Below, piece after piece: positions 1 through 64,000 of a stretch of DNA of 64,000 nucleotides. The notes under the pieces were generated by a model. It had not been told where the DNA came from. It worked only from the letters and a program-made list of their open reading frames with translations, and did not search any database. The translations under genes were made by a program, and so were the position numbers. Each line of letters begins with the position of its first letter. Positions within the stretch are counted from its first letter, which is position 1. Origin of the DNA: Mustelus asterias (lineage: Eukaryota); the NCBI RefSeq assembly GCF_964213995.1, contig NW_027590177.1, forward strand, positions 558,001 to 622,000, read 5' to 3'.

Positions 1-554
1 GTATGAACTCTCCGGTGTAGTTGTAGGTTACACATCTGGACGAATCCCTTCCCATACACAGAGCAAGTGTACGGTCTCTCAGTGTGAACTCACTGGTGTA
101 ATGTTCGGCAGGATGATTGAGTAAATTCCTTCCAACACACGGGGCAGTTGAAGGGTCTCTCCCCAGTGTGGGTGCGTCGATGTGTTTCCAGTTTGGATGG
201 GCAAGTGAATGCTTTCCCAGTCCCCACATATCCACAGTTTCTCTGTGGTGTCAGTATCATCATGTCTCTCCATATTGAGTGATCAGTTGAAGCCTCATCC
301 ACACACAGAACACATGCACAGATTCACATTGCTGTGAATGGTGTGATGTTTTTACAGGCTGTTCACTGGAAAACTCATTCGGTTGTGTGTGTGTCTCGGT
401 GCTTTTCCAGTCACGCTGAGTCCAGTCATCTTTTCCCCACACTCCACATTCAAAGGCTGATAGTGTTCAGGTGCTTGTGAATTGAGCAACTGTTAAATCT
501 TGGTGTGAAACTTGATTCCATTTTGCTGACTGTAAATCTTCCCCTTCAAATATC
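1..554 (-). pseudogene. C2H2 ZNF pseudogene (locus 1), runs off the window start
   Basis: Minus strand reads EKLWICGD, then a frameshift, then [28 protein letters not shown]...HQ* (TGA at 90-92) and a further frameshift. Cassette splice acceptor ccttttgcag|g at ~554. Confidence 0.85.
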
Positions 555-701
555 CTGCAAAAGGAGTTTACAAAACTACTGACAGTCCAGGATAGAAATT
601 CTGATCAGACAAGTCTAATTTCAAAAGGAACAACTTTTCTGTTCCTGTTGCCCAAAACAGTAAATCTATGTCCCACACACTCTCCCTCCTCCCTGAGTTG
701 A

Positions 702-991
702 GGGCAGCATGGTGGCAGTGGTTAGCACTGCTGCCTTACAGCACCACAGACCCAAGTTTGATTCCCAGCTTGGGTCACTATCTGTTTGCACATTCTCCCT
801 GTGTCTGCATGGGTTTTCTCCAAGTGCTCTGGTTTCCTCCCACGGTCCAAACAGGTGCAGGTTAGGTGGATTGGCTATGCTAAATTACCCTTAGTGTCAG
901 GGGGACTAGCTAGGGTAAATGCATGGGGTAATGGGGATAGGGCAGACTCGATGGGCTGAATGGCCTCCTTCTGCACTGTCGGATTCTATGA
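702..991 (+). mobile_element. HE1/V-SINE-type tRNA-derived SINE
   Basis: tRNA-like head (tggcagtggttagc...gtttgattcc), V-domain-like core (tttgcacattctccctgtgtctgcatgggttt) and a CR1-type tail (gggctgaatggcctccttctgcactg..gattctatg). Confidence 0.85.
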
Positions 992-1188
992 GATCTAAAT
1001 GAAATGTTGCATATTTTTCATTCATCCCAACAACTAATTTTTCCAGATCACTCCAAGGCCTGTCCTTCCCCATCTCTGGAATCACCTCTAGCATTGCTCC
1101 GATTCTGGCTTCCTGCACATTCCCTATTTTAATCACTCCACCATTAGTGACAAGACCTCCAGTGCACAGGGATGACTTCTCAAAGAAG

Positions 1189-1503
1189 TCCTACAGTGCA
1201 GAAGGAAAGCATTTGGCCCATCAAGTCTGCACCAACTCTGAATATTTTACCCCTGATCTAAACTTGTAACCCATGTTTTTACCCCACTAATCCACCTTAC
1301 CTGTACATCTTTGTACACGAAGGGGCAATATAGCATGGCCAATCCCCCTAAGCGTCACATCTTTGGGCGGTGGGAGGAAACCGGAGCATCCAGAGGAAAC
1401 CCACACAGTCACAGGGATAACATGCAAACTCCACACAGACAGTGACCCAAGGCTGGAATCGAACCTGGGTCCCTGGAGCTGAGAGGCAGCAGTGCTAACC
1501 ACC
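1189..1503 (-). mobile_element. HE1/V-SINE-type SINE
   Basis: Reverse complement of the same head/core/tail consensus. Confidence 0.85.
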
Positions 1504-1649
1504 CTGATATTAATGGTGTTTTATCACTAGAAGTTGTTGTTGGCTGTAACCCTCAATTCCGGTTTTCAACAACACAGTTTGTTATGAAATCAATCTGATT
1601 TTTTGTGTCCCCTGTGGATTATTCATTTGGTTTCACCCCCAAGAAATAT

Positions 1650-1900
1650 GGTGGCTGCGCATGAGTTGTTCCAAATTACCCTCAGTAAAGATGGCGGATG
1701 CGCAGGCGCTTTGCAGTACGTGGAGCCCTATAAAGATGGCGGATATTAACTCGGTCCTGAAGCCTTCGGAAGGCCCAAGGAATTTGCTTTGCAAATTGAG
1801 GGACTGTGGCCGACACTGGGTGTTTATAAAGCCTCACCACCCACCCGCCAACTCCATTTATGTTTCCAGTTTTATTTCGGGCTCTGCATCCGCACTCGGT
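1650..1900 (-). promoter_or_regulatory. GC-rich promoter/first-exon module, probably for ZNF locus 1
   Basis: Two YY1-type AAGATGGCGG motifs (~1688, ~1733), NRF1-like TGCGCAGGCGC and a CpG excess. Homologous to the other promoter modules and cut off by a CR1 at ~1915. Confidence 0.6.
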
Positions 1901-1914
1901 CTTTGTAAACACGT

Positions 1915-3502
1915 TCCTCTTCGAGTGAAGGGCAAGGCTGGCAGAAGTCGGGAACCCTGGATGACTCGGGATAGTGAGGCCCTGGTCAAGAAGAAGAAAG
2001 AGGCACATGACATGCATAGGGAGCTGGGATCAAGTGAATCCCTTGGCGTATAGAGGGTGTAGGAGCAGAGTTAAGAGAAATCAGGAGGGCAAAAAGGGGA
2101 CTGAGATTGTTTTGGCAGATAAGGCAAAGGAGAATCCAAAGAGCTTCTACAAATACATAAAAGGGTAAAAGAGTAACAAGGGAGAGAGTGGGGCCTCTTA
2201 AGGATCAACGAGGTCACTTATGTGTGAGGATCCACAAGAGATGGGTGAGATCCTATATGAATATTTCTCATCAGTATTTATTGTTGAGAAAAACATGGAA
2301 CTTGGGGAAATAAATAGTGATGTCTTGAGGAGTGTACATATTACAGAGAAGGAGGTGCTGGAGTCTTAAAGCGCATCAAGGTAGATAAATCCCCAGGACC
2401 TGATGAAGTGTATCCCAGGACATTGTGCGAGGCTAGGGAGGAAATTGCAGTTCCCCTAGCTGAGATATTTGAATCATCGATAGTCACGGGTGAGGTGCCT
2501 GAAGATTGGCAAATGTTGTGCCTTTGTTTAAAAAGGGCTGCAGGGAAAAGCCTGGGAACTACAGGCCAGTGAGCCTCACATCTGTGGTGGGTAAATTGTT
2601 GGAAGGTATTTTGATCGACAGGCATTTAGAGACACAGGGACTGATTAGGGACAGTCAGCATAGCTTTGCGAGTGGAAAATCATGTCTCACAAACTTGACT
2701 GAGTTTTTTGAAGGGGTAACCAAGAAGGTAGATGAGGGGAGTGCAGTTGATGTTGTCTACATGGACTTTAGCAAGGCCTTTGACAAGGTACCACATGGTA
2801 GGTTGTTACACAAGGTTAAATCTCACAGGATCCAGGGGGAGATATCTAAATGGATATAAAATTGGCTTCTTAACAGAAACCAGAGGGTGGTTGTAGTGAA
2901 TTGTTTTTCAAACTGGAGGCCTGTGATCAGCGGGGTGCCTCAGATCAGTGCTGGGTCCACTGTTATTTGTCATTTATATTAATGATTTGGAGGAGAATAT
3001 AGGCGGCGTGGTTAGTAAGTTTGCAGATGACACTAAGATTGGTGGCATAGTGGACAGTGGAGAGAGTTATCTCCAATTGCAACAGGATCTTGATCAATTG
3101 GACCAGTGGGCTGACAAATGGCAGGTGGAGTTTAATTTGGATAAATGCAAGGTGATGCACCTTGGTAGATCGAACCAGGGCAGGACTTGCTCAGTTCGGG
3201 AGAGTTATAGAACAAAGATCGAGGGGTACAGGTTCATAGCTCCTTGAAAGTAGAGTCACAGACAGACAGAGTGGTGAAGGCAGCATTTGGCATGCTTGGT
3301 TTCATTGGTCAGAACATTGAATGCAGAAGTTGGCACAATTTGTTGAAGTTGTACAAGACATTGGTAAGACCACATTTGGAATACTGTGTACAGTTCTGGT
3401 CACCCTATTATAGGAAGGATAATATTAAACTAGAAAGTGTGCAGAGAAGTTTTACTAGGACGCCACCAGGACTTGGTGTGAATTATAAGGAGAGGCTGGA
3501 TA
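1915..3502 (+). mobile_element. CR1-clade LINE, decayed ORF2 (RT) fragment
   Basis: Broken ORFs contain PWMT, NYRPVSLTSVVGK, DFSKAFDKVPH, LGPLLFVIYIND and FADDTK, with multiple frameshifts. Confidence 0.92.
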
Positions 3503-3769
3503 GAGGGAGGGGAGGAGAGGGTAGGGAAGGGGAGGCAGGCCCCGGCTCCCCCACTCTCAGGGCACTGAGCTGCACCTGCCACCCCACGGGCAGCACTAAC
3601 TCCAGGCCCTAGCAGGCAGGAGGGGGTCAAGCAGATCCTTACTCGAAAGGCACATTTCCCCCAGGGCTGTGCAGGGCATCTTGGTGCAGGGGGCCCCACT
3701 CTCTCTGGGCCACAGCCTGAGACACTGACCAGTCCTTCCAGACCAACCTAACCTGCTGGCACTGGAGGA

Positions 3770-3875
3770 CCTGCAATTTTCTCCCTAGCCTCCCACTCCT
3801 GGGATACACTTCATCAGGTCCTGGGGATTTATCTACCTTGATGCACTTGAAGACTTCCAGCACCTCCTTCTCTGC
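3770..3875 (-). mobile_element. CR1 fragment, inverted relative to 2344-2450
   Basis: Encodes VLEVFKCIKVDKSPGPDEVYPR on the minus strand. Confidence 0.8.
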
Positions 3876-4113
3876 AGCACTATTTTAACCTCAAACAATG
3901 AATATAAAACATTAGCTATGGAGATAAATTAATTTTTAAAAAACTAATTATTGCAAGCTGATCTGCTATGTTAAATTTCTCAAAGTTCTCCTGTGGGACT
4001 ACAGAGATTTAGAAGCTTTTACATTGTCTCCTCTCTCTCCCCCCTTCCTCAACTCTGGCTGGATTCAATCACAGTCACTGGTTCCTCTCGTTCTGTCTCT
4101 TCCTGATGCCTGT

Positions 4114-4447
4114 GCGGCACGGTAGCACAGTGGTTAGCATTGCTGCTTCACAGCTCCAGGATCCCGGGTTCGATTCCCGGCTCGGGTCACTGTCTGTGTG
4201 GAGTTTGCACATTCTCCTCGTGTCTGCGTGGGTTTCCTCCGGGTGCTCCGGTTTCCTTCCACAGTCCAAAGATGTGCAGGTTAGGTTGATTGGCCTGGTT
4301 AAAAATTGCCCCTTAGAGTCCTGGGATGCGTAGGTTAGAGGGATTAGCGGGTAAATATGTGGGGGCAGGGCTTGGGTGGGATTGTGGTCGGTGTAGACTC
4401 GATGGGCCGAATGGCCTCCTTCTGCACTGTAGGGATTCTATGATTCT
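4114..4447 (+). mobile_element. HE1/V-SINE-type SINE, young full-length copy
   Basis: Intact A/B boxes (tagcacagtgg, ggttcgattcc), V core and tail. Near-identical to the copies at 25995 and 34981. Confidence 0.92.
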
Positions 4448-4559
4448 GAATATTCATTGTTTTACAGAATGATACAGCACAGATGGAAACCATTCAGCTC
4501 AGTATGCCTGGAAGATCTATCCAATAAATTCAATAGCCCTGTTGGCAAAGTCAGAACAA

Positions 4560-4662
4560 TAAGGCCACACTTGGAATACTGTGTGCAGTTCTGGTCACTA
4601 TTATAGAAAGGATATTAAACTAGAAAGAGTGCAGAAGAGATTTACTCGGATGCTACCAGGAC
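4560..4662 (+). mobile_element. CR1 3' region, left piece (continues at 6521)
   Basis: RPHLEYCVQFWS...RFTRMLPG, interrupted by a nested minus-strand CR1. Confidence 0.8.
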
Positions 4663-6520
4663 TAAGAACCATAGAAAGTTACAGCTCAGAAACAGGCCTT
4701 TTGGCCCTTCTTGTCTGTGCCGAACCATTTTATGCCTAGTCCCACTGACCTGCATTTGGACCATATCCCTCCACACCCCTCTCATCCATGAACCCGTCCA
4801 AGTTTTTCTTAAATGTTAAAAGTGACCCCGCATTTACCACTTTATCCGGCAGCTCATTCCACACTCCCACCACTCTCTGCGTGAAGAAGCCCCCCCTAAT
4901 ATTCCCTTTAAACTTTTCTCCTTTCACCCTTCACCCATGCCCTCTGGTTTTTTTCTCCCCTAGCCTCAGCGGAAAAAGCCTGCTTGCATTCACTCTATCT
5001 ATACCCATCAAAATCTTATACACCTCTATCAAATCTCCCCTCAATCTTCTACACTCCAGGGAATAAAGTCCCAACCTATTCAATCTCTCTCTGTAACTCA
5101 GCTTCTCAAGTCCCGGCAACATCCTTATTTACATCCTTCCTGTAACTAGGTGACCAAAACTGTACACAATACTCCAAATTCGGCCTCACCAATGCCTTAT
5201 ACAACCTTACCATAACACTCCAACTTTTATACTCGATACTCCGATTTATAAAGGCCAATGTACCAAAGGCACTCTTTACGACCCTATCCACCTGTGATGT
5301 CACTTTTAGGGAACTCTGTACCTGTATTCCCAGATCCCTCTGTTCAACTGCACTCTTCAGAGTCCTACCATTTACCCTGTACGTTCTTCTTTGGCTTGTC
5401 CTTCCAAAGTGCAATATCTCACTCTTGTCTGCGTTAAATTCCATTTGCCATTTTTCAGCCCATTTTTCTAGTTGGTCCAAATCCCTCTGCAAGCTTTGAA
5501 AACCTTCCTCACTGTCCACTACACCTCCAGTCTTTGTATCATCAGCAAACTTGCTGATCCAATTGACCACATTATCATCCAGATCATTGATATAGATGAC
5601 AAACAACAATGGACCCAACACCGATCCCTGCGGCACACCACGAGTCACAGGCCTCCACTCAGAGAAGCAATCCTCCACAACCACTCTCTGGCTTCTTCCA
5701 TTGAGCCAGTGTCTTATCCAATTTACTACCTCCCCATGTATACCCAGCGACTGAACCTTCCTAACTAACCTCCCATGAGGGACCTTGTCAAAGGCCTTGC
5801 AAATCCAGGTAGACAACATCCACCGCCTTCCTTCATCCACTTTCCTGGTAACCTCCTCGAAAAACTCTAATAGATTGGTCAAACATGACCTACCACGCAC
5901 AAAGCCATGTTGACTCTCCCTAATAAGTCTTTGTCTATCCAAATATTTGTAGATCCTATCCCTTATCACACCTTCCAATAACTTGCCCACCACTGACGTC
6001 AAACTTACTGGCCGATAATTTCCCGGATTTCTTTTGGAACCTTTTTTAAACATCAGAACAACATGAGCCACCCTCCAATCATCCGGCACCTCCCCCGTGA
6101 ATACTGACATTTTAAATATGTCTGCCAGGGCTCCTGCAAGTTCAACACTAGCTTCCCTCAAGGTCCGTGGGAATACCCTGTCCGGTCCTGGGGATTTATC
6201 CACTCTGATTTGCCTCAAGACAGCAAGCACCTCCTCCCCTTTAATCTGTAAAGGTTCCATGGCCTCCCTACCAGTTTGCCCCATTTCCGTAGACTCCATG
6301 CCCGTTTCCTCAGTAAATACAGATGCAAAAAAAACATTTAGTATCTCCCCCATCTCTTTTGGTTCCATACACAGTGTACCACTCTGGTCTTCAAGAGGAC
6401 CAATTTTATCCCTCACTATCCTTTTGCTCCTAACATACCTATAGAAGCTCTTTGGATTTTCCTTCACTCTGTCTGCCAAAGCAACCTCATGTCTTCTTTT
6501 AGCCCTCCTGATTTCCCTCT
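4663..6520 (-). mobile_element. 5'-truncated CR1 LINE nested in another CR1
   Basis: ORF 5106-6677 carries RT motifs (NYRPVSLTS, PQGSVLGP, FADD). The 3' UTR/tail is at 4663-4735 and there is a small internal deletion near 5127. Confidence 0.93.
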
Positions 6521-6957
6521 TGATGGATTGAGTTATAAGGAGGCTGGGACTTTTTTCTCTGGAGCGTAGGAGGCCGAGGGGTGATCTTATAAGGTCTATA
6601 AAATAATGAGGGGCACAGAGCAGCAAGATAGTCAATATCTTTTCCCAAAGGTAGGGGAGTCTAAAACTAGAGGGCATAAGTTTAAGGTGAGAGGGGAGAG
6701 ATTCAAAAGGGTCCAGAGGGGCAATTTTTCCACACAGAGGGTGGTGAGTGTCTGGAACAAGCTGCCAGAGGTAGTAGTAGAGGCGGGTTCAATTTTATCT
6801 TTTAAAAAGCATTTAGACAGTTACATGGGTACAATGGGTACAGAGGGATATGGGCCAAATGCGGGCAATTGGGATCAGCTTCGGGGTTTTAAAAAGTGCA
6901 GCATGGACAAGTTGGGCCGAAGGGCCTGTTTCCAGGCTGTAAACCTCTGACTCTATA
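6521..6957 (+). mobile_element. CR1 3' end, right piece
   Basis: LFPKVGESKTRGHKFKVRG...; tail ctctgactctat; same subfamily as 54041-55404. Confidence 0.88.
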
Positions 6958-6964
6958 AAATCCC

Positions 6965-7750
6965 CATTTAAAACCCGCTCGCTCGAGCTCCTTACCGTCT
7001 GCCGCAGGCACTGCGCATGCTCCAGCTCCCAAACCAGGGTGGGGCCGTTAACCTGGGGCCTGTTCCCGGGAGGGAGGGAGGGAGGGAGAAGCCCCGCAGC
7101 TGCAAACCAGGGAGCTGACAATGATTCTGAAGGGTTTGCGGATCCTCCACAACCGCCAGCTCCGCTGCTGCGATGTTGACTCCGCCCCCACCAGGTTTTA
7201 TCTGAGTGTTGGTCCTCCAACCCCGCCCCTCATTCACTCTGATTGGTTGGAGGACTGGCCGCTCCCGCTCGGTCCTCCAACCCCGCCCCTCATTCACTCT
7301 GATTGGTTGGAGGACTGGCCGCTCCCGCTCGGTCCTCCAGCCCCGCCCCTCATTCACTCCGATTGGTTGGAGGACCAGCCCCTCCCGCTCGGTCCTCCAG
7401 CCCCGCCCCTCATTCACTCCGATTGGTTGGAAGAACAGCCGCTCCCGCTCGGTACCCCAGCCCCTCCCCCTCTTCCTATTGGTCTGGAGCTGCCGTCAAT
7501 CAGTCCCCGGGCATTGTGATGTGGAGCATGCGCAGTGTCATTGCTGTCCTTGGCGCTTGTTTGTCCCGGAGAAGCGGAGTCAGCGTTAGGCGGTGGCTGG
7601 GAGGATTTGGAAACACTTTGTGGATCCGCAAACCCTTCAGAATCATTGTCAGCTCCCTGGTTTGCAGCTGCGGGGCTTCTCCCTCCCTCCCTCCCGGGAA
7701 CAGGCCCAGGTTAACGGCCCCATCCTGGCTCAGCCACTGGAGGATGGTTC
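6965..7750. promoter_or_regulatory. CpG-island bidirectional promoter
   Basis: Repeated GC boxes (ccccgcccc) and CCAAT boxes (gattgg), NRF1 TGCGCATGC motifs on both sides, and a minus-strand donor ACG|GTAAGG at ~6991-6998. Lies between divergent ZNF loci. Confidence 0.75.
7205..7460 (+). repeat. 60-bp tandem repeat, about 4 copies
   Basis: Unit ggtcctccaaccccgcccctcattcactctgattggttggaggactggccgctcccgctc aligns line to line. Confidence 0.95.
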
Positions 7751-8004
7751 ACATCAGAGGATGGGGGAGGGGGACAATAAATAAGAGGTTACACTTTGGC
7801 CTCAAATCAATGAGGACTCTGATCTCTGGGAAGGAAGGAAACCCTGGGAGGTGGGCGGGGAGGATTCACAACCACCCGCTGGAGGCCCCAACACCCCCAA
7901 TAAGACCCATTGGTTTTATTGTCAGTCTGCAGACAGGAGCTGGAGAACTGAACCCAGACAGAGGAGAGGGAGGGAGAAAACTGGGAGTGGAGGAAAGAAA
8001 TGAT

Positions 8005-8330
8005 GCTGAATGCAAGCAGACTTTTTCCGCTGAGGCTAGGGGAGAAAAAAAACAGAGGGCATGGGTTAAGGGTGAAAGGAGAAAAGTTCAAAGGGAATAT
8101 TAGGGGGGGGGCTTCTTCACGCAGAGAGTGGTGGGAGTGTGGAATGAGCTGCTGGATAAAGTAAATGCGGGGTCACTTTTAACATTTAAGAAAAACTTGG
8201 ACGGGTTCATGGATGAGAGGGGTGTGGAGGGATATGGTCCAAGTGCAGGTCAGTGGGACTAGGCATAAAATGGTTCGGCACAGACAAGAAGTGCCAAAAG
8301 GCCTGTTTCTGAGCTGTAATTTTCTATGGT
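8005..8330 (+). mobile_element. CR1 3' fragment (same subfamily as 4663-6520)
   Basis: Near-exact reverse complement of 4670-4990. Confidence 0.9.
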
Positions 8331-8494
8331 GAGATGGGTTTGGATTTCAGCCCAGGAAGGAGGGTGAGTGTGTGGGACGGGGATTTACAGATCTGGGGGA
8401 ACAAGAGAGGAAAAAATATTCCAGAGAAACAAGAATTGTCTTCACAATTTCTATCCTGGACTGGCAGTGATGACTTTTCTAAACTGTTTTACAG

Positions 8495-8675
8495 GCTATT
8501 GGAAATGGAGGATTTACAGACTGCAACCAACTAAACATCATCTCAATATCTCACAGAGTCATTCAATTCATCAGGGTCTGAATATCATTGGCCTCTGAAT
8601 GTGGAAGGAGAAATGTTTCTCTGTTATCTCTGTGGGAAAAGATTTTAAACATCAGTGTGACTGGAAAAACACTGA

Positions 8676-8709
<34 letters not shown>

Positions 8710-9448
8710 GAGAGTGTTCCAGTGAACTGACTGGAAAGTGCTTTAACCAGTTACACAGCCCGGAAAAACATCACACCATTCACAGCGAGGAGAAACTGTA
8801 CATGTTCTGTATGTGGATGAAACTTCAACTGATCATCCAACCTGGAGAGGCACAAGGACACTGACAACGTGGGGAAACTATGGAAATGTGAGGAATGTGG
8901 TAAAGGATTCAAGTATCCATCCCTGTTGGAAAACCATCGACACATTCACACTGAGGAGAAGCCATTCATCTGCTTTGTGCGTGGGAAGGGATTTACTCAG
9001 TTGTCCTGTTTCCAGTCACACCAACAACCTCACACTGAGGAGAGGCTGTTCAGCTGCACTTCCTGTGGAAAGAGATTCAGGTCTTAATCCAACCTCAAAG
9101 CACACCAGCGAGTTCACACCGGGGAGAGACCATTCAGCTGCTCCGAGTGTGGGAAGGGATTCACTCGATCCTCCCATCTGCTGGAACAGCAGCAAACCCA
9201 CAGCGAGGAGAGGCCGTTCAGCTGCACCAATTGTAGAAAGAGGTCTTCATCCAATCTCATTGCCCACCAGATTCATTCAGGGAAGACACCGTTCACCTGT
9301 TGTGTGTGTGGGAAGGAATACACTCACCCATCCAACCTGCTGATGTCCCAGCAAACTCACACAGGGGAGAGGCCATTCACCTGCTCCGTGTGTGGGAAAG
9401 GATTCACTCAGCCATCTAACCTGCTGACACCAGCAAATTCATAAGTAA
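8495..9448 (+). pseudogene. C2H2 ZNF pseudogene (locus 2), about 7 fingers
   Basis: Acceptor ttttacag|g at 8494. GKLWKCEECGKGFKYPSLLENH..., start codon changed to GTG, in-frame TAA at 9085-9087, later frameshifts and lost Cys/His. Confidence 0.85.
8677..8706 (+). repeat. (AC)n microsatellite in the ZNF leader
   Basis: About 15 AC units, expanded from the short acacac run seen in paralogs. Confidence 0.95.
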
Positions 9449-9609
9449 CCGCATGGTTGGATTCAGTTATTTTTGCTGTTGTTAATCACATTTAATACGG
9501 ATAACCTGATAATATTTGGCTTGCTACTGCTGACATTAACAAACTGGCCGGCTCTTAAATATCTTGGCTATGTCACAGATTTTCAGAGCTGTAAAGTCCC
9601 TGTTTGAAA

Positions 9610-9815
9610 GCACCATCTGTGATGTTTTCCCTTGATTCAAGAACACCGTCTCCTGGAGGTTCATCTCCAATTCTTCACCATCCTGACTTGGAAATATTTT
9701 TGACCATCCTTCATGGTCGCTGGCTCAAAATCCGAGAATTTCATCCCAAATAGCATTGTGGATGCACCTACACCCCAGGGACTGCAGCGGTTCAAGAAAG
9801 TAGCTCACCACCTCC
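9610..9815 (+). mobile_element. Old LINE 3'-end fragment (CR1/L2 group)
   Basis: Tail-like motif ggactgcagcggttcaagaa.gtagctcaccacc; a related piece is at ~61450-61525. Confidence 0.5.
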
Positions 9816-10108
9816 ATTCTTTAGAACCTGAATATCATCAGCTTTTGAATGTGAAAGGAGAAATATTTGTCTGTTGTGTCTGTGGGAAAAGATTTTAAAC
9901 GTCAGTATGAGTGGAAAAGCACAGACACACACACACAACTCGAGTGACAGTGTTCCACTGAAGTGACTGTGGAACGAGCTTTAACCAGTTACACAGTCTG
10001 AAAAAAATCACACCATTCACAGCGGGGAGAAACCGTACACAGGTTCTGTGTGTGGACAAGTCTTCAACTAAGTGTCCAACCTGGAGAGACACCAAGGACA
10101 CCGGCACC

Positions 10109-10888
10109 ATGGAGAAACTGTGGAAATGTGGGGATTGTGGGAAAGGATACAGTTACCCTTCTGAACTGGAAATGCATCGACGCGCTCACACTGGGGAGAG
10201 GCCGTTCACCTGCTCCACCTGTGGGAAGGGATTCACTCAGTCATCCAGCCTGCTGACACACCAGTATGTTCACACTGATCAGACTCCTTTCAAATGTTCT
10301 GACTGTGAGAAGACATTTAAAAGCAAAAAGTATCTGCTGAGGCACCAACACATTCACAGTGAGGAGAAGCCGTTCACCTGCTCCTTGTGTGGGAAGCGAT
10401 TCACTGCTACATCCAACCTGCAGAAACACCAGCGAGTTCACACTGACAAGAGACCCTTTAAATGTCCAGACTGCGGGAAGTGCTTTAAAACCTCCGGTGA
10501 AGTGACGTGTCATCAACGTGTTCATACTGACGAGAGACCATTCAGATGCTCTCACTGTGGGACTGGCTTCAGGCGATCATCTGAACTCACTGTACACCAG
10601 CGAATTCACACTGGAGAGAGACCGTACACCTGCTCTGTGTGTGGGAAGAGCTTCATTCAATCATACCACCTGCTGAAACACCAGCAAATTCATTCCGATA
10701 TAAAACCTTTTAAATGTTTTGACTGTGAGCAGAACTTTAAAAGCAGCAATGGTCTCATGATGCACCAACGAGTTCACACTGGGGAGAGACCGTTCACCTG
10801 CTGTGTGTGTGGGAAGGGATTCACTCAGTCATCCCACCTGCAGTCACATCAGCAAATTCACTCTGATATTAAACGTTTTATGCTTTGA
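10109..10888 (+). CDS. C2H2 zinc-finger protein (locus 3), 9 fingers
   Basis: ACCATGG start, [10 protein letters not shown]..., nine CxxC-12-HxxxH units with TGERP/TDERP linkers. A frameshift at ~10878 cuts off two further degenerate fingers (to ~11030). Confidence 0.8.
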   Translation: MEKLWKCGDCGKGYSYPSELEMHRRAHTGERPFTCSTCGKGFTQSSSLLTHQYVHTDQTPFKCSDCEKTFKSKKYLLRHQHIHSEEKPFTCSLCGKRFTATSNLQKHQRVHTDKRPFKCPDCGKCFKTSGEVTCHQRVHTDERPFRCSHCGTGFRRSSELTVHQRIHTGERPYTCSVCGKSFIQSYHLLKHQQIHSDIKPFKCFDCEQNFKSSNGLMMHQRVHTGERPFTCCVCGKGFTQSSHLQSHQQIHSDIKRFML

Positions 10889-11315
10889 TTACGAGCAGAA
10901 TTTTAAAGGCTGCAATGGTCTAGTGATACACCAGCAAGTTCATACTGGGGAGAAACTGTTCACCTGTTCCGAGTGCGGGACTGGATCCACTGACTTACAG
11001 CAAATGCTGAGACACCAGCAACTTCACGAGTGTCTGCAGGGGTTGGATTCAGCTGCTTTTGCTGCTGTTAATCATAATGAGGACTAAATGTATGGGTTAA
11101 TCCTAAAGTGTGTAAGAAATGTGTTCCAGCCACTCTCTTCCACAGTTCAGAGCTCCTAGACATGGAACAGAAGCTCCTTTACAACTGGGTTTAGAGTCAG
11201 GAAAAACAACGGTGAATGCTGGAAACTAGGATTTTAGTCCGGGAGTCAGAGATTACCCAAAAAGGGGGTCGGTGTCATTGGTGATTTTGAAACATTTTGT
11301 TCAGAAGCAACAGTT

Positions 11316-12030
11316 ATGAAAGTTTCAAGTTTTTGTGCCCAGATCACCAACAACCCGTCCTGGTCCCTCCAAACTGACGCTACAGTTAAGAAAGCCCACC
11401 AACGCCTCTACTTTCTCAGGAGGCTAAGGAAATTCGGCATGTCTGCTCCGACTCTCACCAACGTTTACAGATGCACCATAGAAAGCATCCTCTGTGAATG
11501 TATGACAGCTTGATATGGCTCCTGCTCTGACCAAGACCACAATAAACTACAAAGTGTTGTGTCTGAAACCCAGTCCATCACGCAAACCAGCCTCCTATCC
11601 ATCGACTCTGTCTACACTTCCCTCTGCCTCAGCAAAGCAGCCGGCATAATCAAGGACCCCACACACCCCAGATATACTCTTTTCCTCCTTCTTCAGTCAG
11701 GGAAAAAAATAAAAAAATCTGAGGTCATCTTCCAACCGATTCAAGAGCAGCTTCTTCCCTGCTGCTGTCAGACTTTTGAATGGACCTAACTTATGTTAAG
11801 TCTCTGCACCCCAGCTATGACTGTAAGACTACATTCGATACCCTCTCTTTCCCTTCTCTATTAACGTCATGCTTTGTCTGTATAGCGCAAGAAAAAGTAC
11901 TTTTCACTGTATACTAATAAACCTGTTGGACTTTAACCTGGTGTTGTTAAACTTCTTACTGTGTTTACCCCAGACCAACGCCGACATCTCCACATCAGTA
12001 CTAATACATGTGACAGTAATAAATCAATTT
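11316..12030 (+). mobile_element. Rex1/Babar-clade LINE 3' fragment
   Basis: KKAHQRLYFLRRLRKFGMS..TLTNVYRCTIESIL and IIKDPTHP motifs typical of the Rex1/Babar ORF2 C-terminus; tail catgtgacagtaataaatcaa. Confidence 0.8.
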
Positions 12031-12959
12031 TTTTTAAAAATGGTATATTAGTTAAATAGGCAGAAAAGACAAATGAGCCATAACAAGTGAGAACAGTTTA
12101 CTGATCCCGGATCAGCGGGATGCTGAGCTCTGTGTTTGGAGGTGACAGTCTCCCCGGAATGGTTTCCTGGTCCCGGATCAGACACTCGGACGGATGAAGC
12201 TGATCTCTGCCGCTGGAGGTGACGGTCTCTTCGGATCTCACTCCTCTGGATCCAGTCAAAGTGTTTGGTGTCTGTCTGAATCCAGCACGGATCACTTTGA
12301 AAAACTCTTTCCTGTCCAAAGTGATTTTCCCTCTCGAGCCTGTTTAACCTTCACTCAGACATTTGGTTAAATTCCAGGTCATAAGATCCAACCTTATCCG
12401 GTTTAGAAATGTCTTGTGTCAGGGTTTATGACAGAGACATGTCCTGGATAGAGATAACAAGTCTATCCTGTGTTTGTCACCCAGCAAGCTGCTATGGAAG
12501 CTTTCTTCATAAGAGAGTGAGCTGTTTCTATTAATATTCAATAAATGTCTTGACATTTTATGAAGACTTTATTAGATGGTGATTTTTTACAAAACAAGCC
12601 CTGAAATCAGAGATTGGTGTAAAACTGCAATCTGTTCCTGACTGAAAGTGAAGTTTCCAGTCTGAAAATGTCTTTGATTTGAAGTTTCCGAGTGTTTATG
12701 TGATATTCCTGAGTTTTCCCATGTCAGGCAGTGACAACAACAACTGGCATTGACCCATTAACAGATTAAAGTTACCGAGACTTCACAGAGGCTCAGAAAG
12801 GGAAGGAGAGGGATGGTGGAGAAATTGTCATTCACCAAAGGCGTGGGAAGTTTGTCAAAATATTAATTTCCTTTTTAACTCATAATAAATCCAATGTACT
12901 GTTTGGAACCACATCCAGGGTTAGGGTGAGGTATTAGTTAAGGTGAGATATTAGGGAGG

Positions 12960-13145
12960 GTGAGGTGTTGGTTCGAGTGAGGTGTTGGTTCGAGTGAGGT
13001 GTTGGTTCGAGTGAGGTGTTGGTTCGAGTGAGGTGTTGGTTCGAGTGAGGTGTTGGTTCGAGTGAGGTGTTGGTTCGAGTGAGGTGTTGGTTCGAGTGAG
13101 GTGTTGGTTCGAGTGAGGTGTTGGTTCGAGTGAAGTGTTGGTTCG
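12960..13145 (+). repeat. 17-bp minisatellite, about 11 copies
   Basis: (gaggtgttggttcgagt)n, near perfect. Confidence 0.97.
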
Positions 13146-13787
13146 GATTCGGGGTGTAGGTTGGGATCTTGCTGTTTGGAGCTGATCATGCAGATAAAGA
13201 TTGGGATCTTGCTGTGTCTGTGTGTGGTTCCACTAAGGTTTATATTGTCTGTTTTAGGACCATATTCTTGTTTCCCAAACGTTAAGTAACAGATATTTGT
13301 TTGTGGGGTTGTTTGATTTGGAACAGTACACTTGGCTGTTCAGGTTTATACAATATCATGGTTGTTCTTTTTTTGTAATTGATAAAAATTATGCAAATTT
13401 TCTTGTTATATGTTAACTGTGTTCTTAAATAAGATTTTACATTGTTTATAATGGGATTGTGAAAACCACATTGTGTTGTTCCCATGTGATTCTGTGGTTT
13501 CTGAGAGCAGGTCTTCCTGTGTTCGGATATTCTGTTGGTTTCAGGATGTCTCAGTGTTTACATGTCCTACAATTTCCTTCAATTCAATGTTGTTTTTCAT
13601 CAGTCCCTGATGTGGAAATCAAATTATGGCTTCAACCCTCAGTAAATGGGTGCACTATGTTTGTGTGTGTGGCTGTGTGAGAGGGTCAGGTTGGGTGTGT
13701 CGTTGTGGGGGGTTGTCTGTCCCTATCTCGCTCTGTCTGTGTTGGTTTGAAGGAACCTTCGCTAACTGGTGTCTGTTGTTTTCTTCT

Positions 13788-14102
13788 TAGAATCCCGACA
13801 GTACAGGAGGAGGCCATTCAGCCCATCGAGCCTGCACTGACAACAATCCCACCCTATCCCCGTAACCTCACATCTATTTACACTGCCAATCCCCCTGAAA
13901 TTAGGATCGATTTAGCATGGCCAATCAACCTAACCAGCACATCTTTGGACTGTGGGAGGAGACCGGAGCACCCGGAGGAAACCCACGCAGACACGAGGAG
14001 AATGTGCAAACTCCACACAGACAGTGACCCAAGCCGGGAATTGAATCCGGGTCCCTGGCGCTGACAGGCAGCAGTGCTAACCACTGTGCTACCGTGCTGC
14101 CC
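13788..14102 (-). mobile_element. HE1/V-SINE-type SINE
   Basis: Consensus head, core and tail on the minus strand. Confidence 0.9.
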
Positions 14103-14129
14103 TTGTGTTAGTATGTCTTGTGTTAGTTT

Positions 14130-14545
14130 AAACACTGCAGTTTGGAGAGGGGAGACTGGAGATGGGGAGTAGATTGTAAGGATGGTGGGGTCAAGGCTTT
14201 GTTTTTTGACACGGGTGTACTGATGGCAAATTCGAAAGAGGGACAGTACCTGAGAGAATCATTGACAATGTCCGCGGACACAGGGAAGTAGGAGATCAGT
14301 AGTTTAGTGGGAGATTTAGTGGGAATAGAGTCAATGGAGCAGGAGGTGGGGCTCATGGGCAAAATGAGTCTTAAGAAGCCATTAGGGGAGACGGGAGGGA
14401 AACGAGAGAAAGATGTTGATTCAGGGCTCCGGAAAGGTTGAAATTTAGAGAGAGTTTGGCCTTGTGGAAGAGAGAGAGTCAGCAGAGGCAGCTGATCAGA
14501 TTGTCCCAATCTTAGTGACAAAGAAGCTCCATGAAATCCTCATAC
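14130..14545 (-). mobile_element. Decayed L2-like LINE RT fragment
   Basis: CSIDSIPTK...ADIVNDSL...AISTPV resembles the pre-RT region of L2 elements. Confidence 0.55.
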
Positions 14546-14550
14546 TCCAC

Positions 14551-14800
14551 CTGTCTGCGTGGGTCTCCCCGGGTGCTCTAGTTTCCTCCCACAGTCCAAA
14601 GATGTGTGGGTTAAGTGGATTGGCCATGTTAAATTGCTCTTAGTGTCCAAAATGTGTATCTTAGAGGGATTAGCCATGGTAGACTTGCGGGGTTATGGGT
14701 ATTGGGCAGGGGTGGGTGTGGACTTGGGTAAGAAGCTCTTTTGGAGAGTTGGTGCAGACTCCAAGGGCCAAATGGCCTCCTTCTGCACTGTAGGGATTCT
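14551..14800 (+). mobile_element. HE1/V-SINE-type SINE, 5'-truncated
   Basis: V core and tail only. Confidence 0.8.
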
Positions 14801-15066
14801 TACATAAGTTCTAACAGTCTAACTTGTTGGAGATGAGGATTGAGGAGACAGGGGAGTGGGAGAGCTCTTCAAAAGGATCTGAATTGCGTGAGAGATATCA
14901 AAAAGATTCAACACAATGCGTATATTCAACACAAAACTGATTTATTTGACTTTTAGTGAGAATATTAGCCCCTGTAAGTGGCTGGGGTTTATTACCAATG
15001 TAAACAGACCCTAATGAACATGGTTCAGTCCTGAATGTCACTGACAGCAAAGTTCAATCACTATAG

Positions 15067-16188
15067 TTACTTGTGAAGTCTCTGGTGTCTGAGCAGGTGC
15101 GATGAAGTCATGAATCTCTTCCCACATTCAGAGCAGGTGAACGGTCTCTCCCCGGTGTGAATTCTCTGGTGTACAGTGAGTTGAGAAGATTGCCTGAACC
15201 CAGTCCCACAGTGAGAGCACCTGAACGGTCTCTCGTCAGTGTGAACACGTTGATGGAACATCAGTTCCCCAGAACTTTTATAGCACTTCCCACAGTCTGG
15301 GCATTTAAAAGGTCTGTCGTCATTGTGAACTCGCTGGTGTGTCAGCAGAATGGTTGATGTAGTAAATCCCTTCCCACACTCACAGCAGGTGAATGGCCTC
15401 ACCGCAGAGTGAACTCTCTGATGTTTCAGCAGGCTAGATGACTGAGTGAATCCTTTCCCACACACACAGCAGGTAAACAGCCTTTCCCCAGAGTGGATTC
15501 GCTGGTGTTTCAGCAGGTCTGATGACTGGGTGAATCCCTTCCCACAGTTGGAGCAGGTGAACGGCCTCTCCCCAGTGTGAATTCGCTGATGTACAGTGAG
15601 CACAGATGATCGTCTGAACCCAGTCCCACAGTGAGAGCACCTGAATGGTCTCTCCCCTGTGTGAACTCGCTGATGTACAATGAGTTGAGGTGATCGTCTG
15701 AACCCAGTCCCACAGTGAGAGCACCTGAACGGTTTCTCATCAGTGTGAAGACGTTGATGGGACATCAGTACGCCAGAACTTTTAAAACACCTCCCACAGG
15801 CTGGACATTTAAAAGGTCTTTCGTCACTGTGAACTCGCTGGTGACTCAACAGTTCGGCTGAAATACTGAATCCTTTCCCACACTCGGAGCAGGTGAATGG
15901 TCTCTCGCTGGAGTGAACTCGCTGGTGTTTGGAAAGGTCGGACGACTGAATGAATCCCTTCCCACACACAGAACAGGTGAAAGGCCTCTCCCCAGTGTGG
16001 CTGCGGCGATGTGTTTCCAGTTTGGACGGAGAAATGAATCCTTTCCCACAGTCCTCACATTTCCATGGTTTCTCCTTAGTTTGACTGCACTTGTGGTTTG
16101 ACAGGCCAGGTGATTGGCTGAAGCCTTGTGCACACACACAACATGTGTACGGCTTCTCTCCACTGTGAACGGTGCTTTTTCCTTCCAT
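15067..16188 (-). CDS. C2H2 zinc-finger protein (locus 4), 373 aa, 12 canonical fingers plus 1 atypical N-terminal finger
   Basis: Uninterrupted [19 protein letters not shown]...HQRLHK*; cassette acceptor region at ~16290 and cassette 3' UTR at 14930-15060. Confidence 0.9.
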
Positions 16189-17454
16189 GTTTAAAATCTG
16201 ATGATATTCAGTTCAGAATAAATTGAGCAACTCTGTCCAATACTGATGTTACCTTTTGTTTGAGCTTCTGGACTGCAATTCCCCTGTGAAATTGATTTAA
16301 AACACAAAAAAGGGAGTGAGAGAAAACCATTAAAACACAAAGGCAGATTGTGAAATTGAGCTGAATGAATCTAGTAATTTGTGGGTCCGGCTCTTGGAAA
16401 AAGTGGTTGAGGCAGAGTCCTTGAATAAGTTTAAGGCAGAACTGGATAGATCCTTGATAAGCAATGGAGTGGAAGGTTATCAGGAGTAGGCAGGAATGTG
16501 AAGTTGAGGTGAAAATTAGATCAGCCACAGGGTGGAGCAGATTCGAGGGACCAAGTGGCCTATTCCTGCTCCTAATTTGTATGTAAAAAGTACAGGGGAT
16601 GTGAGGAAGCATGCTTTTACACAGCAAGTGGCAATGACCTGAAACTTGCTGCTTATGAGTTGGGTGGAAATGGACACGATGAATAATTTCAAAATGAAAT
16701 TGGATAGACACTAGACGGAAATAAAGCTGCAAAGATATGAGGATAGAGCAGAGGAATGGGACTAACTGGCTTGCTGTCAACAGCTTGCATGGATCCAATG
16801 GGCTGAATGGCCTCTGCACCAGAATGGCATTTTCTTGTAATCTCACCTAATTTAACCCTGGGAGTTCAGATATCACTCGGCTACATCTGTTCTACGCTCT
16901 CTCCAGGGCCATTATGTCCTGTTGCCCGGAACTGAGCACAGTTCTCCAGATGTGGTCCCAGGGTTTGTGAATCCCGGGGCCTTTCCAGTCACACTGAAAC
17001 CCAAAATCTTCTCTCACAGACACAATCGACAAAACTGTTACCTTCCACATTCCGAGGCTGCTAATATTCAGGTTCTGATGTATTGCGTGACTCCATCAGA
17101 ATTCTCCACTTCCAGCACTCTGTAAATTTACAGAAACCATCACAGTCAGTCCAGGATAGAAATTCACAACATTCTCTCCTCCAAGTTGCCAATTGTGATT
17201 AAATGTTTCCTGGAGGTTTTATCACGTCTTTTCTATTGTGCCCATCCTCCAACCACTAATCAGTCAACACATCCATCCCCACTGCCTTCCTGGGCCAATT
17301 GGAAAGCTAAAAAGACTCCTTACCTTACAGCATAATGATTGACAGTTAGGCAAACATTTTTTTATCCATTTTCAATATTTTTATATCCGGTGAAGAGAAA
17401 TGTTCAAAGGAAAATGACAACAAAAGATATCTTTTTTAATGTCCTGAATGTTTT

Positions 17455-17950
17455 AGAGACTGAGGTTTGAATCCCACTACAGCAGATGGTGAAATTTGAA
17501 TTCAAGAAAAAACTGGAATTGAAAGTCGAATAATGACCATGAAACCATTGTCGATTGTTGTAAAAAGCCAACTGATTCACTAATGTCCTTGAGCCAAGGA
17601 AATCTGCTGCCTGACCTGGTCAGGTCTATCTGTGATTCCAGATCCACAGCAGTGTGGTTGGTTGACTCTTAAAATGCCCCGTGAAGTGCACTCAGTTCAA
17701 GGGCAAATAAAGATGGGCAATAGATGCTGGTCCAGCCAGTGGCAGCCACATTCCCTGGATGTGTTGGGAAACAAATCTCCCATCCTTATCTGGTCTGGCC
17801 TAAATATGACTCCAAACTACATAGATGTGGTTGACTCTTAAAATGCCCTGTGAGATGGTCTAGCAAGCCACTCAGTTGAAGGACAATTAGGGATGGGCAA
17901 TAAATACTGGTCCAGCCAGCGACTCCCACATTCCCTGAATGAATGAAAAA
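17455..17950 (+). mobile_element. Deu-domain (SacSINE1-like) SINE with a duplicated 3' part
   Basis: gaatcccac...gaaatttgaattc...gaccatgaaaccattgtcgattgttgtaaaa...cactaatgtcctt; the tail occurs twice (17600-17760 and 17780-17945). Confidence 0.65.
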
Positions 17951-17974
17951 ATTCCTGGCGAGTCCAGTCCAATC

Positions 17975-18320
17975 CGGGAGAGTTGGTAACTGGGCCAGGC
18001 TCACAGCGCATGCGCTCTGCTGTACATTGTTCCTGTAAAGATGGCGGCCGCTAACCCGGGCCTGGAGCCGCTCAGCTCCGACTCTATTCAGTACCAATTG
18101 AAGCGGGACCGGGAACATTTTATTCTGGATTGAAGCCTCTACGGGGTATTTATGAAGCCTCCCAGCCCACTCCGCTGCTTCTATCCCTCCCCGGTCACCC
18201 AGCGGCTCCATTACTGAACCTCACTCCATTGTTTCTTTCCGGCTCCTCGCAGCTCCAGTCACAGTCCGGGCTGCGCATGCTCCGGTCAGAGCCAGGTACC
18301 GCGTTTGCGCAAAACGGTGC
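17975..18320 (-). promoter_or_regulatory. GC-rich promoter/first-exon module for ZNF locus 4
   Basis: YY1 AAGATGGCGGCC (~18038), NRF1 GCGCATGCGC (~18006) and TGCGCATGC (~18272), CCAAT boxes. Confidence 0.7.
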
Positions 18321-18508
18321 TGTAATGTGGATAGGGCACATTCTCACCCGCAGAGAATGTTGGGTAATCACCCCGCCATTCACACTGGTTTTGTTAAAAA
18401 GAAAATATGGTTTGCGATCTGAATATGATTGGTACCATTGGGCCACTATAACAAATGTATTAAATCGATTGATATGGAACTAAGGACTGATATAGTAACT
18501 AAGGACTG

Positions 18509-18821
18509 AGGTGGCACAGTTGCAAGCGCTGCTGTCTCACAGCACCAGGGAACCAGGTTCAATTCCGGCCTTGGGTTACTGTCTGTGTGGACTTTGCATG
18601 TTCTCCCTGTGTCTGTGCGGGTGTCTTCCGGGTGCTCTGGTTTCCTCCCACAGTCCAAAGGTGTGCAGGTTATGTTAATTGGCTATGCTAAAATGCCCCT
18701 TAGTGTCAGGGGGATTAGCAGGGTGGATACTTGGGGTTATGGGGATAGTGCATGGGTAGGATTGTTGTCGGTGTGGGCTGAATGGCCTCCTTCTGCACGG
18801 TAGGGATTCTATGATTCTATG
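18509..18821 (+). mobile_element. HE1/V-SINE-type SINE
   Basis: Consensus core and (attctatg)2 tail. Confidence 0.88.
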
Positions 18822-19654
18822 AGCATAGGCTCTCCACTAAAGTTCGGTTCTGGGTCTGATTGACAACAGAACAAACATCTACAGTTAGAAGTGAACACAT
18901 CAGGATCTCAGCAGGTTTTCCCCATGGACAGAACAGTTAAACTGCCCCTTGCCAATAAGAATGCTGACATTGGATCAAATGCTTTGAGCTTTTAAAGTCA
19001 GAGTATTAGCCACTGAGGAAAACTAAGGAAATCCCTTTGCACATGTGAAGTGTCTGAGTGTTGTCCCTCTAGTCTAACTGTGCTGTTCTATCGGTAAATG
19101 AGATGACTGAGTGAATCCATTTCCACATTCAACTGGGAAATAATCTTTTGATAATGGGATTTTACCCAAAGATTTACAGCTCCGACGGTAATCTCACACC
19201 TTCTGATGATGTGTTCAGCATTCTTTGTGCTCTCCAGTCAAAGACAAGTAAAATATTGCAGATGCTGGAAATCAAAATGTAAAATTCTGGAAATACTCAG
19301 CAGATCTAGTAGCATCTGTAGAGCAAGAAACAGAGTTTGCATTTTAGGCCCATGACCATTCAACACCCAGGCCTGAAAATTAGCACACTTTCTCCAACCA
19401 GAGATAGGCTATTATTTCCAGCATTTTCTGTTTTTATTTCTCATCTGTCTGAGAATGGAAACATCTTCCACTTGTCTACTGTGTCGAGCCTTTTCATAAT
19501 CTTAATCAGATCATCCTCACTCCCTTTTCCAGAGAAAATATTTACAGACTGTCCAGTCTTTCTTGCTGGGTATAACTGCCTGTTCAGGCATCTTTCTAGT
19601 CTATTTTCCCGCATCTTCTCCAGTCCTTCTAGACCCATTTTATAATAGCAGTCC

Positions 19655-20317
19655 GTGCAGGGATCCCCGGTGGTCGTTCCCCTTAGCAACAAGTATTCCG
19701 CTTTGGATATGGTTGAGGGGGATGACATACCAGTGGGGAGCCGCAGTGAGAGGATCTCCAGCACTGTGTCCGTCTCTGTGGCTCGGGAGGGAAAGGGGGA
19801 GAGCGGGAGGGCGATAGTTATTGGGGACTCGTTAGTTAGAGGGATAGATAGGAGGTTCTGTGGCAGCAAAAGAGACTCACGGATGGTATGTTGCCTACCG
19901 GATGCCAAGGTCCGTGATGTCTCAGACCGTGTTTTCCAGATTCTGAAGGGGGAGGGGAAACAGTCACAAGTCGTGGTGCACATTGGTACCAATGACATAG
20001 GTAAGAGAAGGGACGGGGATTTAAAGCAGGAATTTCTGGAGCTGGGCTGGAAGCTGAGAGCCAAGACGAAACATGTGGTCATCTCTGGTACGTTGCCGGT
20101 ACCACGTGATAGCGAGTTGAGGAACAGGGAGAGAGTGCAGTTAAATATGTGGTTGCAGGGATGGTGTAGGAGGGAGGGTTTCAGATACGTGGATAATTGG
20201 AACACGTTCTGGGGAAGGTGGGACCTGTACAAACAGGACGGGGTGCACCTGAACCAGAGGGGCACCAATATCCTCGGAGGGAAATTTGTTACGGCTCTTC
20301 AGGGGGGTTTAAACTAA
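19655..20317 (+). CDS. LINE ORF1 C-terminal part, SGNH/GDSL esterase domain
   Basis: SGNH blocks VIGDSLVRG, VHIGTND and DGVHLN. It begins at GTG because the N-terminus was lost by truncation. Confidence 0.9.
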   Translation: MQGSPVVVPLSNKYSALDMVEGDDIPVGSRSERISSTVSVSVAREGKGESGRAIVIGDSLVRGIDRRFCGSKRDSRMVCCLPDAKVRDVSDRVFQILKGEGKQSQVVVHIGTNDIGKRRDGDLKQEFLELGWKLRAKTKHVVISGTLPVPRDSELRNRERVQLNMWLQGWCRREGFRYVDNWNTFWGRWDLYKQDGVHLNQRGTNILGGKFVTALQGGLN

Positions 20318-23211
20318 TTTGTCAGGGGAGTGGGAAAGGGAGTTGTAGTCCAGAAGTCAGTGAGGGTGGTGAGGTATTGGGGAAGGTATCAGGGTCAAGG
20401 GTGGGTACTGGTAGACAGGAAGGTGGGTTGAAGTGTGTCTACTTCAATGCAAGGAGCATCCGGAACAAGGTAGATGAACTTGGGGCGTGGATTGGTACTT
20501 GGGACTACGATGTTGTGGCCATTACGGAGACGTGGGTAGAACAAGGACAGGAATGGTTGTTGGACGTTCCGGGGTATAGATGTTTCACTAAGTGTAGGGA
20601 AGCTGGTAAAAGAGGTGGAGGAGTGGCATTGTTAATCAAGGATAGTTTAACGGCTGCGGAAAGGCACTTCGTGGGGGATCTGCACACTGAGGTAATATGG
20701 GCTGAAGTTAGAAATAGGAAAGGAGCGGTCACGTTGCTAGGAGTTTACTATAGGCCCCCAAATAGTAATAGAGATGTGGAGGAAGAAATTGCTAAGCATA
20801 TTATGGATATGTGTGGGGGTCACAGGGTAGTTGTCATGGGGGACTTTAACTTTCCAAATATTGATTGGAACCTTTGTAGGTCAAATAGTTTGGATGGGGC
20901 AGTTTTTGTGCAGTGTGTGCGGGAGGGTTTCCTGACACAATATGTGGATGGGCCAACTAGAGGTGAGGCCACATTGGATTTGGTACTGGGAAATGAACCG
21001 GGCCAAGTGTTAGATTTGGTTGTGGGAGAGCACTTTGGAGATAGTGACCACAATTCGGTGTCTTTTGTTATTGCAATGGAGAGGGATAGGGCCGTACGGC
21101 AGGGCAAGGTTTACAATTGGGGGAGAGGTAATTATGATGCGATTAGGCAAGAATTAGGGGGCATAAGTTGGGAACAGAAACTGTCAGAGAAAGGAACTAA
21201 TGAAAAGTGGAATTTTTTCAAGGAACAAATACTGGATGTCCTTGATAGGTATGTTCCTGTCAGGCAGGGAGGAAATGGCCGAGTGAGGGAACCATGGTTC
21301 ACAAAAGAGGTGGAATGTCTTGTGAAAAGGAAGAGGGAAGCTTATGTCGGGATGAGGAAACAAGGTTCAGATGGCTCGATTGAGGGTTACAAGTTAGCAA
21401 GGAATGAGCTGAAAAAGGGGCTGAGGAGAGCTAGGAGGGGACATGAGAAGTCCTTGGCGGGTCGGATCAAGGAAAACCCCAAGGCTTTTTACTCTTATGT
21501 GAGGAATAAAAGAATGACCAGGGTGAGGTTAGGGCCGGTCAAGGACAGTAGTGGGAACTTGTGTATGGAGTCAGTAGAGATAGGCGAGGTGATGAATGAA
21601 TACTTTTCTTCAGTGTTCACCAAGGAGAGGGGCCATGTTTTTGAGGAAGAGAAGGTGTTACAGGCTAATAGGCTGGAGGAAATAGATGTTCGGAGGGAGG
21701 ATGTCTTGGCAGTTTTGAATAAACTGAAGGTCGATAAGTCCCCTGGGCCTGATGAAATGTATCCTAGGATTCTTTGGGAGGCAAGGGATGAGATTGCAGA
21801 GCCTTTGGCGTTGATCTTTGGGTCCTCGCTGTCCACGGGGATGGTGCCAGAGGACTGGAGAATGGCGAATGTTGTTCCTCTGTTTAAGAAAGGGAATAGA
21901 AATGACCCTGGTAATTATAGACTGGTTAGTCTTACTTCGGTGGTTGGTAAATTGATGGAAAGGGTCCTTAGGGATGGGATTTACGACCATTTAGAAAGAT
22001 GCGGATTAATCCGAGATAGTCAGCACGGATTCGTGAAGGGCAAGTCGTGCCTCACAAATTTGATAGAATTTTTTGAGGAGGTAACTAAGTGTGTTGATGA
22101 AGGTAGGGCAGTTGATGTCATATACATGGATTTTAGTAAGGCGTTTGATAAGGTCCCCCATGGTCGGCTTATGATGAAAGTGAGGAGGTGTGGGATAGAG
22201 GGAAAGTTGGCCGATTGGATAGGCAACTGGCTGTCTGACCGAAGACAGAGGGTGGTGGTCGATGGAAAATTTTCGGATTGGAGGCAGGTTGCTAGCGGTG
22301 TGCCGCAGGGATCAGTGCTTGGTCCTCTGCTCTTTGTGATTTTTATTAATGACTTAGAGGAGGGGGCTGAAGGGTGGATCAGTAAATTTGCTGATGACAC
22401 CAAGATTGGTGGAGTAGTGGATGAGGTGGAGGGCTGTTGTAGGCTGCAAAGAGACATAGATAGGATGCAAAGCTGGGCTGAAAAATGGCAAATGGAGTTT
22501 AACCCTGATAAATGTGAGGTGATTCATTTTGGTAGGACAAATTTAAATGTGGATTACAGGGTCAAAGGTAGGGTTCTGAAGACTGTGGAGGAACAGAGAG
22601 ATCTTGGGGTCCATATCCACAGATCTCTAAAGGTTGCCACTCAAGTGGATAGAGCTGTGAAGAAGGCCTGTAGTGTGTTAGCTTTTATTAACAGGGGGCT
22701 GGAGTTTAAGAGCCGTGGGGTTATGCTGCAACTGTACAGGACCTTGGTGAGACCACATTTGGAATATTGTGTGCAGTTCTGGTCACCTCACTATAGGAAG
22801 GATGTGGAAGCGCTGGAAGGAGTGCAGAGGAGATTTACCAGGATGCTGCCTGGTTTGGAGGGTAGGTCATATGAGGAAAGGTTGAGGGAGCTAGGGCTAT
22901 TCTCTCTGGAGCGGAGGAGGCTGAGGGGAGACTTAATAGAGGTGTATAAAATGATGAAGGGGATAGATAGAGTGAACGTTCAAAGACTATTTCCTCGGGT
23001 GGATGGAGCTATTACAAGGGGGCATAACTATAGGGTTCGTGGTGGGAGATACAGGACGGATATCAGAGGTAGGTTCTTTACGCAGAGAGTGGTTGGGGTG
23101 TGGAATGGACTGCCTGCAGTGATAGTGGAGTCAGACACTTTAGAAACATTTAAGCGGTTATTGGATAGGCACATGGAGCACACCAGGATGATAGGGAGTG
23201 GGATAGCTTGA
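20308..23211 (+). CDS. LINE ORF2: APE endonuclease plus reverse transcriptase
   Basis: CVYFNARS, ITETW, GVYYRPP, GDFN, SDH (APE); QHGF, DFSKAFD, PQGSVLGP, FADD (RT). No stops. The frame is open from 20197 but the first ATG is at 20803, so the start given is the proposed frameshift site. Confidence 0.93.
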   Translation, partial: FKLICQGSGKGSCSPEVSEGGEVLGKVSGSRVGTGRQEGGLKCVYFNARSIRNKVDELGAWIGTWDYDVVAITETWVEQGQEWLLDVPGYRCFTKCREAGKRGGGVALLIKDSLTAAERHFVGDLHTEVIWAEVRNRKGAVTLLGVYYRPPNSNRDVEEEIAKHIMDMCGGHRVVVMGDFNFPNIDWNLCRSNSLDGAVFVQCVREGFLTQYVDGPTRGEATLDLVLGNEPGQVLDLVVGEHFGDSDHNSVSFVIAMERDRAVRQGKVYNWGRGNYDAIRQELGGISWEQKLSEKGTNEKWNFFKEQILDVLDRYVPVRQGGNGRVREPWFTKEVECLVKRKREAYVGMRKQGSDGSIEGYKLARNELKKGLRRARRGHEKSLAGRIKENPKAFYSYVRNKRMTRVRLGPVKDSSGNLCMESVEIGEVMNEYFSSVFTKERGHVFEEEKVLQANRLEEIDVRREDVLAVLNKLKVDKSPGPDEMYPRILWEARDEIAEPLALIFGSSLSTGMVPEDWRMANVVPLFKKGNRNDPGNYRLVSLTSVVGKLMERVLRDGIYDHLERCGLIRDSQHGFVKGKSCLTNLIEFFEEVTKCVDEGRAVDVIYMDFSKAFDKVPHGRLMMKVRRCGIEGKLADWIGNWLSDRRQRVVVDGKFSDWRQVASGVPQGSVLGPLLFVIFINDLEEGAEGWISKFADDTKIGGVVDEVEGCCRLQRDIDRMQSWAEKWQMEFNPDKCEVIHFGRTNLNVDYRVKGRVLKTVEEQRDLGVHIHRSLKVATQVDRAVKKACSVLAFINRGLEFKSRGVMLQLYRTLVRPHLEYCVQFWSPHYRKDVEALEGVQRRFTRMLPGLEGRSYEERLRELGLFSLERRRLRGDLIEVYKMMKGIDRVNVQRLFPRVDGAITRGHNYRVRGGRYRTDIRGRFFTQRVVGVWNGLPAVIVESDTLETFKRLLDRHMEHTRMIGSGIA

Positions 23212-24719
23212 TCTTGGTTTCAGATAAAGCTCGGCACAACATCGTGGGCCGAAGGGCCTGTTCTGTGCTGTACTGTTCTATGTTCTATGTTCTAATATGG
23301 AGACTGGAGACATCAGCTAATCTGAGCAGCAAACTCACTATTGTCCCCAAATCCCTGCATGTTGAAGTATTTTAGCCATTTTCCAATCAGCTGAATATGA
23401 GATGGGATGGAATATACAGATTCAACAAGTCAGTCTGTAACACTGTGGAGCATCTCCAACTTGCCTCTTCCCCTTACTATTAAACAGTTGATTTTTTCAC
23501 TCTTAATCTGTCAGTTATGGCACTAAGAATAAAGGGCTGAATGGCCTATTTCTGCTTCTATTTCATACGTCTGTATGTATGTTAGTATTGAATGGGAAAC
23601 TAGAGGTACAATGAGAGATTGAAATGAGGAATGATGTGAGGAAGCTCCTTTGGAGCAGAAACACTGAGCTGGACTTGTTGTGTCCAATGGCCTGTTTTGC
23701 CTCCTGTGTCATTTCACTCCTGAAGGGTCTGCTTCAAACTTTTAGACAATGCCACAGATTCCTGGACTGTCAAACCAGCAGAAATAATTTATATTTACCC
23801 TCTGTTCCTCTTCATGTGTTTGATTCTTTTACTGTCACTGTTAATCACACCCAGAACTGAACCATGTTCATTCTGGTAATTGGAGTTTATTTCTACTGAT
23901 TATTAATATCTTTGTAACTGGGCTGGAGTTTAATATCTTGATGTCAGTTAAATAAATCAACTTTGTTTCAAACAGTGTGTCAAGTACTTGATTTCTCCAG
24001 GATTAATTGATTGATTAATTGATGTCCTGTTACCGACTGTTCTGTTTTTGGATCTTTTCTCCTTTCTAACTCTAGATTATTTCAGTTCTCATACCTTCAG
24101 TTACTCTCATGGACAAGTCCCAGCTCCTCGTACCTTCCAGAGTGTCTCTCCCAGCCTAGAGATTCAGGGAAGTTTCAGTATTAAAAACAGAAAATGCTGG
24201 AGTTAGTAATCCATACTTTTCCAAGTATCAGTTGATTGTGTCCCAGATTATTGGTTTCATTTTCCCCACCGCTGATGTTAAGCTGATTGTTCTGTAATTG
24301 CTGTGTTTTGAACAGGGATGTAACATTTACATTCTCTCAGTCCTTTGTCACCACTACTCTATAAGGATTGGAAGATTGTGGTCAGAGCCTCCACAAACTC
24401 CATGTGAAGGACACTGTGTCAGAGTGCAGCAGTCCCTCAATGTCAGACTGCAGTGTCAGCCTAGATAATGTGCTCAGCTTGATGAGTATTTCCTGTTGTT
24501 ATTGATGTGGATCATTCAGAAACAATGGACTCTGATGATGTCATCCAGTCCTGCTGCGATGATGTCATAGAGACTATTACATCACAGCGGAGCCTTAGTG
24601 GAGAAAACAGTTTTGTTCCAGACGGCAGCAAGTCCATTACTGATAGATCTGGAAATGAGAAGACTGGGAATGAAAGCACCCCAAGTTATTTCAGAGGAGT
24701 TTCATAAAGAAAAAAATGA

Positions 24720-25051
24720 CAATGGTTAGCACTGCTGCCTCATAGCGCTAGGGACCCAGGTTTAATTCAGGCCTTGGGTGACTATCTGTCTGGAGTTTGA
24801 ACACTCTCCCCATGTCTGTGTGGGTTTCCTCTGAGTGCTTGGATTTCCTCTCACAGTCCAAAGATGTGCAGGTTAGGTTGATTGGCTATGCTAAATTGCC
24901 CCTTAGTGTCCCAAGTTATGCAGGTTAGATGGATTAGGAATGGTAAATGTGTTCCAGGAATAGGGTGAGGGCCTGGGTATGATTCCCTTTCAGAATATCG
25001 GTACAGACTCGATCAGCCAAATGGCCTCTTCTGCATTGTAGGGATTCTATG
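24720..25051 (+). mobile_element. HE1/V-SINE-type SINE (a further partial copy at 25249-25460)
   Basis: Consensus core and tail. Confidence 0.85.
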
Positions 25052-25459
25052 AGTGACAGAGCATAATATTAGGATGGATGGACAAAAGCCTGATTGGAGA
25101 AGCAGATCTTGAATTACGAGAGAGAGATGAACAGTTTAGGGAGGGAATTTCAGAGTTTCACACTCAGACCCTGCCACCAATGGTGGTGTAATTAAAACCA
25201 TGGATGCGCAAGAGGCCTGAATGAGAAGAGTGCAGATATCTGGGGGCCAAGCTAAATTGCCCCTTAGTGTCCCAAGATGTGTAGGTTAGGGAGATTTGCA
25301 GGGTAAATACTTGGGGTTATGGGAAACAGATCTGTGCGTGGTTGCCCTGAGTGTCAGGGATATTATGTGAGGTTACAAGGATACGACCTGGGATTGTTAT
25401 CAGTGCAGACTTGATGGGCCGAATGGGCTCCTTCCGCATTTCAGGGATTCTATTCTATG

Positions 25460-25895
25460 ATCTCAGGGAATTGTGAAACTGGAGATTACTGAGATAGAGA
25501 GGGATCAGGTCATGGAGGAATTTGAAAATAAGGATGTGAATTTTAAAATCGAGGCATGACTTGACTTAAAGCCGGTGTAGGTCAGTAAGCAGGGCAGGGG
25601 GTGGGGGGAGATGGGTGAATGGGATTTGGTGTGAGAAAGCCGGCAGGCAGCAGAGTTTTGGACGATCTCACCTTTCCATGTGGGAGTGGGGTGAATGTGA
25701 GAGGCTGCTCAGAAATGTACTGGAATCATCAAGTCTAAAGGTAACACAGGCTTGGGTGAGGGTTTCAGCAGCAGATGAGCTGGGGTAGGGTGGAGATTGC
25801 TGACATTATGGTGATTGAAATATTTGGTATTAGTGATGGTGTGGATATGTGGTCAGAAACTCATCCTGTTGTTAAATCTGACACCAAGGTCTGAA
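25460..25895 (-). mobile_element. Decayed L2-like LINE fragment
   Basis: Purine-rich plus strand with motifs resembling the antisense of an L2 ORF2 3' end (atttgaaaataaggatg, gcagagttttggacg, ctaaaggtaacacaggcttgggtgagggtttc). Confidence 0.5.
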
Positions 25896-25994
25896 TTTTC
25901 CATCTGTCGGGCACACTCACACGGGAGAGCCTGGAAGTGGGTGCAATCGGCCCCGGAATGTGATTTCAGACTGGCTGGCCAATTAATGATCAGT

Positions 25995-26324
25995 CATAGA
26001 AACCCTACAGTGCAGAAGGAGGCCATTCAGCCCATCGAGTCTGCACCGACCACAATCCCACCCAGGCCCTACCTCCACATATTTTACCCACTAATCCCTC
26101 TAACCTATGCATCCCAGGACTCTAAGGAGCAATTTTTTTTTAACCTGGCCAATTAACCTAACCCGCACATCTTTGGACTGTGGGAGGAAACCAGAGCACC
26201 CGGAGGAAACCCACGCAGACACGAGGAGAATATGCAAACTCCACACAGACAGTGACCCGAGCCGGGAATCGAACCCAGGACCCTGGAGCTGTGAAGCAGC
26301 AGTGCTAACCATTGTGCTACCGCG
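25995..26324 (-). mobile_element. HE1/V-SINE-type SINE, young copy
   Basis: Near-identical reverse complement of 4114-4447. Confidence 0.92.
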
Positions 26325-26754
26325 CAGTCAGTGTGAAATGCATGCTGGGAAAGGCTCAGTGCTGCCGGGGAGGGAGGGAAGGGGATGGGCACTGAGGAAA
26401 GCGAGGGTGCTGTTGGCATTTCCAATACACTCCCTCAGGGGGACAGCTGCTGCGGAGCCTGTCTCACAGCTACTGACCTGTAAAAAATAAACTGCGATGG
26501 AGCTCCTCACACTTGTTGGGGGTGAGGATGGCAGAGACGGGGAGAGGGAGAACCCTTCAAAAGGAATTAACTTCTATTAGTGATATTAAAAAGACACAAC
26601 ACACTGTGTTTAACACAAAGCTGATTTATTTGACTCTTATCCAGAATATTTACACCTATAACCGGGCTGGTGTTTATTAACATCAGCAGGACTAGACTCC
26701 AGTGAATAATCTTCGGACCTGCAGGTGACTAACAGCAAAACCCAATCACTATAG

Positions 26755-29700
26755 TTACTTGTGGCCTTGCTGGTGTCTCAGCAGATGGGATGACTGAGTG
26801 AATCCCCTCCCACACACAGAGCAGGAGAACGGTTTCTCCCCGGTGTGAATGCGCCGGTGTTTCAGCAGACTGGATGAGTGATTGAATCCCTTCCCACACT
26901 CAGAGCAGCTGAGCGGCCTCTCCCCAGTGTGAATTCTCTGGTGTACAGTGAGCTGAGATGATTTCCTGAATCCAGTCCCACAGCGAGAGCATCTGAACGG
27001 TCTCTCGTCAGTGTGAATACGTTGATGGGTCACCAGTTCCCCAGAACTTTTAAAGCACTTCCCACAATCCAGGCATTTAAATGGTCTCTCGTCAGAGTGA
27101 ACCCGTTGATGGGATGTTAGTTCCACAGAACTTTAAAAGCACTTCTCACAGTTCAGGCACTTAAAGGGTCTCTCATCAGTGTGAACTCGCTGATGTTTCA
27201 GTAGGTGAGATGACTGAGTGAATCCCTTCCCACACACAGAGCAGGTAAATGGTTTCTCCCCAGTGTGGATTCGCTGGTGTTTCAGCAGATCAGATAACTG
27301 AATGAATCCATTCCCACAATCGGAGCAGGTAAATGGTCTCTCTCCAGTGTGAATTCGCTGATGTGTCATCAGGTGGTGACACATCAGGCACTGATGAAAA
27401 GTGGAACTTTTTCAAGGAACAAATACTGGGTGTCCTTGATAGGTATGTCCCTGTCAGGCAGGGAGGAAATGGCCGAGTGAGGGAACCGTGGTTCGCAAAA
27501 GAGGTGGAATGTCTTGTGAAAAGGAAGAGGGAAGCTTATGTAGGGATGAGGAAACAAGGTTCAGATGGCTCGACTGAGGGTTACAAGTTAGCAAGGAACA
27601 AGCTGAAAAAGGGGCTGAGGAGAGCTTGGAGGGGACATGAGAAGTCCTTGGCGGGTCGGATCAAGGAAAACCCCAAGGCTTTTTACTCTTATGTGAGGAA
27701 TAAAAGAATGACCAGGGTGAGGTTAGGGCCGGTCAAGGACAGTGGTGGGAACTTGTGTATGGAATCAGTAGAGATAGGCGAGGTGATGAATGAATACTTT
27801 TCTTCAGTGTTCACCAAGGAGAGGGGCCATGTTTTTCAGGAAGAGAAGGTGTTACAGGCTAATAGGCTGGAGGAAATAGATGTTCGGAGGGAGGATGTAT
27901 TGGCAGTTTTGAATAAACTGAAGGTCGATAAGTCCCCTGGGCCTGATGAAATGTATCCTAGGATTCTTTGGGAGGCGAGGGATGAGATTGCAGAGCCTTT
28001 GGCTTTGATCTTTGGGTCCTCGCTGTCCACGGGGATGGTGCCAGAGGACTGGAGAGTGGCAAATGTTGTTCCTCTGTTTAAGAAAGGGAATAGAAATGAC
28101 CCTGGTAATTATAGACCGGTTAGTCTGACTTCGGTGGTTGGTAAATTGATGGAAAAGGTCCTTAGGGATGGGATTTACGACCATTTAGAAAGATGCGGAT
28201 TAATCCGGGATAGTCAGCACGGATTTGTGAAGGGCAAATCGTGCCTCACAAATTTGATAGAATTTTTTGAGGAGGTAACTAGGTGTGTTGATGAAGGTAG
28301 GGCGGTTGATGTCATATACATGGATTTTAGTAAGGCGTTTGATAAGGTCCCCCATGGTCGGCTTATGATGAAAGTAAGGAGGTGTGGGATAGAGGGAAAG
28401 TTGGCCGATTGGATAGGTAACTGGCTGTCTGATCGAAGACAGAGGGTGGTGGTGGATGGAAAATTTTCGGACTGGAGGCAGGTTGCTAGCGGAGTGCCGC
28501 AGGGATCGGTGCTTGGTCCTCTGCTCTTTGTGATTTTTATTAATGACTTAGAGGAGGGGGCTGAAGGGTGGATCAGTAAATTTGCTGATGACACCAAGAT
28601 TGGTGGAGTAGTGGATGAGGTGGAGGGGTGTTGTAGGCTGCAAAGAGACATAGATAGGATGCAAAGCTGGGCTGAAAAATGGCAAATGGAGTTTAACCCT
28701 GATAAATGTGAGGTGATTCATTTTGGTAGGACTAATTTAAATGTGGATTACAGGGTCAAAGGTAGGGTTCTGAAGACTGTGGAGGAACAGAGAGATCTTG
28801 GGGTCCATATCCACAGATCTCTAAAGGTTGCCACTCAAGTGGATAGAGCTGTGAAGAAGGCATATAGTGTGTTAGCTTTTATTAACAGGGGGTTGGAGTT
28901 TAAGAGCCGTGGGGTTATGCTGCAACTGTACAGGACCTTGGTGAGACCGCATTTGGAATATTGCGTGCAGTTCTGGTCACCTCACTATAAGAAGGATGTG
29001 GAAGCGCTGGAAAGAGTGCAGAGGAGATTTACCAGGATGCTGCCTGGTTTGGAGTGTCGGTCTTATGAGGAAAGGTTGAGGGAGCTGGGGCTGTTCTCTC
29101 TGGAGCGGAGGAGATTGAGGGGAGACTTAATAGAGGTTTATAAAATGATGAAGGGGATAGATCGAGTGAACGTTCAAAGACTATTTCCTCGGGTGGATGG
29201 AGCTATTACGAGGGGGCATAACTATAGGGTTCATGGTGGGAGATATAGGAAGGATATCAGAGGTAGGTTCTTCACGCAGAGAGTGGTTGGGGTGTGGAAT
29301 GGACTGCCTGCAGTGATAGTGGAGTCAGACACTTTAGGAACATTTAAGCGGTTATTGGATAGGCACATGGAGCACACCAGGATGGTAGGGAGTGGGATAG
29401 CTTGATCTTGGTTTCAGATGAAGGTCGGCACAACATCGTGGGCCGAAGGGCCTGTTCTGTGCTGTACTGTTCTATGTTCTATGTAGGTGGGATGACTGAG
29501 TGAATCCCTTCCAACACACAGAGCAGGTGAATGGCCTTTCCCCAGTGTGACCACGTTGGTGTCCTAACAGATTGGATAACTGAGTGAATCCCTTCCCACA
29601 CTCAGAACATGTGAATGGTCTCTCCCCATTGTGATCTCGCTGGTGTTTTAGCAGACTGGATGACTGAGTGAATCCCTTCCCACACTGAGGGCAGGTGAAT

Positions 29701-29906
29701 GGTCTCTCCCCAGTGTGACTGCGTCGATGAGTTTCCAGGTCAGATGGATAACTAAACGCTTTCCCACAATCCCCACATTTCCACAGCTTCTCCCCAGTGT
29801 GACTGTGCTTGTGTCTCGACAGGCCAGATGATCGACTGAAGCCTTGTCCACACACACAACACGTGTATGGTTTCTCCTCACTGTGAACAGTGCTTTTTCC
29901 TTCCAT
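26755..29906 (-). pseudogene. C2H2 ZNF (locus 6), about 12 fingers, split by a CR1 insertion
   Basis: The 5' half 29485-29906 (MEGKSTVH...FTQSSHL) and the 3' half 26755-27376 (HLMTHQRIH...) join in frame; one in-frame TAA at 27133-27135. Confidence 0.93.
27386..29484 (+). mobile_element. 5'-truncated sibling of the young CR1, intact RT frame
   Basis: Near-identical to 21192-23292; ORF open to 29405; TSD aggtgg at 27371-27376 and 29485-29490. Confidence 0.97.
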
Positions 29907-31059
29907 GTTTAATATTCAATGATATTCAAGTTACGATAAATGATACACCTCTGTCAGCTCCTGGTGTGATGTTTGCTTTCAGTTTCCTGACTGTAAATCC
30001 TCCTCTTCTAAAACCCTGTGAAATTGATTTAAAACAAAAAAACAGGAGTGAGAGAGAACCCACAAAAACACAAAGGCAGCTTGTGAAATTGAGCTGAATG
30101 AATCTGGTAATTTGTCTGATACTAATGAACAGTGCTGGATTATCATAAAAACCCAACTGATTCACTAATGTCCATCAGGGAAAGGAACCTACCACCCAGT
30201 CTGGGTCTGTACAGACTCAGGCCTCTATTTAAGGAGAGTTCAAGACAGTGGGAGGGAATGGGGAGTAATGCAAGAGGTGAGGTTGTGGGGGGATGGGGGA
30301 GGTGCTGGTGATGGCAGGAGGAGAGGGATTTTACACATCTATAACTCAGCTGGAGCTTTGACAGAATCTCCCAAACCCTCAACTTCCACCACCTGGAAGG
30401 ACCAGGATCACAAGTGTGAATGAACACCTCGAAATTCACCTTCAAGTCTCACACACCAGGGGATTTTCACAGTAACTTCATCGCAGTGTTAATATAAGCC
30501 TACTCGTGACATGATAAACTTTTAAAAAAGCGTTAAACACACTGTCCTGACTTGTCTGCCATCCAGTCCTGGATGAACAGACATTTTATATATTGGGAAG
30601 ACTGAAGCCACTGGTTTCAGTCTTTGCTACAAACTTCACTCCCCAGCCACCGACTCCATCTCTCTCCCTGATAATTGTCCGAGGCTGAACATGATTGTTC
30701 ACAACCATGGTGACATGTTTCACCTCAGGAATTAGGAGTCGGCCATTCGGTCCATCAGGTCTTTCACCTCTGTCACTGTTTCAAGTCTGGATGACCCTTC
30801 TCCAAATGATCATTCAGACTCGAAGCGTTGGCTCTATTCTCTCTCCAAAGATGCTGTCAGACATGCTGAGATTTTCCAGCACTTTCTGTTTTTTGTTAAA
30901 CATTCACTTGATTTCAGTTGCTGTGGGTAAATCCTCCCCTTCTAACCCATGTAAAATAAGTTTCCAAAACCCATCACTCTCAGTCCAGGATAGAAATTCA
31001 CAACATTGTGTCTGCCTGCTTTCGGCTCAGGATTACTTAAGCTGGGACACATTTTCATT

Positions 31060-31400
31060 GGAAGCAGATGAGAAAATGTTCACCAGGCTGACTCCTGTGA
31101 TGAGGGTGTTTGGCTTCTGAGGAAAGGTGGAATAGGTTGGGCCTTTACCCATTGGAATTCAGAAGAATGAGAGGTGATCTTGGTGAAGCATATTAGATCC
31201 TGGGGGAGCTTGACTGGGTCGATTCTGAGAGGATGTATCCCCTCATGGGGTAATATCGAATTATGGAACAGTTAAAAAATAAGAGGTCTCTCAGTTTACA
31301 CCATGAGGAGAAACGTATTCTCTATGAAGACCATTAGTCTTTGGAAATTCCTTCTCCAGTAAGTAGGAGGCTTGGTCATTGAATACATTTAAGGCTGTGT
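31060..31400 (+). mobile_element. Decayed CR1 3' fragment
   Basis: ttcaccaggctg...gaattcagaagaatgagaggtgatct...ggtcattgaatacatttaaggctg. Confidence 0.7.
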
Positions 31401-31401
31401 T

Positions 31402-32200
31402 AAGTTCATAAGATATTGGAGCAGAATTAGGCCATTTGGCCCATCGAGTCTGCTCCGCCATTCGACCATGGCTGATATGCTCCTCATTCCCATTTTCCTG
31501 CCTTCTCCCCATAACCAGTTAAAAATCTGTCTAACTCCTCCTTAAATTTACTCACTGTCCCAGCATCCACCGCACTTCAGGGTAGCGAATTCCAGATTCA
31601 CAACCCTTTGGGAGAAGTAGTTTCTCCTCAACTCTATTTTAAATTTGCTGCCCCTTATCCTAAGACTATGAGCTCTCATTCTAGAATGTCCCACAAGAGG
31701 AAGCATCCACTCCACGTCTACTTTATCCATACCTTTTATCATCTTGTGTACCTCAATTTGATCTCCCCTCATTCTTCTAAATTCCAGAGAGTATAGGCCT
31801 ATATCTCTTCATACGACAAACCCCTCATCTCTGGAATCAATCTGGTGAACCTCCTCTGAACTGCCTCCAATGCCACTACATCTTTCCTCAAATAAAGGGT
31901 CCAAAACTATGCACAATACTCCAGGTGCGGCCTCACCAATGCCTTGTATAGTTCCTTACATTTATATTCTAATCCTTTAGCTATAAATGCCAACATTCCA
32001 TGCACTTTCTTTACAATCTGCTGTATCTGCATGCTGGTTTCCTGTGACTGGTGAATGCGGACACCCAGATCCTTCTGCACTGGAGCACCCTGAAGTCGCT
32101 CCCCATTTAGATAATAAATCACCTTCCCAACACTCCAGCCCAGGCAACATGCTGGTGACTCTCCTCTGCACTCTTTCTTGTGCAATCACATCCTTCCTAT
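31402..32200 (-). mobile_element. Decayed CR1 3' fragment(s)
   Basis: LYKALVRPHLEYCA and MRGDQIEVHKMIKG on the minus strand; tail at ~31405. Confidence 0.8.
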
Positions 32201-32460
32201 AGTGTTCCTCAGTGTTACGTTCTGTCTGATTCTGTCAGTTGATGTTTCTGAGATTCAGCTTGGGACACTCTCCTACATTAAGGTCTGATATAAATCAAAG
32301 TTATTTTTAAATCACATTGTAACAGACTGGGGAAGTCAGGATTAAAACAATATCTACGTAAATGGAGTTTGGTCACAGATCAGCCGTGACCCCAGTCAAT
32401 AAGAGAACAGGCTCAAGGGGGATAAATGATTTCCTCCTGTTCCCAAGAAACTTGGGCTCA

Positions 32461-33040
32461 AACACCAGCTGATGAATGGAAAGTGATGGGAGACCTGGGG
32501 GGGGGGGGAAAACACTTCACCCGAAACCAGCACTGGAGCAGAGTTAGAGAGTGGGAGAGGCCCGGGGGGGGGGAAACAACACAGGAAATGGAGTAGCTCA
32601 TTCAGCCTTTTGAGTCTGCTCTGTCAATCAGTTAGACGCTGGCTGATTAATTAGTCTTTCTGAACTTGAAGAACAAATACCTGAACAGTTAACTCCAGCT
32701 GATTATAGGGTTATTAACAGCAGCAGAAACACACCACAGCTGAATGAAACACCAGCTGATAAATGGAAAGCCTGTTCCTGTGCTGTACTTTTCTTTGTTC
32801 TTAACTGGGGGGAAGACACTTCACCAGGAACCAGCGATGGAGCAGAGTTAAAGAGTAGGAGAGCCCTGTGGACAGACTACTCAGGAAATGGCATAGGTTG
32901 TTCAGCCCTTCAAGTCTGCTCTGTTATTCAATTAGACCCTGGTTGATCCATTAGTCTATCTGAACTTGAACAAATACCTGAATTGTTAACTCAAGCTGGT
33001 TACAGCAGTTATTAACAGCAGCAGAAACACACCATAGCTA
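32461..33040. repeat. Diverged ~290-bp tandem duplication downstream of locus 8
   Basis: aacaccagctgat..atggaaag ... acacttcacc ... ggagcagagtta ... ttattaacagcagcagaaacacacc occurs twice (32461-32748 and 32749-33040). Confidence 0.85.
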
Positions 33041-33080
33041 TCAGAATGAACATGGGTCAGTGCAGGATGTGATTACCTGT

Positions 33081-33592
33081 TCAATAACTGGGGAATCTGC
33101 CTCCAGAAGACTTGTGAACTCGCTGGTGTCTCATTAGGTTTTGTGACTGAGTGAATCTGTTCCCACACACGGAGCAGGTGAATGGCCTCTCCCCGGTGTG
33201 AACTCGCTGGTGTATCAGGAGATCAGATGAGTTAGTGAATCCCTTCCCACACACGGAGCAGGTGAAAGGCCTTTCCCCAGTGTGAGCACGCTTGTGTTTC
33301 AGCAGGTGAGATGAACTGCTGAATCCCTTCATACACACAGAGCAGGTGAATGGCCGCTCCCCAGTGTGAAGTCGCTGATGAGTGCGAAGGTTGAACATTC
33401 GACTAAAACTCTTCCCACACTCGGTGCAGATGAACAGACTCTTCCCAGTGTGGCTGCGCTGATGTGCTTCCAGCTGGGATGGAGAACTGAATTCCTTCCC
33501 ACAGTCCCCACATTCCCATGGGTTCTCTATGGTGTAGATGTCCTCGTGTCTCTCCAGGTTGGATGATTTAATGTGTGTATATTTCAAATATC
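33081..33592 (-). CDS. C2H2 ZNF (locus 8), 5 fingers; spliced CDS or pseudogene
   Basis: Five intact fingers. The usual ATG is ATA (..YTIENPW..), but the frame is open back to the acceptor tttacag|g at 33592. Confidence 0.55.
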
Positions 33593-33664
33593 CTGTAAAA
33601 GGAGTTTAGAAACATCATCACTGTCAGTACGGGATTGAAATTCAGAACAGACATTTCTACTTTC

Positions 33665-34669
33665 ATAGAACGTAGAACATTACAGAGCAGTACAGGCCCT
33701 TCAGCCCTCGATGTTGCGCCGACCAGTGGAACCAATCTAAAGCCCCTCTAATCTACACTATTCCAATATCATCCATAGGTTTATCCAATAACCATTTGAA
33801 TGCTCTTAATGTTGATGAGTCCACTGATGCTGCAGGCAGGGCATTCCACGCCCTTACTACTCTCTGAGTAAAGAATCTACCTCTAACATCTGTCCTATAT
33901 CTATCATCCCTCAATTTAAAGCTATGTCCCCTCGTGCTAGCCATCACCATCCGAGGAAAAAGGCTCTCACTGTCCACCCTATCTAATCCTCTGATCATCT
34001 TGTATGCCTCTATTAAGTCACCTCTTAACCTTCTTCTCTCTAACGAAAACAACCTCAAGCCCCTCAGCCTTTCCTCATACGATTTTCCCACCATACCAGG
34101 CAACATCCTGGTAAATCTCCTCTGCACCCTTTCCAACACTTCCACGTCTTTCCTATAATACGGCAACCAGAACTGTACGCAATACTCCAAATGCGGCCGC
34201 ACCAGAGTTTTGTACAGTTGCAGCATGACCTCCTGGCTCCGAAACTCAATCCCTCTACTAATAAAAGCTAACACACCGTACGCCTTCTTAACAACCCTGT
34301 CAACCTGGGTACCAACTTTCAGGGATCTATGCACATGGACACCCAGATTCCTCTGTTCATCCACCCTACCAAGTATCTTACCATTAGCCCAGTACTCTGT
34401 ATTCCTGTTACTCCTTCCAAAGTGAATCACCTCACACTTTCCCGCATTAAACTCCATTTGCCACCTCTCAGCCCAGCTCTGCAGCTTATCTATGTCCCTC
34501 TGTAACCTGCCACTTCCCTCTGCACTGTCTACAACTCCACCGACTTTAGTGTCATCCGCAAATTTACTAAGCCATCCTTCCACTCCCTCATCCAGGTCAT
34601 TAATAAAAATGACAAACAGCAGTGGCCCCAAAACAGATCCTTGCGGTACACCACGAGTAACTGAACTCC
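33665..34669 (-). mobile_element. 5'-truncated CR1 LINE
   Basis: Open RT C-terminal ORF 33753-34685 (PQGSVLGP, FADD); tail at 33665-33700; candidate TSD actttc at 33659-33664 and 34670-34675. Confidence 0.93.
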
Positions 34670-34980
34670 ACTTTCTGTGGAACACAGTTTCTCACTTGTT
34701 CCTGTAAAGCTGTAAATCCTCATCCTGAACACTTTCCCTCCTCCCTGTCCTGCCACCAACTCCCACACTGACCAACCATCTCATATTTCAATGGATTGTC
34801 CTGTGTTTGAGTCCAGTGTGCCAGGCTGCATGGTGTGTGGGTGCTGTTTCACCCATAAGATGGATCTGTGCAGCACCCTCTTCCAACTGTTCTGGCTGCC
34901 AACCAGCCCCTGCCCACCCACGCAGTTCCAGCAGCACCACACACAATACTGCTCACCTGCTCCGACAGACTCATGAAGGA

Positions 34981-35313
34981 ATCATAGAAACCCTACAGTG
35001 CAGAAGGAGGCCATTTGGCCCATCGAGTCTGCACCAACCACAATCCCACCCAGGCCCTGCCCCCACATATTTACCCACTAATCCCTCTAACCTACGCATC
35101 TCAGGACTCTAAGGGGCAATTTTTAACCTGGCCAATCAACCTAACCCGCACATCTTTGGACTGTGGGAGGAAACCGGAGCACCCGGAGGAAACCCACGCA
35201 GACACGAGGAGAATGTGCAAACTCCACACAGACAGTGACCCAAGCTGGGAATCGAACCCGGGATCCTGGAGCTGTGAAGCAGCAGTGCTAACCACTGTGC
35301 TACCGTGCCGCCC
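34981..35313 (-). mobile_element. HE1/V-SINE-type SINE, young copy
   Basis: Near-identical to the 4114 and 25995 copies. Confidence 0.92.
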
Positions 35314-35659
35314 TAGGATGTCCTTTCATTTTCTCTGAGAGTTGGTCTGGCAAACCCAGTGTGAAATATCTTCACAAATCTTTTCTCCCGCCCTCTATTG
35401 TGGCTGGGTTCAGTTCTCTTTTGTACAGAGTGAAAATAAAATCAATTAATTATTTTCTCTCCTGGTCACTGCAGGGAGCTGCAGCTTTTTACTGGGGGTG
35501 TTGGAGCCTCCAGCGGGTGTTTGTGAATCCTCCCCGCCCACCTCCCAGGGTTTCCTTCCTTCCCAGAGATCAGAGTCCTCATTGATTTGAGGCCAAAGTG
35601 TAACCTCTTATTTATTGTCCCCCTCCCCCATCCTCTGATGTGAACCATCCTCCAGTGGC

Positions 35660-36370
35660 TGAGCCAGGATGGGGCCGTTAACCTGGGCCTGTTCCCGGGA
35701 GGGAGGGAGGGAGGGAGGGAGGGAGGGAGGGAGGGAGAAGCCCCGCAGCTGCAAACCAGGGAGCTGACAATGATTCTGAAGGGTTTGCGGATCCACAAAG
35801 TGTTTCCAAATCCTCGCAGCCACCGCCTAACGCTGACTCCGCTTCTCCGGGACAAAGGACTCTCGCTCCCGAGGTGAACAAAGCAACTGCGCATGCTCCA
35901 CATTCAGACCGAGTGTTCAACCTCCATCAACCGTACCGGACTGCGCATGTGCCAGATCGCAATGCCCTGGGGAGGGTGATTGACAGCAGCTCCGGACCAA
36001 TAGGGGGAGGGGGCGGGCCTGGAGGGCCGCCGGAAGCAGCTGGTCCTCTAACCAATCAGCGTGAAAGAGGGGCTCCAACTGAAGCATGCGCGTTGCGGGT
36101 AATGGCGACGGGGAATGCTTATTACCTAGGATCCGTAATTTGTCAGCGGAAAATCGCCGATCGGTGGGTACGATGAAACCGGCGAGTGGACGGGAAGGCT
36201 TCAGAAACAGGTTGTGCCGATCTGTAAAGTCCCCCCAAAATTTTCCGGTTACCGCATTTGCATCGAGCGGGTCAAAAATCCCCGAGATCGGCCGGAGCGT
36301 TAACAGCCTCCATCTTTATTGGGGGCAATGTGCGGCAGTACGCATGGGTGATCGCCATCTTTGTAAGGGG
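35660..36370. promoter_or_regulatory. CpG-island bidirectional promoter between loci 8 (-) and 9 (+)
   Basis: Several TGCGCATG motifs, CCAAT boxes (~35997, ~36052), a GC box, an ETS-like CCGGAAG and a YY1-like CCATCTTT. The left arm is a copy of 7519-7900. Confidence 0.72.
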
Positions 36371-36479
36371 CAATATTGTCATTGAGTGGGAGGGGCTTGT
36401 TCCCCATTGTTCAGAATGGAGACAACTTGTCCATCAAACTGCATCAACCCTCTGAGTCCCAATGTCTTATTGATGAGAC

Positions 36480-37522
36480 AGAGCGGTGGCAGAGAAGGAA
36501 ATAAATCACAAGATGCTTTCTAAATATTTTAAGGGCAAGAAGGTAATCAGGGAAAGAGTAAGTAGGTTGGTAGGTTAGGAATCAATTGTCCATTCAGCAA
36601 CCTGGGTGTGGAGCCTGAAGATGCATTTGAATCATTAAAGGAGTATTTTGCATCTGTGTTCACTGTGTGGAAGGACAATGTAGGTACAGAAAGCAGGGAC
36701 GGGTGTGTGATAGAATTGAACAGATTGTCATTGGTGGTGTGGTAAATAGCGAGGAGGACAACCTTGGATTGCAGGGTGATACAGACAGGCTGGTCAGATG
36801 GGCAGAACAGTGGCAAATGGAACTTAACCCTGAAAAGTATGAAGTGATGAATTTTGGGAGGAGGACAAGGCCAGGGAATACAGAAGACCAGAGGAACATT
36901 GCGGAGCATTCCCAATTATCCCTGAAGCCAGCAGGACAGGTGGTTATGATGGATCTGTATAAAACACTTAAGTCACAACTCGGGTCCTGTGTGCAGTTCT
37001 GTTTGGAACACTATAGGAAGGATGTGATTGCACCAGAGAGGGCAGAGGAGATTCACCAGGATGTTGCCTGAGCTGGAGCACTTCAGCTATGAAGAGTGGC
37101 TGGTTAGGCTGAGGTTGTTTTCCTTAGAGCAGAGAAGGCTGAGGGGCGACCTGACTGAAGTGTACACGATTATGAGGAACATAGATCAGGTAAATTGGAA
37201 GGAACTTTTCCCCTTAGTAGAGGGGTCAATAACCAGGGAGATAGATGTAAGTTCAGGGCCAGGAGGTTTAGAGTGGAGTGGAGGAAAAACCTTTCACTCA
37301 GAGAGTGGTGGGAATCTGGAACTCACTGCCTGAAAGGGTGGAAGAGGCAGGAATCCTCACATTATATAAGAAGCATTTAGATGAGCAGGTGAAACACCAT
37401 AGCATTCAAGGCTATGAACCAATTACTGGAAAATGGGATGAGGATAGATAGGTGCTTGCTGGCTGGCACAGACATGATGGGCCAAAGGGCCTCTTTCTGC
37501 ACTGTAAAATTCTATGACTCTA
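36480..37522 (+). mobile_element. Old CR1 LINE with internal deletions
   Basis: IGGVVNSEED..LQGDTDRLVRWAEQWQMELN and RFTRMLPELE; tail ttctatgactcta. Confidence 0.85.
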
Positions 37523-38040
37523 AATGGAGGGAATTTCTGTGCATCCAGTACAGGCTGCCAGATAAGTCAGGGTGATGTGTGGCTTGAAGGGAATTTTGGA
37601 GGGATGATGTTCACATACACCGACTACCCTGGTCCTCCTAGGTGGTGGAGGTTGGTGGTTGATTGATTTGTAAGTAAATAAAATTCCCTCCCGTCACCCC
37701 ATGCTGCTCCACTTCTCTCCTTCTCCCTCCCATAGAGAAGAGCCTGGTGTAAGTCCAGAAAAGGTGGTAGGTTCCCCTACCAGTTGAGTTTTTCACAACA
37801 ATGTCAGTTTTCATGGTCACATTTTTCTCGTATCTGCCCCATAAATTACCAAATTTGTTCAGCTTAATTTCACAGCCTGCTTTTGCGGCTTATCTCTCCT
37901 TCCCTTTTCCCTGTTTTGAAATAATTTCACATGGCAATTGGAAGGAAAGATTTGCAGTTGGAAAACTCAAACTAAACATCACATCAGAATCTGATGGAGT
38001 CGCCCAATTTATCAAAACCTGAAATCATTGTGTTGTAAAC

Positions 38041-38880
38041 ATGGAAGGAGAAAGTACCATTCACAGTGGGGAGAAACCATACGTGTGTTGTGTGTGGGGA
38101 CGAGGCTTCATCTGATTGTAGAACCTGGAGAGACACAAGGACACCCACAGCATGAAGAAACTGTGGAAATGTGAGGACTGTGGGAAGGGATTCAGTTACG
38201 CTGAGACACCAGCTCGTTCACTCTGGGGAGAGGCCGTTCACTTGCACTGACTGTAGGAAGGGATTCACTAATTCACCACATCTATTGAGACACCAACTAG
38301 TTCACACTGCGGAGAGACCTTTTAAATGCATGGACTGTGCGAAGTGCTTCAAAAGTTCTGGGGAACTGAAGTGCCATCAACATGTTCACACTGACGAGAG
38401 ACCATTCAGGTGCTCTCACTGTGCGACTCGGTTCACACAGTCATCTGATCTCACTGTACACCAGCGGATTCACACTGGGGAGAGACCGTTCACCTGCAAA
38501 GAGTGTGGGAAGAGACTCATTAATTCATCCAACCTACTGAGACACCAACACATTCACACTGGGGAGAGGCCGTTCACTTGCACTGAGAGTGGGAAGGGAT
38601 TCACTAATTCATCCCACGTGCTGACGCACCAGCAAGTTCACACTGACGAGACTGAACTGCGGGAAGTGCAACAACAGTTCTAGGGAACTGCTGTCCCATC
38701 AATGAATTCACCCTGACTAGAGATGATTCAAGTGTTGTCATTTTGGTCTGAGTTCAGGTAATCTCATCTCACTGTACACCAGTGCATTGACACTGAGGAG
38801 AGAATGTTCACTTCCTCTAAATGTGGGAAGGGAGTCACTCATTCGTCTCACCCACTGAGAACCAGTGATTTCAGAAATAA
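38041..38880 (+). pseudogene. C2H2 ZNF pseudogene (locus 9)
   Basis: MEGESTIHSGEKPYVC..., stops at 38113 and 38119, a deletion/frameshift at ~38198, about 5 recognisable fingers and then decayed ones. Confidence 0.85.
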
Positions 38881-39212
38881 CTACACTGATTGTATTTTAC
38901 TTTTAATCACAGCCAGTACTGAATCACATTCTTTGGGGTCTGTTTCTACTGCTGATGATAAACTTCAGGCCAGTTGTATGTTTTTAATCTTCTGGTTAAA
39001 AATTAAATAAATCAGCTTTACGTTAAGCAGAGTGTCAATTTTTTTGATATCTCCAATATGTTAGGAGCTTTTGAGATGCTCTGCCCATTCCCTCTTTTCT
39101 CCATCCTCACTTCCAATAACAAGTGTAAGCAGCTCACTGAGCTTCTTTAAGATTGAGAACATCCAACGAATTACCTCGACTACTTCCAACAGTCCACCAG
39201 AAAAAAAATGCC

Positions 39213-39386
39213 TCTAAAGTCAGTGCTGGTGGAGGCGAACTCAATTGGGTCTTTTAAGAGAATCCTGGATGAGTACATGGAGCTTAATAGGATGGAGGGT
39301 TATAGGTAGGTCTAGAAGGTAGGGATGTGTTCGGCACAACTTGTGGGCCGAAGGGCCTGTTTGTGCTGTAGTTTTTCTATGTTTCT
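39213..39386 (+). mobile_element. CR1 3' terminal fragment
   Basis: ttcggcacaacttgtgggccgaagggcctgtttgtgctgtag-ttttctatgtttcta tail. Confidence 0.8.
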
Positions 39387-39870
39387 AAAGTTCCTCATTG
39401 CCTTAGCCTTGAACCTGCATCTTCCTCTGGGTTCTCTCACCAATTAATTGTGAGCATCAATGGTGGTGTTTTTACCCATCATTCCCCTGGTTGAGACCCC
39501 TATCCACAGCATAGGAGAGCAGTGGGCAGGCCTGGTTCTATTCTGTGTTTGGAGCATCCGCAGTGTCAGCCATGACTATGAACAGACATTTCTCTCTTGG
39601 ATCCACGATGGGTAAAGGGGGGATGGTGGGAGCAATGGATCTGGCGGGTGGACGGAGATTCTCCGGAAACATGTTGTGGAAACCGCAAACCCCAAATGAG
39701 AAGCTACCGAGTTGACACGAGGGGAATTATCCCAGTGACAAAGCTGGAGCAGGAGGAGAGAATGTTGTGAATTTCTATCCTGGATGGATTTCGGAAACTC
39801 CTTTTACAGGGGGTTAGAAGAGGAGGATTTACACACAGCAATTTCAAACTAAAGAAAGGTTCATCTCTAC

Positions 39871-40117
39871 AGGGTGGCACAGTGGTTAGCACTGCTGCCT
39901 CACTGTCAGTGTGGAGTTTGCACATTCCACCTGTGACTTCAGGGGTTTTCTCCAGGTGCTCTGCTTTCCTCCCACAGTCAAAAGATGTGCAGGTTAGAGA
40001 ATTAGCAGGGTAAATGTGTGGGGTTGCTGGGGTTGGGCCCGGCTAAGATGCTCTTTTGCAGAGTCAGTGCAGATTCGATGGGCTGAATGGCCTCCTTCTA
40101 CACTGTAGGGGATTCTC
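39871..40117 (+). mobile_element. HE1/V-SINE-type SINE, internally deleted
   Basis: Head, V core and tail present. Confidence 0.8.
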
Positions 40118-40224
40118 TGATTGTTCGGATACAGGTCTTCAAATGGGATGGACAGGTAGATATGGACAGAATGTTTCCACTGAGACAGGAATACACAGTA
40201 AATAGTAGTAAATCCAACCACTAA

Positions 40225-40630
40225 CACCCAGACACCAAATCCAGGGACCACTTACACCCAGACACCAAATCCAGGGACCACTTACACAGAGACACCAAAT
40301 CCATGGACCACTTACACCCAGACACCAAATCCAGGGACCACTGACACAGAGACACCAAATCCATGGACCACTTACACCATGATACCAAATCCAGGGACCA
40401 CTTAAGCCAGACACCAAATTCAGGGACCACTTACACCCAGACACCAAATCCAGGGACCACTTACACCCAGACACCAAATGCAGGGACCACCTATACCGTA
40501 ACACCAAACCCAGGGACAACTTACACTGAGACATCAAATCTAGGGACCACTTACATTGTGACACCAAACCCAGGGACCACTTACACCGAGATACCAAATC
40601 CACGAGATCATTTACACTGAGACACCAAAT
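40225..40630 (+). repeat. 30-bp minisatellite, about 13 copies
   Basis: Unit gacaccaaatccagggaccacttacaccca with point variants. Confidence 0.95.
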
Positions 40631-41269
40631 TTAAGTAATAATAAAAGGACATCTATGCAAGCAGCTAATGCCACAATAAAATAAAGCTGCTTACAAACTG
40701 CGGAGAACATGTTTTTTAAAAATACATTTCTTAAAGGCACACTAGCGTCACTTTCTTGAAAACATAAAGGGCACAATCTTCCCCAACAAAAATTCTAGGT
40801 CTGAAAAGAGTCTGATGAGTTTGGCACTGCAATCTTCCCAAACTCTGTCAATTTCTTTGGCAATTGGGAGATTTGTGTCGGTGGGGGAGGGGTGTGGAGC
40901 TTTTACATGCCAGGGAAACTATCAAAATCAACGATGACAATTACAAAGATCAGAACATTTCAAAGGCTCTCACATGCAGCACGTGTGGTGGAGTTTTAAT
41001 AAACAAGATTCCAAAAGGGTTAATTAATCCAGAAAATAACAGATTTCTTCTGCAATATCATTCTACGGTTCACAGGAACTCCAGATGTGTGTAAAGTGAA
41101 ACATTACAGTTCAATTTGTCACACCCACACGTAGAACACTCAAACAGAACAAGCTTGTGGTATCTTTTCTTCTGCTGTCTGAGAGAAGAAGCAAAAACCG
41201 TGTTAAATACTAATCTCTGAGCTCGATATCCAGGTCAAAGCCTCTGGTGTAAGATTTCTTATGAGCTCA

Positions 41270-41577
41270 GGGGCAGCCAATGGTGAAGTGGTATTGTCAC
41301 TGAACAAGTAATCCAGAAACCCAAAGTCATGTTCTGGGGACCCGGGTTCAAATCCCACCATGGCAGACGGTGGAATTTGAATTCAATAACAAAAAAATCT
41401 GGAAACGAACTTTTAATGAAACCATTGCCGATTGTTATAAAAAACTCATGTCCTTTAGGGAAGGAAATCTGCCACCCTTTCCTGGTATGTTCCACGTGTG
41501 ACTCCAGATCCACAGCGATGTGGGTCTTTAAATGGTCCAGCAAGCCATTCATTTCAAGGGCAATTAGGATTGAGCAA
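41270..41577 (+). mobile_element. Deu-domain (SacSINE1-like) SINE
   Basis: Head with B box gggttcaaatccc; core gaaaccattgccgattgtt...gtcctttagggaaggaaatctgcc; tail gggcaattaggat. Confidence 0.7.
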
Positions 41578-41579
41578 TG

Positions 41580-41845
41580 AGTATGGACAGAGTAAATAGT
41601 CAGAAACTGTTCCCACTCAAGAGATCACCAAGAACTAGGGCACAGATTCAAAGTATTTAGCAAAGGAGTAAGAGTGATGTGAATAAAAATGTTTCACTCA
41701 GAGGGTGGTTGGAGTCTGGAACAAACTCACTGAGGTGGTAGTGGAGACAGGTTCGATCGAGGTATTTAAAAGAAAATTAGATTGCTATCCGAAAAGAAAG
41801 GACGTGCAATGTTAGGGGGATAAGGCAGGGAAGTGGGACTGGGTA
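41580..41845 (+). mobile_element. Decayed CR1 3' fragment
   Basis: actagggcacagattcaaagta...cactcagagggtggttggagtctggaac. Confidence 0.7.
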
Positions 41846-42272
41846 GAAACTAGAAGCAGGAGTAGGCCATTCAGCCCTTCGAGCCTGCTCCACCATTCAT
41901 TTTGATCATGGCTGATCAACAATGGTATTTCAGAACACTGGGAAATCTTCCAAAAAACAACTGACACCAACATCAAGTGCTTGTCACCAACCACCCAATG
42001 TCTTCAATAGATTTATAGGATTGATGAAGGATCAGAGTTTAATCTAGGAGGTGAACCAGACAAGAACAGAAATAATCTTGAGTACGAAAAGGCCCAAATA
42101 ATGGTCCAGTCAGTAACAGATCAATCATTCTCCTCTTATTGAAGAAATCAAACATTCAAAACACTGTGTCTGAATCAAAGCTGATTTAGTCAGGATTTAT
42201 ACAGAACACCACTGCATACCCCAGCTTTCATGCTTATTAATATCAGCAGCAACAAACTCCAACTGTGAGAAT

Positions 42273-42504
42273 GAACATAGAACAGTACAGCACAGAACAG
42301 GTCCTTCGGCCCACGATGTTGTGCCGAGCTTTATCTGAAACCAAGATCAAGCTATCCCACTCCCTATCATCCTGGTGTGCTCCATGTGCCTATTCAATAA
42401 CTGCTTAAATGTTCCTAAAGTGTCTGACTCCACTATCACTGCAGGCAGTCCATTCCACACCCCAACCACTCTCTGCGTAAAGAACCTACCTCTGATATCC
42501 TTCC
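42273..42504 (-). mobile_element. 3' 230 bp of the young CR1 subfamily, inserted in the 3' UTR of locus 10
   Basis: Near-identical to 23055-23286 and 29247-29479. Confidence 0.95.
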
Positions 42505-42569
42505 ATGGTTCAGTCCTGGATGTGATTAACAGCAGCAATAACAGCAGATTCTAAATCTAATCCCTTCAG

Positions 42570-43444
42570 TTACTTGTGAACTCGCTGGTGCCAAGCTGTG
42601 TGGATGAACGACTGAATCTCTTTCCACACACTGAGCAAGGAAATGGCCTCTCCCCGGTGTGAACTCGCTGGCGTGTCAGCAGGGTGGACGACTGAGTGAA
42701 TCCCTTCCCACACACTGAGCAGGTGAACGGCCTCTCCCCAGTGTGACTCCTTTGGTGATTAAGTAGGTTGGACACCCAAGTGAAGCCTTTCCCACAGAAA
42801 AAGCAGGTGAAGGGTCTCTCCCTGGTGTGAATGAGTTGGTGCATCAGCAGATCCATCTGGCTTTTAAAGCACTTCTCACAGTCAGGACATTTAAACAGCC
42901 TCTTATCAGTATGAACAAGTCGGTGTGTCAGTAGGTCGAATGAACGGGTGAATCCCTTCCCACACACGGAGCAGGGGAACAGTCTCTCCCCAGTGTGAGT
43001 GCGTTTATGGTTCAACAGATCATTTTTCCTTTGATAGTTTTTCTCACAGTCAGAACATTGGAAAGGTCTCTCCTCACTGTGGATTCAATGGTGTGACAGG
43101 AGGTGGGATGAGTTTGTGAAGTCTTTCCCACAGACGGAGCAGGTGAATGGTCTCTCCCCAGTGTGAACATGCCGGTGTCTTAGAAGGTGGGATGATTTAG
43201 TGAATCCTTTCTGACACACAGAGCAAGTGAATGGCCTCTCCCTAGTGTGACTGCGGTGATGAATATGTAACTCAGGTGGGTAATCAAATCCCTTCCCACA
43301 GTCTCCACATTTCCACGGTTTCTCCCCAGTGGGACAGCACTTGTGCTTTGACAGGTTTGATGAGCGACTGAAACCTCGTCCACACACAGAACATGTAAAC
43401 ACCTTCTCCCCATTGTGAACGGTGCTTTTTGATTCCATGTTCAA
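42570..43444 (-). pseudogene. C2H2 ZNF (locus 10), 10 fingers, lightly disrupted
   Basis: [14 protein letters not shown]...; a single in-frame TGA at 43085-43087 (HH*IH, CGA>TGA). The frame continues to the last finger, which is frameshifted at ~42592. Confidence 0.85.
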
Positions 43445-43954
43445 AAGTTGATGATGTTCAGGCCCTGATGAATTGGGTGTCTGTCAGATCCTGATGTGAT
43501 GTTTGATCTGAGTTTCCCACCTACAAATCCTCCTCTTCCAATATGCTGTAAAATTAATTCAAAAAGGAGAAAAAAACAGTGATAAACACAAAGGTAGGTT
43601 GTGAAATTGAGCTGAATGAATCCGGTAATTTGTGGAGCCGGCACAAGGAAAAAGTGACCACGAAAGCTGCTGGATTGTGATTAAAAACCCAAATGGTTTG
43701 CAAATGTCCTTCAATTCAGGAAACCTGCCACCCAGTCCAGATCTACACAAGAATTCAACCTTAATGGGAGGAGAAAGATAAAGATGAAACAGGGAGGGAA
43801 TGAACGGTAAGGACTTTATACATCTACAACTGGACAAGAACTTTGACAGAACCTGCCAAACCACAACCTTCACCAACTCAAAGGACGCAGGAAAACTATC
43901 ACCTCCAAATGTCGCTTTCAATCTCAAAACAACTTGTAATCCTGAGGTAACCTG

Positions 43955-44159
43955 TAACCTCCTGCATTTAAGGGGCAATTTAGCCTGGCCAATCCACCTA
44001 ACCTGCACACCTTTGGGGTGTGGGAGGAAACCGGAGCACCTAAAGGAAACTCATGCAGTCACAAGGAGAACATGCAAACTCCACACAGTCACCCAAAGCT
44101 GGAATTGAACCCGGGTCCCTGGTGCTGTGAAACAGCAGTGTTGACCACTGTGCCACCCT
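43955..44159 (-). mobile_element. HE1/V-SINE-type SINE, partial
   Basis: Head and V core. Confidence 0.8.
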
Positions 44160-45044
44160 GTGCCACTGTACTATTGTTGCTCAGAAATAAGTTTTAGGAT
44201 TTTGGCCGAGTGATTGTGAAGGCAGAGCAGTAGACTACCAAGTCAGAATAGTGTGTGATTCTGAAGAGTAAATGCAGGTAGTGGGGTTTCCACGGACAAA
44301 ATGCCCTTATCCATGTTGGAGAAGAGGTTTGTAGTTTTGGAAGCTGCTGTCAAAGGAGGTTTAGCCAATTGCTGGTAATTCTAGTAATGTCCATGTTCCA
44401 GTTATTAATTTGAAAATTTTCTAAATGTAAATTTAATGAAAATCCCCAACAGAACTACTTTTTCTTACTTGAAACACAGCTTTAAATGGTCTGTTTGGTT
44501 CTAGATTCAGTTCCATGAGCAATGCCTTCAACTAAACAAAACCAAACTCTGCAGCTGCTGGAAATCTGAAATGAAAAGAGAAAATGTTGGAAATACTCAT
44601 CAGGTTAGACAGCATCTATGGAGACAGGAACAGAGTTAATGTTTGCAGTCACTGACGCTTCTCTAATAAAACACATACCAATAGCTGCTGTTTAACGGGG
44701 CCGTGGATCCCACAATCCCCTGTGCCCCAGAAACAGCTCTATCCATCACACACATTTCCCATTATGACAGTTCTATGTCAAGAGGGCGAGCTGTTTAAAA
44801 GTCATTAAGTTCCATTTTTGCGTGTTGATGTTCATTAAAGATAAGGATCGATTTCCCCCTCATTATGTATCAATTTCAGATACTTCGGTTGAGAATTTCC
44901 ATTCCCCTACTTTCTGGTGGATAATGAATGCCTTGAGTACTTAGATTACAGTATAATTTGATTCCTAATTTTATTGACTGCACCTCTATCCCTAATTTTC
45001 ACATCGCAGCAAAAAAAGCTCACTGTTCACAAATGAGGAGTTTC

Positions 45045-45480
45045 GATGGCGTGCGCTTTACCCACCATTCTTCGCGGTGGGGAATGTCCCCTATCCACAG
45101 CACGGAAGGGTTGTGCATGCGCAGTCCGGCAGTGTGTGGCGCATGCGTAGTGTGGATGATGGCAATGGGGAGCGACATTCCTCTGTCTCATCAGCAACCG
45201 GTAAGGATGCGGATACATGGAGGGAGGATTGGAACCGGCAGATGGACGGAGAGGGTTTCTAAATATCTGGTGAAGGTCTCAAACCTCTAATAGTAATCCG
45301 CAGGTCCCGTGTTTGCAGCTTCAGGTCTTTTTCCCGGGACGAGGCTCAGGTTAACAGCCGCCATCTTGATTCAGCAGGGAGCGGAGCGCATGCGCCGGTG
45401 TCTTGGTGACGCAACAGTGAGTGGGTGGGGCTTCAGCGTTTTCTGCTCCCAACTGGGTCCTCGTGACCGGATTTAACAGC
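45045..45480. promoter_or_regulatory. CpG-island promoter between loci 10 (-) and 11 (+)
   Basis: NRF1 motifs (gcatgcgca, gcgcatgcg, gcgcatgcgc), YY1 GCCGCCATCTTG at ~45357, donors CCG|GTAAGG (~45200) and CA|GTGAGT (~45417). Confidence 0.7.
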
Positions 45481-45547
45481 AAACTGAGCAACAGGTTTTA
45501 AACACCCACTCCCAGGCTGCAGCCAATGTTTGCAGCCTTGAGGAATC

Positions 45548-46581
45548 CATGGGCCATGTACATACTCCAGAAGTTGTTTATTCCTGTTTGGCGCAAGAGT
45601 GGTAAGGGAATTGTGGCCAAGCCATGGCTTACAAGGGAAATTAGAGATAGTATCAGATTCAAGGAAGAAGCATACAAATCGGCAAGAAAAAGCAATAGGC
45701 CCGAGGATTGGGAGCAGTTTAAAATTCAGCAAAGGAGGACCAAGGGATTGATTAAAAAGGGAAAAATGGAGTATGAAAGTAAGCTAGCAGGGAACATAAA
45801 AACTGACTGTAAAAGTTTCTGTCGATAAAGAGAAAAAGATTGACAAAAACGAATGTTAGAAACGGGAGAATTCATAACGGGGAATAAAGAAATGGCCGAC
45901 GAATTAAATTTGTACTTTGCTTCAGTCTTCACAAAGGAAGACGTGAATAATGGACCAGATGTGCTGAGAGAAACATGTTTTAGTCAGGGGCTGAAGGAAA
46001 TCAGCATCAGTCGAGAAATGGTTTTGGGGAAATTGATGGGATTGAAGGTGGATAAATCTCCAGGTCCAGATAATCTTCATCCCAGAGTACTTAAGGAAGT
46101 GACCCTGGAAATAGTAAATCCATTGGTGGTTATTTTCCAAAATTCTTTGGACACTGGAATAGTTCCTGCAGATTGGAGGGTAGCTAATGTAAGCCCACTA
46201 TTCAAAAAGGGAGGGAGAGAGAAAACAGGGAACGAGAGACCAGTGAGCCTAACATCGGTACTGGGGAAGTTGCAGGTGTCTATTATCAAGGATTTCACAA
46301 CTCGGCATTTGGAAGGCAGTGGTATAATCAGATAAAGACAGCATGGATTTACAAAAGGGAAATCATGTTTGACGAATCTATTGGAATTTTGTAAGGATGT
46401 AAGGAGTAGAGTTGACCGAGGAGAACCAGTGGATGTGGTTTATTTAGACTTTCAGAAGGCTTTCGACAAGGTCTCACATAACAGACTATTTTGTAAAGTT
46501 AAAGCACATGGGATGCTGATAATGTCTTGAGATGGATAGAAAACTGGTGAGCAGATAGGAAACAAGAGCTGACATAAATGA
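45548..46581 (+). mobile_element. Decayed CR1 ORF2 fragment
   Basis: KPWLTREI, KSPGPDNLHPRVLKE, RPVSLTS, QHGF and DFQKAFD, with stops. Confidence 0.9.
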
Positions 46582-46899
46582 GTCTTTTCCATGGTGCTGG
46601 TGTCCTTGTGTCTCTCTCGGTTAAACAATCTGTTCAAGCCTTGTCGACACAAAGAACTTGTGTATTGTTTCTCAGTGAGGGAATCAAGGTTTATGGGGCA
46701 AGGTGGAAAAGTGGAGTTGGGGATTATATCAGATCAGCCATGATCTTATTGAATGAGATCAAACAGTGTCATCACTGATCAGTCAAGAGGTGTTGTGGAC
46801 CAGGCCCAATTTAAGATTATTAATTAGACTCACAATGTGGCTCACTTATGCTGACTAGAAGATCCATATATCCTGACTCGGGGTCTGGTTCACTCCAGG

Positions 46900-47485
46900 C
46901 AAAAGCAACTTTCCAGGAAGTCTTGCTACAGCTGTACAAGGGATTGTTAAGACCACACCTTGCGTATTCTGTACAGTTTTGGGCTTCTTCCTTCAGAATG
47001 ATATACAAGCATTGGAAGCAGTTCATAGAAAGTTCACGAGGCTGATTCCTGGGATGAAGGGTTGTCTTATGAGGAAATGCAGAGCATGTTGAACCTTAAC
47101 TCAGTGGAGTTTAAAAGAAAAAGTAGTGACATTTTTGAAACAAATAGGATTTTGAGGGGGTTTGGTAGGAGCTGCGAGGTGGATGTTTTCTCTCATGAGG
47201 AAATCGAGAACAGTTTGAATAGATGGAGATGAGGAGGAGTTTCTTCTCTCAGAGGGTTGTTAGTCTTTGGAATTCTGTTCCACAGAGAGCAGCGAAGGCT
47301 GGGTCATTGAATGTATTCAAGGCTGAGTTGGACAGATTTTTGACCAACAGGGAAGTCAAGAGGAATGGGTAACTGGCAGGAAAGTGCAGTTAAAGCCAGA
47401 TCAGGTCAGCCATGGTCTCACTGAATTGCAGAGCAAGCTTGATGGAGTAAATGGCCTCCTTTTTACTCCCATTTCTTATGATCTC
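46900..47485 (+). mobile_element. Decayed CR1 3' fragment
   Basis: LQLYKGLLRPHLAYSVQFWA; tail aatggcctcctttt...ttcttatgatct. Confidence 0.8.
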
Positions 47486-48023
47486 TGACTCCAGGACAGC
47501 AAACAATGAGCATGGATCTGGGAGCGTGTATATTAGGTACAGCAAAGTGAGAATGGAGGGAGTGTGTGTGGAATGGAGATTTACAGATTTTGGGGAATGA
47601 GAGAGGAAAGAATGTTCCATGGAAACTCGAATTGTCTGTTCTGAATGTCTATCCTTTACTGATACTAATGATCTTTGTAAACTCCTTCTCCAGAATATTA
47701 GAAGGCGAGGATTTGCCTCAACTCAAGATCTGACAGAATCTGCAATTCACTTGACCTGAATATCATCGGACATTGAATCTAAAAGCAGAAATATTGGTTG
47801 TTCTGTCTGCTTCAAACTTCAATGTGATTGGAAAAGCACCGAGATGTACACACACCCAAGTGAGAGTGTTCCGGTGCACTGACTGGAGAAAGCTTTAACT
47901 CGCTATACAGCTCCACAAACACATTAGACTGTTCACAGCGTGCAGAGACTGTACAGGTGTTCTGTGTGTGGACGAGGCTTCAACTGACCATCCAACCTGG
48001 AGAGACACAAGGACACCAGCGCC

Positions 48024-48992
48024 ATGGAAAAACCATGGAAATGTGGGGACTGTGGGAAGAGATTCCAATCCCCGTCTGCACTCGAGAAACATCGACGCAG
48101 TCACACTGGGGAGCGGCCATTCACCTGCTCCAAATGTGGGAAGGGATTCACTCACTCATCGGCCCTCCTGACACATCAGCGAGTTCACACTGGGGAAAAG
48201 CCGTTCATCTGCTTTGTGTGTGGAAAGCGATTCTGTGATTCATCAGCCTTATTGGCACACCAGCATGTTCACACTGGGGAGAGGCCATTCACCTGCTCTG
48301 AGTGTGGGAAGGGATTCAGTCAATCAGCCAACCTGCAGACACACCAGCGAGTTCACACTGGGGAGAGGCCATTCACCTGCTCTGAGTGTGGGAAGGGATT
48401 CACTCGGTTGTCCAACCTGCTTACGCACCAGCGAATTCACTCTGGGGAGAGACCGTTCACCTGCTCTGACTGTGGGAAAGGATTCAGTGATTCATCCAAC
48501 CTGCTTACGCACCAGCGAATTCACACGGGGGAGAGGCCGTTCACCTGTTCTGACTGTGGGAAAGGATTCACTAATTCCTATAACCTGCTGAGACACCAGC
48601 GGATTCATACTGGCGAGAGGCCATTAACCTGCCCTGCTTGTGGGAAGGGATTCATTAATTCCTACAACTTGCTGATACACCAGCGAGTTCACACTGGGGA
48701 GAGGCCATTCCCCTGCTCTGTGTGTGGGAAGGGATTCACTCAGTCATCCAACTTGCTGACACACCAACGAGTTCACTCTGGAGAAAGGCCGTTCACATGC
48801 ACTGAGTGTGGGAAGGGATTCATTCAGTTATCCCATCTAACGACACACCAGCGAGTTCACACCGGGGAGAGACCATTCACCTGCTCTGTGTGTGGGAAGC
48901 GATTCACACATTCATCCACCCTGCTAACACACCAGCGAGTTCATAAGTTGGATTCTGTTGTTATTACTACTGTTAATCACACCCAGGACTGA
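48024..48992 (+). CDS. C2H2 zinc-finger protein (locus 11), 322 aa, 11 fingers
   Basis: GCCATGG start, uninterrupted array, acceptor ccttctccag at ~47693. Confidence 0.92.
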
Positions 48993-51059
48993 ACCATGTT
49001 CATTCTGACAGTTGGTGAAGTGGGAGAGTCGGGGGGTTTCTTTCTGCTGGACTGGCCGGTCTCACGACTTTGCTTCCAATGGGCTGATGGTCTTTGAGCC
49101 TGGGAGAGCACATTTCCACTGAAATGATTCACAAAAGCTGACAAATTCATTTAATCCTGGATAGTAAATAGTGTTTCTCCTACCACTACAGCTAGATCCA
49201 AAATAATACTTTTGTCTCAGTTCCATTGAGTGTCTCTCCAGTGCCTCCATGTCCTAAATGGAGATCACTAATTTGGCAGAGCTCCCAGTGTTGTGTAACC
49301 CTGGTTTTAAACAAGCTGAACATAATCTTCCCGCTTTTCAATTCTATCCCTCTGGAATGGAGCCCTATGTATGGGCCCCACACTTTAGGAAAGATGTGAA
49401 GTTCTTAGAGAGGGTGCAGAGGGGATTTACGGGAAGGAAACCAGGAAAGAGGGACTTCAGTTAGTTGGAGCGGCTGGAGTAGCTGAAATTATTCTCTTTA
49501 GATCACACAGTAATAGGGACAGGCCATTTGGCCTATTGAGTCCAGACCAACTCTGTAGAAAAAACATTCAGTCCCATTGCCCTGTTCTCGTGCCATAATC
49601 TGCAGATTTATTCCCCTCAAGCATCCATCCAATTTCCTTTTGATATCGTTCAGCCTCTGCTTCCACCCCCTCATATTCAGCGAGTTTCAGTTCATTATCA
49701 GGGTCTGTGATAAAATGTTCTTCCTTACATCCCCTCTGCATCTCTTCGCCAAACCTTAAATCTGTGCCACCTCAGAAGCAACAGCTTTTCTTTCTCTGTC
49801 TGATCTAAACCTGTCATAAATTTCTACACCTCTATCGAATCTATCAAACCAAGAGAAATGTTTGTCTCTTCCAAATTTCACACCTGGACATGACTGTGAT
49901 GGATTTTGTAAATTTATTTTGTAGTGTATTGGAAAAGAAGTTGCAGGCAGTAACTCAAACTAGATCTCACATCAAAATCTGACTGAGTCACTGTTCAACA
50001 GGACCTGGATATTGAGTTCCAGGTCATTACCACTCACTGTGTAAATGTTTTTTCCTCCAACCTCCTCTGTAGATCTTGCTCAAAATCTTAAAACTGTGTC
50101 CGAAGATCCTTTGTAAATCAGCTGATCAGAACAGCTTTTCTTTATCTATCTTCTAAAATCTGTTATAAATGTGTACACCTTCATCAAATCTCCCCTCAAT
50201 CTACTTTGCTCCAAGGAGAACAACCCCAGTTTCTCCAGCCTATCATTGTTGTTAAAACCCCTCATCCCTGGTATTATTCTGGTAAATCTCCTCTGCACCT
50301 TCTCAAGGGCCCTCACTTCCTAAAGTGTGGTGATCAGAAATGGACTCATGAGTTGGGGTCTAACTGGTCCCAGAGGAAACCAATGCAGGCAGGAGCATAA
50401 CATACAAACTCCACACAGTCACCAAAGGCCAGAATTGAACTGGCAGTGTGAGTCAGCAGTGCTAACCACTGTGCCAAAAGCAGGAGGTCATTGTATCCAT
50501 CGTGCTTATGCCAGCTATCCGATTAATCCCATCGCTCTGCAATTTTCTCAGCGTTTACCCATTTAAAGCCCCCTCCCTTTATCTGCAGTCACAAAGTTTA
50601 ATAATAAAACCCCAGTCTAAATAACATGTATCTGACTGACAAATGTTGAAGTGTTTGTTTGGAGCCACAAGTTTCAAGTTTGCACCTGAGCTTCAGGAAC
50701 CTTTCTGCCTGTCTTGCTTCTTGTGTCAATGACACACTGCTCTGCCCCAGATGCCATGGCACCAGTCAATGCAATATGTAAAACCTCGACTAATCTCTGT
50801 GCTCGGGGAATCCCCTCTTATACTTTTTCACATCACAAAGACTATGGAGATTGATTTAACTCAGTCATTGCCGAGCTAACATTTGAACAGACCAATTATA
50901 AAATATGTCTTTGAACCATCTGTATCCATTCAAGCCACGTCAAACTCTCAAACAATTGCCATCCCACACTCCATCCCCGGTAAAGGGAGTCAGCATTGCC
51001 ATGCCAAGCAGTGAAAACAAGGTTATCTTGACACCCAGGTGTCGTTTAGAATTCAGAAA

Positions 51060-51770
51060 AAGTGTTCCATATGCCTTTTTCACCACCCTACTAACATGTC
51101 CTTGCGTCTCTAGAGATCTATGGACAAACACGTCAAGATCCCTTTGTTCCACAGAACTTCCGAGTGTTCCATCATTCATTGAGTACTTTCTTGTCAAATT
51201 ACTTCCAAAGTGTATCACTTCACACTTTTCAGAGTTAAATTTCATCTGCCACTTATCTGTCCATTTGACCATTCTGTCTCGTATCTTCTCGTAGACCAAC
51301 ACATTCTGCCTCACTGTTAACCACCCGTTGGTTCTTTGTGTCATCCGCAAACTTACTAATCCTACCCCCCACTTGGTTATCAATGTCATTTGTAATAATG
51401 ACGAATAATAGGGGGCCCAACACAGCTCCCTGTGGTACACCACTGGATACTAGCTTCCAATCATTAAAGTAGCTTCACTCTCTGCCTCCTACAACTGAGT
51501 CAATTTTGAATCCACTTTATCAAATTACCCTGTATCCCATGTGAATTTATCTTCTTTACACATCTCCCATGTGAGACCTTGTCAAAAGCTTTGGTGAAAT
51601 CCACATAAACTACATTGACTGCACTACCCTCATCCACACACCTAGTCACCTCCTTAAAAAATTCAATCAAATTTGTTTGGCATGACCTCCCTCTGACAAA
51701 GCCATGCTGACTATCCCTGATCAAGCTTTGCCTCTCCAAGTGAAGATAGATGCTCTCCTTCAGAAGTTTC
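51060..51770 (-). mobile_element. Decayed CR1 RT fragment
   Basis: QHGFVRGRSC, DFTKAFDKV and WQMKFNSEKCEVIHFG on the minus strand. Confidence 0.88.
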
Positions 51771-52529
51771 TCTTGAGGAGAAGGAGATCTCTCTCTCTCT
51801 CTGACCCCTCACTCAATTTCACTCTGTTGTTTTGCAGTTCTGTTCTGGGCCTGAATGGTGTAACATCTACTCAATCTTTCCTTCTCCTGAAGGAGCACCG
51901 TGAGTTCTAGGTTCCTAGTACATGAGGACAGATGCTTCAAGCAACAGATCAAGCATGGATGTAAAAGATTCTCCAGCTCTCTCTTTACCTCTATCCAACT
52001 TGTGGACAGTTCTTATTCAGCATTGTTTCTCTCAAGACCTTAATTGTCCCAATCCATTATTTTATCCATTTTGCTTTAATTTCACTCACTTTCTGTCCCT
52101 GTGTATTGTGTTTAATTGGACCCTGATTGTTTTGAACTCAGTTTCTCTCTGGAGTGTGTGTCAATGCCTTGATGATGTCACAATGTTGTCTCAATCCCCT
52201 GGCCACATTAACCATTTCATCTCCTGCTGTGTCTCAAGTAGCTGTGTGTGTTTGGGACCCGCTCTTCACTCCATCTCACCATGAATTTAGGCTTGCTATT
52301 TTTCACATGTAACAAATCACATCTGCACACTCACTCCGGTGTCCCAAAATCATGTCACACATTCTTAACTCTCAGATGTGTTGATGTAAAGATCAAAGTG
52401 AGTGTCTGTCTTACCTTGCCCTGTTATGGTTCTGATATTTCAGATATTTCAGCAGGGATTACAAATGTGGCTTTCCTTAAAACAAAGTTCATGGACAAGG
52501 ATATTAAAAATTCCAAGAAAAAGTGATCC

Positions 52530-53420
52530 ACCTCTTCATCCCATCTCACGTTTTAGGAGTGTTGATGGAAAGGAGGTCATTGATATTGTTAAATATCATA
52601 AGAATAAAAAATCTACAAATTCAAACAATACTGAGATGTCAATCATTAAGCAGGTTATTGATTGTGGAGTAAAATCATTGACTTATATTTGCAACCGGTC
52701 TTTTCAAACTGGACTATTTCCCTGTAAAATGAAAATAGACAAAGTTATTCCCTGGTTTAAAACTGATGACAAATGTGATTTTACTAATTCCAGGAGCGTG
52801 TCTTCACTTTCCTTGTTTTTCAGAGAAAAGAGAAGTCATTTGCTAAATGATCTGATAATTCCATTGCTCAATGTAACTCACTGTGTAATAGTCAGATCAA
52901 GTCAGTCGATCTCATTATCACTGATGGAATTTGTGGAGGAAATGATGAATCCTGTGGATAAAAAGACATTTACAATAGAGGTTTTTACTGATCTTACACA
53001 GCATTTAATACAATTGACCATGGAATATTACTTGAAACACTGGAAACATATGCGATTCAGGGAGTGGTGAATAATTGTCTCAGAAGTTATTTGGAAAATC
53101 TCAACAATTTGTAACAATAGATGATTGTGAATCAGATTGTGTGAATATTGTGTGTGGAGTCTCACAGGGATCTGTTTTGGGCCCTAAATTGTTTATTTTA
53201 TATATTAAGGACATTTGAAATATATCAACATTATTACAATTTGTTTTATTTGCAGATGATGCCAATATTTTTGCTGTGGGTGGGACCTTCAAGAGCTTAT
53301 TGAAATTGTTAGTGCTGGTTTGTCAAAAATAAGTTGTCACTGACTCTGAGTAGAATGAAGTTTCTATTATTTGGTAAAGTAAATCCTCAGACTAATAAAA
53401 TAAACAATGTCAATATTTAC
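52530..53420 (+). mobile_element. AT-rich LINE RT fragment of a different clade (Crack/Daphne-like, L2 group)
   Basis: TYICNRSFQTGLFPCKMKI.KVIP.FK; CGVSQGSVLGPKLFILYI; VLFADDANIF. Confidence 0.75.
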
Positions 53421-53512
53421 AAAAATAGAAGAGGGGTCAGACCCCTCTGATGAAGGGTCATCTAGACATGAAATATTGGCTCTATTCTCTCCCCACAGAC
53501 AATGTCAACATT

Positions 53513-53730
53513 TATTTATTCATGGGATGTGGGTGTCGCTGGCTGGTACAGCATTTATTGCCCATTCCTAATTGTCCTTGAACTGAGAGGGCAATTAAAG
53601 GCAACCACATTGCTATGGATCTGGAGTTACGTGTTGGCCAGACCAGATTAGGGAAGCAAATCTGCCGACCTTAAGGACATCAGTAAACCAGATGTGATTT
53701 TACGACAATCATTTCTAATCATCATTAGTG
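53513..53730 (-). mobile_element. Deu-domain-like SINE fragment
   Basis: Reverse complement of the tail seen at 17780-17945. Confidence 0.6.
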
Positions 53731-54039
53731 TCATGTTCAAAATAAATAAATAAGTTCAGTGTAACTTAGGTAAGGGGCCCATTAACCACTCCCACACAAG
53801 ATCTCATACCTTTACTATTTCTTATCTCGACCCAAACTGATTCTATATCCTGATCTTTCAGGCTAAGGTTGTCGCTCTGTACTGGACTAATGTCATCGTT
53901 AATTAATGTGAGAGATCCTGTCATCTTTTCCTAGCTTCCTGCCATTCCGTAATGTCAAATACCCTTTCATATTTAGATCCCAGACTTGGTCACCTTTCAA
54001 GCCTCTGTAATGTCAATCAGGACACACATATTTAACTTT

Positions 54040-55404
54040 AGTGAGCCTCACATCTGTGGTGGGTACGTTGTTGAAAGGTATTTTGAGAGGCAGGAACTAC
54101 AGGCATTTAGAGACACAAGGTCCAATTAGGAACAGTCAGCATGGCTTTGTGAGTGGAAAATCATGTCTCTCAAAGTTTTTTGAAGGGGTAACCAAGAAGG
54201 TAGATGAGGGCAGTGCAGTTGATATTGTCTACATGGACTTCAGCAAGGCCTTTGATAAGGTACCACATGGTAGGTTGTTGCATAAGGTTAAATCTCACGG
54301 GATCCAGGGTGAGGTATCTAAATGGATACAAAATTGGCTTCTTGACAAAAGCCAGAGGGTGGTTGTAGAGAGTTGTTTTTCAAACTGGAGGACTGTGACC
54401 AGCGGTGTGCCTCAGGGATCAGTGCTGGGTCCACTGTTATTTGTCATTTATATTAATGATTTGGATGAGAATATAGGAGGTATGGTTTGTAAGTTTGCAG
54501 ATGACACCACGATTGGTGGCATAGTGGACAGCGAAGAAAGTTATCTCCGATTGCAATGGGATCTTGATCAACTGGGCCAGTGGGCTGACGAATGGCAGAT
54601 GGAGTTTAATTTAGGTAAATGCGAGGTAATGCATTTTGGTAGATTGAACCAGGGTAGGACCCACTCAGTTAACGGCAGGGCGTTGGGGAGAGTTACAGAA
54701 CAAAGAGATCTTGGGGTACAGGTTCATAGCTCCTTGAAAGTGGAGTCACAGGTGGACAGAGTGGTGAAGAAGGCATTCAGCATGCTTGGTTTCATTGGTC
54801 AGAATATTGAATACAGGAGTTGGGACGTCTTGTTGAAGTTGTACAAAACATTGGTGAGGCCACATTTGGAATACTGTGTACAGTTCTGGTCACCCTATTA
54901 TAGGAAGGATATTATTAAACTAGAAAGAGTGAAGAAAAGATTTACTAGGATGCTACCAGGACTTGGTGGTTTGAGATATAAGGAGAGACTGGATAGACTG
55001 GGACTTTTTTATCTGGAGCATAGGAGGCTGAGGGGTGATCTTATAGAGGTCTATAAAATAATGAGAGGCACAGATCAGCTCGATAGTCAATATCTTTTCC
55101 CAAAGGTAGGGGAGTCTAAAACTAGAGGGCATAGGTTTAAGTTGAGAGGGGAGAGATACAAAAGTGTCCAGAGTGGCAATTTTTTCACACAGGGTGGTGA
55201 GTGGAACAAGCTGCCAGAGGTAGTAGTAGAGGCGGGTACAATTTTGTCTTTTAAAAAGCATTTAGACAGTTACATGGGTACGATGGGTATAGAGGGATAT
55301 GGGTCAAATGCGGGCAATTGGGATCAGCTTTGGGGTTTTAAAAAAAAGAGTACGGACAAGTTGGGCCAAAGGGCCTGTTTCCATGCTATAAACCTCTATG
55401 ACCT
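54040..55404 (+). mobile_element. 5'-truncated CR1 LINE, RT frame open for 458 codons
   Basis: QHGF, DFSKAFD, PQGSVLGP and FADD; tail ctctatgacctctat; same subfamily as 1915-3502. Confidence 0.94.
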
Positions 55405-56082
55405 CTATCCACGCTGACAATTCATTCCTTTTGTTACAAATGCTGCGTGCATTTTCAGAGATTCAATAATCTTAATGGGATTTAATGAGAAACCTCTTTA
55501 CCAGCGAGTGGTGAGAATGTGGAACTCACTACCACAGCAAGTGGTTGAGGTGAACAGCATGAATACATTGAAGGGGAAGCTGGATACATACATGAGGGGG
55601 AAAGGAATAGAAGGATATGCTGATGGGGTGAGATGAAGAGGGGTGGGTGGAGGCTCATGTGGAGCATAAATACTGACACAGACCAATTGTGCCGACTGAT
55701 CTGGCCCTGTGCTGTGGACTCAATGGAACAGAGACCAATGTATTTATTTAAGATCTAGCTTTAGTGGTAGGAAAAACAATATTTATGATCCAGGATTAAA
55801 TAAACATCCTTCATCAGTTTGTGTGGATCATTTCAGTGGAAATGTGCTCTCCCAGGCTCAAAGAGCATCAACCCACTGGAAACAAAGTCGTGAGACTGGC
55901 CAGTCCAGCAGAAAGAAACCCTCCGACCCTCCCACTTCACCAACTATCAGAATGAACATGGTTCAGTCCTGGGTGTGATTAACAGCAGAATCCAATGCTT
56001 GTAATCGCTTGTGAACTCGCTGGTGTCTCAGCAGGTGGGATGATCGTGTGAATCCCTTTCCACATTCAATGCAGCTAAACGG

Positions 56083-56931
56083 TCACTCCCCAGTGTGAAG
56101 TCGCTGGTGTGTCAGCAGGTTAGACAATCGACTGAATCCCTTCTGACACACAAAGCAGTTAAATGGCCTCTCCCCAGTGTGAACTCGCTGGTGTGAAATC
56201 AGGTTGGATGAATCACTGAATCCCTTGCCACATACTGAGCAGGTGAATGGCCTCTCCCCGGTGTGGACTCGCTGGTGTGTCTGCAGGCTGGATGCCTGAC
56301 TAAATCCCTTCCCACACAGAAAGCAGGTGAATGACCTCTCCCCAGTGTGAGTTCGCTGGTGTGAAAACAGGTTGGATGAATCACTGAATCCTTTACCACA
56401 CTCAAAGCAGGTGAAGGAAGCCTCCCCAGTATGAAGTTGCTGGTGTCTCAGCAAGTTGGCGGAGTTAGTGAATCCCTTCCCACACACAGAGCAGGGAAAC
56501 GGCCTCTCTCCGGTGTGAACTCGCTGGTGTGAATACAGGTTGGATGACTGAGCAAACCCTTTACCACACATGGAGCAGATAAACGGCCTCTCCCCAGTGT
56601 GAACTCTCTGGTGTGTCTGCAGTGTGGATGAAACGCTGAATCCCTTCTCACACACGGGGCAAGTGAATGGCCTCTCTCCATTGTGAACTTGCTGGTGTAT
56701 CAGCAAGTGCGATAACTGAGTGAATCCCTTCCCACAATCAGAGCAGGTGAATGGCTTCTCCCCAGTGTGAACTCGCTGGTGTGTTAGCAAGATCGATAAC
56801 CGAGAGAACGCTTTCCCACAATTGGAGCAGGTGAACGGCCTCTCCCCGGTGTGACTGCGTCGATGAATTTCCAGCACCGATGGGGAACGGAATGACTTTT
56901 CACAGTCCCCACATTTCCATGACTTTTCCAT
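56083..56931 (-). CDS. C2H2 zinc-finger protein (locus 12), 282 aa, 10 fingers
   Basis: [10 protein letters not shown]... uninterrupted to a TGA in the last linker; acceptor ttttacag|g at ~57225. Confidence 0.88.
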
Positions 56932-56978
56932 GATCTGAGTGTCTTTTTGTCTCTCCTGCAGCTTTCACAATACGTGCA

Positions 56979-57061
56979 CTGGGACACTGTCACTCGGGAC
57001 TGGAACACTGTCACTCGGGACTGGGACACTGTCACTCGGGACTGGGACACTGTCACTCGGG
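56979..57061 (+). repeat. 21-bp tandem repeat x4 in the leader of locus 12
   Basis: (ctgggacactgtcactcggga)4. Confidence 0.93.
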
Positions 57062-57319
57062 TTGCACGGGCCTCGATGCTTTTCTGTTCACACCAATGGT
57101 TCACCGAATTCAAGCAGATAAACGTTTCTTCCTCCAGATTCAAAACCGATGACATCTAGCTCCCATGAATTGAGTGACTGTTAGATCTTGACATTTCTAT
57201 CAGCAAATCCTCTCCTTCTAATATCCTGTAAAACAAATTTACAAAAGTCATCACTGTCAGAACGAGATAGAAATTCAGATCAGACAATTCTAATTCATGT
57301 GGAACACTGCAAAGAATGC

Positions 57320-58397
57320 CAATGTCTTTAAGAGAGAGAGAAACCTGGGCCAACCTTTCCAGAGTCTGCAACCTCCCTGGATTCACTTCCTTTCCCTTCA
57401 GTTGCTGCAAGTCCCCAATTTCCCCCAGAATGAGAAAATAAATGGAAAGGGGGAAACATTGATTTCCTCCCAGATGTTGTCCAGAGGAAGTTTTGAGTCT
57501 GAATCTGAACCAATCGAGTTTCCGCATTGTGACGTCCACAATGGAGCCTGCCTGAATGACCCAATAAGAATCAGTCTCTTCCGCAATTACGTCATGGGGT
57601 TCCAGTGCGCAGGAGCTCCGCCCCCCCCCCCCCCCCCCCTCCCTCCCCCTGCCCCTCCCCTTGCACATCCTCGAGCCAAGGTTTGCAGACAGCCGGCTGG
57701 CGGGAGCGAGAAGCCGCTTGGAGATTTCCCCCGGCCCGGGACTGCGCATGTCCGGGGAAAGGGGACACTGCGCATGAGCGGGGTAGCCCGCATCCTGACC
57801 TGCATACTGAGGTGTTGACCAATGGGAAGACCTGGAGGACCGGAAGGACACTGGTCCTCCAGCCAATCAGGTCTTTGTGACGCTCAGATTGAGCTGCACA
57901 CAGACTGAAACTTCCTCCTGTCTGAAGTGAGTTATTTTAGATGACATGAATCACACTTCTGAGGATTATGCTTCATATCCCAGATGAAGCGAGGTACCTA
58001 AGTATGTTTTATTCTCCAAACAAGCGGTCAGATGACATCGAACTCTGGCGGATAACTTATTTATCACTTATTTCCTTAAAAGAGGCCAACATCTCGCTTT
58101 TTCCTTTGTACTTTGATTTCTGTTCTGGCTGCTCCCCCTCCTTTTGGGGAGCTGCCCCTTTTACTTTGTCCCGATTTAATTTGAGTTTGTTTATTTGGTT
58201 TGACCTTAAAAGAGGCCAACATCTGTGAGTAACACACTTTCTCCGCCCCCCCCCCCCCCCCCCGCCCACCCCTTTCCATTTCTTTTCTCATTCTGGGGGA
58301 AATTGGGGACTTGCAGCAACTGAAGGGAAAGGAAGTGAATCCAGGGAGGCTGCAGACTCTGGAAAGGTTGGCCCAGGTCTCTCTCTTAAAGACATTG
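57320..58397. repeat. ~130-bp inverted repeat (arms 57320-57452 and 58269-58397)
   Basis: The arms are near-exact reverse complements and enclose the promoter. Confidence 0.92.
57500..57900. promoter_or_regulatory. CpG-island bidirectional promoter between loci 12 (-) and 13 (+)
   Basis: Four CCAAT boxes, CRE/ATF-like tgacgtc and ttacgtca, two ACTGCGCATG motifs and a poly-C tract. Confidence 0.75.
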
Positions 58398-58790
58398 ACA
58401 TCCTTTGCTTCCTCAGCTTGACACATTTATTTATCTGGCTAAAAGGATGGTCTCTTTCCTGATGTTCACATTTAAAGGCTGGTTTCCACCGGAGATGGCT
58501 GACATTTAAGGGAACAATAAACTAATATAGGACAGAGATATGTCTAGTTTTGTTCTATTGTACAGATTAGATTTTATTTATGGTCCTGCAATAAAGTACA
58601 TTTATTTGGAAAGAAAGCGAAGATGAGGTGGGATTTCTTCACTCAAGGATGTGGTGAAGTTTTGGAATTCTTTACCTCAGAGGACTGTAAAGCTCAGTCA
58701 TCAAGAATTTTCAAGTGAGGGTTTGATAGGTTTATTCAAGATATCAAGGGATCCAGGGGATACTGTGGGGAAAATGGTGCTCAGGTACAT

Positions 58791-59110
58791 CTGGGCGGCA
58801 CGGTGGCTCAGTGGTTTTCATGGCTGTCTCACAGCGTCACGGACCTGGCTTCCATTCCTGGCTTGGGTCACTCTCTGTGTGGAGTTTGCATGATCTCTGC
58901 GTGGGTTTCCTCCAGTGCTCCGGTTTCCTCCCACAATCCAAAGATGTGTGGATTGGATTGATTGGCCATGATAAATTGACCCTTCGTGTTAGGGGATTCG
59001 AAGGGTAAATATGGGGGGTTACGGGGATTGGATCTGGTTGGGATTGTTGTTGGTGCAGGCTCGATGGGCCTAATGCCTTCCTTCCGGACTGTAGATTCCA
59101 TGATTCTATG
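58791..59110 (+). mobile_element. HE1/V-SINE-type SINE
   Basis: Head, V core and tail gattccatgattctatg. Confidence 0.85.
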
Positions 59111-59756
59111 AATGGTTGAGCGGACTCGATGGGCCGAATTGCTGATTGCAGCTCCTTTTAGTTATGATTTGTGTGTGCTGGGCAGGAAGCAGTGAGCATG
59201 GATCTGTCAATCAGCCTCAATCAGTACCTTCAGGAGAATTGGGAGGGTGAATATTAGATACAGCAGAGTGAGAATGGAGGGAGAGTGTGTGGGATGGAGA
59301 TTTACAGCTTTTGGGGAATGAGAGAGGAAAGAATGTTCCATAGAAACTAGAACTGTCTGTTCTGAATTTCTATCCTGCACTGACACTGATGGCTTTTATA
59401 AACTCCTTTTACAGGATATCAGAAGGTGAAGATTTACAGACAGAAATCTCAAACCAAATAACTGACAGAGTCACTCAATTCATCTGGACCTGAATATCAT
59501 CAGCCTTTGAATCTAGAAGGAGAAATGTTTCTCTGTTCTGTCTGCGAGAGAAGATTTTAAACATCAGCATCACTGGAAAAGCACCTAGACACAGACACAG
59601 TCAATTGAGAGTGTTCCAGTGCACTGAGGAAAAAGCTTTAACCAGATACACAGCCCGAAAATACATCGCAGCATTCAGTGGGGAGAGACTGTACTTGTGT
59701 TCTGTGTGAGTTTTAACTGATTGTTTAACCTGGAGAGTCACAAGGACACCCGCACC

Positions 59757-60683
59757 ATGGAGAAACCGTGGAAATGTGGGGACTGTGGGAAAGGATTCAA
59801 AGCTCCATCTGATCTGGAAATTCATCGGCGCAGCCACACTGGGGAGAGGCCGTTCACCTGCTCTGTGTGTGGGAAGGGATTCACTTTATCATCCAGACTG
59901 CAGAGACACCAGCAAGTTCACACTGGGGAGAGACCGTTCGCCTGCCCTCAGTGTGGGAAGGGATTCAGTCAGTTTTCCAACCTGCGGACACACCAGCGAG
60001 TTCACACTGGGGAGAGGCCATTCAGCTGCTCTCAGTGTGGGAAGGGATTCACTCTGTCATCCAGCCTGCGGACACACCAGCGAGTTCACACTGGGGAGAG
60101 ACCATTCACCTGTTCTCAGTGTGCGAAGGGATTCAGTCAGTTATCCAACCTACGGACACACCAGCGAGTTCACACTGGGGAGAGACCATTCACCTGCTCT
60201 CAGTGTGGGGAGGGATTCAGTCAGTTATCCAGCTTGCAGACACACCACCGAGTTCACACTGGGGAGAGGCCATTCACCTGCCCTCAGTGTGGGGAGGGAT
60301 TCACTCAGTCATCCCACCTGCGGACACACCAGCGAGTTCACACTGGGGAGAAACCGTTCACCTGCTCTCAATGTGGGGAACGATTCACTCAATTATCCAT
60401 CCTGCAGATACACCAGCGAGTTCACACTGGGGAGAAACCGTTCACCTGCTCTCAGTGTGGGAAGGGATTCACTGACTTATCCAACTTGCAGAAACACCTG
60501 CGAATTCACACTGGGGAGAGGCCATTCACCTGCCCTCATTGTGGAAAGAGATTCACTGACTCATCCAGCCTGCAGAAACACCAGCGAGTTCACACGGGGG
60601 AGAGGCCATTCGTCTGCTCTCAATGTGGGAAGGCATTCAGTGTTTCATCTGCCCTATTGAGACACCAACAAGTTCACGAGTGA
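59757..60683 (+). CDS. C2H2 zinc-finger protein (locus 13), 308 aa, 11 fingers
   Basis: ACCATGG start, [10 protein letters not shown]...HQQVHE*; acceptor ccttttacag|g at ~59413. Confidence 0.92.
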
Positions 60684-62080
60684 TTCCAGGGGTTGGATTC
60701 TGCTGTTGTTGTTCCTGCTCTCAGTTACATCCAGGACTGCATTTTATTCATTCTCACAGTTGGTCAATGGGGAGGGTCGGAGGGTTTCTTTCTGTTGGAC
60801 TGGTCGGTCTCATGATTTTGCCTCCAGTGAGCTGATGCTCTTTGAGTCTTGTTGCGAATACCTGGTTTCAAATTTCACAAGGATCACAGAGTGACAGGAT
60901 GTTAGGAAGTTCAGAGATATTTAGTCAGCATTTCTGTTTGAAACCTCCCAAATGCCCATCCAATTTCCTTTGTAATTGTTTATTGTCTCCACTTCCTCCA
61001 CCCTCGTAGGCAGCGAGTTCCAGGTCATTACCATTCGCTGCATCAAAATATTCTTCCTCACATCCTCCCCCCCCCCCCCCCCCTGCATCTCTGACCCAAA
61101 ACCTTAAATCTGTGACCCCCTCATCCTTGTCCCATCAGCAAATGGGAACAGCTTTTCTTTGTCCACCTTATCTAAACCTGTCAGAATCTTGTCCACCTCT
61201 ATCAAATCTCCCCTCAACCTCCTTTGCTCCAAGGGGAACAACCCCAGCCTGACATTGACAATAAAGAACAAACTAACAGAATATGTTAATACCTGAAATC
61301 AAATGGGAATGTTTAATTTCTGTTTTAAAGATATTGTAAATATATTGTCCTGGACAATAAAGGAATTGGAATAACTCACCTTGGGTGTGGTTGAATGGAA
61401 TATATCAATCTGATATCCACCTACAGTCTAGTGAAAGTCTGGAATGTGTAGCTGGAAATCCCTCCCTAACAGCACTGTGGGTGTACTGACACCTCAGGCA
61501 TTGTAGCAGTTCAGGAAGGCAGTGTTGGGGTTGACCATGGCCGAGGCAGCTACATACAGCCACATATTCTGTTATAATTGAAGGACAGCAGATTGAATGT
61601 GAGGCATTATGGGACTGGACTATCTTGACCACATTCCTGTGACTGCTCAGTTTCTGCAATCACGGACCATTAAGCTGCTTTGCAGGGCCCCGATAGAGGA
61701 CCTGGTGAGAATATTTACTCAGAAGAGTTAGAGGTAAATTTGTTCAGCGGCTGAGATACCAAATCTGTGAACAGGGGGTCTGACCAATCAACAATCAACA
61801 GTTGACTAAAAAATTAAGAAGCATTCTCATGCATTGTTTAAATCAATTTATCCTAAATTTGTGATAAGAACTGTGAGGGACTTGTGACCCAATAGTCGGT
61901 GGTGACGGTATACTCCAAGTAGCACTGCACTGAAAAGTGGACCTCTGAGAGTAGATTCTAATGGTTATAATCCTACCCAAGCATGGCCAGTGAAAAATCA
62001 GAGCTCAAGTGGGAACCGGACAGGTCTCTTACCTGCTATTTGGAAACTAAGAACAAGAAACTTATCGATTAAATGATTCG

Positions 62081-62250
62081 AGAATAGAACCAACGTTTCG
62101 AGTCTGGATGACACTTCGTAAGAGCGCTTATGAAGGATCATCCAGACTCGAAACATTGGTTCTGTTCTCTCTCCACGGATGCTGTCAGACTTGTTGAGAT
62201 GTTCCGGCATTTTCTGTTTTTGTTTCAGATTCCAGCATCCGCAGTATTTA
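62081..62250. mobile_element. Short palindromic repeat, probably Penelope-derived (relatives at ~19240-19440, 30780-30900, 44550-44660, 53445-53505, 63320-63450)
   Basis: Hairpin 62081-62168 followed by ctctccacggatgctgtcagacttgttgag...gcattttctgttt, a motif recurring six times in the window. Confidence 0.6.
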
Positions 62251-63039
62251 ACTTTTACGATAAAATGTTTAATCAAAATAGAGGGAGTGGTGGCAAAAAG
62301 ATAAACAGGGTAAGGATGATAAATTCTGGGTTCTGATTCTCCGAGCCCATATAGAATTTTTAAAAATGAGTGAACCAGTTTATAAAGAACAGAAGTTACC
62401 CATCCCTAACAAAAACTGATCATATTAAAATAATTAAGGTGAGGAATATAACAAAAAAATTAATAGATGAAGTTTAAAATCAAGTTTGTTTTTTGTTAGA
62501 GAAGTTTTTTAAACTTGTGTAAAGTGATGTAATTGTGTGCCAAGTTTTTGCTGCTCACCCCCCACCCCTTTAGATTCTGTAGAAAAGTTCACCCTTTCAG
62601 CACACAGCTCATTTGTTTTTAAATTGCCTGAAAACTCATGTATATTTTAGTTTATAATTGAAGATTTATGGGAATTTGCTGAGGTAGCTGTTTGACATTT
62701 TTAAAGGATTGAAAAGTGGTCTTGAGAAGCCACTTTGGTAGAGAGAGGTGGAGGGAGAGGTGTTTACATAGAGGTGTTGAGAGCTGTTGGTTTTACAAGT
62801 TATCCCCATTTTCAGAGCCGTCACTTCATGTCCTGGTCTGAGAGGGAGAGAAGTCTGTTCAATTGTTAAAGTAAAGCTTTCTTTATTAACTCTTAATCGA
62901 TACTTTGTTTTTTATCTTTCTGACTTGGTGCATTTTTAATGGTGAATAAACTTTCTGAATTCACCATTTAAAGTGTTCTTTCTTGCCATATGGTTAAGTC
63001 ACTGGAACCTGGTGTGATTTACGATGAGGGAGGTTATTG

Positions 63040-63270
63040 TAAATAAGAGAACCCCCATAAATCTTAGTTCAAATAAATCAAAGTTCTTACAAATGGAATA
63101 CAATCCGTTATTCCGAGAAAAATTGAACATAGAAGTAAAGATGTTATACTTCAGTTATACAGGGCATTGCTGAGGCCACATCTTGAAAACTGGATGTAGT
63201 TTTTGTCTCCCATTTAAGAAATGATACAAATGCATTGAAAGTGGTTCAGAGGAGGTTTAATAGATTGCTT
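63040..63270 (+). mobile_element. Decayed CR1 fragment
   Basis: LQLYRALLRPHLENWM*FLSP... Confidence 0.7.
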
Positions 63271-64000
63271 CCCAATTGTTGACCCTTACAGTATAACTTT
63301 TGTCCAATTTTCCTTGTCTTCAGCTGACAAAGATTCATCCTGACTCAAAATGTTGTCTCTATTCTCTCTCTACAGATGCTGTCAGACTTGCTGAGATTCT
63401 CCAGCATCTTCTGTCTCTGTTTCAGATTCCAGCAACAGCAGAATATTGCCGTTATCCCAATTCTTATTGGATCAGGGAATCAAAAGTATCGGCTGTAGAA
63501 TGAGAATGTGGAACTCCACACAAACAGATCAGCCATGATCTAAATAAACGGTGGAGCAGATTCAAAGGGCCAAATGGCCGACTTCTGCTCCTATATCGAA
63601 TTTGGTAACAAATTCCTGAAAATTGCAAAACAAGGCTGGAAGATTCGCCTTGCTTGTGTTAGTGGGAAAATGTCCAGGAGAACCATCACTGTGAAGGACA
63701 GTTCTGGGATTAAAGGTTGCCAGACTGGAAAAGGAAAACAATGGAAATAAACCCTTGAGGAGTAAAGAATCACTTTGGACTCATTCTTGGAGAATTGAGT
63801 GTCAACATTCCAAGGCAGAGTAAAATATAACCGTTGACTGGGATATTTCATTGTGTTAAGAGTAAAAGGGCAAAGTTCAATTTTTTAGTTTAAGGGCAAT
63901 GTTCCCTACGAAGAACAGTGTTTAGTCATTGTTGCTTCCAGTTTGTTGGAGTAAACATCATAGAACCTGAAGTTTTGTCTTGTGATTCTTTAATTTACTC

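Follow-up and report, generated by a model that had tools for sequence, protein, structure and literature searches.

The comparison of the junctions between ORF1 and ORF2 in CR1 retrotransposons indicates that ORF2 is most likely made as an ORF1-ORF2 fusion by -1 programmed ribosomal frameshifting. We demonstrate the layout of the junction, the conservation of its slippery heptamer at synonymous sites, and the swap to other slippery heptamers in distant relatives. The conservation at synonymous sites together with the class switching argues strongly for -1 frameshifting.

CR1-group elements are the dominant retrotransposons in most vertebrate species, according to the abstract of PMC13343379, and a section of PMC3708506 calls the translation of LINE ORF2 unclear. 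The words frameshift, slippery, translation and overlap do not occur in the main text of PMC13343379, nor does frameshift occur in the description of the esterase structure (PMC3905857). We found no description of a CR1 frameshift in the full texts searched; an earlier suggestion may exist in the classic papers on CR1 of turtle and chicken, in Kojima 2005, Kapitonov and Jurka 2003 or Alisch 2006, in Repbase notes or in supplements.

The window (the whole analysed stretch of 64,000 nucleotides) contains the following features of the element.

19647..23295 (+): 5'-truncated copy of a very young CR1-type LINE (blastn against the fuller sibling L061, 96.4% over 3653 nt)
19649..20317 (+): ORF1 (SGNH/GDSL esterase), last 222 of about 308 codons (PF13472, E 2.3e-12)
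20237..20251 (+): esterase D-G-x-H-L motif, seen in the sequence; junction-independent anchor for comparisons of copies
20308..20314 (+): slippery heptamer U_UUA_AAC in ORF1 phase, seen in the sequence; present in 73/82 anchored copies and 14/14 lineages
20315..20317 (+): ORF1 stop codon TAA, adjoining the heptamer, seen in the sequence; mostly TAG in other lineages, TAT TAA in one
20325..20328 (+): G-run from conserved position +11, candidate unstructured stimulator; four G here, usually five or more
20332..20340 (+): G-tracts 2 and 3; tract 2 is kept in most shark lineages, tract 3 is not
20379..20405 (+): distal G4-like cluster, +65 to +91; lineage-specific, not common to lineages
20308..23211 (+): ORF2 (linker, APE endonuclease, RT), read in the -1 frame; 967 codons when counted from the heptamer
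~20440-21051 (+): APE endonuclease of ORF2 (PF03372; ExoIII and L1 endonuclease matches)
~21892-22611 (+): RT of ORF2 (PF00078)
20401..20403 (+): GTG in the ORF2 frame upstream of the endonuclease, with A at -3 and G at +4; possible non-AUG start under an alternative model
20803..20805 (+): earliest ATG in the ORF2 frame; endonuclease motifs I (Asn47) and II (Glu74) both lie upstream of it
23212..23295 (+): 3' UTR with a short tandem-repeat tail and no poly(A), seen in the sequence; tails were compared among copies
23246-23258 (+): short GGCC/GGCC inverted repeat in the 3' UTR, seen in the sequence

We use the label CR1 because of the architecture of the element and section 15 of PMC13343379. 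The features of esterase-type CR1s are all found: an SGNH esterase in ORF1, APE and RT in ORF2, a tandem-repeat 3' end without poly(A), and 5'-truncated copies. With its start at about 19647, the window copy is missing the 5' UTR, the start codon, the N-terminal cysteine motif and about 86 codons of ORF1; an ORF1 of 308 aa was found in 16/30 sibling copies. The preliminary description regarded the LINE as active, which suits the family (it looks active) but not the window copy, which is 5'-truncated. Homologues of the ORF1 esterase occur in sharks, rays, turtles, squamates, a bird and teleosts.

The layout of the junction is as initially described. ORF1 ends with GGT TTA AAC TAA, and T_TTA_AAC is in exact phase directly before the stop codon. 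ORF2 lies in the -1 frame, a 1004-codon stop-free frame with endonuclease and RT that reads TTT AAA CTA at the heptamer. This frame is open from 20197, so the heptamer is located inside the ORF1/ORF2 overlap. The first ATG of ORF2 is codon 166 counted from 20308, about 120 codons within the endonuclease (Pfam residues 45-248), and codon 166 is also the first Met in 29/30 fetched sibling copies. The junction heptamer goes beyond chance: strict slippery heptamers were counted at 117 of 38,802 ORF2 positions (0.3%), TTTAAAC at none. Elsewhere in the window TTTAAACTA occurs at 14124 on the minus strand; no ORF junction is located there.

Copies from the same genome were selected with PF13472. Among 150 matches 90 were fetched, 8 of which had no anchor motif, leaving 82 anchored copies. 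TTTAAAC is present in 73 of them; two copies have TTTAAAT, four differ by one substitution, and three are non-homologous beyond the anchor. It is also present in 37/40 further copies from this genome. The expected conservation at synonymous sites was confirmed: the final ORF1 codons are TTA AAC in 14/14 lineages, a count that is not one of independent cases, as the lineages are related (L176/L212 and L164/L195 are near-sisters). Among the same 14 lineages, the preceding codon encodes five amino acids and always ends with T, and the other invariant residues near the junction are encoded by two or three codons each. In one lineage the stop is shifted by one codon, with the heptamer and the G-run unmoved. 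The linker length varies from 107 to 266 nt among 12 lineages, yet the -1 frame is retained in all of them; it is stop-free through the linker in 10/12, and the +1 frame has 3-7 stops in 12/12.

An independent downstream start of ORF2 would require another reading of these data. Translation could begin at GTG 20401 or at linker ATGs by internal entry or on a shorter or spliced RNA, and the Leu-Asn end of ORF1 would then be a protein constraint. GTG 20401 is in good context ahead of the endonuclease (P0218 is called from this position), two lineages have linker ATGs, and most complete ORF1 homologues have an LN terminus. We regard such a start as very unlikely. A protein constraint does not fix codons, and TTA encodes 15/81 Leu and AAC 10/37 Asn in the window ORF2. 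It also leaves the -1 frame, open back to the heptamer despite the changes in linker length, unexplained. Finally, in a probable-RNA run a 1757-nt contig spans the junction gap-free, and no joint skips the stop.

Sequencing runs were available as contigs, in which rare variants are dropped and there is no strand or expression level; run X8 barely covers the region. The contigs of four runs have no variants, indels or joints in 20305-20328 and many variants on either side. These contigs also bear on a correction of the frame at the RNA level, i.e., the addition of one base to some transcripts at the heptamer or nearby G-runs by polymerase slippage or editing. There are six G before the site and G-runs after it, and L061 has gained a base in a G-run further upstream that fuses both frames. 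However, no indels are listed in the contigs of five distinct runs (with the same loss of rare variants), and the conserved unit is a codon-phased X_XXY_YYZ, typical of tRNA slippage and not a long homopolymer. Such a correction is extremely improbable. The 1290-aa open frame of L061 was considered as a natural fused lineage and rejected, being a single copy with the extra base. A weak search among longer proteins found no lineage with a fixed in-frame esterase-ORF2 fusion; one longer esterase homologue is not a fusion.

The sequence around the stop codon is informative on termination-reinitiation, in which translation ends at UAA and begins anew on ORF2 at this codon or close by, producing a separate ORF2p. 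This could occur at UAAUG, as in SART1, or independently of AUG, as proposed for L1. Such precedents in LINEs are given in parts of PMC5972666 and PMC3708506, and an excerpt of the latter mentions tolerance of non-AUG codons in the caliciviral case. A UAAUG stop-restart likewise yields the -1 frame, and the window copy contains UGGGA at 20219. The codon overlapping the stop is GAA in 28, GTT in 26, GTA in 7, ATG in 3 and other in 7 of 71 Pfam-selected copies. It is variable, and therefore there is no conserved start there. An in-frame TAATG overlap occurs in 2/14 lineages, and the window copy has the near-cognate ATT. No in-frame ATG is found within 20317-20430, where one would have contradicted the frameshift: the 40 best-scoring copies are all identical over 20150-20520. 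An in-frame ATG before endonuclease motif I, which counts against the frameshift, was found in 4/12 intact lineages (two as TAATG, the others at codons 19 and 49). We consider reinitiation improbable. GAA, GTT or GTA overlaps the stop in 61/71 copies, the lineage with the stop moved by one codon has the heptamer and G-run in place, and reinitiation would not account for a fixed T-TTA-AAC or for the exchange of slippery classes.

This exchange is observed in distant relatives. Metagenome contigs picked by a heptamer-free pattern gave 14 intact CR1-like junctions. An in-phase slippery heptamer is present in the overlap of 12/14 of them vs 0.7 expected; a strict heptamer is absent from the other two (L197 and L211). 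There are three U_UUA_AAC, two G_GGA_AAC, six A_AAA_AAC and one G_GGU_UUU/U_UUU_UUA. The A_AAA_AAC sites are located 10-11 codons ahead of the ORF1 stop, preceded by TCA, CCA or GCA, and these elements have no ATG upstream of the endonuclease, which again argues against reinitiation at the stop. Evidence in the other direction comes from the metagenome element L196, where a Met precedes endonuclease motif I by four codons. The ORF1 proteins of snake, lizard, swallow, turtle, eel and mormyrid have an LN end at an equal distance from the motif (at the protein level only). The ends of distant relatives, GN or an internal KN, track the slippery classes and not one residue, contrary to a protein constraint on Leu-Asn. 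Scans of viral contigs gave no matches, and a scan of prokaryotic genomes gave one bacterial GDSL gene, which is unrelated.

It remains to consider what could stimulate the frameshift. The preliminary description pointed to the G-tracts behind the heptamer as a possible G-quadruplex. The eight tracts of at least three G within 20325-20405 do exist, including GGGG-n9-GGG-n4-GGG-t-GGG at 20379-20405. Eight tracts in 81 nt is the maximum of the element (5 at most elsewhere), and the G4Hunter score at the junction is in the top 0.2% of the window element. As a general stimulator, the G-quadruplex did not hold: a three-tier pattern close to the site was found in 3/12 lineages, the window lineage not included. 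The MFE fold includes G4 in 6/12 lineages and not in the window copy, and four distant loci offer no more than one G6. The usual stimulator spacing behind a slippery site is 5-9 nt. The G4-like cluster is 65-91 nt past the heptamer, well beyond the usual distance, and related contigs carry G>A in it at 20382, 20392 and 20399. It is probably outside the frameshift signal. The conserved part is one G-run at +11 to +15 and not four tracts, which makes the idea of a G-quadruplex stimulator weak. G is present at +11, +12 and +13 in 19/19 compared junctions, i.e., a short unstructured motif at a fixed spacing of about 10 nt, as in PRRSV, and at +14 and +15 in 18/19. L196, L216 and all five examined loci with A_AAA_AAC lack the +11 G-run.

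Local RNA structure behind the site was not found in folds without pseudoknots (MFE z of 0.34, 0.37, 0.00 and -1.05 for four segments), and there is no Rfam match near the junction. Upstream pairing partners of the G-run have no consistent position, and no conservation was found for the C-runs in the YRPP and KSPGPD codons. Pairing of the junction G-run with the 3' tail of the same element was rejected: cognate pairs are not better than non-cognate ones (permutation p 0.37, 12 lineages). In the window copy 58 of about 147 scanned segments beat the junction, and the youngest families pair worst. The junction ranked first in 3/18 scanned elements (L128, L138 and L185), several of the 18 being tailless. 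The apparent pairing is due to the pyrimidine-rich tail.

Under -1 frameshifting, translation would mostly terminate at UAA and yield the 308-aa esterase ORF1p. In a smaller share of cases the ribosome would slip from UUA-AAC to UUU-AAA and continue in the -1 frame, producing a fusion of about 1273 aa with ORF1, linker, endonuclease and RT. The slip rate would thereby fix the amounts of ORF1p and fusion protein in a gag-pol-like proportion. The least certain step is the stimulation, which probably involves the adjacent stop and a single unstructured G-run separated from the heptamer by 10 nt, and not a G-quadruplex or pseudoknot. More tentatively, we suggest a wider model that is possible though rather doubtful: esterase-type CR1s, in sharks through birds and also well outside the vertebrates, would make RT solely as a gag-pol-like fusion, and the slip in the main branch would be triggered by the bare G-run exactly 10 nt behind the site via a protein acting in trans, either ORF1p itself or a host factor that binds G-runs, and not by RNA structure.

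If the frameshift is real, CR1 ORF2p is in fact a fusion of esterase, linker, endonuclease and RT, produced at a retrovirus-like ratio. ORF2 annotated from its first ATG would then lack the active site of the endonuclease, and constructs for CR1 expression would be best built from the junction. The frameshift site would be a 30-nt cassette. A G-run at a fixed spacer would be a candidate stimulator of a kind with no natural use listed in an excerpt of a frameshift review (PMC5009743). If the G-run is read by a protein, CR1 would provide a natural example of protein-stimulated frameshifting in a cellular mobile element.

Among known systems, Dictyostelium TRE5-A and TRE3-A are also non-LTR elements with ORF1 and an APE-RT ORF2, and a review states that a -1 frameshift is required for their ORF2 translation (PMC5911963). 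Unlike CR1, they belong to the L1 clade, have another ORF1 type and live in an amoeba host. SART1 (UAAUG reinitiation) and mammalian L1 (unconventional reinitiation) resemble CR1 in having a bicistronic LINE RNA with ORF2 behind ORF1. They make a separate ORF2p, whereas at the CR1 junction the slippery site is conserved and a start codon is not. The heptamer U_UUA_AAC of coronavirus IBV is identical to that of the CR1 junction, and the four heptamer classes found here are those listed as most shift-prone in a section of PMC5009743. As in retroviral gag-pol, a structural-type protein precedes the polymerase. In contrast to viral -1 sites, no stem or pseudoknot is predicted behind the CR1 site, where a single unstructured G-run is what is conserved on the 3' side. 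In PRRSV nsp2TF, PCBP and nsp1beta bind CCCANCUCC, a short unstructured motif that lies about 11 nt downstream of the shift site (an excerpt of PMC5009743). CR1 resembles it in position alone, with a run that starts at +11 and is G-rich, whereas the PRRSV motif is C-rich. With canonical vertebrate CR1 (PMC13343379, PMC3905857) the element shares its layout, the esterase ORF1, the APE and RT of ORF2 and the end without poly(A).

The ORF1/ORF2 junction studied here lies in a CR1-type LINE with the following features.

19647-23295, + strand: CR1-type LINE, 5'-truncated (sequence, sibling comparison)
Within the ORF1 remnant, + strand: SGNH esterase domain (PF13472)
ORF2 residues 45-248, + strand: endonuclease (domain search)
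ORF2 residues 529-768, + strand: RT (domain search)
3' end of the element, + strand: short repeat tail (sequence)

Shark and ray proteins are among the named homologues closest to its ORF1. In the source genome (3.7 Gb), the segment 20150-20520 is identical in all 40 best-scoring copies, picked by score from 1055 candidates, and by this measure the family is very young. A 308-aa ORF1 was found in 16 of 30 fetched siblings, and in 26 ORF2 is open to the end of the fetched stretch. The preliminary description called the LINE active; with its 5' end truncated and no ORF1 start, this copy documents the signal but is not itself active.

Other repeats surround it. A second copy of the young family (27387-29402, + strand; 97% protein identity) is truncated inside ORF2, and older CR1-like fragments are numerous across the whole window. 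Short interspersed repeats at ~18500-18825 (+) and ~13780-14110 (-) have 3' ends similar to the CR1 tail and are presumably SINEs mobilised by CR1. Shark CR1 lineages have two 3' tail types (genomic copies L121-L140 and L217-L256); tail type and junction type are not always coupled (copy L234). Nesting and chimerism are common among the copies. Shark-type CR1 proteins also occur in public sources under the labels Pseudomonas aeruginosa, Proteus mirabilis and Carnobacterium (P0005, P0032, P0220), probably through host contamination of assemblies.

The proposed layout can be read directly in the sequence. ORF1 ends GGT TTA AAC TAA, with the heptamer T_TTA_AAC (20308-20314) in phase before the stop, and ORF2 lies in the -1 frame, open from 20197, with its first ATG at codon 166. 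A start there would remove all of the sequence that aligns with residues 2-117 of exonuclease III and the greater part of the L1 endonuclease match (residues 22-150), including Asn47 and Glu74, which we assign to endonuclease motifs I and II. The near full-length sibling L061 (G000:C12:51333500-51340000, minus strand) has both ORFs in one open frame of 1290 codons; the cause, seen in this copy only, is a single-base gain in a G-run ~50 nt before the junction. A second TTTAAACTA at 14124-14132 (-) was rejected, as it lies in a decayed LINE-like fragment beside a SINE and marks no ORF1/ORF2 junction.

Copies for the conservation analysis were chosen without reference to the heptamer, by a PF13472 search (150 matches, ranks 1-30 and 91-150 fetched), and were aligned on the esterase D-G-x-H-L motif, which 8 of the 90 fetched copies lack. 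Among the 82 anchored copies, 73 have TTTAAAC, two TTTAAAT, four one substitution, and three are interrupted past the anchor; TTTAAAC is also present in 37 of 40 additional copies retrieved with other ORF1 proteins. When copies were sorted by eye into 14 lineages, the TTA and AAC codons were found in all 14, preceded by a Gly, Ser, Asp, Ala or Thr codon whose third base is always T, while the upstream invariant Asp and Leu use two and three codons, respectively. The expected conservation at synonymous sites was thus borne out. Twelve lineages have a usable endonuclease, and all their linkers (107-266 nt) lead into the -1 frame, which has no stops in ten and one stop in two; the +1 frame has 3-7. 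The background of strict slippery heptamers is 0.3% per position. Outside the junction, ORF2 of the 14 lineages contains no TTTAAAC in 38,802 positions, where only about two are expected; the sequence is possibly avoided there.

A profile search gave 87 ORF1 homologues with the motif; among the short-tailed ones, 41 end in LN and 9 in GN. Named homologues, including those of snake, lizard, swallow, turtles, eel and mormyrid, all end in LN at the protein level. Metagenome contigs were scanned with a pattern of esterase residues only, yielding 55 loci, about half of them unrelated, and 26 CR1-like loci were examined for the junction. In 14 the endonuclease frame is -1 and extends without interruption back past the stop codon of ORF1, and 12 of these intact junctions hold an in-phase heptamer within the overlap, against 0.7 expected:

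U_UUA_AAC: L162, L164, L195
G_GGA_AAC: L185, L196
A_AAA_AAC: L176, L178, L190, L199, L205, L212
G_GGU_UUU plus U_UUU_UUA: L216

The other two intact junctions (L197, L211) have no strict in-phase heptamer, L211 being one substitution off. The remaining 12 loci are broken or cut short, and five of them (L163, L168, L171, L202, L210) have a heptamer at the ORF1 end. Judging by these junctions, distant relatives switch heptamer class. The four classes are exactly the most shifty heptamers named in PMC5009743. In the A_AAA_AAC group the site is preceded by TCA, CCA or GCA, 10-11 codons ahead of the stop, and no ATG was found upstream of the endonuclease. In a tree of 23 endonuclease domains, from which four rows were left out as too short, metagenome loci form deep branches with the near-sisters L176/L212 and L164/L195, and the relations among heptamer classes are not resolved.

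The G-tracts behind the heptamer had been proposed as a G-quadruplex stimulator. The enrichment holds: G4Hunter gives 1.52 (top 0.2% of the element), with eight tracts versus at most five elsewhere in it. The quadruplex itself fares less well, as a three-tier G pattern within 70 nt of the site occurs in only 3 of 12 lineages, that of this copy not among them; four distant loci have a single G6 run only. No stable local fold was found 3' of the heptamer (z 0.34), and Rfam gave nothing at the site behind it. We compared 19 junctions, 14 from own lineages and five from metagenome loci (three of the latter one lineage), counting downstream from the heptamer end. TA at +1/+2 and G at +11 to +13 are present in all 19, G at +14 and +15 in 18, and +3 to +10 vary. 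Retention of G at third codon bases (+11 in four different codons, +14 in Gly, for which GGG makes up 37 of 97 codons in this copy's ORF2) points to a constraint at the RNA level. The spacing of this G-run matches that of the protein-bound PRRSV motif (PMC5009743), a positional likeness only. Pairing of the G-run with the 3' tail of the element was tested and failed. The run is absent from L196, L216 and all five A_AAA_AAC loci examined. Two loci without it, L196 and L199, have predicted stems of -18.0 and -10.6 kcal/mol in the first 50 nt behind the heptamer, and their lineages may use ordinary structured stimulators.

The junction is covered by contigs of probable RNA runs (RNA status mostly guessed), one of 1757 nt spanning 19649-21040 with no gap. 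Contigs of four runs, which drop rare variants, show no variant, indel or joint in 20305-20328; the same runs give 17 variant rows in 20263-20304 and 16 in 20329-20448.

ORF2 could instead be translated by termination at the ORF1 stop and reinitiation, which we regard as improbable. The ORF2 codon over the stop in 71 copies is GAA (28), GTT (26), GTA (7), ATG (3) or another (7), although TAATG is present in two own-genome lineages, two further ones have linker ATGs, the family of this copy has a GTG at 20401 in good context, and reinitiation can be AUG-tolerant according to PMC5972666. Moreover, in the lineage of copies L225 and L226 (TTA AAC TAT TAA) the stop comes one codon later, whereas the heptamer and G-run have not moved. 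Mixed or lineage-specific use of both mechanisms may occur. On the sequence evidence, the junction is a real, conserved recoding signal, and -1 programmed frameshifting, which would produce an ORF1-ORF2 fusion, is its best and a highly probable explanation.

No description of CR1 frameshifting was found in the full-text papers searched, which include PMC13343379 and PMC3905857 but not the older key papers. SART1 and L1 differ in translating ORF2 by reinitiation, as given in PMC5972666 and PMC3708506. A -1 frameshift has already been stated for other non-LTR elements, Dictyostelium TRE5-A and TRE3-A, in PMC5911963.

Follow-up and report, generated by a model that had tools for sequence, protein, structure and literature searches.

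Which role is played by a finger that stands, in a single copy, at the front of the genes of a whole zinc finger cluster? The window analysed here, a stretch of 64,000 nucleotides from the shark Mustelus asterias, holds C2H2 genes clustered in tandem and interspersed with LINE-like reverse-transcriptase frames, and we numbered its 11 C2H2 loci Z0 to Z10 by position. The locus under study is Z8, whose reading frame of 322 amino acids (48024-48992, + strand) holds a peculiar lead finger, 10 generic C2H2 fingers and a short tail. This lead finger (48024-48104, +) starts at an ATG with a purine at -3 and a G at +4 and carries a Trp two residues before the first Cys, a Pro at helix position +1 and a Glu at +5; we call it the W finger. 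It reaches 32.6 bits against the Pfam profile PF00096 and its model is a canonical beta-beta-alpha fold. A sequence-only reading had seen in it an invariant, dedicated protein-interaction module of a chondrichthyan zinc finger system without KRAB, which it conjectured to be responsive to transposable elements.

The W finger and its distribution

A DNA scan of the window gave 10 W anchors, and the eleventh, in the frameshifted pseudogene Z0 (approximately 165-245, -), was found on reading the window start. The W fingers of Z2 (10109-10189, +), Z9 (56851-56931, -) and Z10 (59757-59837, +) belong to a type of locus that we call A, and those of Z3 (15997-16077, -; behind an F-1 finger that lacks its last His), Z4 (29715-29795, -; second finger of its array) and Z7 (43247-43327, -) to a type B. 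In Z1 (8869-8949, +) the W finger has no ATG and the array is broken downstream, in Z5 (33450-33530, -) an ATA stands in place of the ATG, and Z6 (38152-38215, +) keeps half a W finger with an out-of-frame junction to a generic helix end. The finger is in frame at 9 of the 11 loci, Z6 being without the second half and Z0 frameshifted, and at least 4 of the 11 loci are broken (Z0, Z1, Z4 and Z6). In a rough bootstrap tree of 81 columns, which is not settled, all 9 intact window copies fall into one clade with a support of 100/98. The array of Z4 is split by a LINE-like reverse-transcriptase frame (27333-29405, 690 codons between stops); another such frame, of 1004 codons, lies at 20197-23211.

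Trp, Pro and Glu occur together in 22 of 285 fingers from 22 shark-type proteins (one of them assigned there by sequence) and in none of 2560 fingers from 115 other proteins, among which Trp alone was seen once, Pro 30 times and Glu 22 times. With a score trained on the window, and with the skate left out, we found 41 W copies in 28 shark proteins. Every one of the 41 is first (30) or second (11) in its run of fingers, and at none of the 11 window loci does a W finger lie inside the array, which bears out both the claim that it is never duplicated internally and the position bias that had been expected in sharks. Over 273 fetched proteins, 35 W-like fingers were found at array position 1 (29) or 2 (6). 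When the signature positions were masked, the only other match was one mis-registered internal finger of the K type described below. The word invariant, on the other hand, does not fit the finger: Z7 has His at +5, the recognition positions vary, one of the two skate copies is without both Pro and Glu, and 5 of the 41 shark copies have lost a zinc ligand, against 29 of 320 internal fingers (p 0.57).

The W finger was found in Pristiophorus, Heptranchias, Heterodontus, two Chiloscyllium, Cetorhinus, Carcharodon, Mustelus, Scyliorhinus and the skate Amblyraja, in searches covering the best 120 of 4633 and the best 150 of 137,644 matches, mostly long zinc finger proteins. Because the profile and phmmer lists were dominated by such long proteins, the lack of a chimaera match is uninformative. 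The shark protein sets were gathered by similarity and consist mostly of Heterodontus paralogues in fused gene models. Judged from these sequences, the W finger is a real marker of an elasmobranch family of KRAB-less tandem zinc finger genes in nine sharks and one skate, and the proposed chondrichthyan system stands as an elasmobranch-wide family of this kind with a position-fixed finger. A search of the ESM Atlas returned generic C2H2 clusters only, and scans of metagenomes and viral contigs gave 10 weak loci and 1, respectively (36-82% over short pieces). The literature searched, with most subscription papers and supplements outside its scope, held no description of the W finger or its zinc finger family, and it is apparently an undescribed marker. 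As such it is simple and specific and could be used to count and annotate the family, for which automatic models are fused. Public models of Heterodontus and Carcharodon (P0019, P0063, P0142 and others) join neighbouring family members, and the number of W fingers in a model, up to four, is the number of genes joined.

The cassette and the region upstream

The loci follow a common order of acceptor-like site, spacer, upstream fingers, W finger, array and 3' edge. In Z8 this shared cassette opens with a splice-acceptor-like site, putatively used, and a decayed spacer (47694-47775, +), and from here to the ATG the frame is closed. Three dead fingers, F-3, F-2 and F-1 (47776-48023, +), follow with stops (one at 47985-47987) and frameshifts, and are presumably 5' UTR. 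The 3' edge, which is the tail after the last finger and its flank (48945-49030, +), was aligned in 10 of 10 loci. Behind the shared acceptor-like site and spacer the arrays run uninterrupted, and a single-last-exon layout is predicted from the sequence. In type A loci the dead fingers have stops in common and the reading frame opens with the W-finger ATG, while type B loci have lost two dead fingers and start 37 codons earlier; Z6 is a mixed A/B type. The statement that the W finger heads every zinc finger gene therefore holds in a looser sense: it is always first or second, standing behind a finger or relic in Z3, Z4 and Z7 and, in type A, following as many as three dead fingers. Pfam recognised dead fingers in 2 of the 3 leaders scanned (Z8 and Z10), with zf-C2H2 matching the F-1 relic of Z8 at E 1.7e-4, below the cut-off.

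As far as the search upstream was run, no known effector was found there, in line with the statement that no KRAB, SCAN or BTB is visible. KRAB and SCAN were absent by our own profiles from all six frames of the whole window and from the 22 shark proteins; the KRAB profile, made from 64 fetched KRAB pieces, matches 86 of 137 fetched proteins, 0 of the 22 shark proteins and nothing in the window under E 6, and the SCAN profile matches 38 of the 137. Upstream of the 3 of 11 loci scanned with Pfam, neither BTB nor KRAB was found, only finger relics, a reverse-transcriptase fragment and one chance-level match. The frame from acceptor to start is closed by stops in 9 of the 10 loci tested (Z2, without such an acceptor, was left out), and in these nine no upstream coding exon can be in frame with the array via the shared acceptor. 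Only in Z5 (33450-33592, -), which has lost most of its leader together with the ATG, does the frame stay open between acceptor and fingers, and Z5 is the sole locus that could take an upstream coding exon. Eight ATGs at W-finger or type B starts have a purine at -3 and a G at +4. Many annotated shark proteins begin at one of these two starts, and the longer shark models showed no common upstream sequence on inspection. A small upstream exon before the Z10 acceptor was considered and rejected, as a stop precedes its donor-like site and it is partly deleted in Z8.

The spacer has a dN/dS of 0.44 in the old frame versus 0.87 and 0.67 in the others (shuffle P 0.05, uncorrected) and looks like former coding sequence; for the dead fingers, the signal of a former coding role did not reach significance (shuffle P 0.11 and 0.26). 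In both skate arrays the leader is open and in frame (P0205, residues 56-98 and 565-609). These skate leaders match a Heterodontus leader with E 6e-5 and 4e-5 among 273 proteins and the window leaders weakly (best E 0.03), and the leader is also open in some shark models. Since the skate leader is open in frame and the spacer resembles old coding sequence, the ancestral W finger probably had an internal position. The short leader is acidic and polar in character, decayed in the window (47694-47775 and homologous spacers) and open in skate; it may be an ancestral N-terminal peptide and an alternative candidate for an effector.

Selection, fold and array turnover

Pooled pairwise estimates over 8 loci, from small samples of paralogues that are not independent, gave dN 0.19, a high and noisy dS of 0.84 and dN/dS 0.23 (0.10-0.44) for the W finger, and dN 0.24, dS 0.56 and dN/dS 0.42 (0.22-0.77) for the next finger. 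The corresponding values for 52 generic fingers are 0.22, 0.53 and 0.41 (0.23-0.66), the dN/dS of a class of internal fingers that we call R is 0.26, and at the core sites of the W finger it is 0.04. The W finger is under purifying selection. A clearly stronger constraint than on the next finger is not seen: the intervals overlap, so that the slower evolution expected relative to internal fingers did not emerge. Compared with flanking non-coding DNA the outcome is divided. At codon positions 1 and 2 of six loci the divergence is 0.19 in the W finger, 0.22 in the next finger (W+1), 0.27 in the one after (W+2) and 0.39 in the spacer, and amino-acid-changing sites thus evolve at about half the spacer rate; total nucleotide divergence, however, is not lower (0.24-0.31 in the W finger, 0.26-0.27 in the dead leader). 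Intact W fingers show no indels; in the leader, gaps open about 2.5 times per 100 nt.

At individual residues the W finger is less variable than its neighbour. In the sharks Glu+5 is kept in 35 of 36 copies, Pro+1 in 33 of 36 and an Asp between the Cys in 35 of 36. With the signature sites masked for classification, these residues were still found in 24, 23 and 25 of 26 matches (one of which is the mis-registered internal finger), while at the same three sites of the next finger the commonest residue reaches only 14, 14 and 16 of 26. Measured against the dead leader as a neutral control the excess is modest: Asp, Pro and Glu are kept in 36 of 39 cases versus 68 of 91 for the dead leader motif (p 0.03) and 32 of 39 for its last-aligned part (p 0.31). 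Among the recognition positions, identity at -1, 3 and 6 is 0.39 in the W finger and 0.22 in the next finger, and the entropy at -1, +2 and +6 is 1.36, 1.03 and 1.65 versus 2.50, 1.32 and 2.31; position +3 of the W finger varies widely. Contact sites have pooled pairwise dN/dS values of 0.88 in generic fingers, 1.10 in the R class and 0.39 in the W finger, none of them demonstrably above 1, and dN at contact positions in the window is 0.56 in the W finger and 0.61 in generic fingers.

The predicted fold is that of an ordinary C2H2 finger. PF00096 matches 4 of 4 W fingers above its cut-off (28.6-34.0 bits versus 25.2), and in the AlphaFold2 model, canonical and with a mean pLDDT of 90.3, the predicted helix spans residues 17-28 and starts at the Pro. 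A suspected likeness to ubiquitin-binding fingers found no support in Pfam: none of the 4 W fingers matches PF18439 at E 0.05, although 2 of 4 internal fingers match this profile weakly, and no other special finger family in Pfam matches any of the 4. Trp stands where 270 of 274 internal fingers have the usual Phe and is kept in part because no single base change in the genetic code takes Trp to Phe or Tyr. The first helical turn is a favoured place for Pro, which occurs at +1 in 2 of the 11 fingers of the solved structure of ZFP568, which we take to be DNA-bound. Helix position +5 faces away from the bases. A canonical linker joins the W finger to the next finger.

The geometry of the arrays bears directly on the fixed position. 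In Z8-Z10 the W unit has 52% DNA identity to its own array, compared with 74-79% among internal units, whereas between these loci W units are 79% and internal units of the same rank 74-84% identical. The longest in-register exact run shared with generic fingers averages 10.8 nt for the W unit and 20.4 nt for internal units. Divergence alone does not set the W unit apart: a K class of fingers is about as divergent (56% vs 54%) and yet is repeated inside 4 of the 5 loci that have it, and the R class occurs three times in Z3. The stems of the K and R clades (0.47 and 0.42) are as long as that of the W clade (0.46), and the 3' edge is common to all 10 aligned loci; the downstream fingers therefore do not vary freely, contrary to what had been stated. 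The K-then-R pair was found at 10445-10609, 15157-15321, 15661-15825, 26929-27093 and 38309-38473, that is in four loci with a duplication in Z3, and amino-acid identity is higher in the R class (0.83) than in any other class.

Taken together, the evidence tips somewhat towards the W finger being a frozen 5' edge unit of a last-exon cassette that was duplicated whole in sharks and skates, with the role of a cap or low-specificity anchor. For this we observed a shared cassette, a distinct finger class, a fixed position, purifying selection and a canonical fold in prediction; against it, the helix residues are more constant in the W finger than in the next one. The W finger would once have been internal, the leader and upstream fingers would have decayed or been deleted, and translation would now begin at the ATG directly ahead of the W finger in type A and 37 codons before that in type B. 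If the arrays turn over through unequal exchange of 84-bp units, a recombination process that we infer and did not observe, the W unit could be skipped, being too divergent and lacking a generic unit 5' of it, where its only neighbour is a dead or divergent unit. The equally divergent K and R fingers, lying between generic units, would be carried along. This barrier is not absolute, since F-1 is 58-67% identical to generic fingers. Edge position and divergence would thus account for the lack of internal duplicates without any special function. In the protein the W finger may form a zinc-bound cap or low-specificity anchor in front of a DNA-binding array, and selection on fold and frame may maintain it just as it maintains the next finger, Trp standing in the Phe/Tyr slot and Pro opening the helix. 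An in-frame loss of the W finger from an otherwise intact array was not encountered.

It is rather unlikely, in our view, that the W finger is a partner-binding effector module which replaces an N-terminal domain and recruits a co-repressor or mediates oligomerisation. The surface required would be a constant acidic and aromatic one made of the inter-Cys Asp, Tyr-1, Pro+1, Glu+5 and Arg+9. A partner-binding role keeps some weight because helix positions +1 and +5 are unusually constant, more so than in the next finger, as is the inter-Cys Asp. It would also agree with the single W copy per gene, always first or second and retained in nine sharks and one skate, with the absence of KRAB, SCAN and, in 9 of 10 loci, of in-frame entry from the acceptor, with the drop in constraint from W to W+2, and with the existence of protein-binding C2H2 fingers (cited in PMC8455134). 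However, Glu+5 is missing in Z7 and in one of the two skate copies, zinc ligands are lost as often as in internal fingers, overall constraint is indistinguishable from that of the next finger (0.19 vs 0.22), none of the 4 W fingers matches a special finger family, the fold is canonical, and the position can be explained without function. The claim of a dedicated protein-interaction module is unsupported on these grounds, and the fixed position follows from array geometry. An evolutionary course in which elasmobranchs built a tandem zinc finger system without KRAB or FiNZ, using a formerly internal W finger that became N-terminal after leader decay and now recruits a silencing partner, is conceivable and on the whole improbable.

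Less probable still is a constant DNA-reading anchor, in which Tyr/Ser-1, Ser+2, Glu/Gln+3 and Thr/Ile+6 would read a shared sub-site and the array would add specificity; the lower diversity at -1, +2 and +6 across species than in W+1, the canonical linker and the Pro+1 of ZFP568 fingers fit it, but contact-position dN in the window equals that of generic fingers and +3 varies widely. We give equally little credence to a family of mostly decaying duplicates with little current function, in which conservation would reflect only shallow divergence and slow shark substitution. The broken loci, the W divergence no lower than that of the dead leader, the dead-leader residues kept at 75-82% and the orphan leader relics in the window point that way; they are opposed by a dN/dS of 0.23 with an interval below 1, by the core-site value, by W fingers free of indels next to a leader full of gaps, and by the good start-codon context at 8 ATGs. 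That the real effector lies upstream, in an unseen coding exon or the acidic leader, spliced by another acceptor so that the W finger is merely the first finger after it, appears very improbable: stops separate acceptor and start in 9 of 10 loci, many shark proteins start at the W finger or type B start, longer models share nothing upstream, and no KRAB or SCAN was found. What speaks for it is the coding-like spacer (with the uncorrected P of 0.05), the leader open in both skate arrays and some shark models, the open frame of Z5, albeit without ATG, and the precedent of FiNZ, an upstream exon of 28 amino acids without Pfam-like similarity according to PMC10547256, because of which a profile scan could miss a domain of this kind.

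Known systems and further features of the window

KZNF clusters consist of tandem, often divergent genes with variable contact residues and frequent pseudogenes. The shark family shares all this with tetrapod KZNFs, as well as a predicted last-exon array behind a spacer, but is without KRAB and SCAN, has, in 9 of 10 loci, a spacer that is out of frame with the array, and is marked by a finger instead of an upstream domain. Protein-binding C2H2 fingers include the Ikaros, FOG and GLI/Zap1 types, the last with a Trp between the Cys. With these and with UBZ fingers the W finger has in common the C2H2 fold, constant surface residues and a Trp; it differs from them in giving no UBZ match and in having its Trp before the first Cys, in the aromatic slot.

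Wells et al. 2023 (PMC10547256) describe KZNF and FZNF genes with the whole array in one last exon behind a spacer, and FiNZ as an acidic peptide encoded by a separate upstream exon, in a family called cyprinid-specific for which knock-downs give evidence of repression of transposable elements. Cyprinid FiNZ-ZNFs and the shark genes are alike as lineage-restricted expansions of KRAB-less tandem zinc finger genes with a shared N-terminal signature. In the shark a zinc finger, lying within the predicted last exon and known from sequence alone, serves as this signature; the decayed acidic leader would be the nearer analogue of FiNZ, a likeness by description only. The text of Wells et al. has no mention of sharks, chondrichthyans, cartilaginous fishes or skate, and its supplements, which list zinc finger gene counts per genome, may include sharks. 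PRDM9 arrays, as described in PMC3890296 and PMC5048142, have conserved ends, a distinct first finger in a clade by itself, dead fingers upstream of the functional array (in tarsier) and the highest turnover in mid-array. The distinct conserved first finger, the dead fingers 5' of the array and the turnover concentrated in mid-array recur in the shark, a likeness of pattern only, since PRDM9 is a single gene with KRAB and PR/SET and the shark pattern is repeated over a multigene family. KRAB-box families were lost in the cartilaginous lineage according to the whale shark paper (PMC8455134). The W finger bears on how cartilaginous fishes use many tandem zinc finger genes without KRAB: were it an effector, KRAB and FiNZ would be joined by a third independent solution, and if it is only a frozen edge, it would illustrate cleanly, over a multigene family, how the ends of arrays escape repeat turnover.

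Several further features were noted around the loci. A CpG-rich promoter-like island lies between the divergent Z7 and Z8 (45000-45600, no strand assigned), with donor-like sites at 45198 and 45415 and with what we presume to be YY1 and NRF1 motifs; an ATG frame in it that runs up to a donor-like site could, for Z8, be nothing more than an upstream ORF. Similar islands at 1650-1950, 6750-7900, 17850-18450, 35400-36450 and 57450-57900 also lie mostly between divergent zinc finger loci, the stretches 7519-7903 and 35489-35903 are 89% identical, and 7211-7469 holds 4.3 copies of a 60-bp CCAAT/GC-box unit. Orphan cassette fronts with no W finger or array behind them, consisting of acceptor and spacer and in one case a dead finger, occur at 17000-17200 (-), 39780-39860 (+) and 49880-50030 (+). 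The approximately 170 nt before the acceptor, compared between Z8 (47519-47693) and Z10 (59240-59414), diverge by about 0.15 over the aligned part, less than the spacer, and are possibly a splicing or regulatory element. In Z9, part of the dead-finger leader is replaced by four copies of a 21-bp unit (56978-57061).
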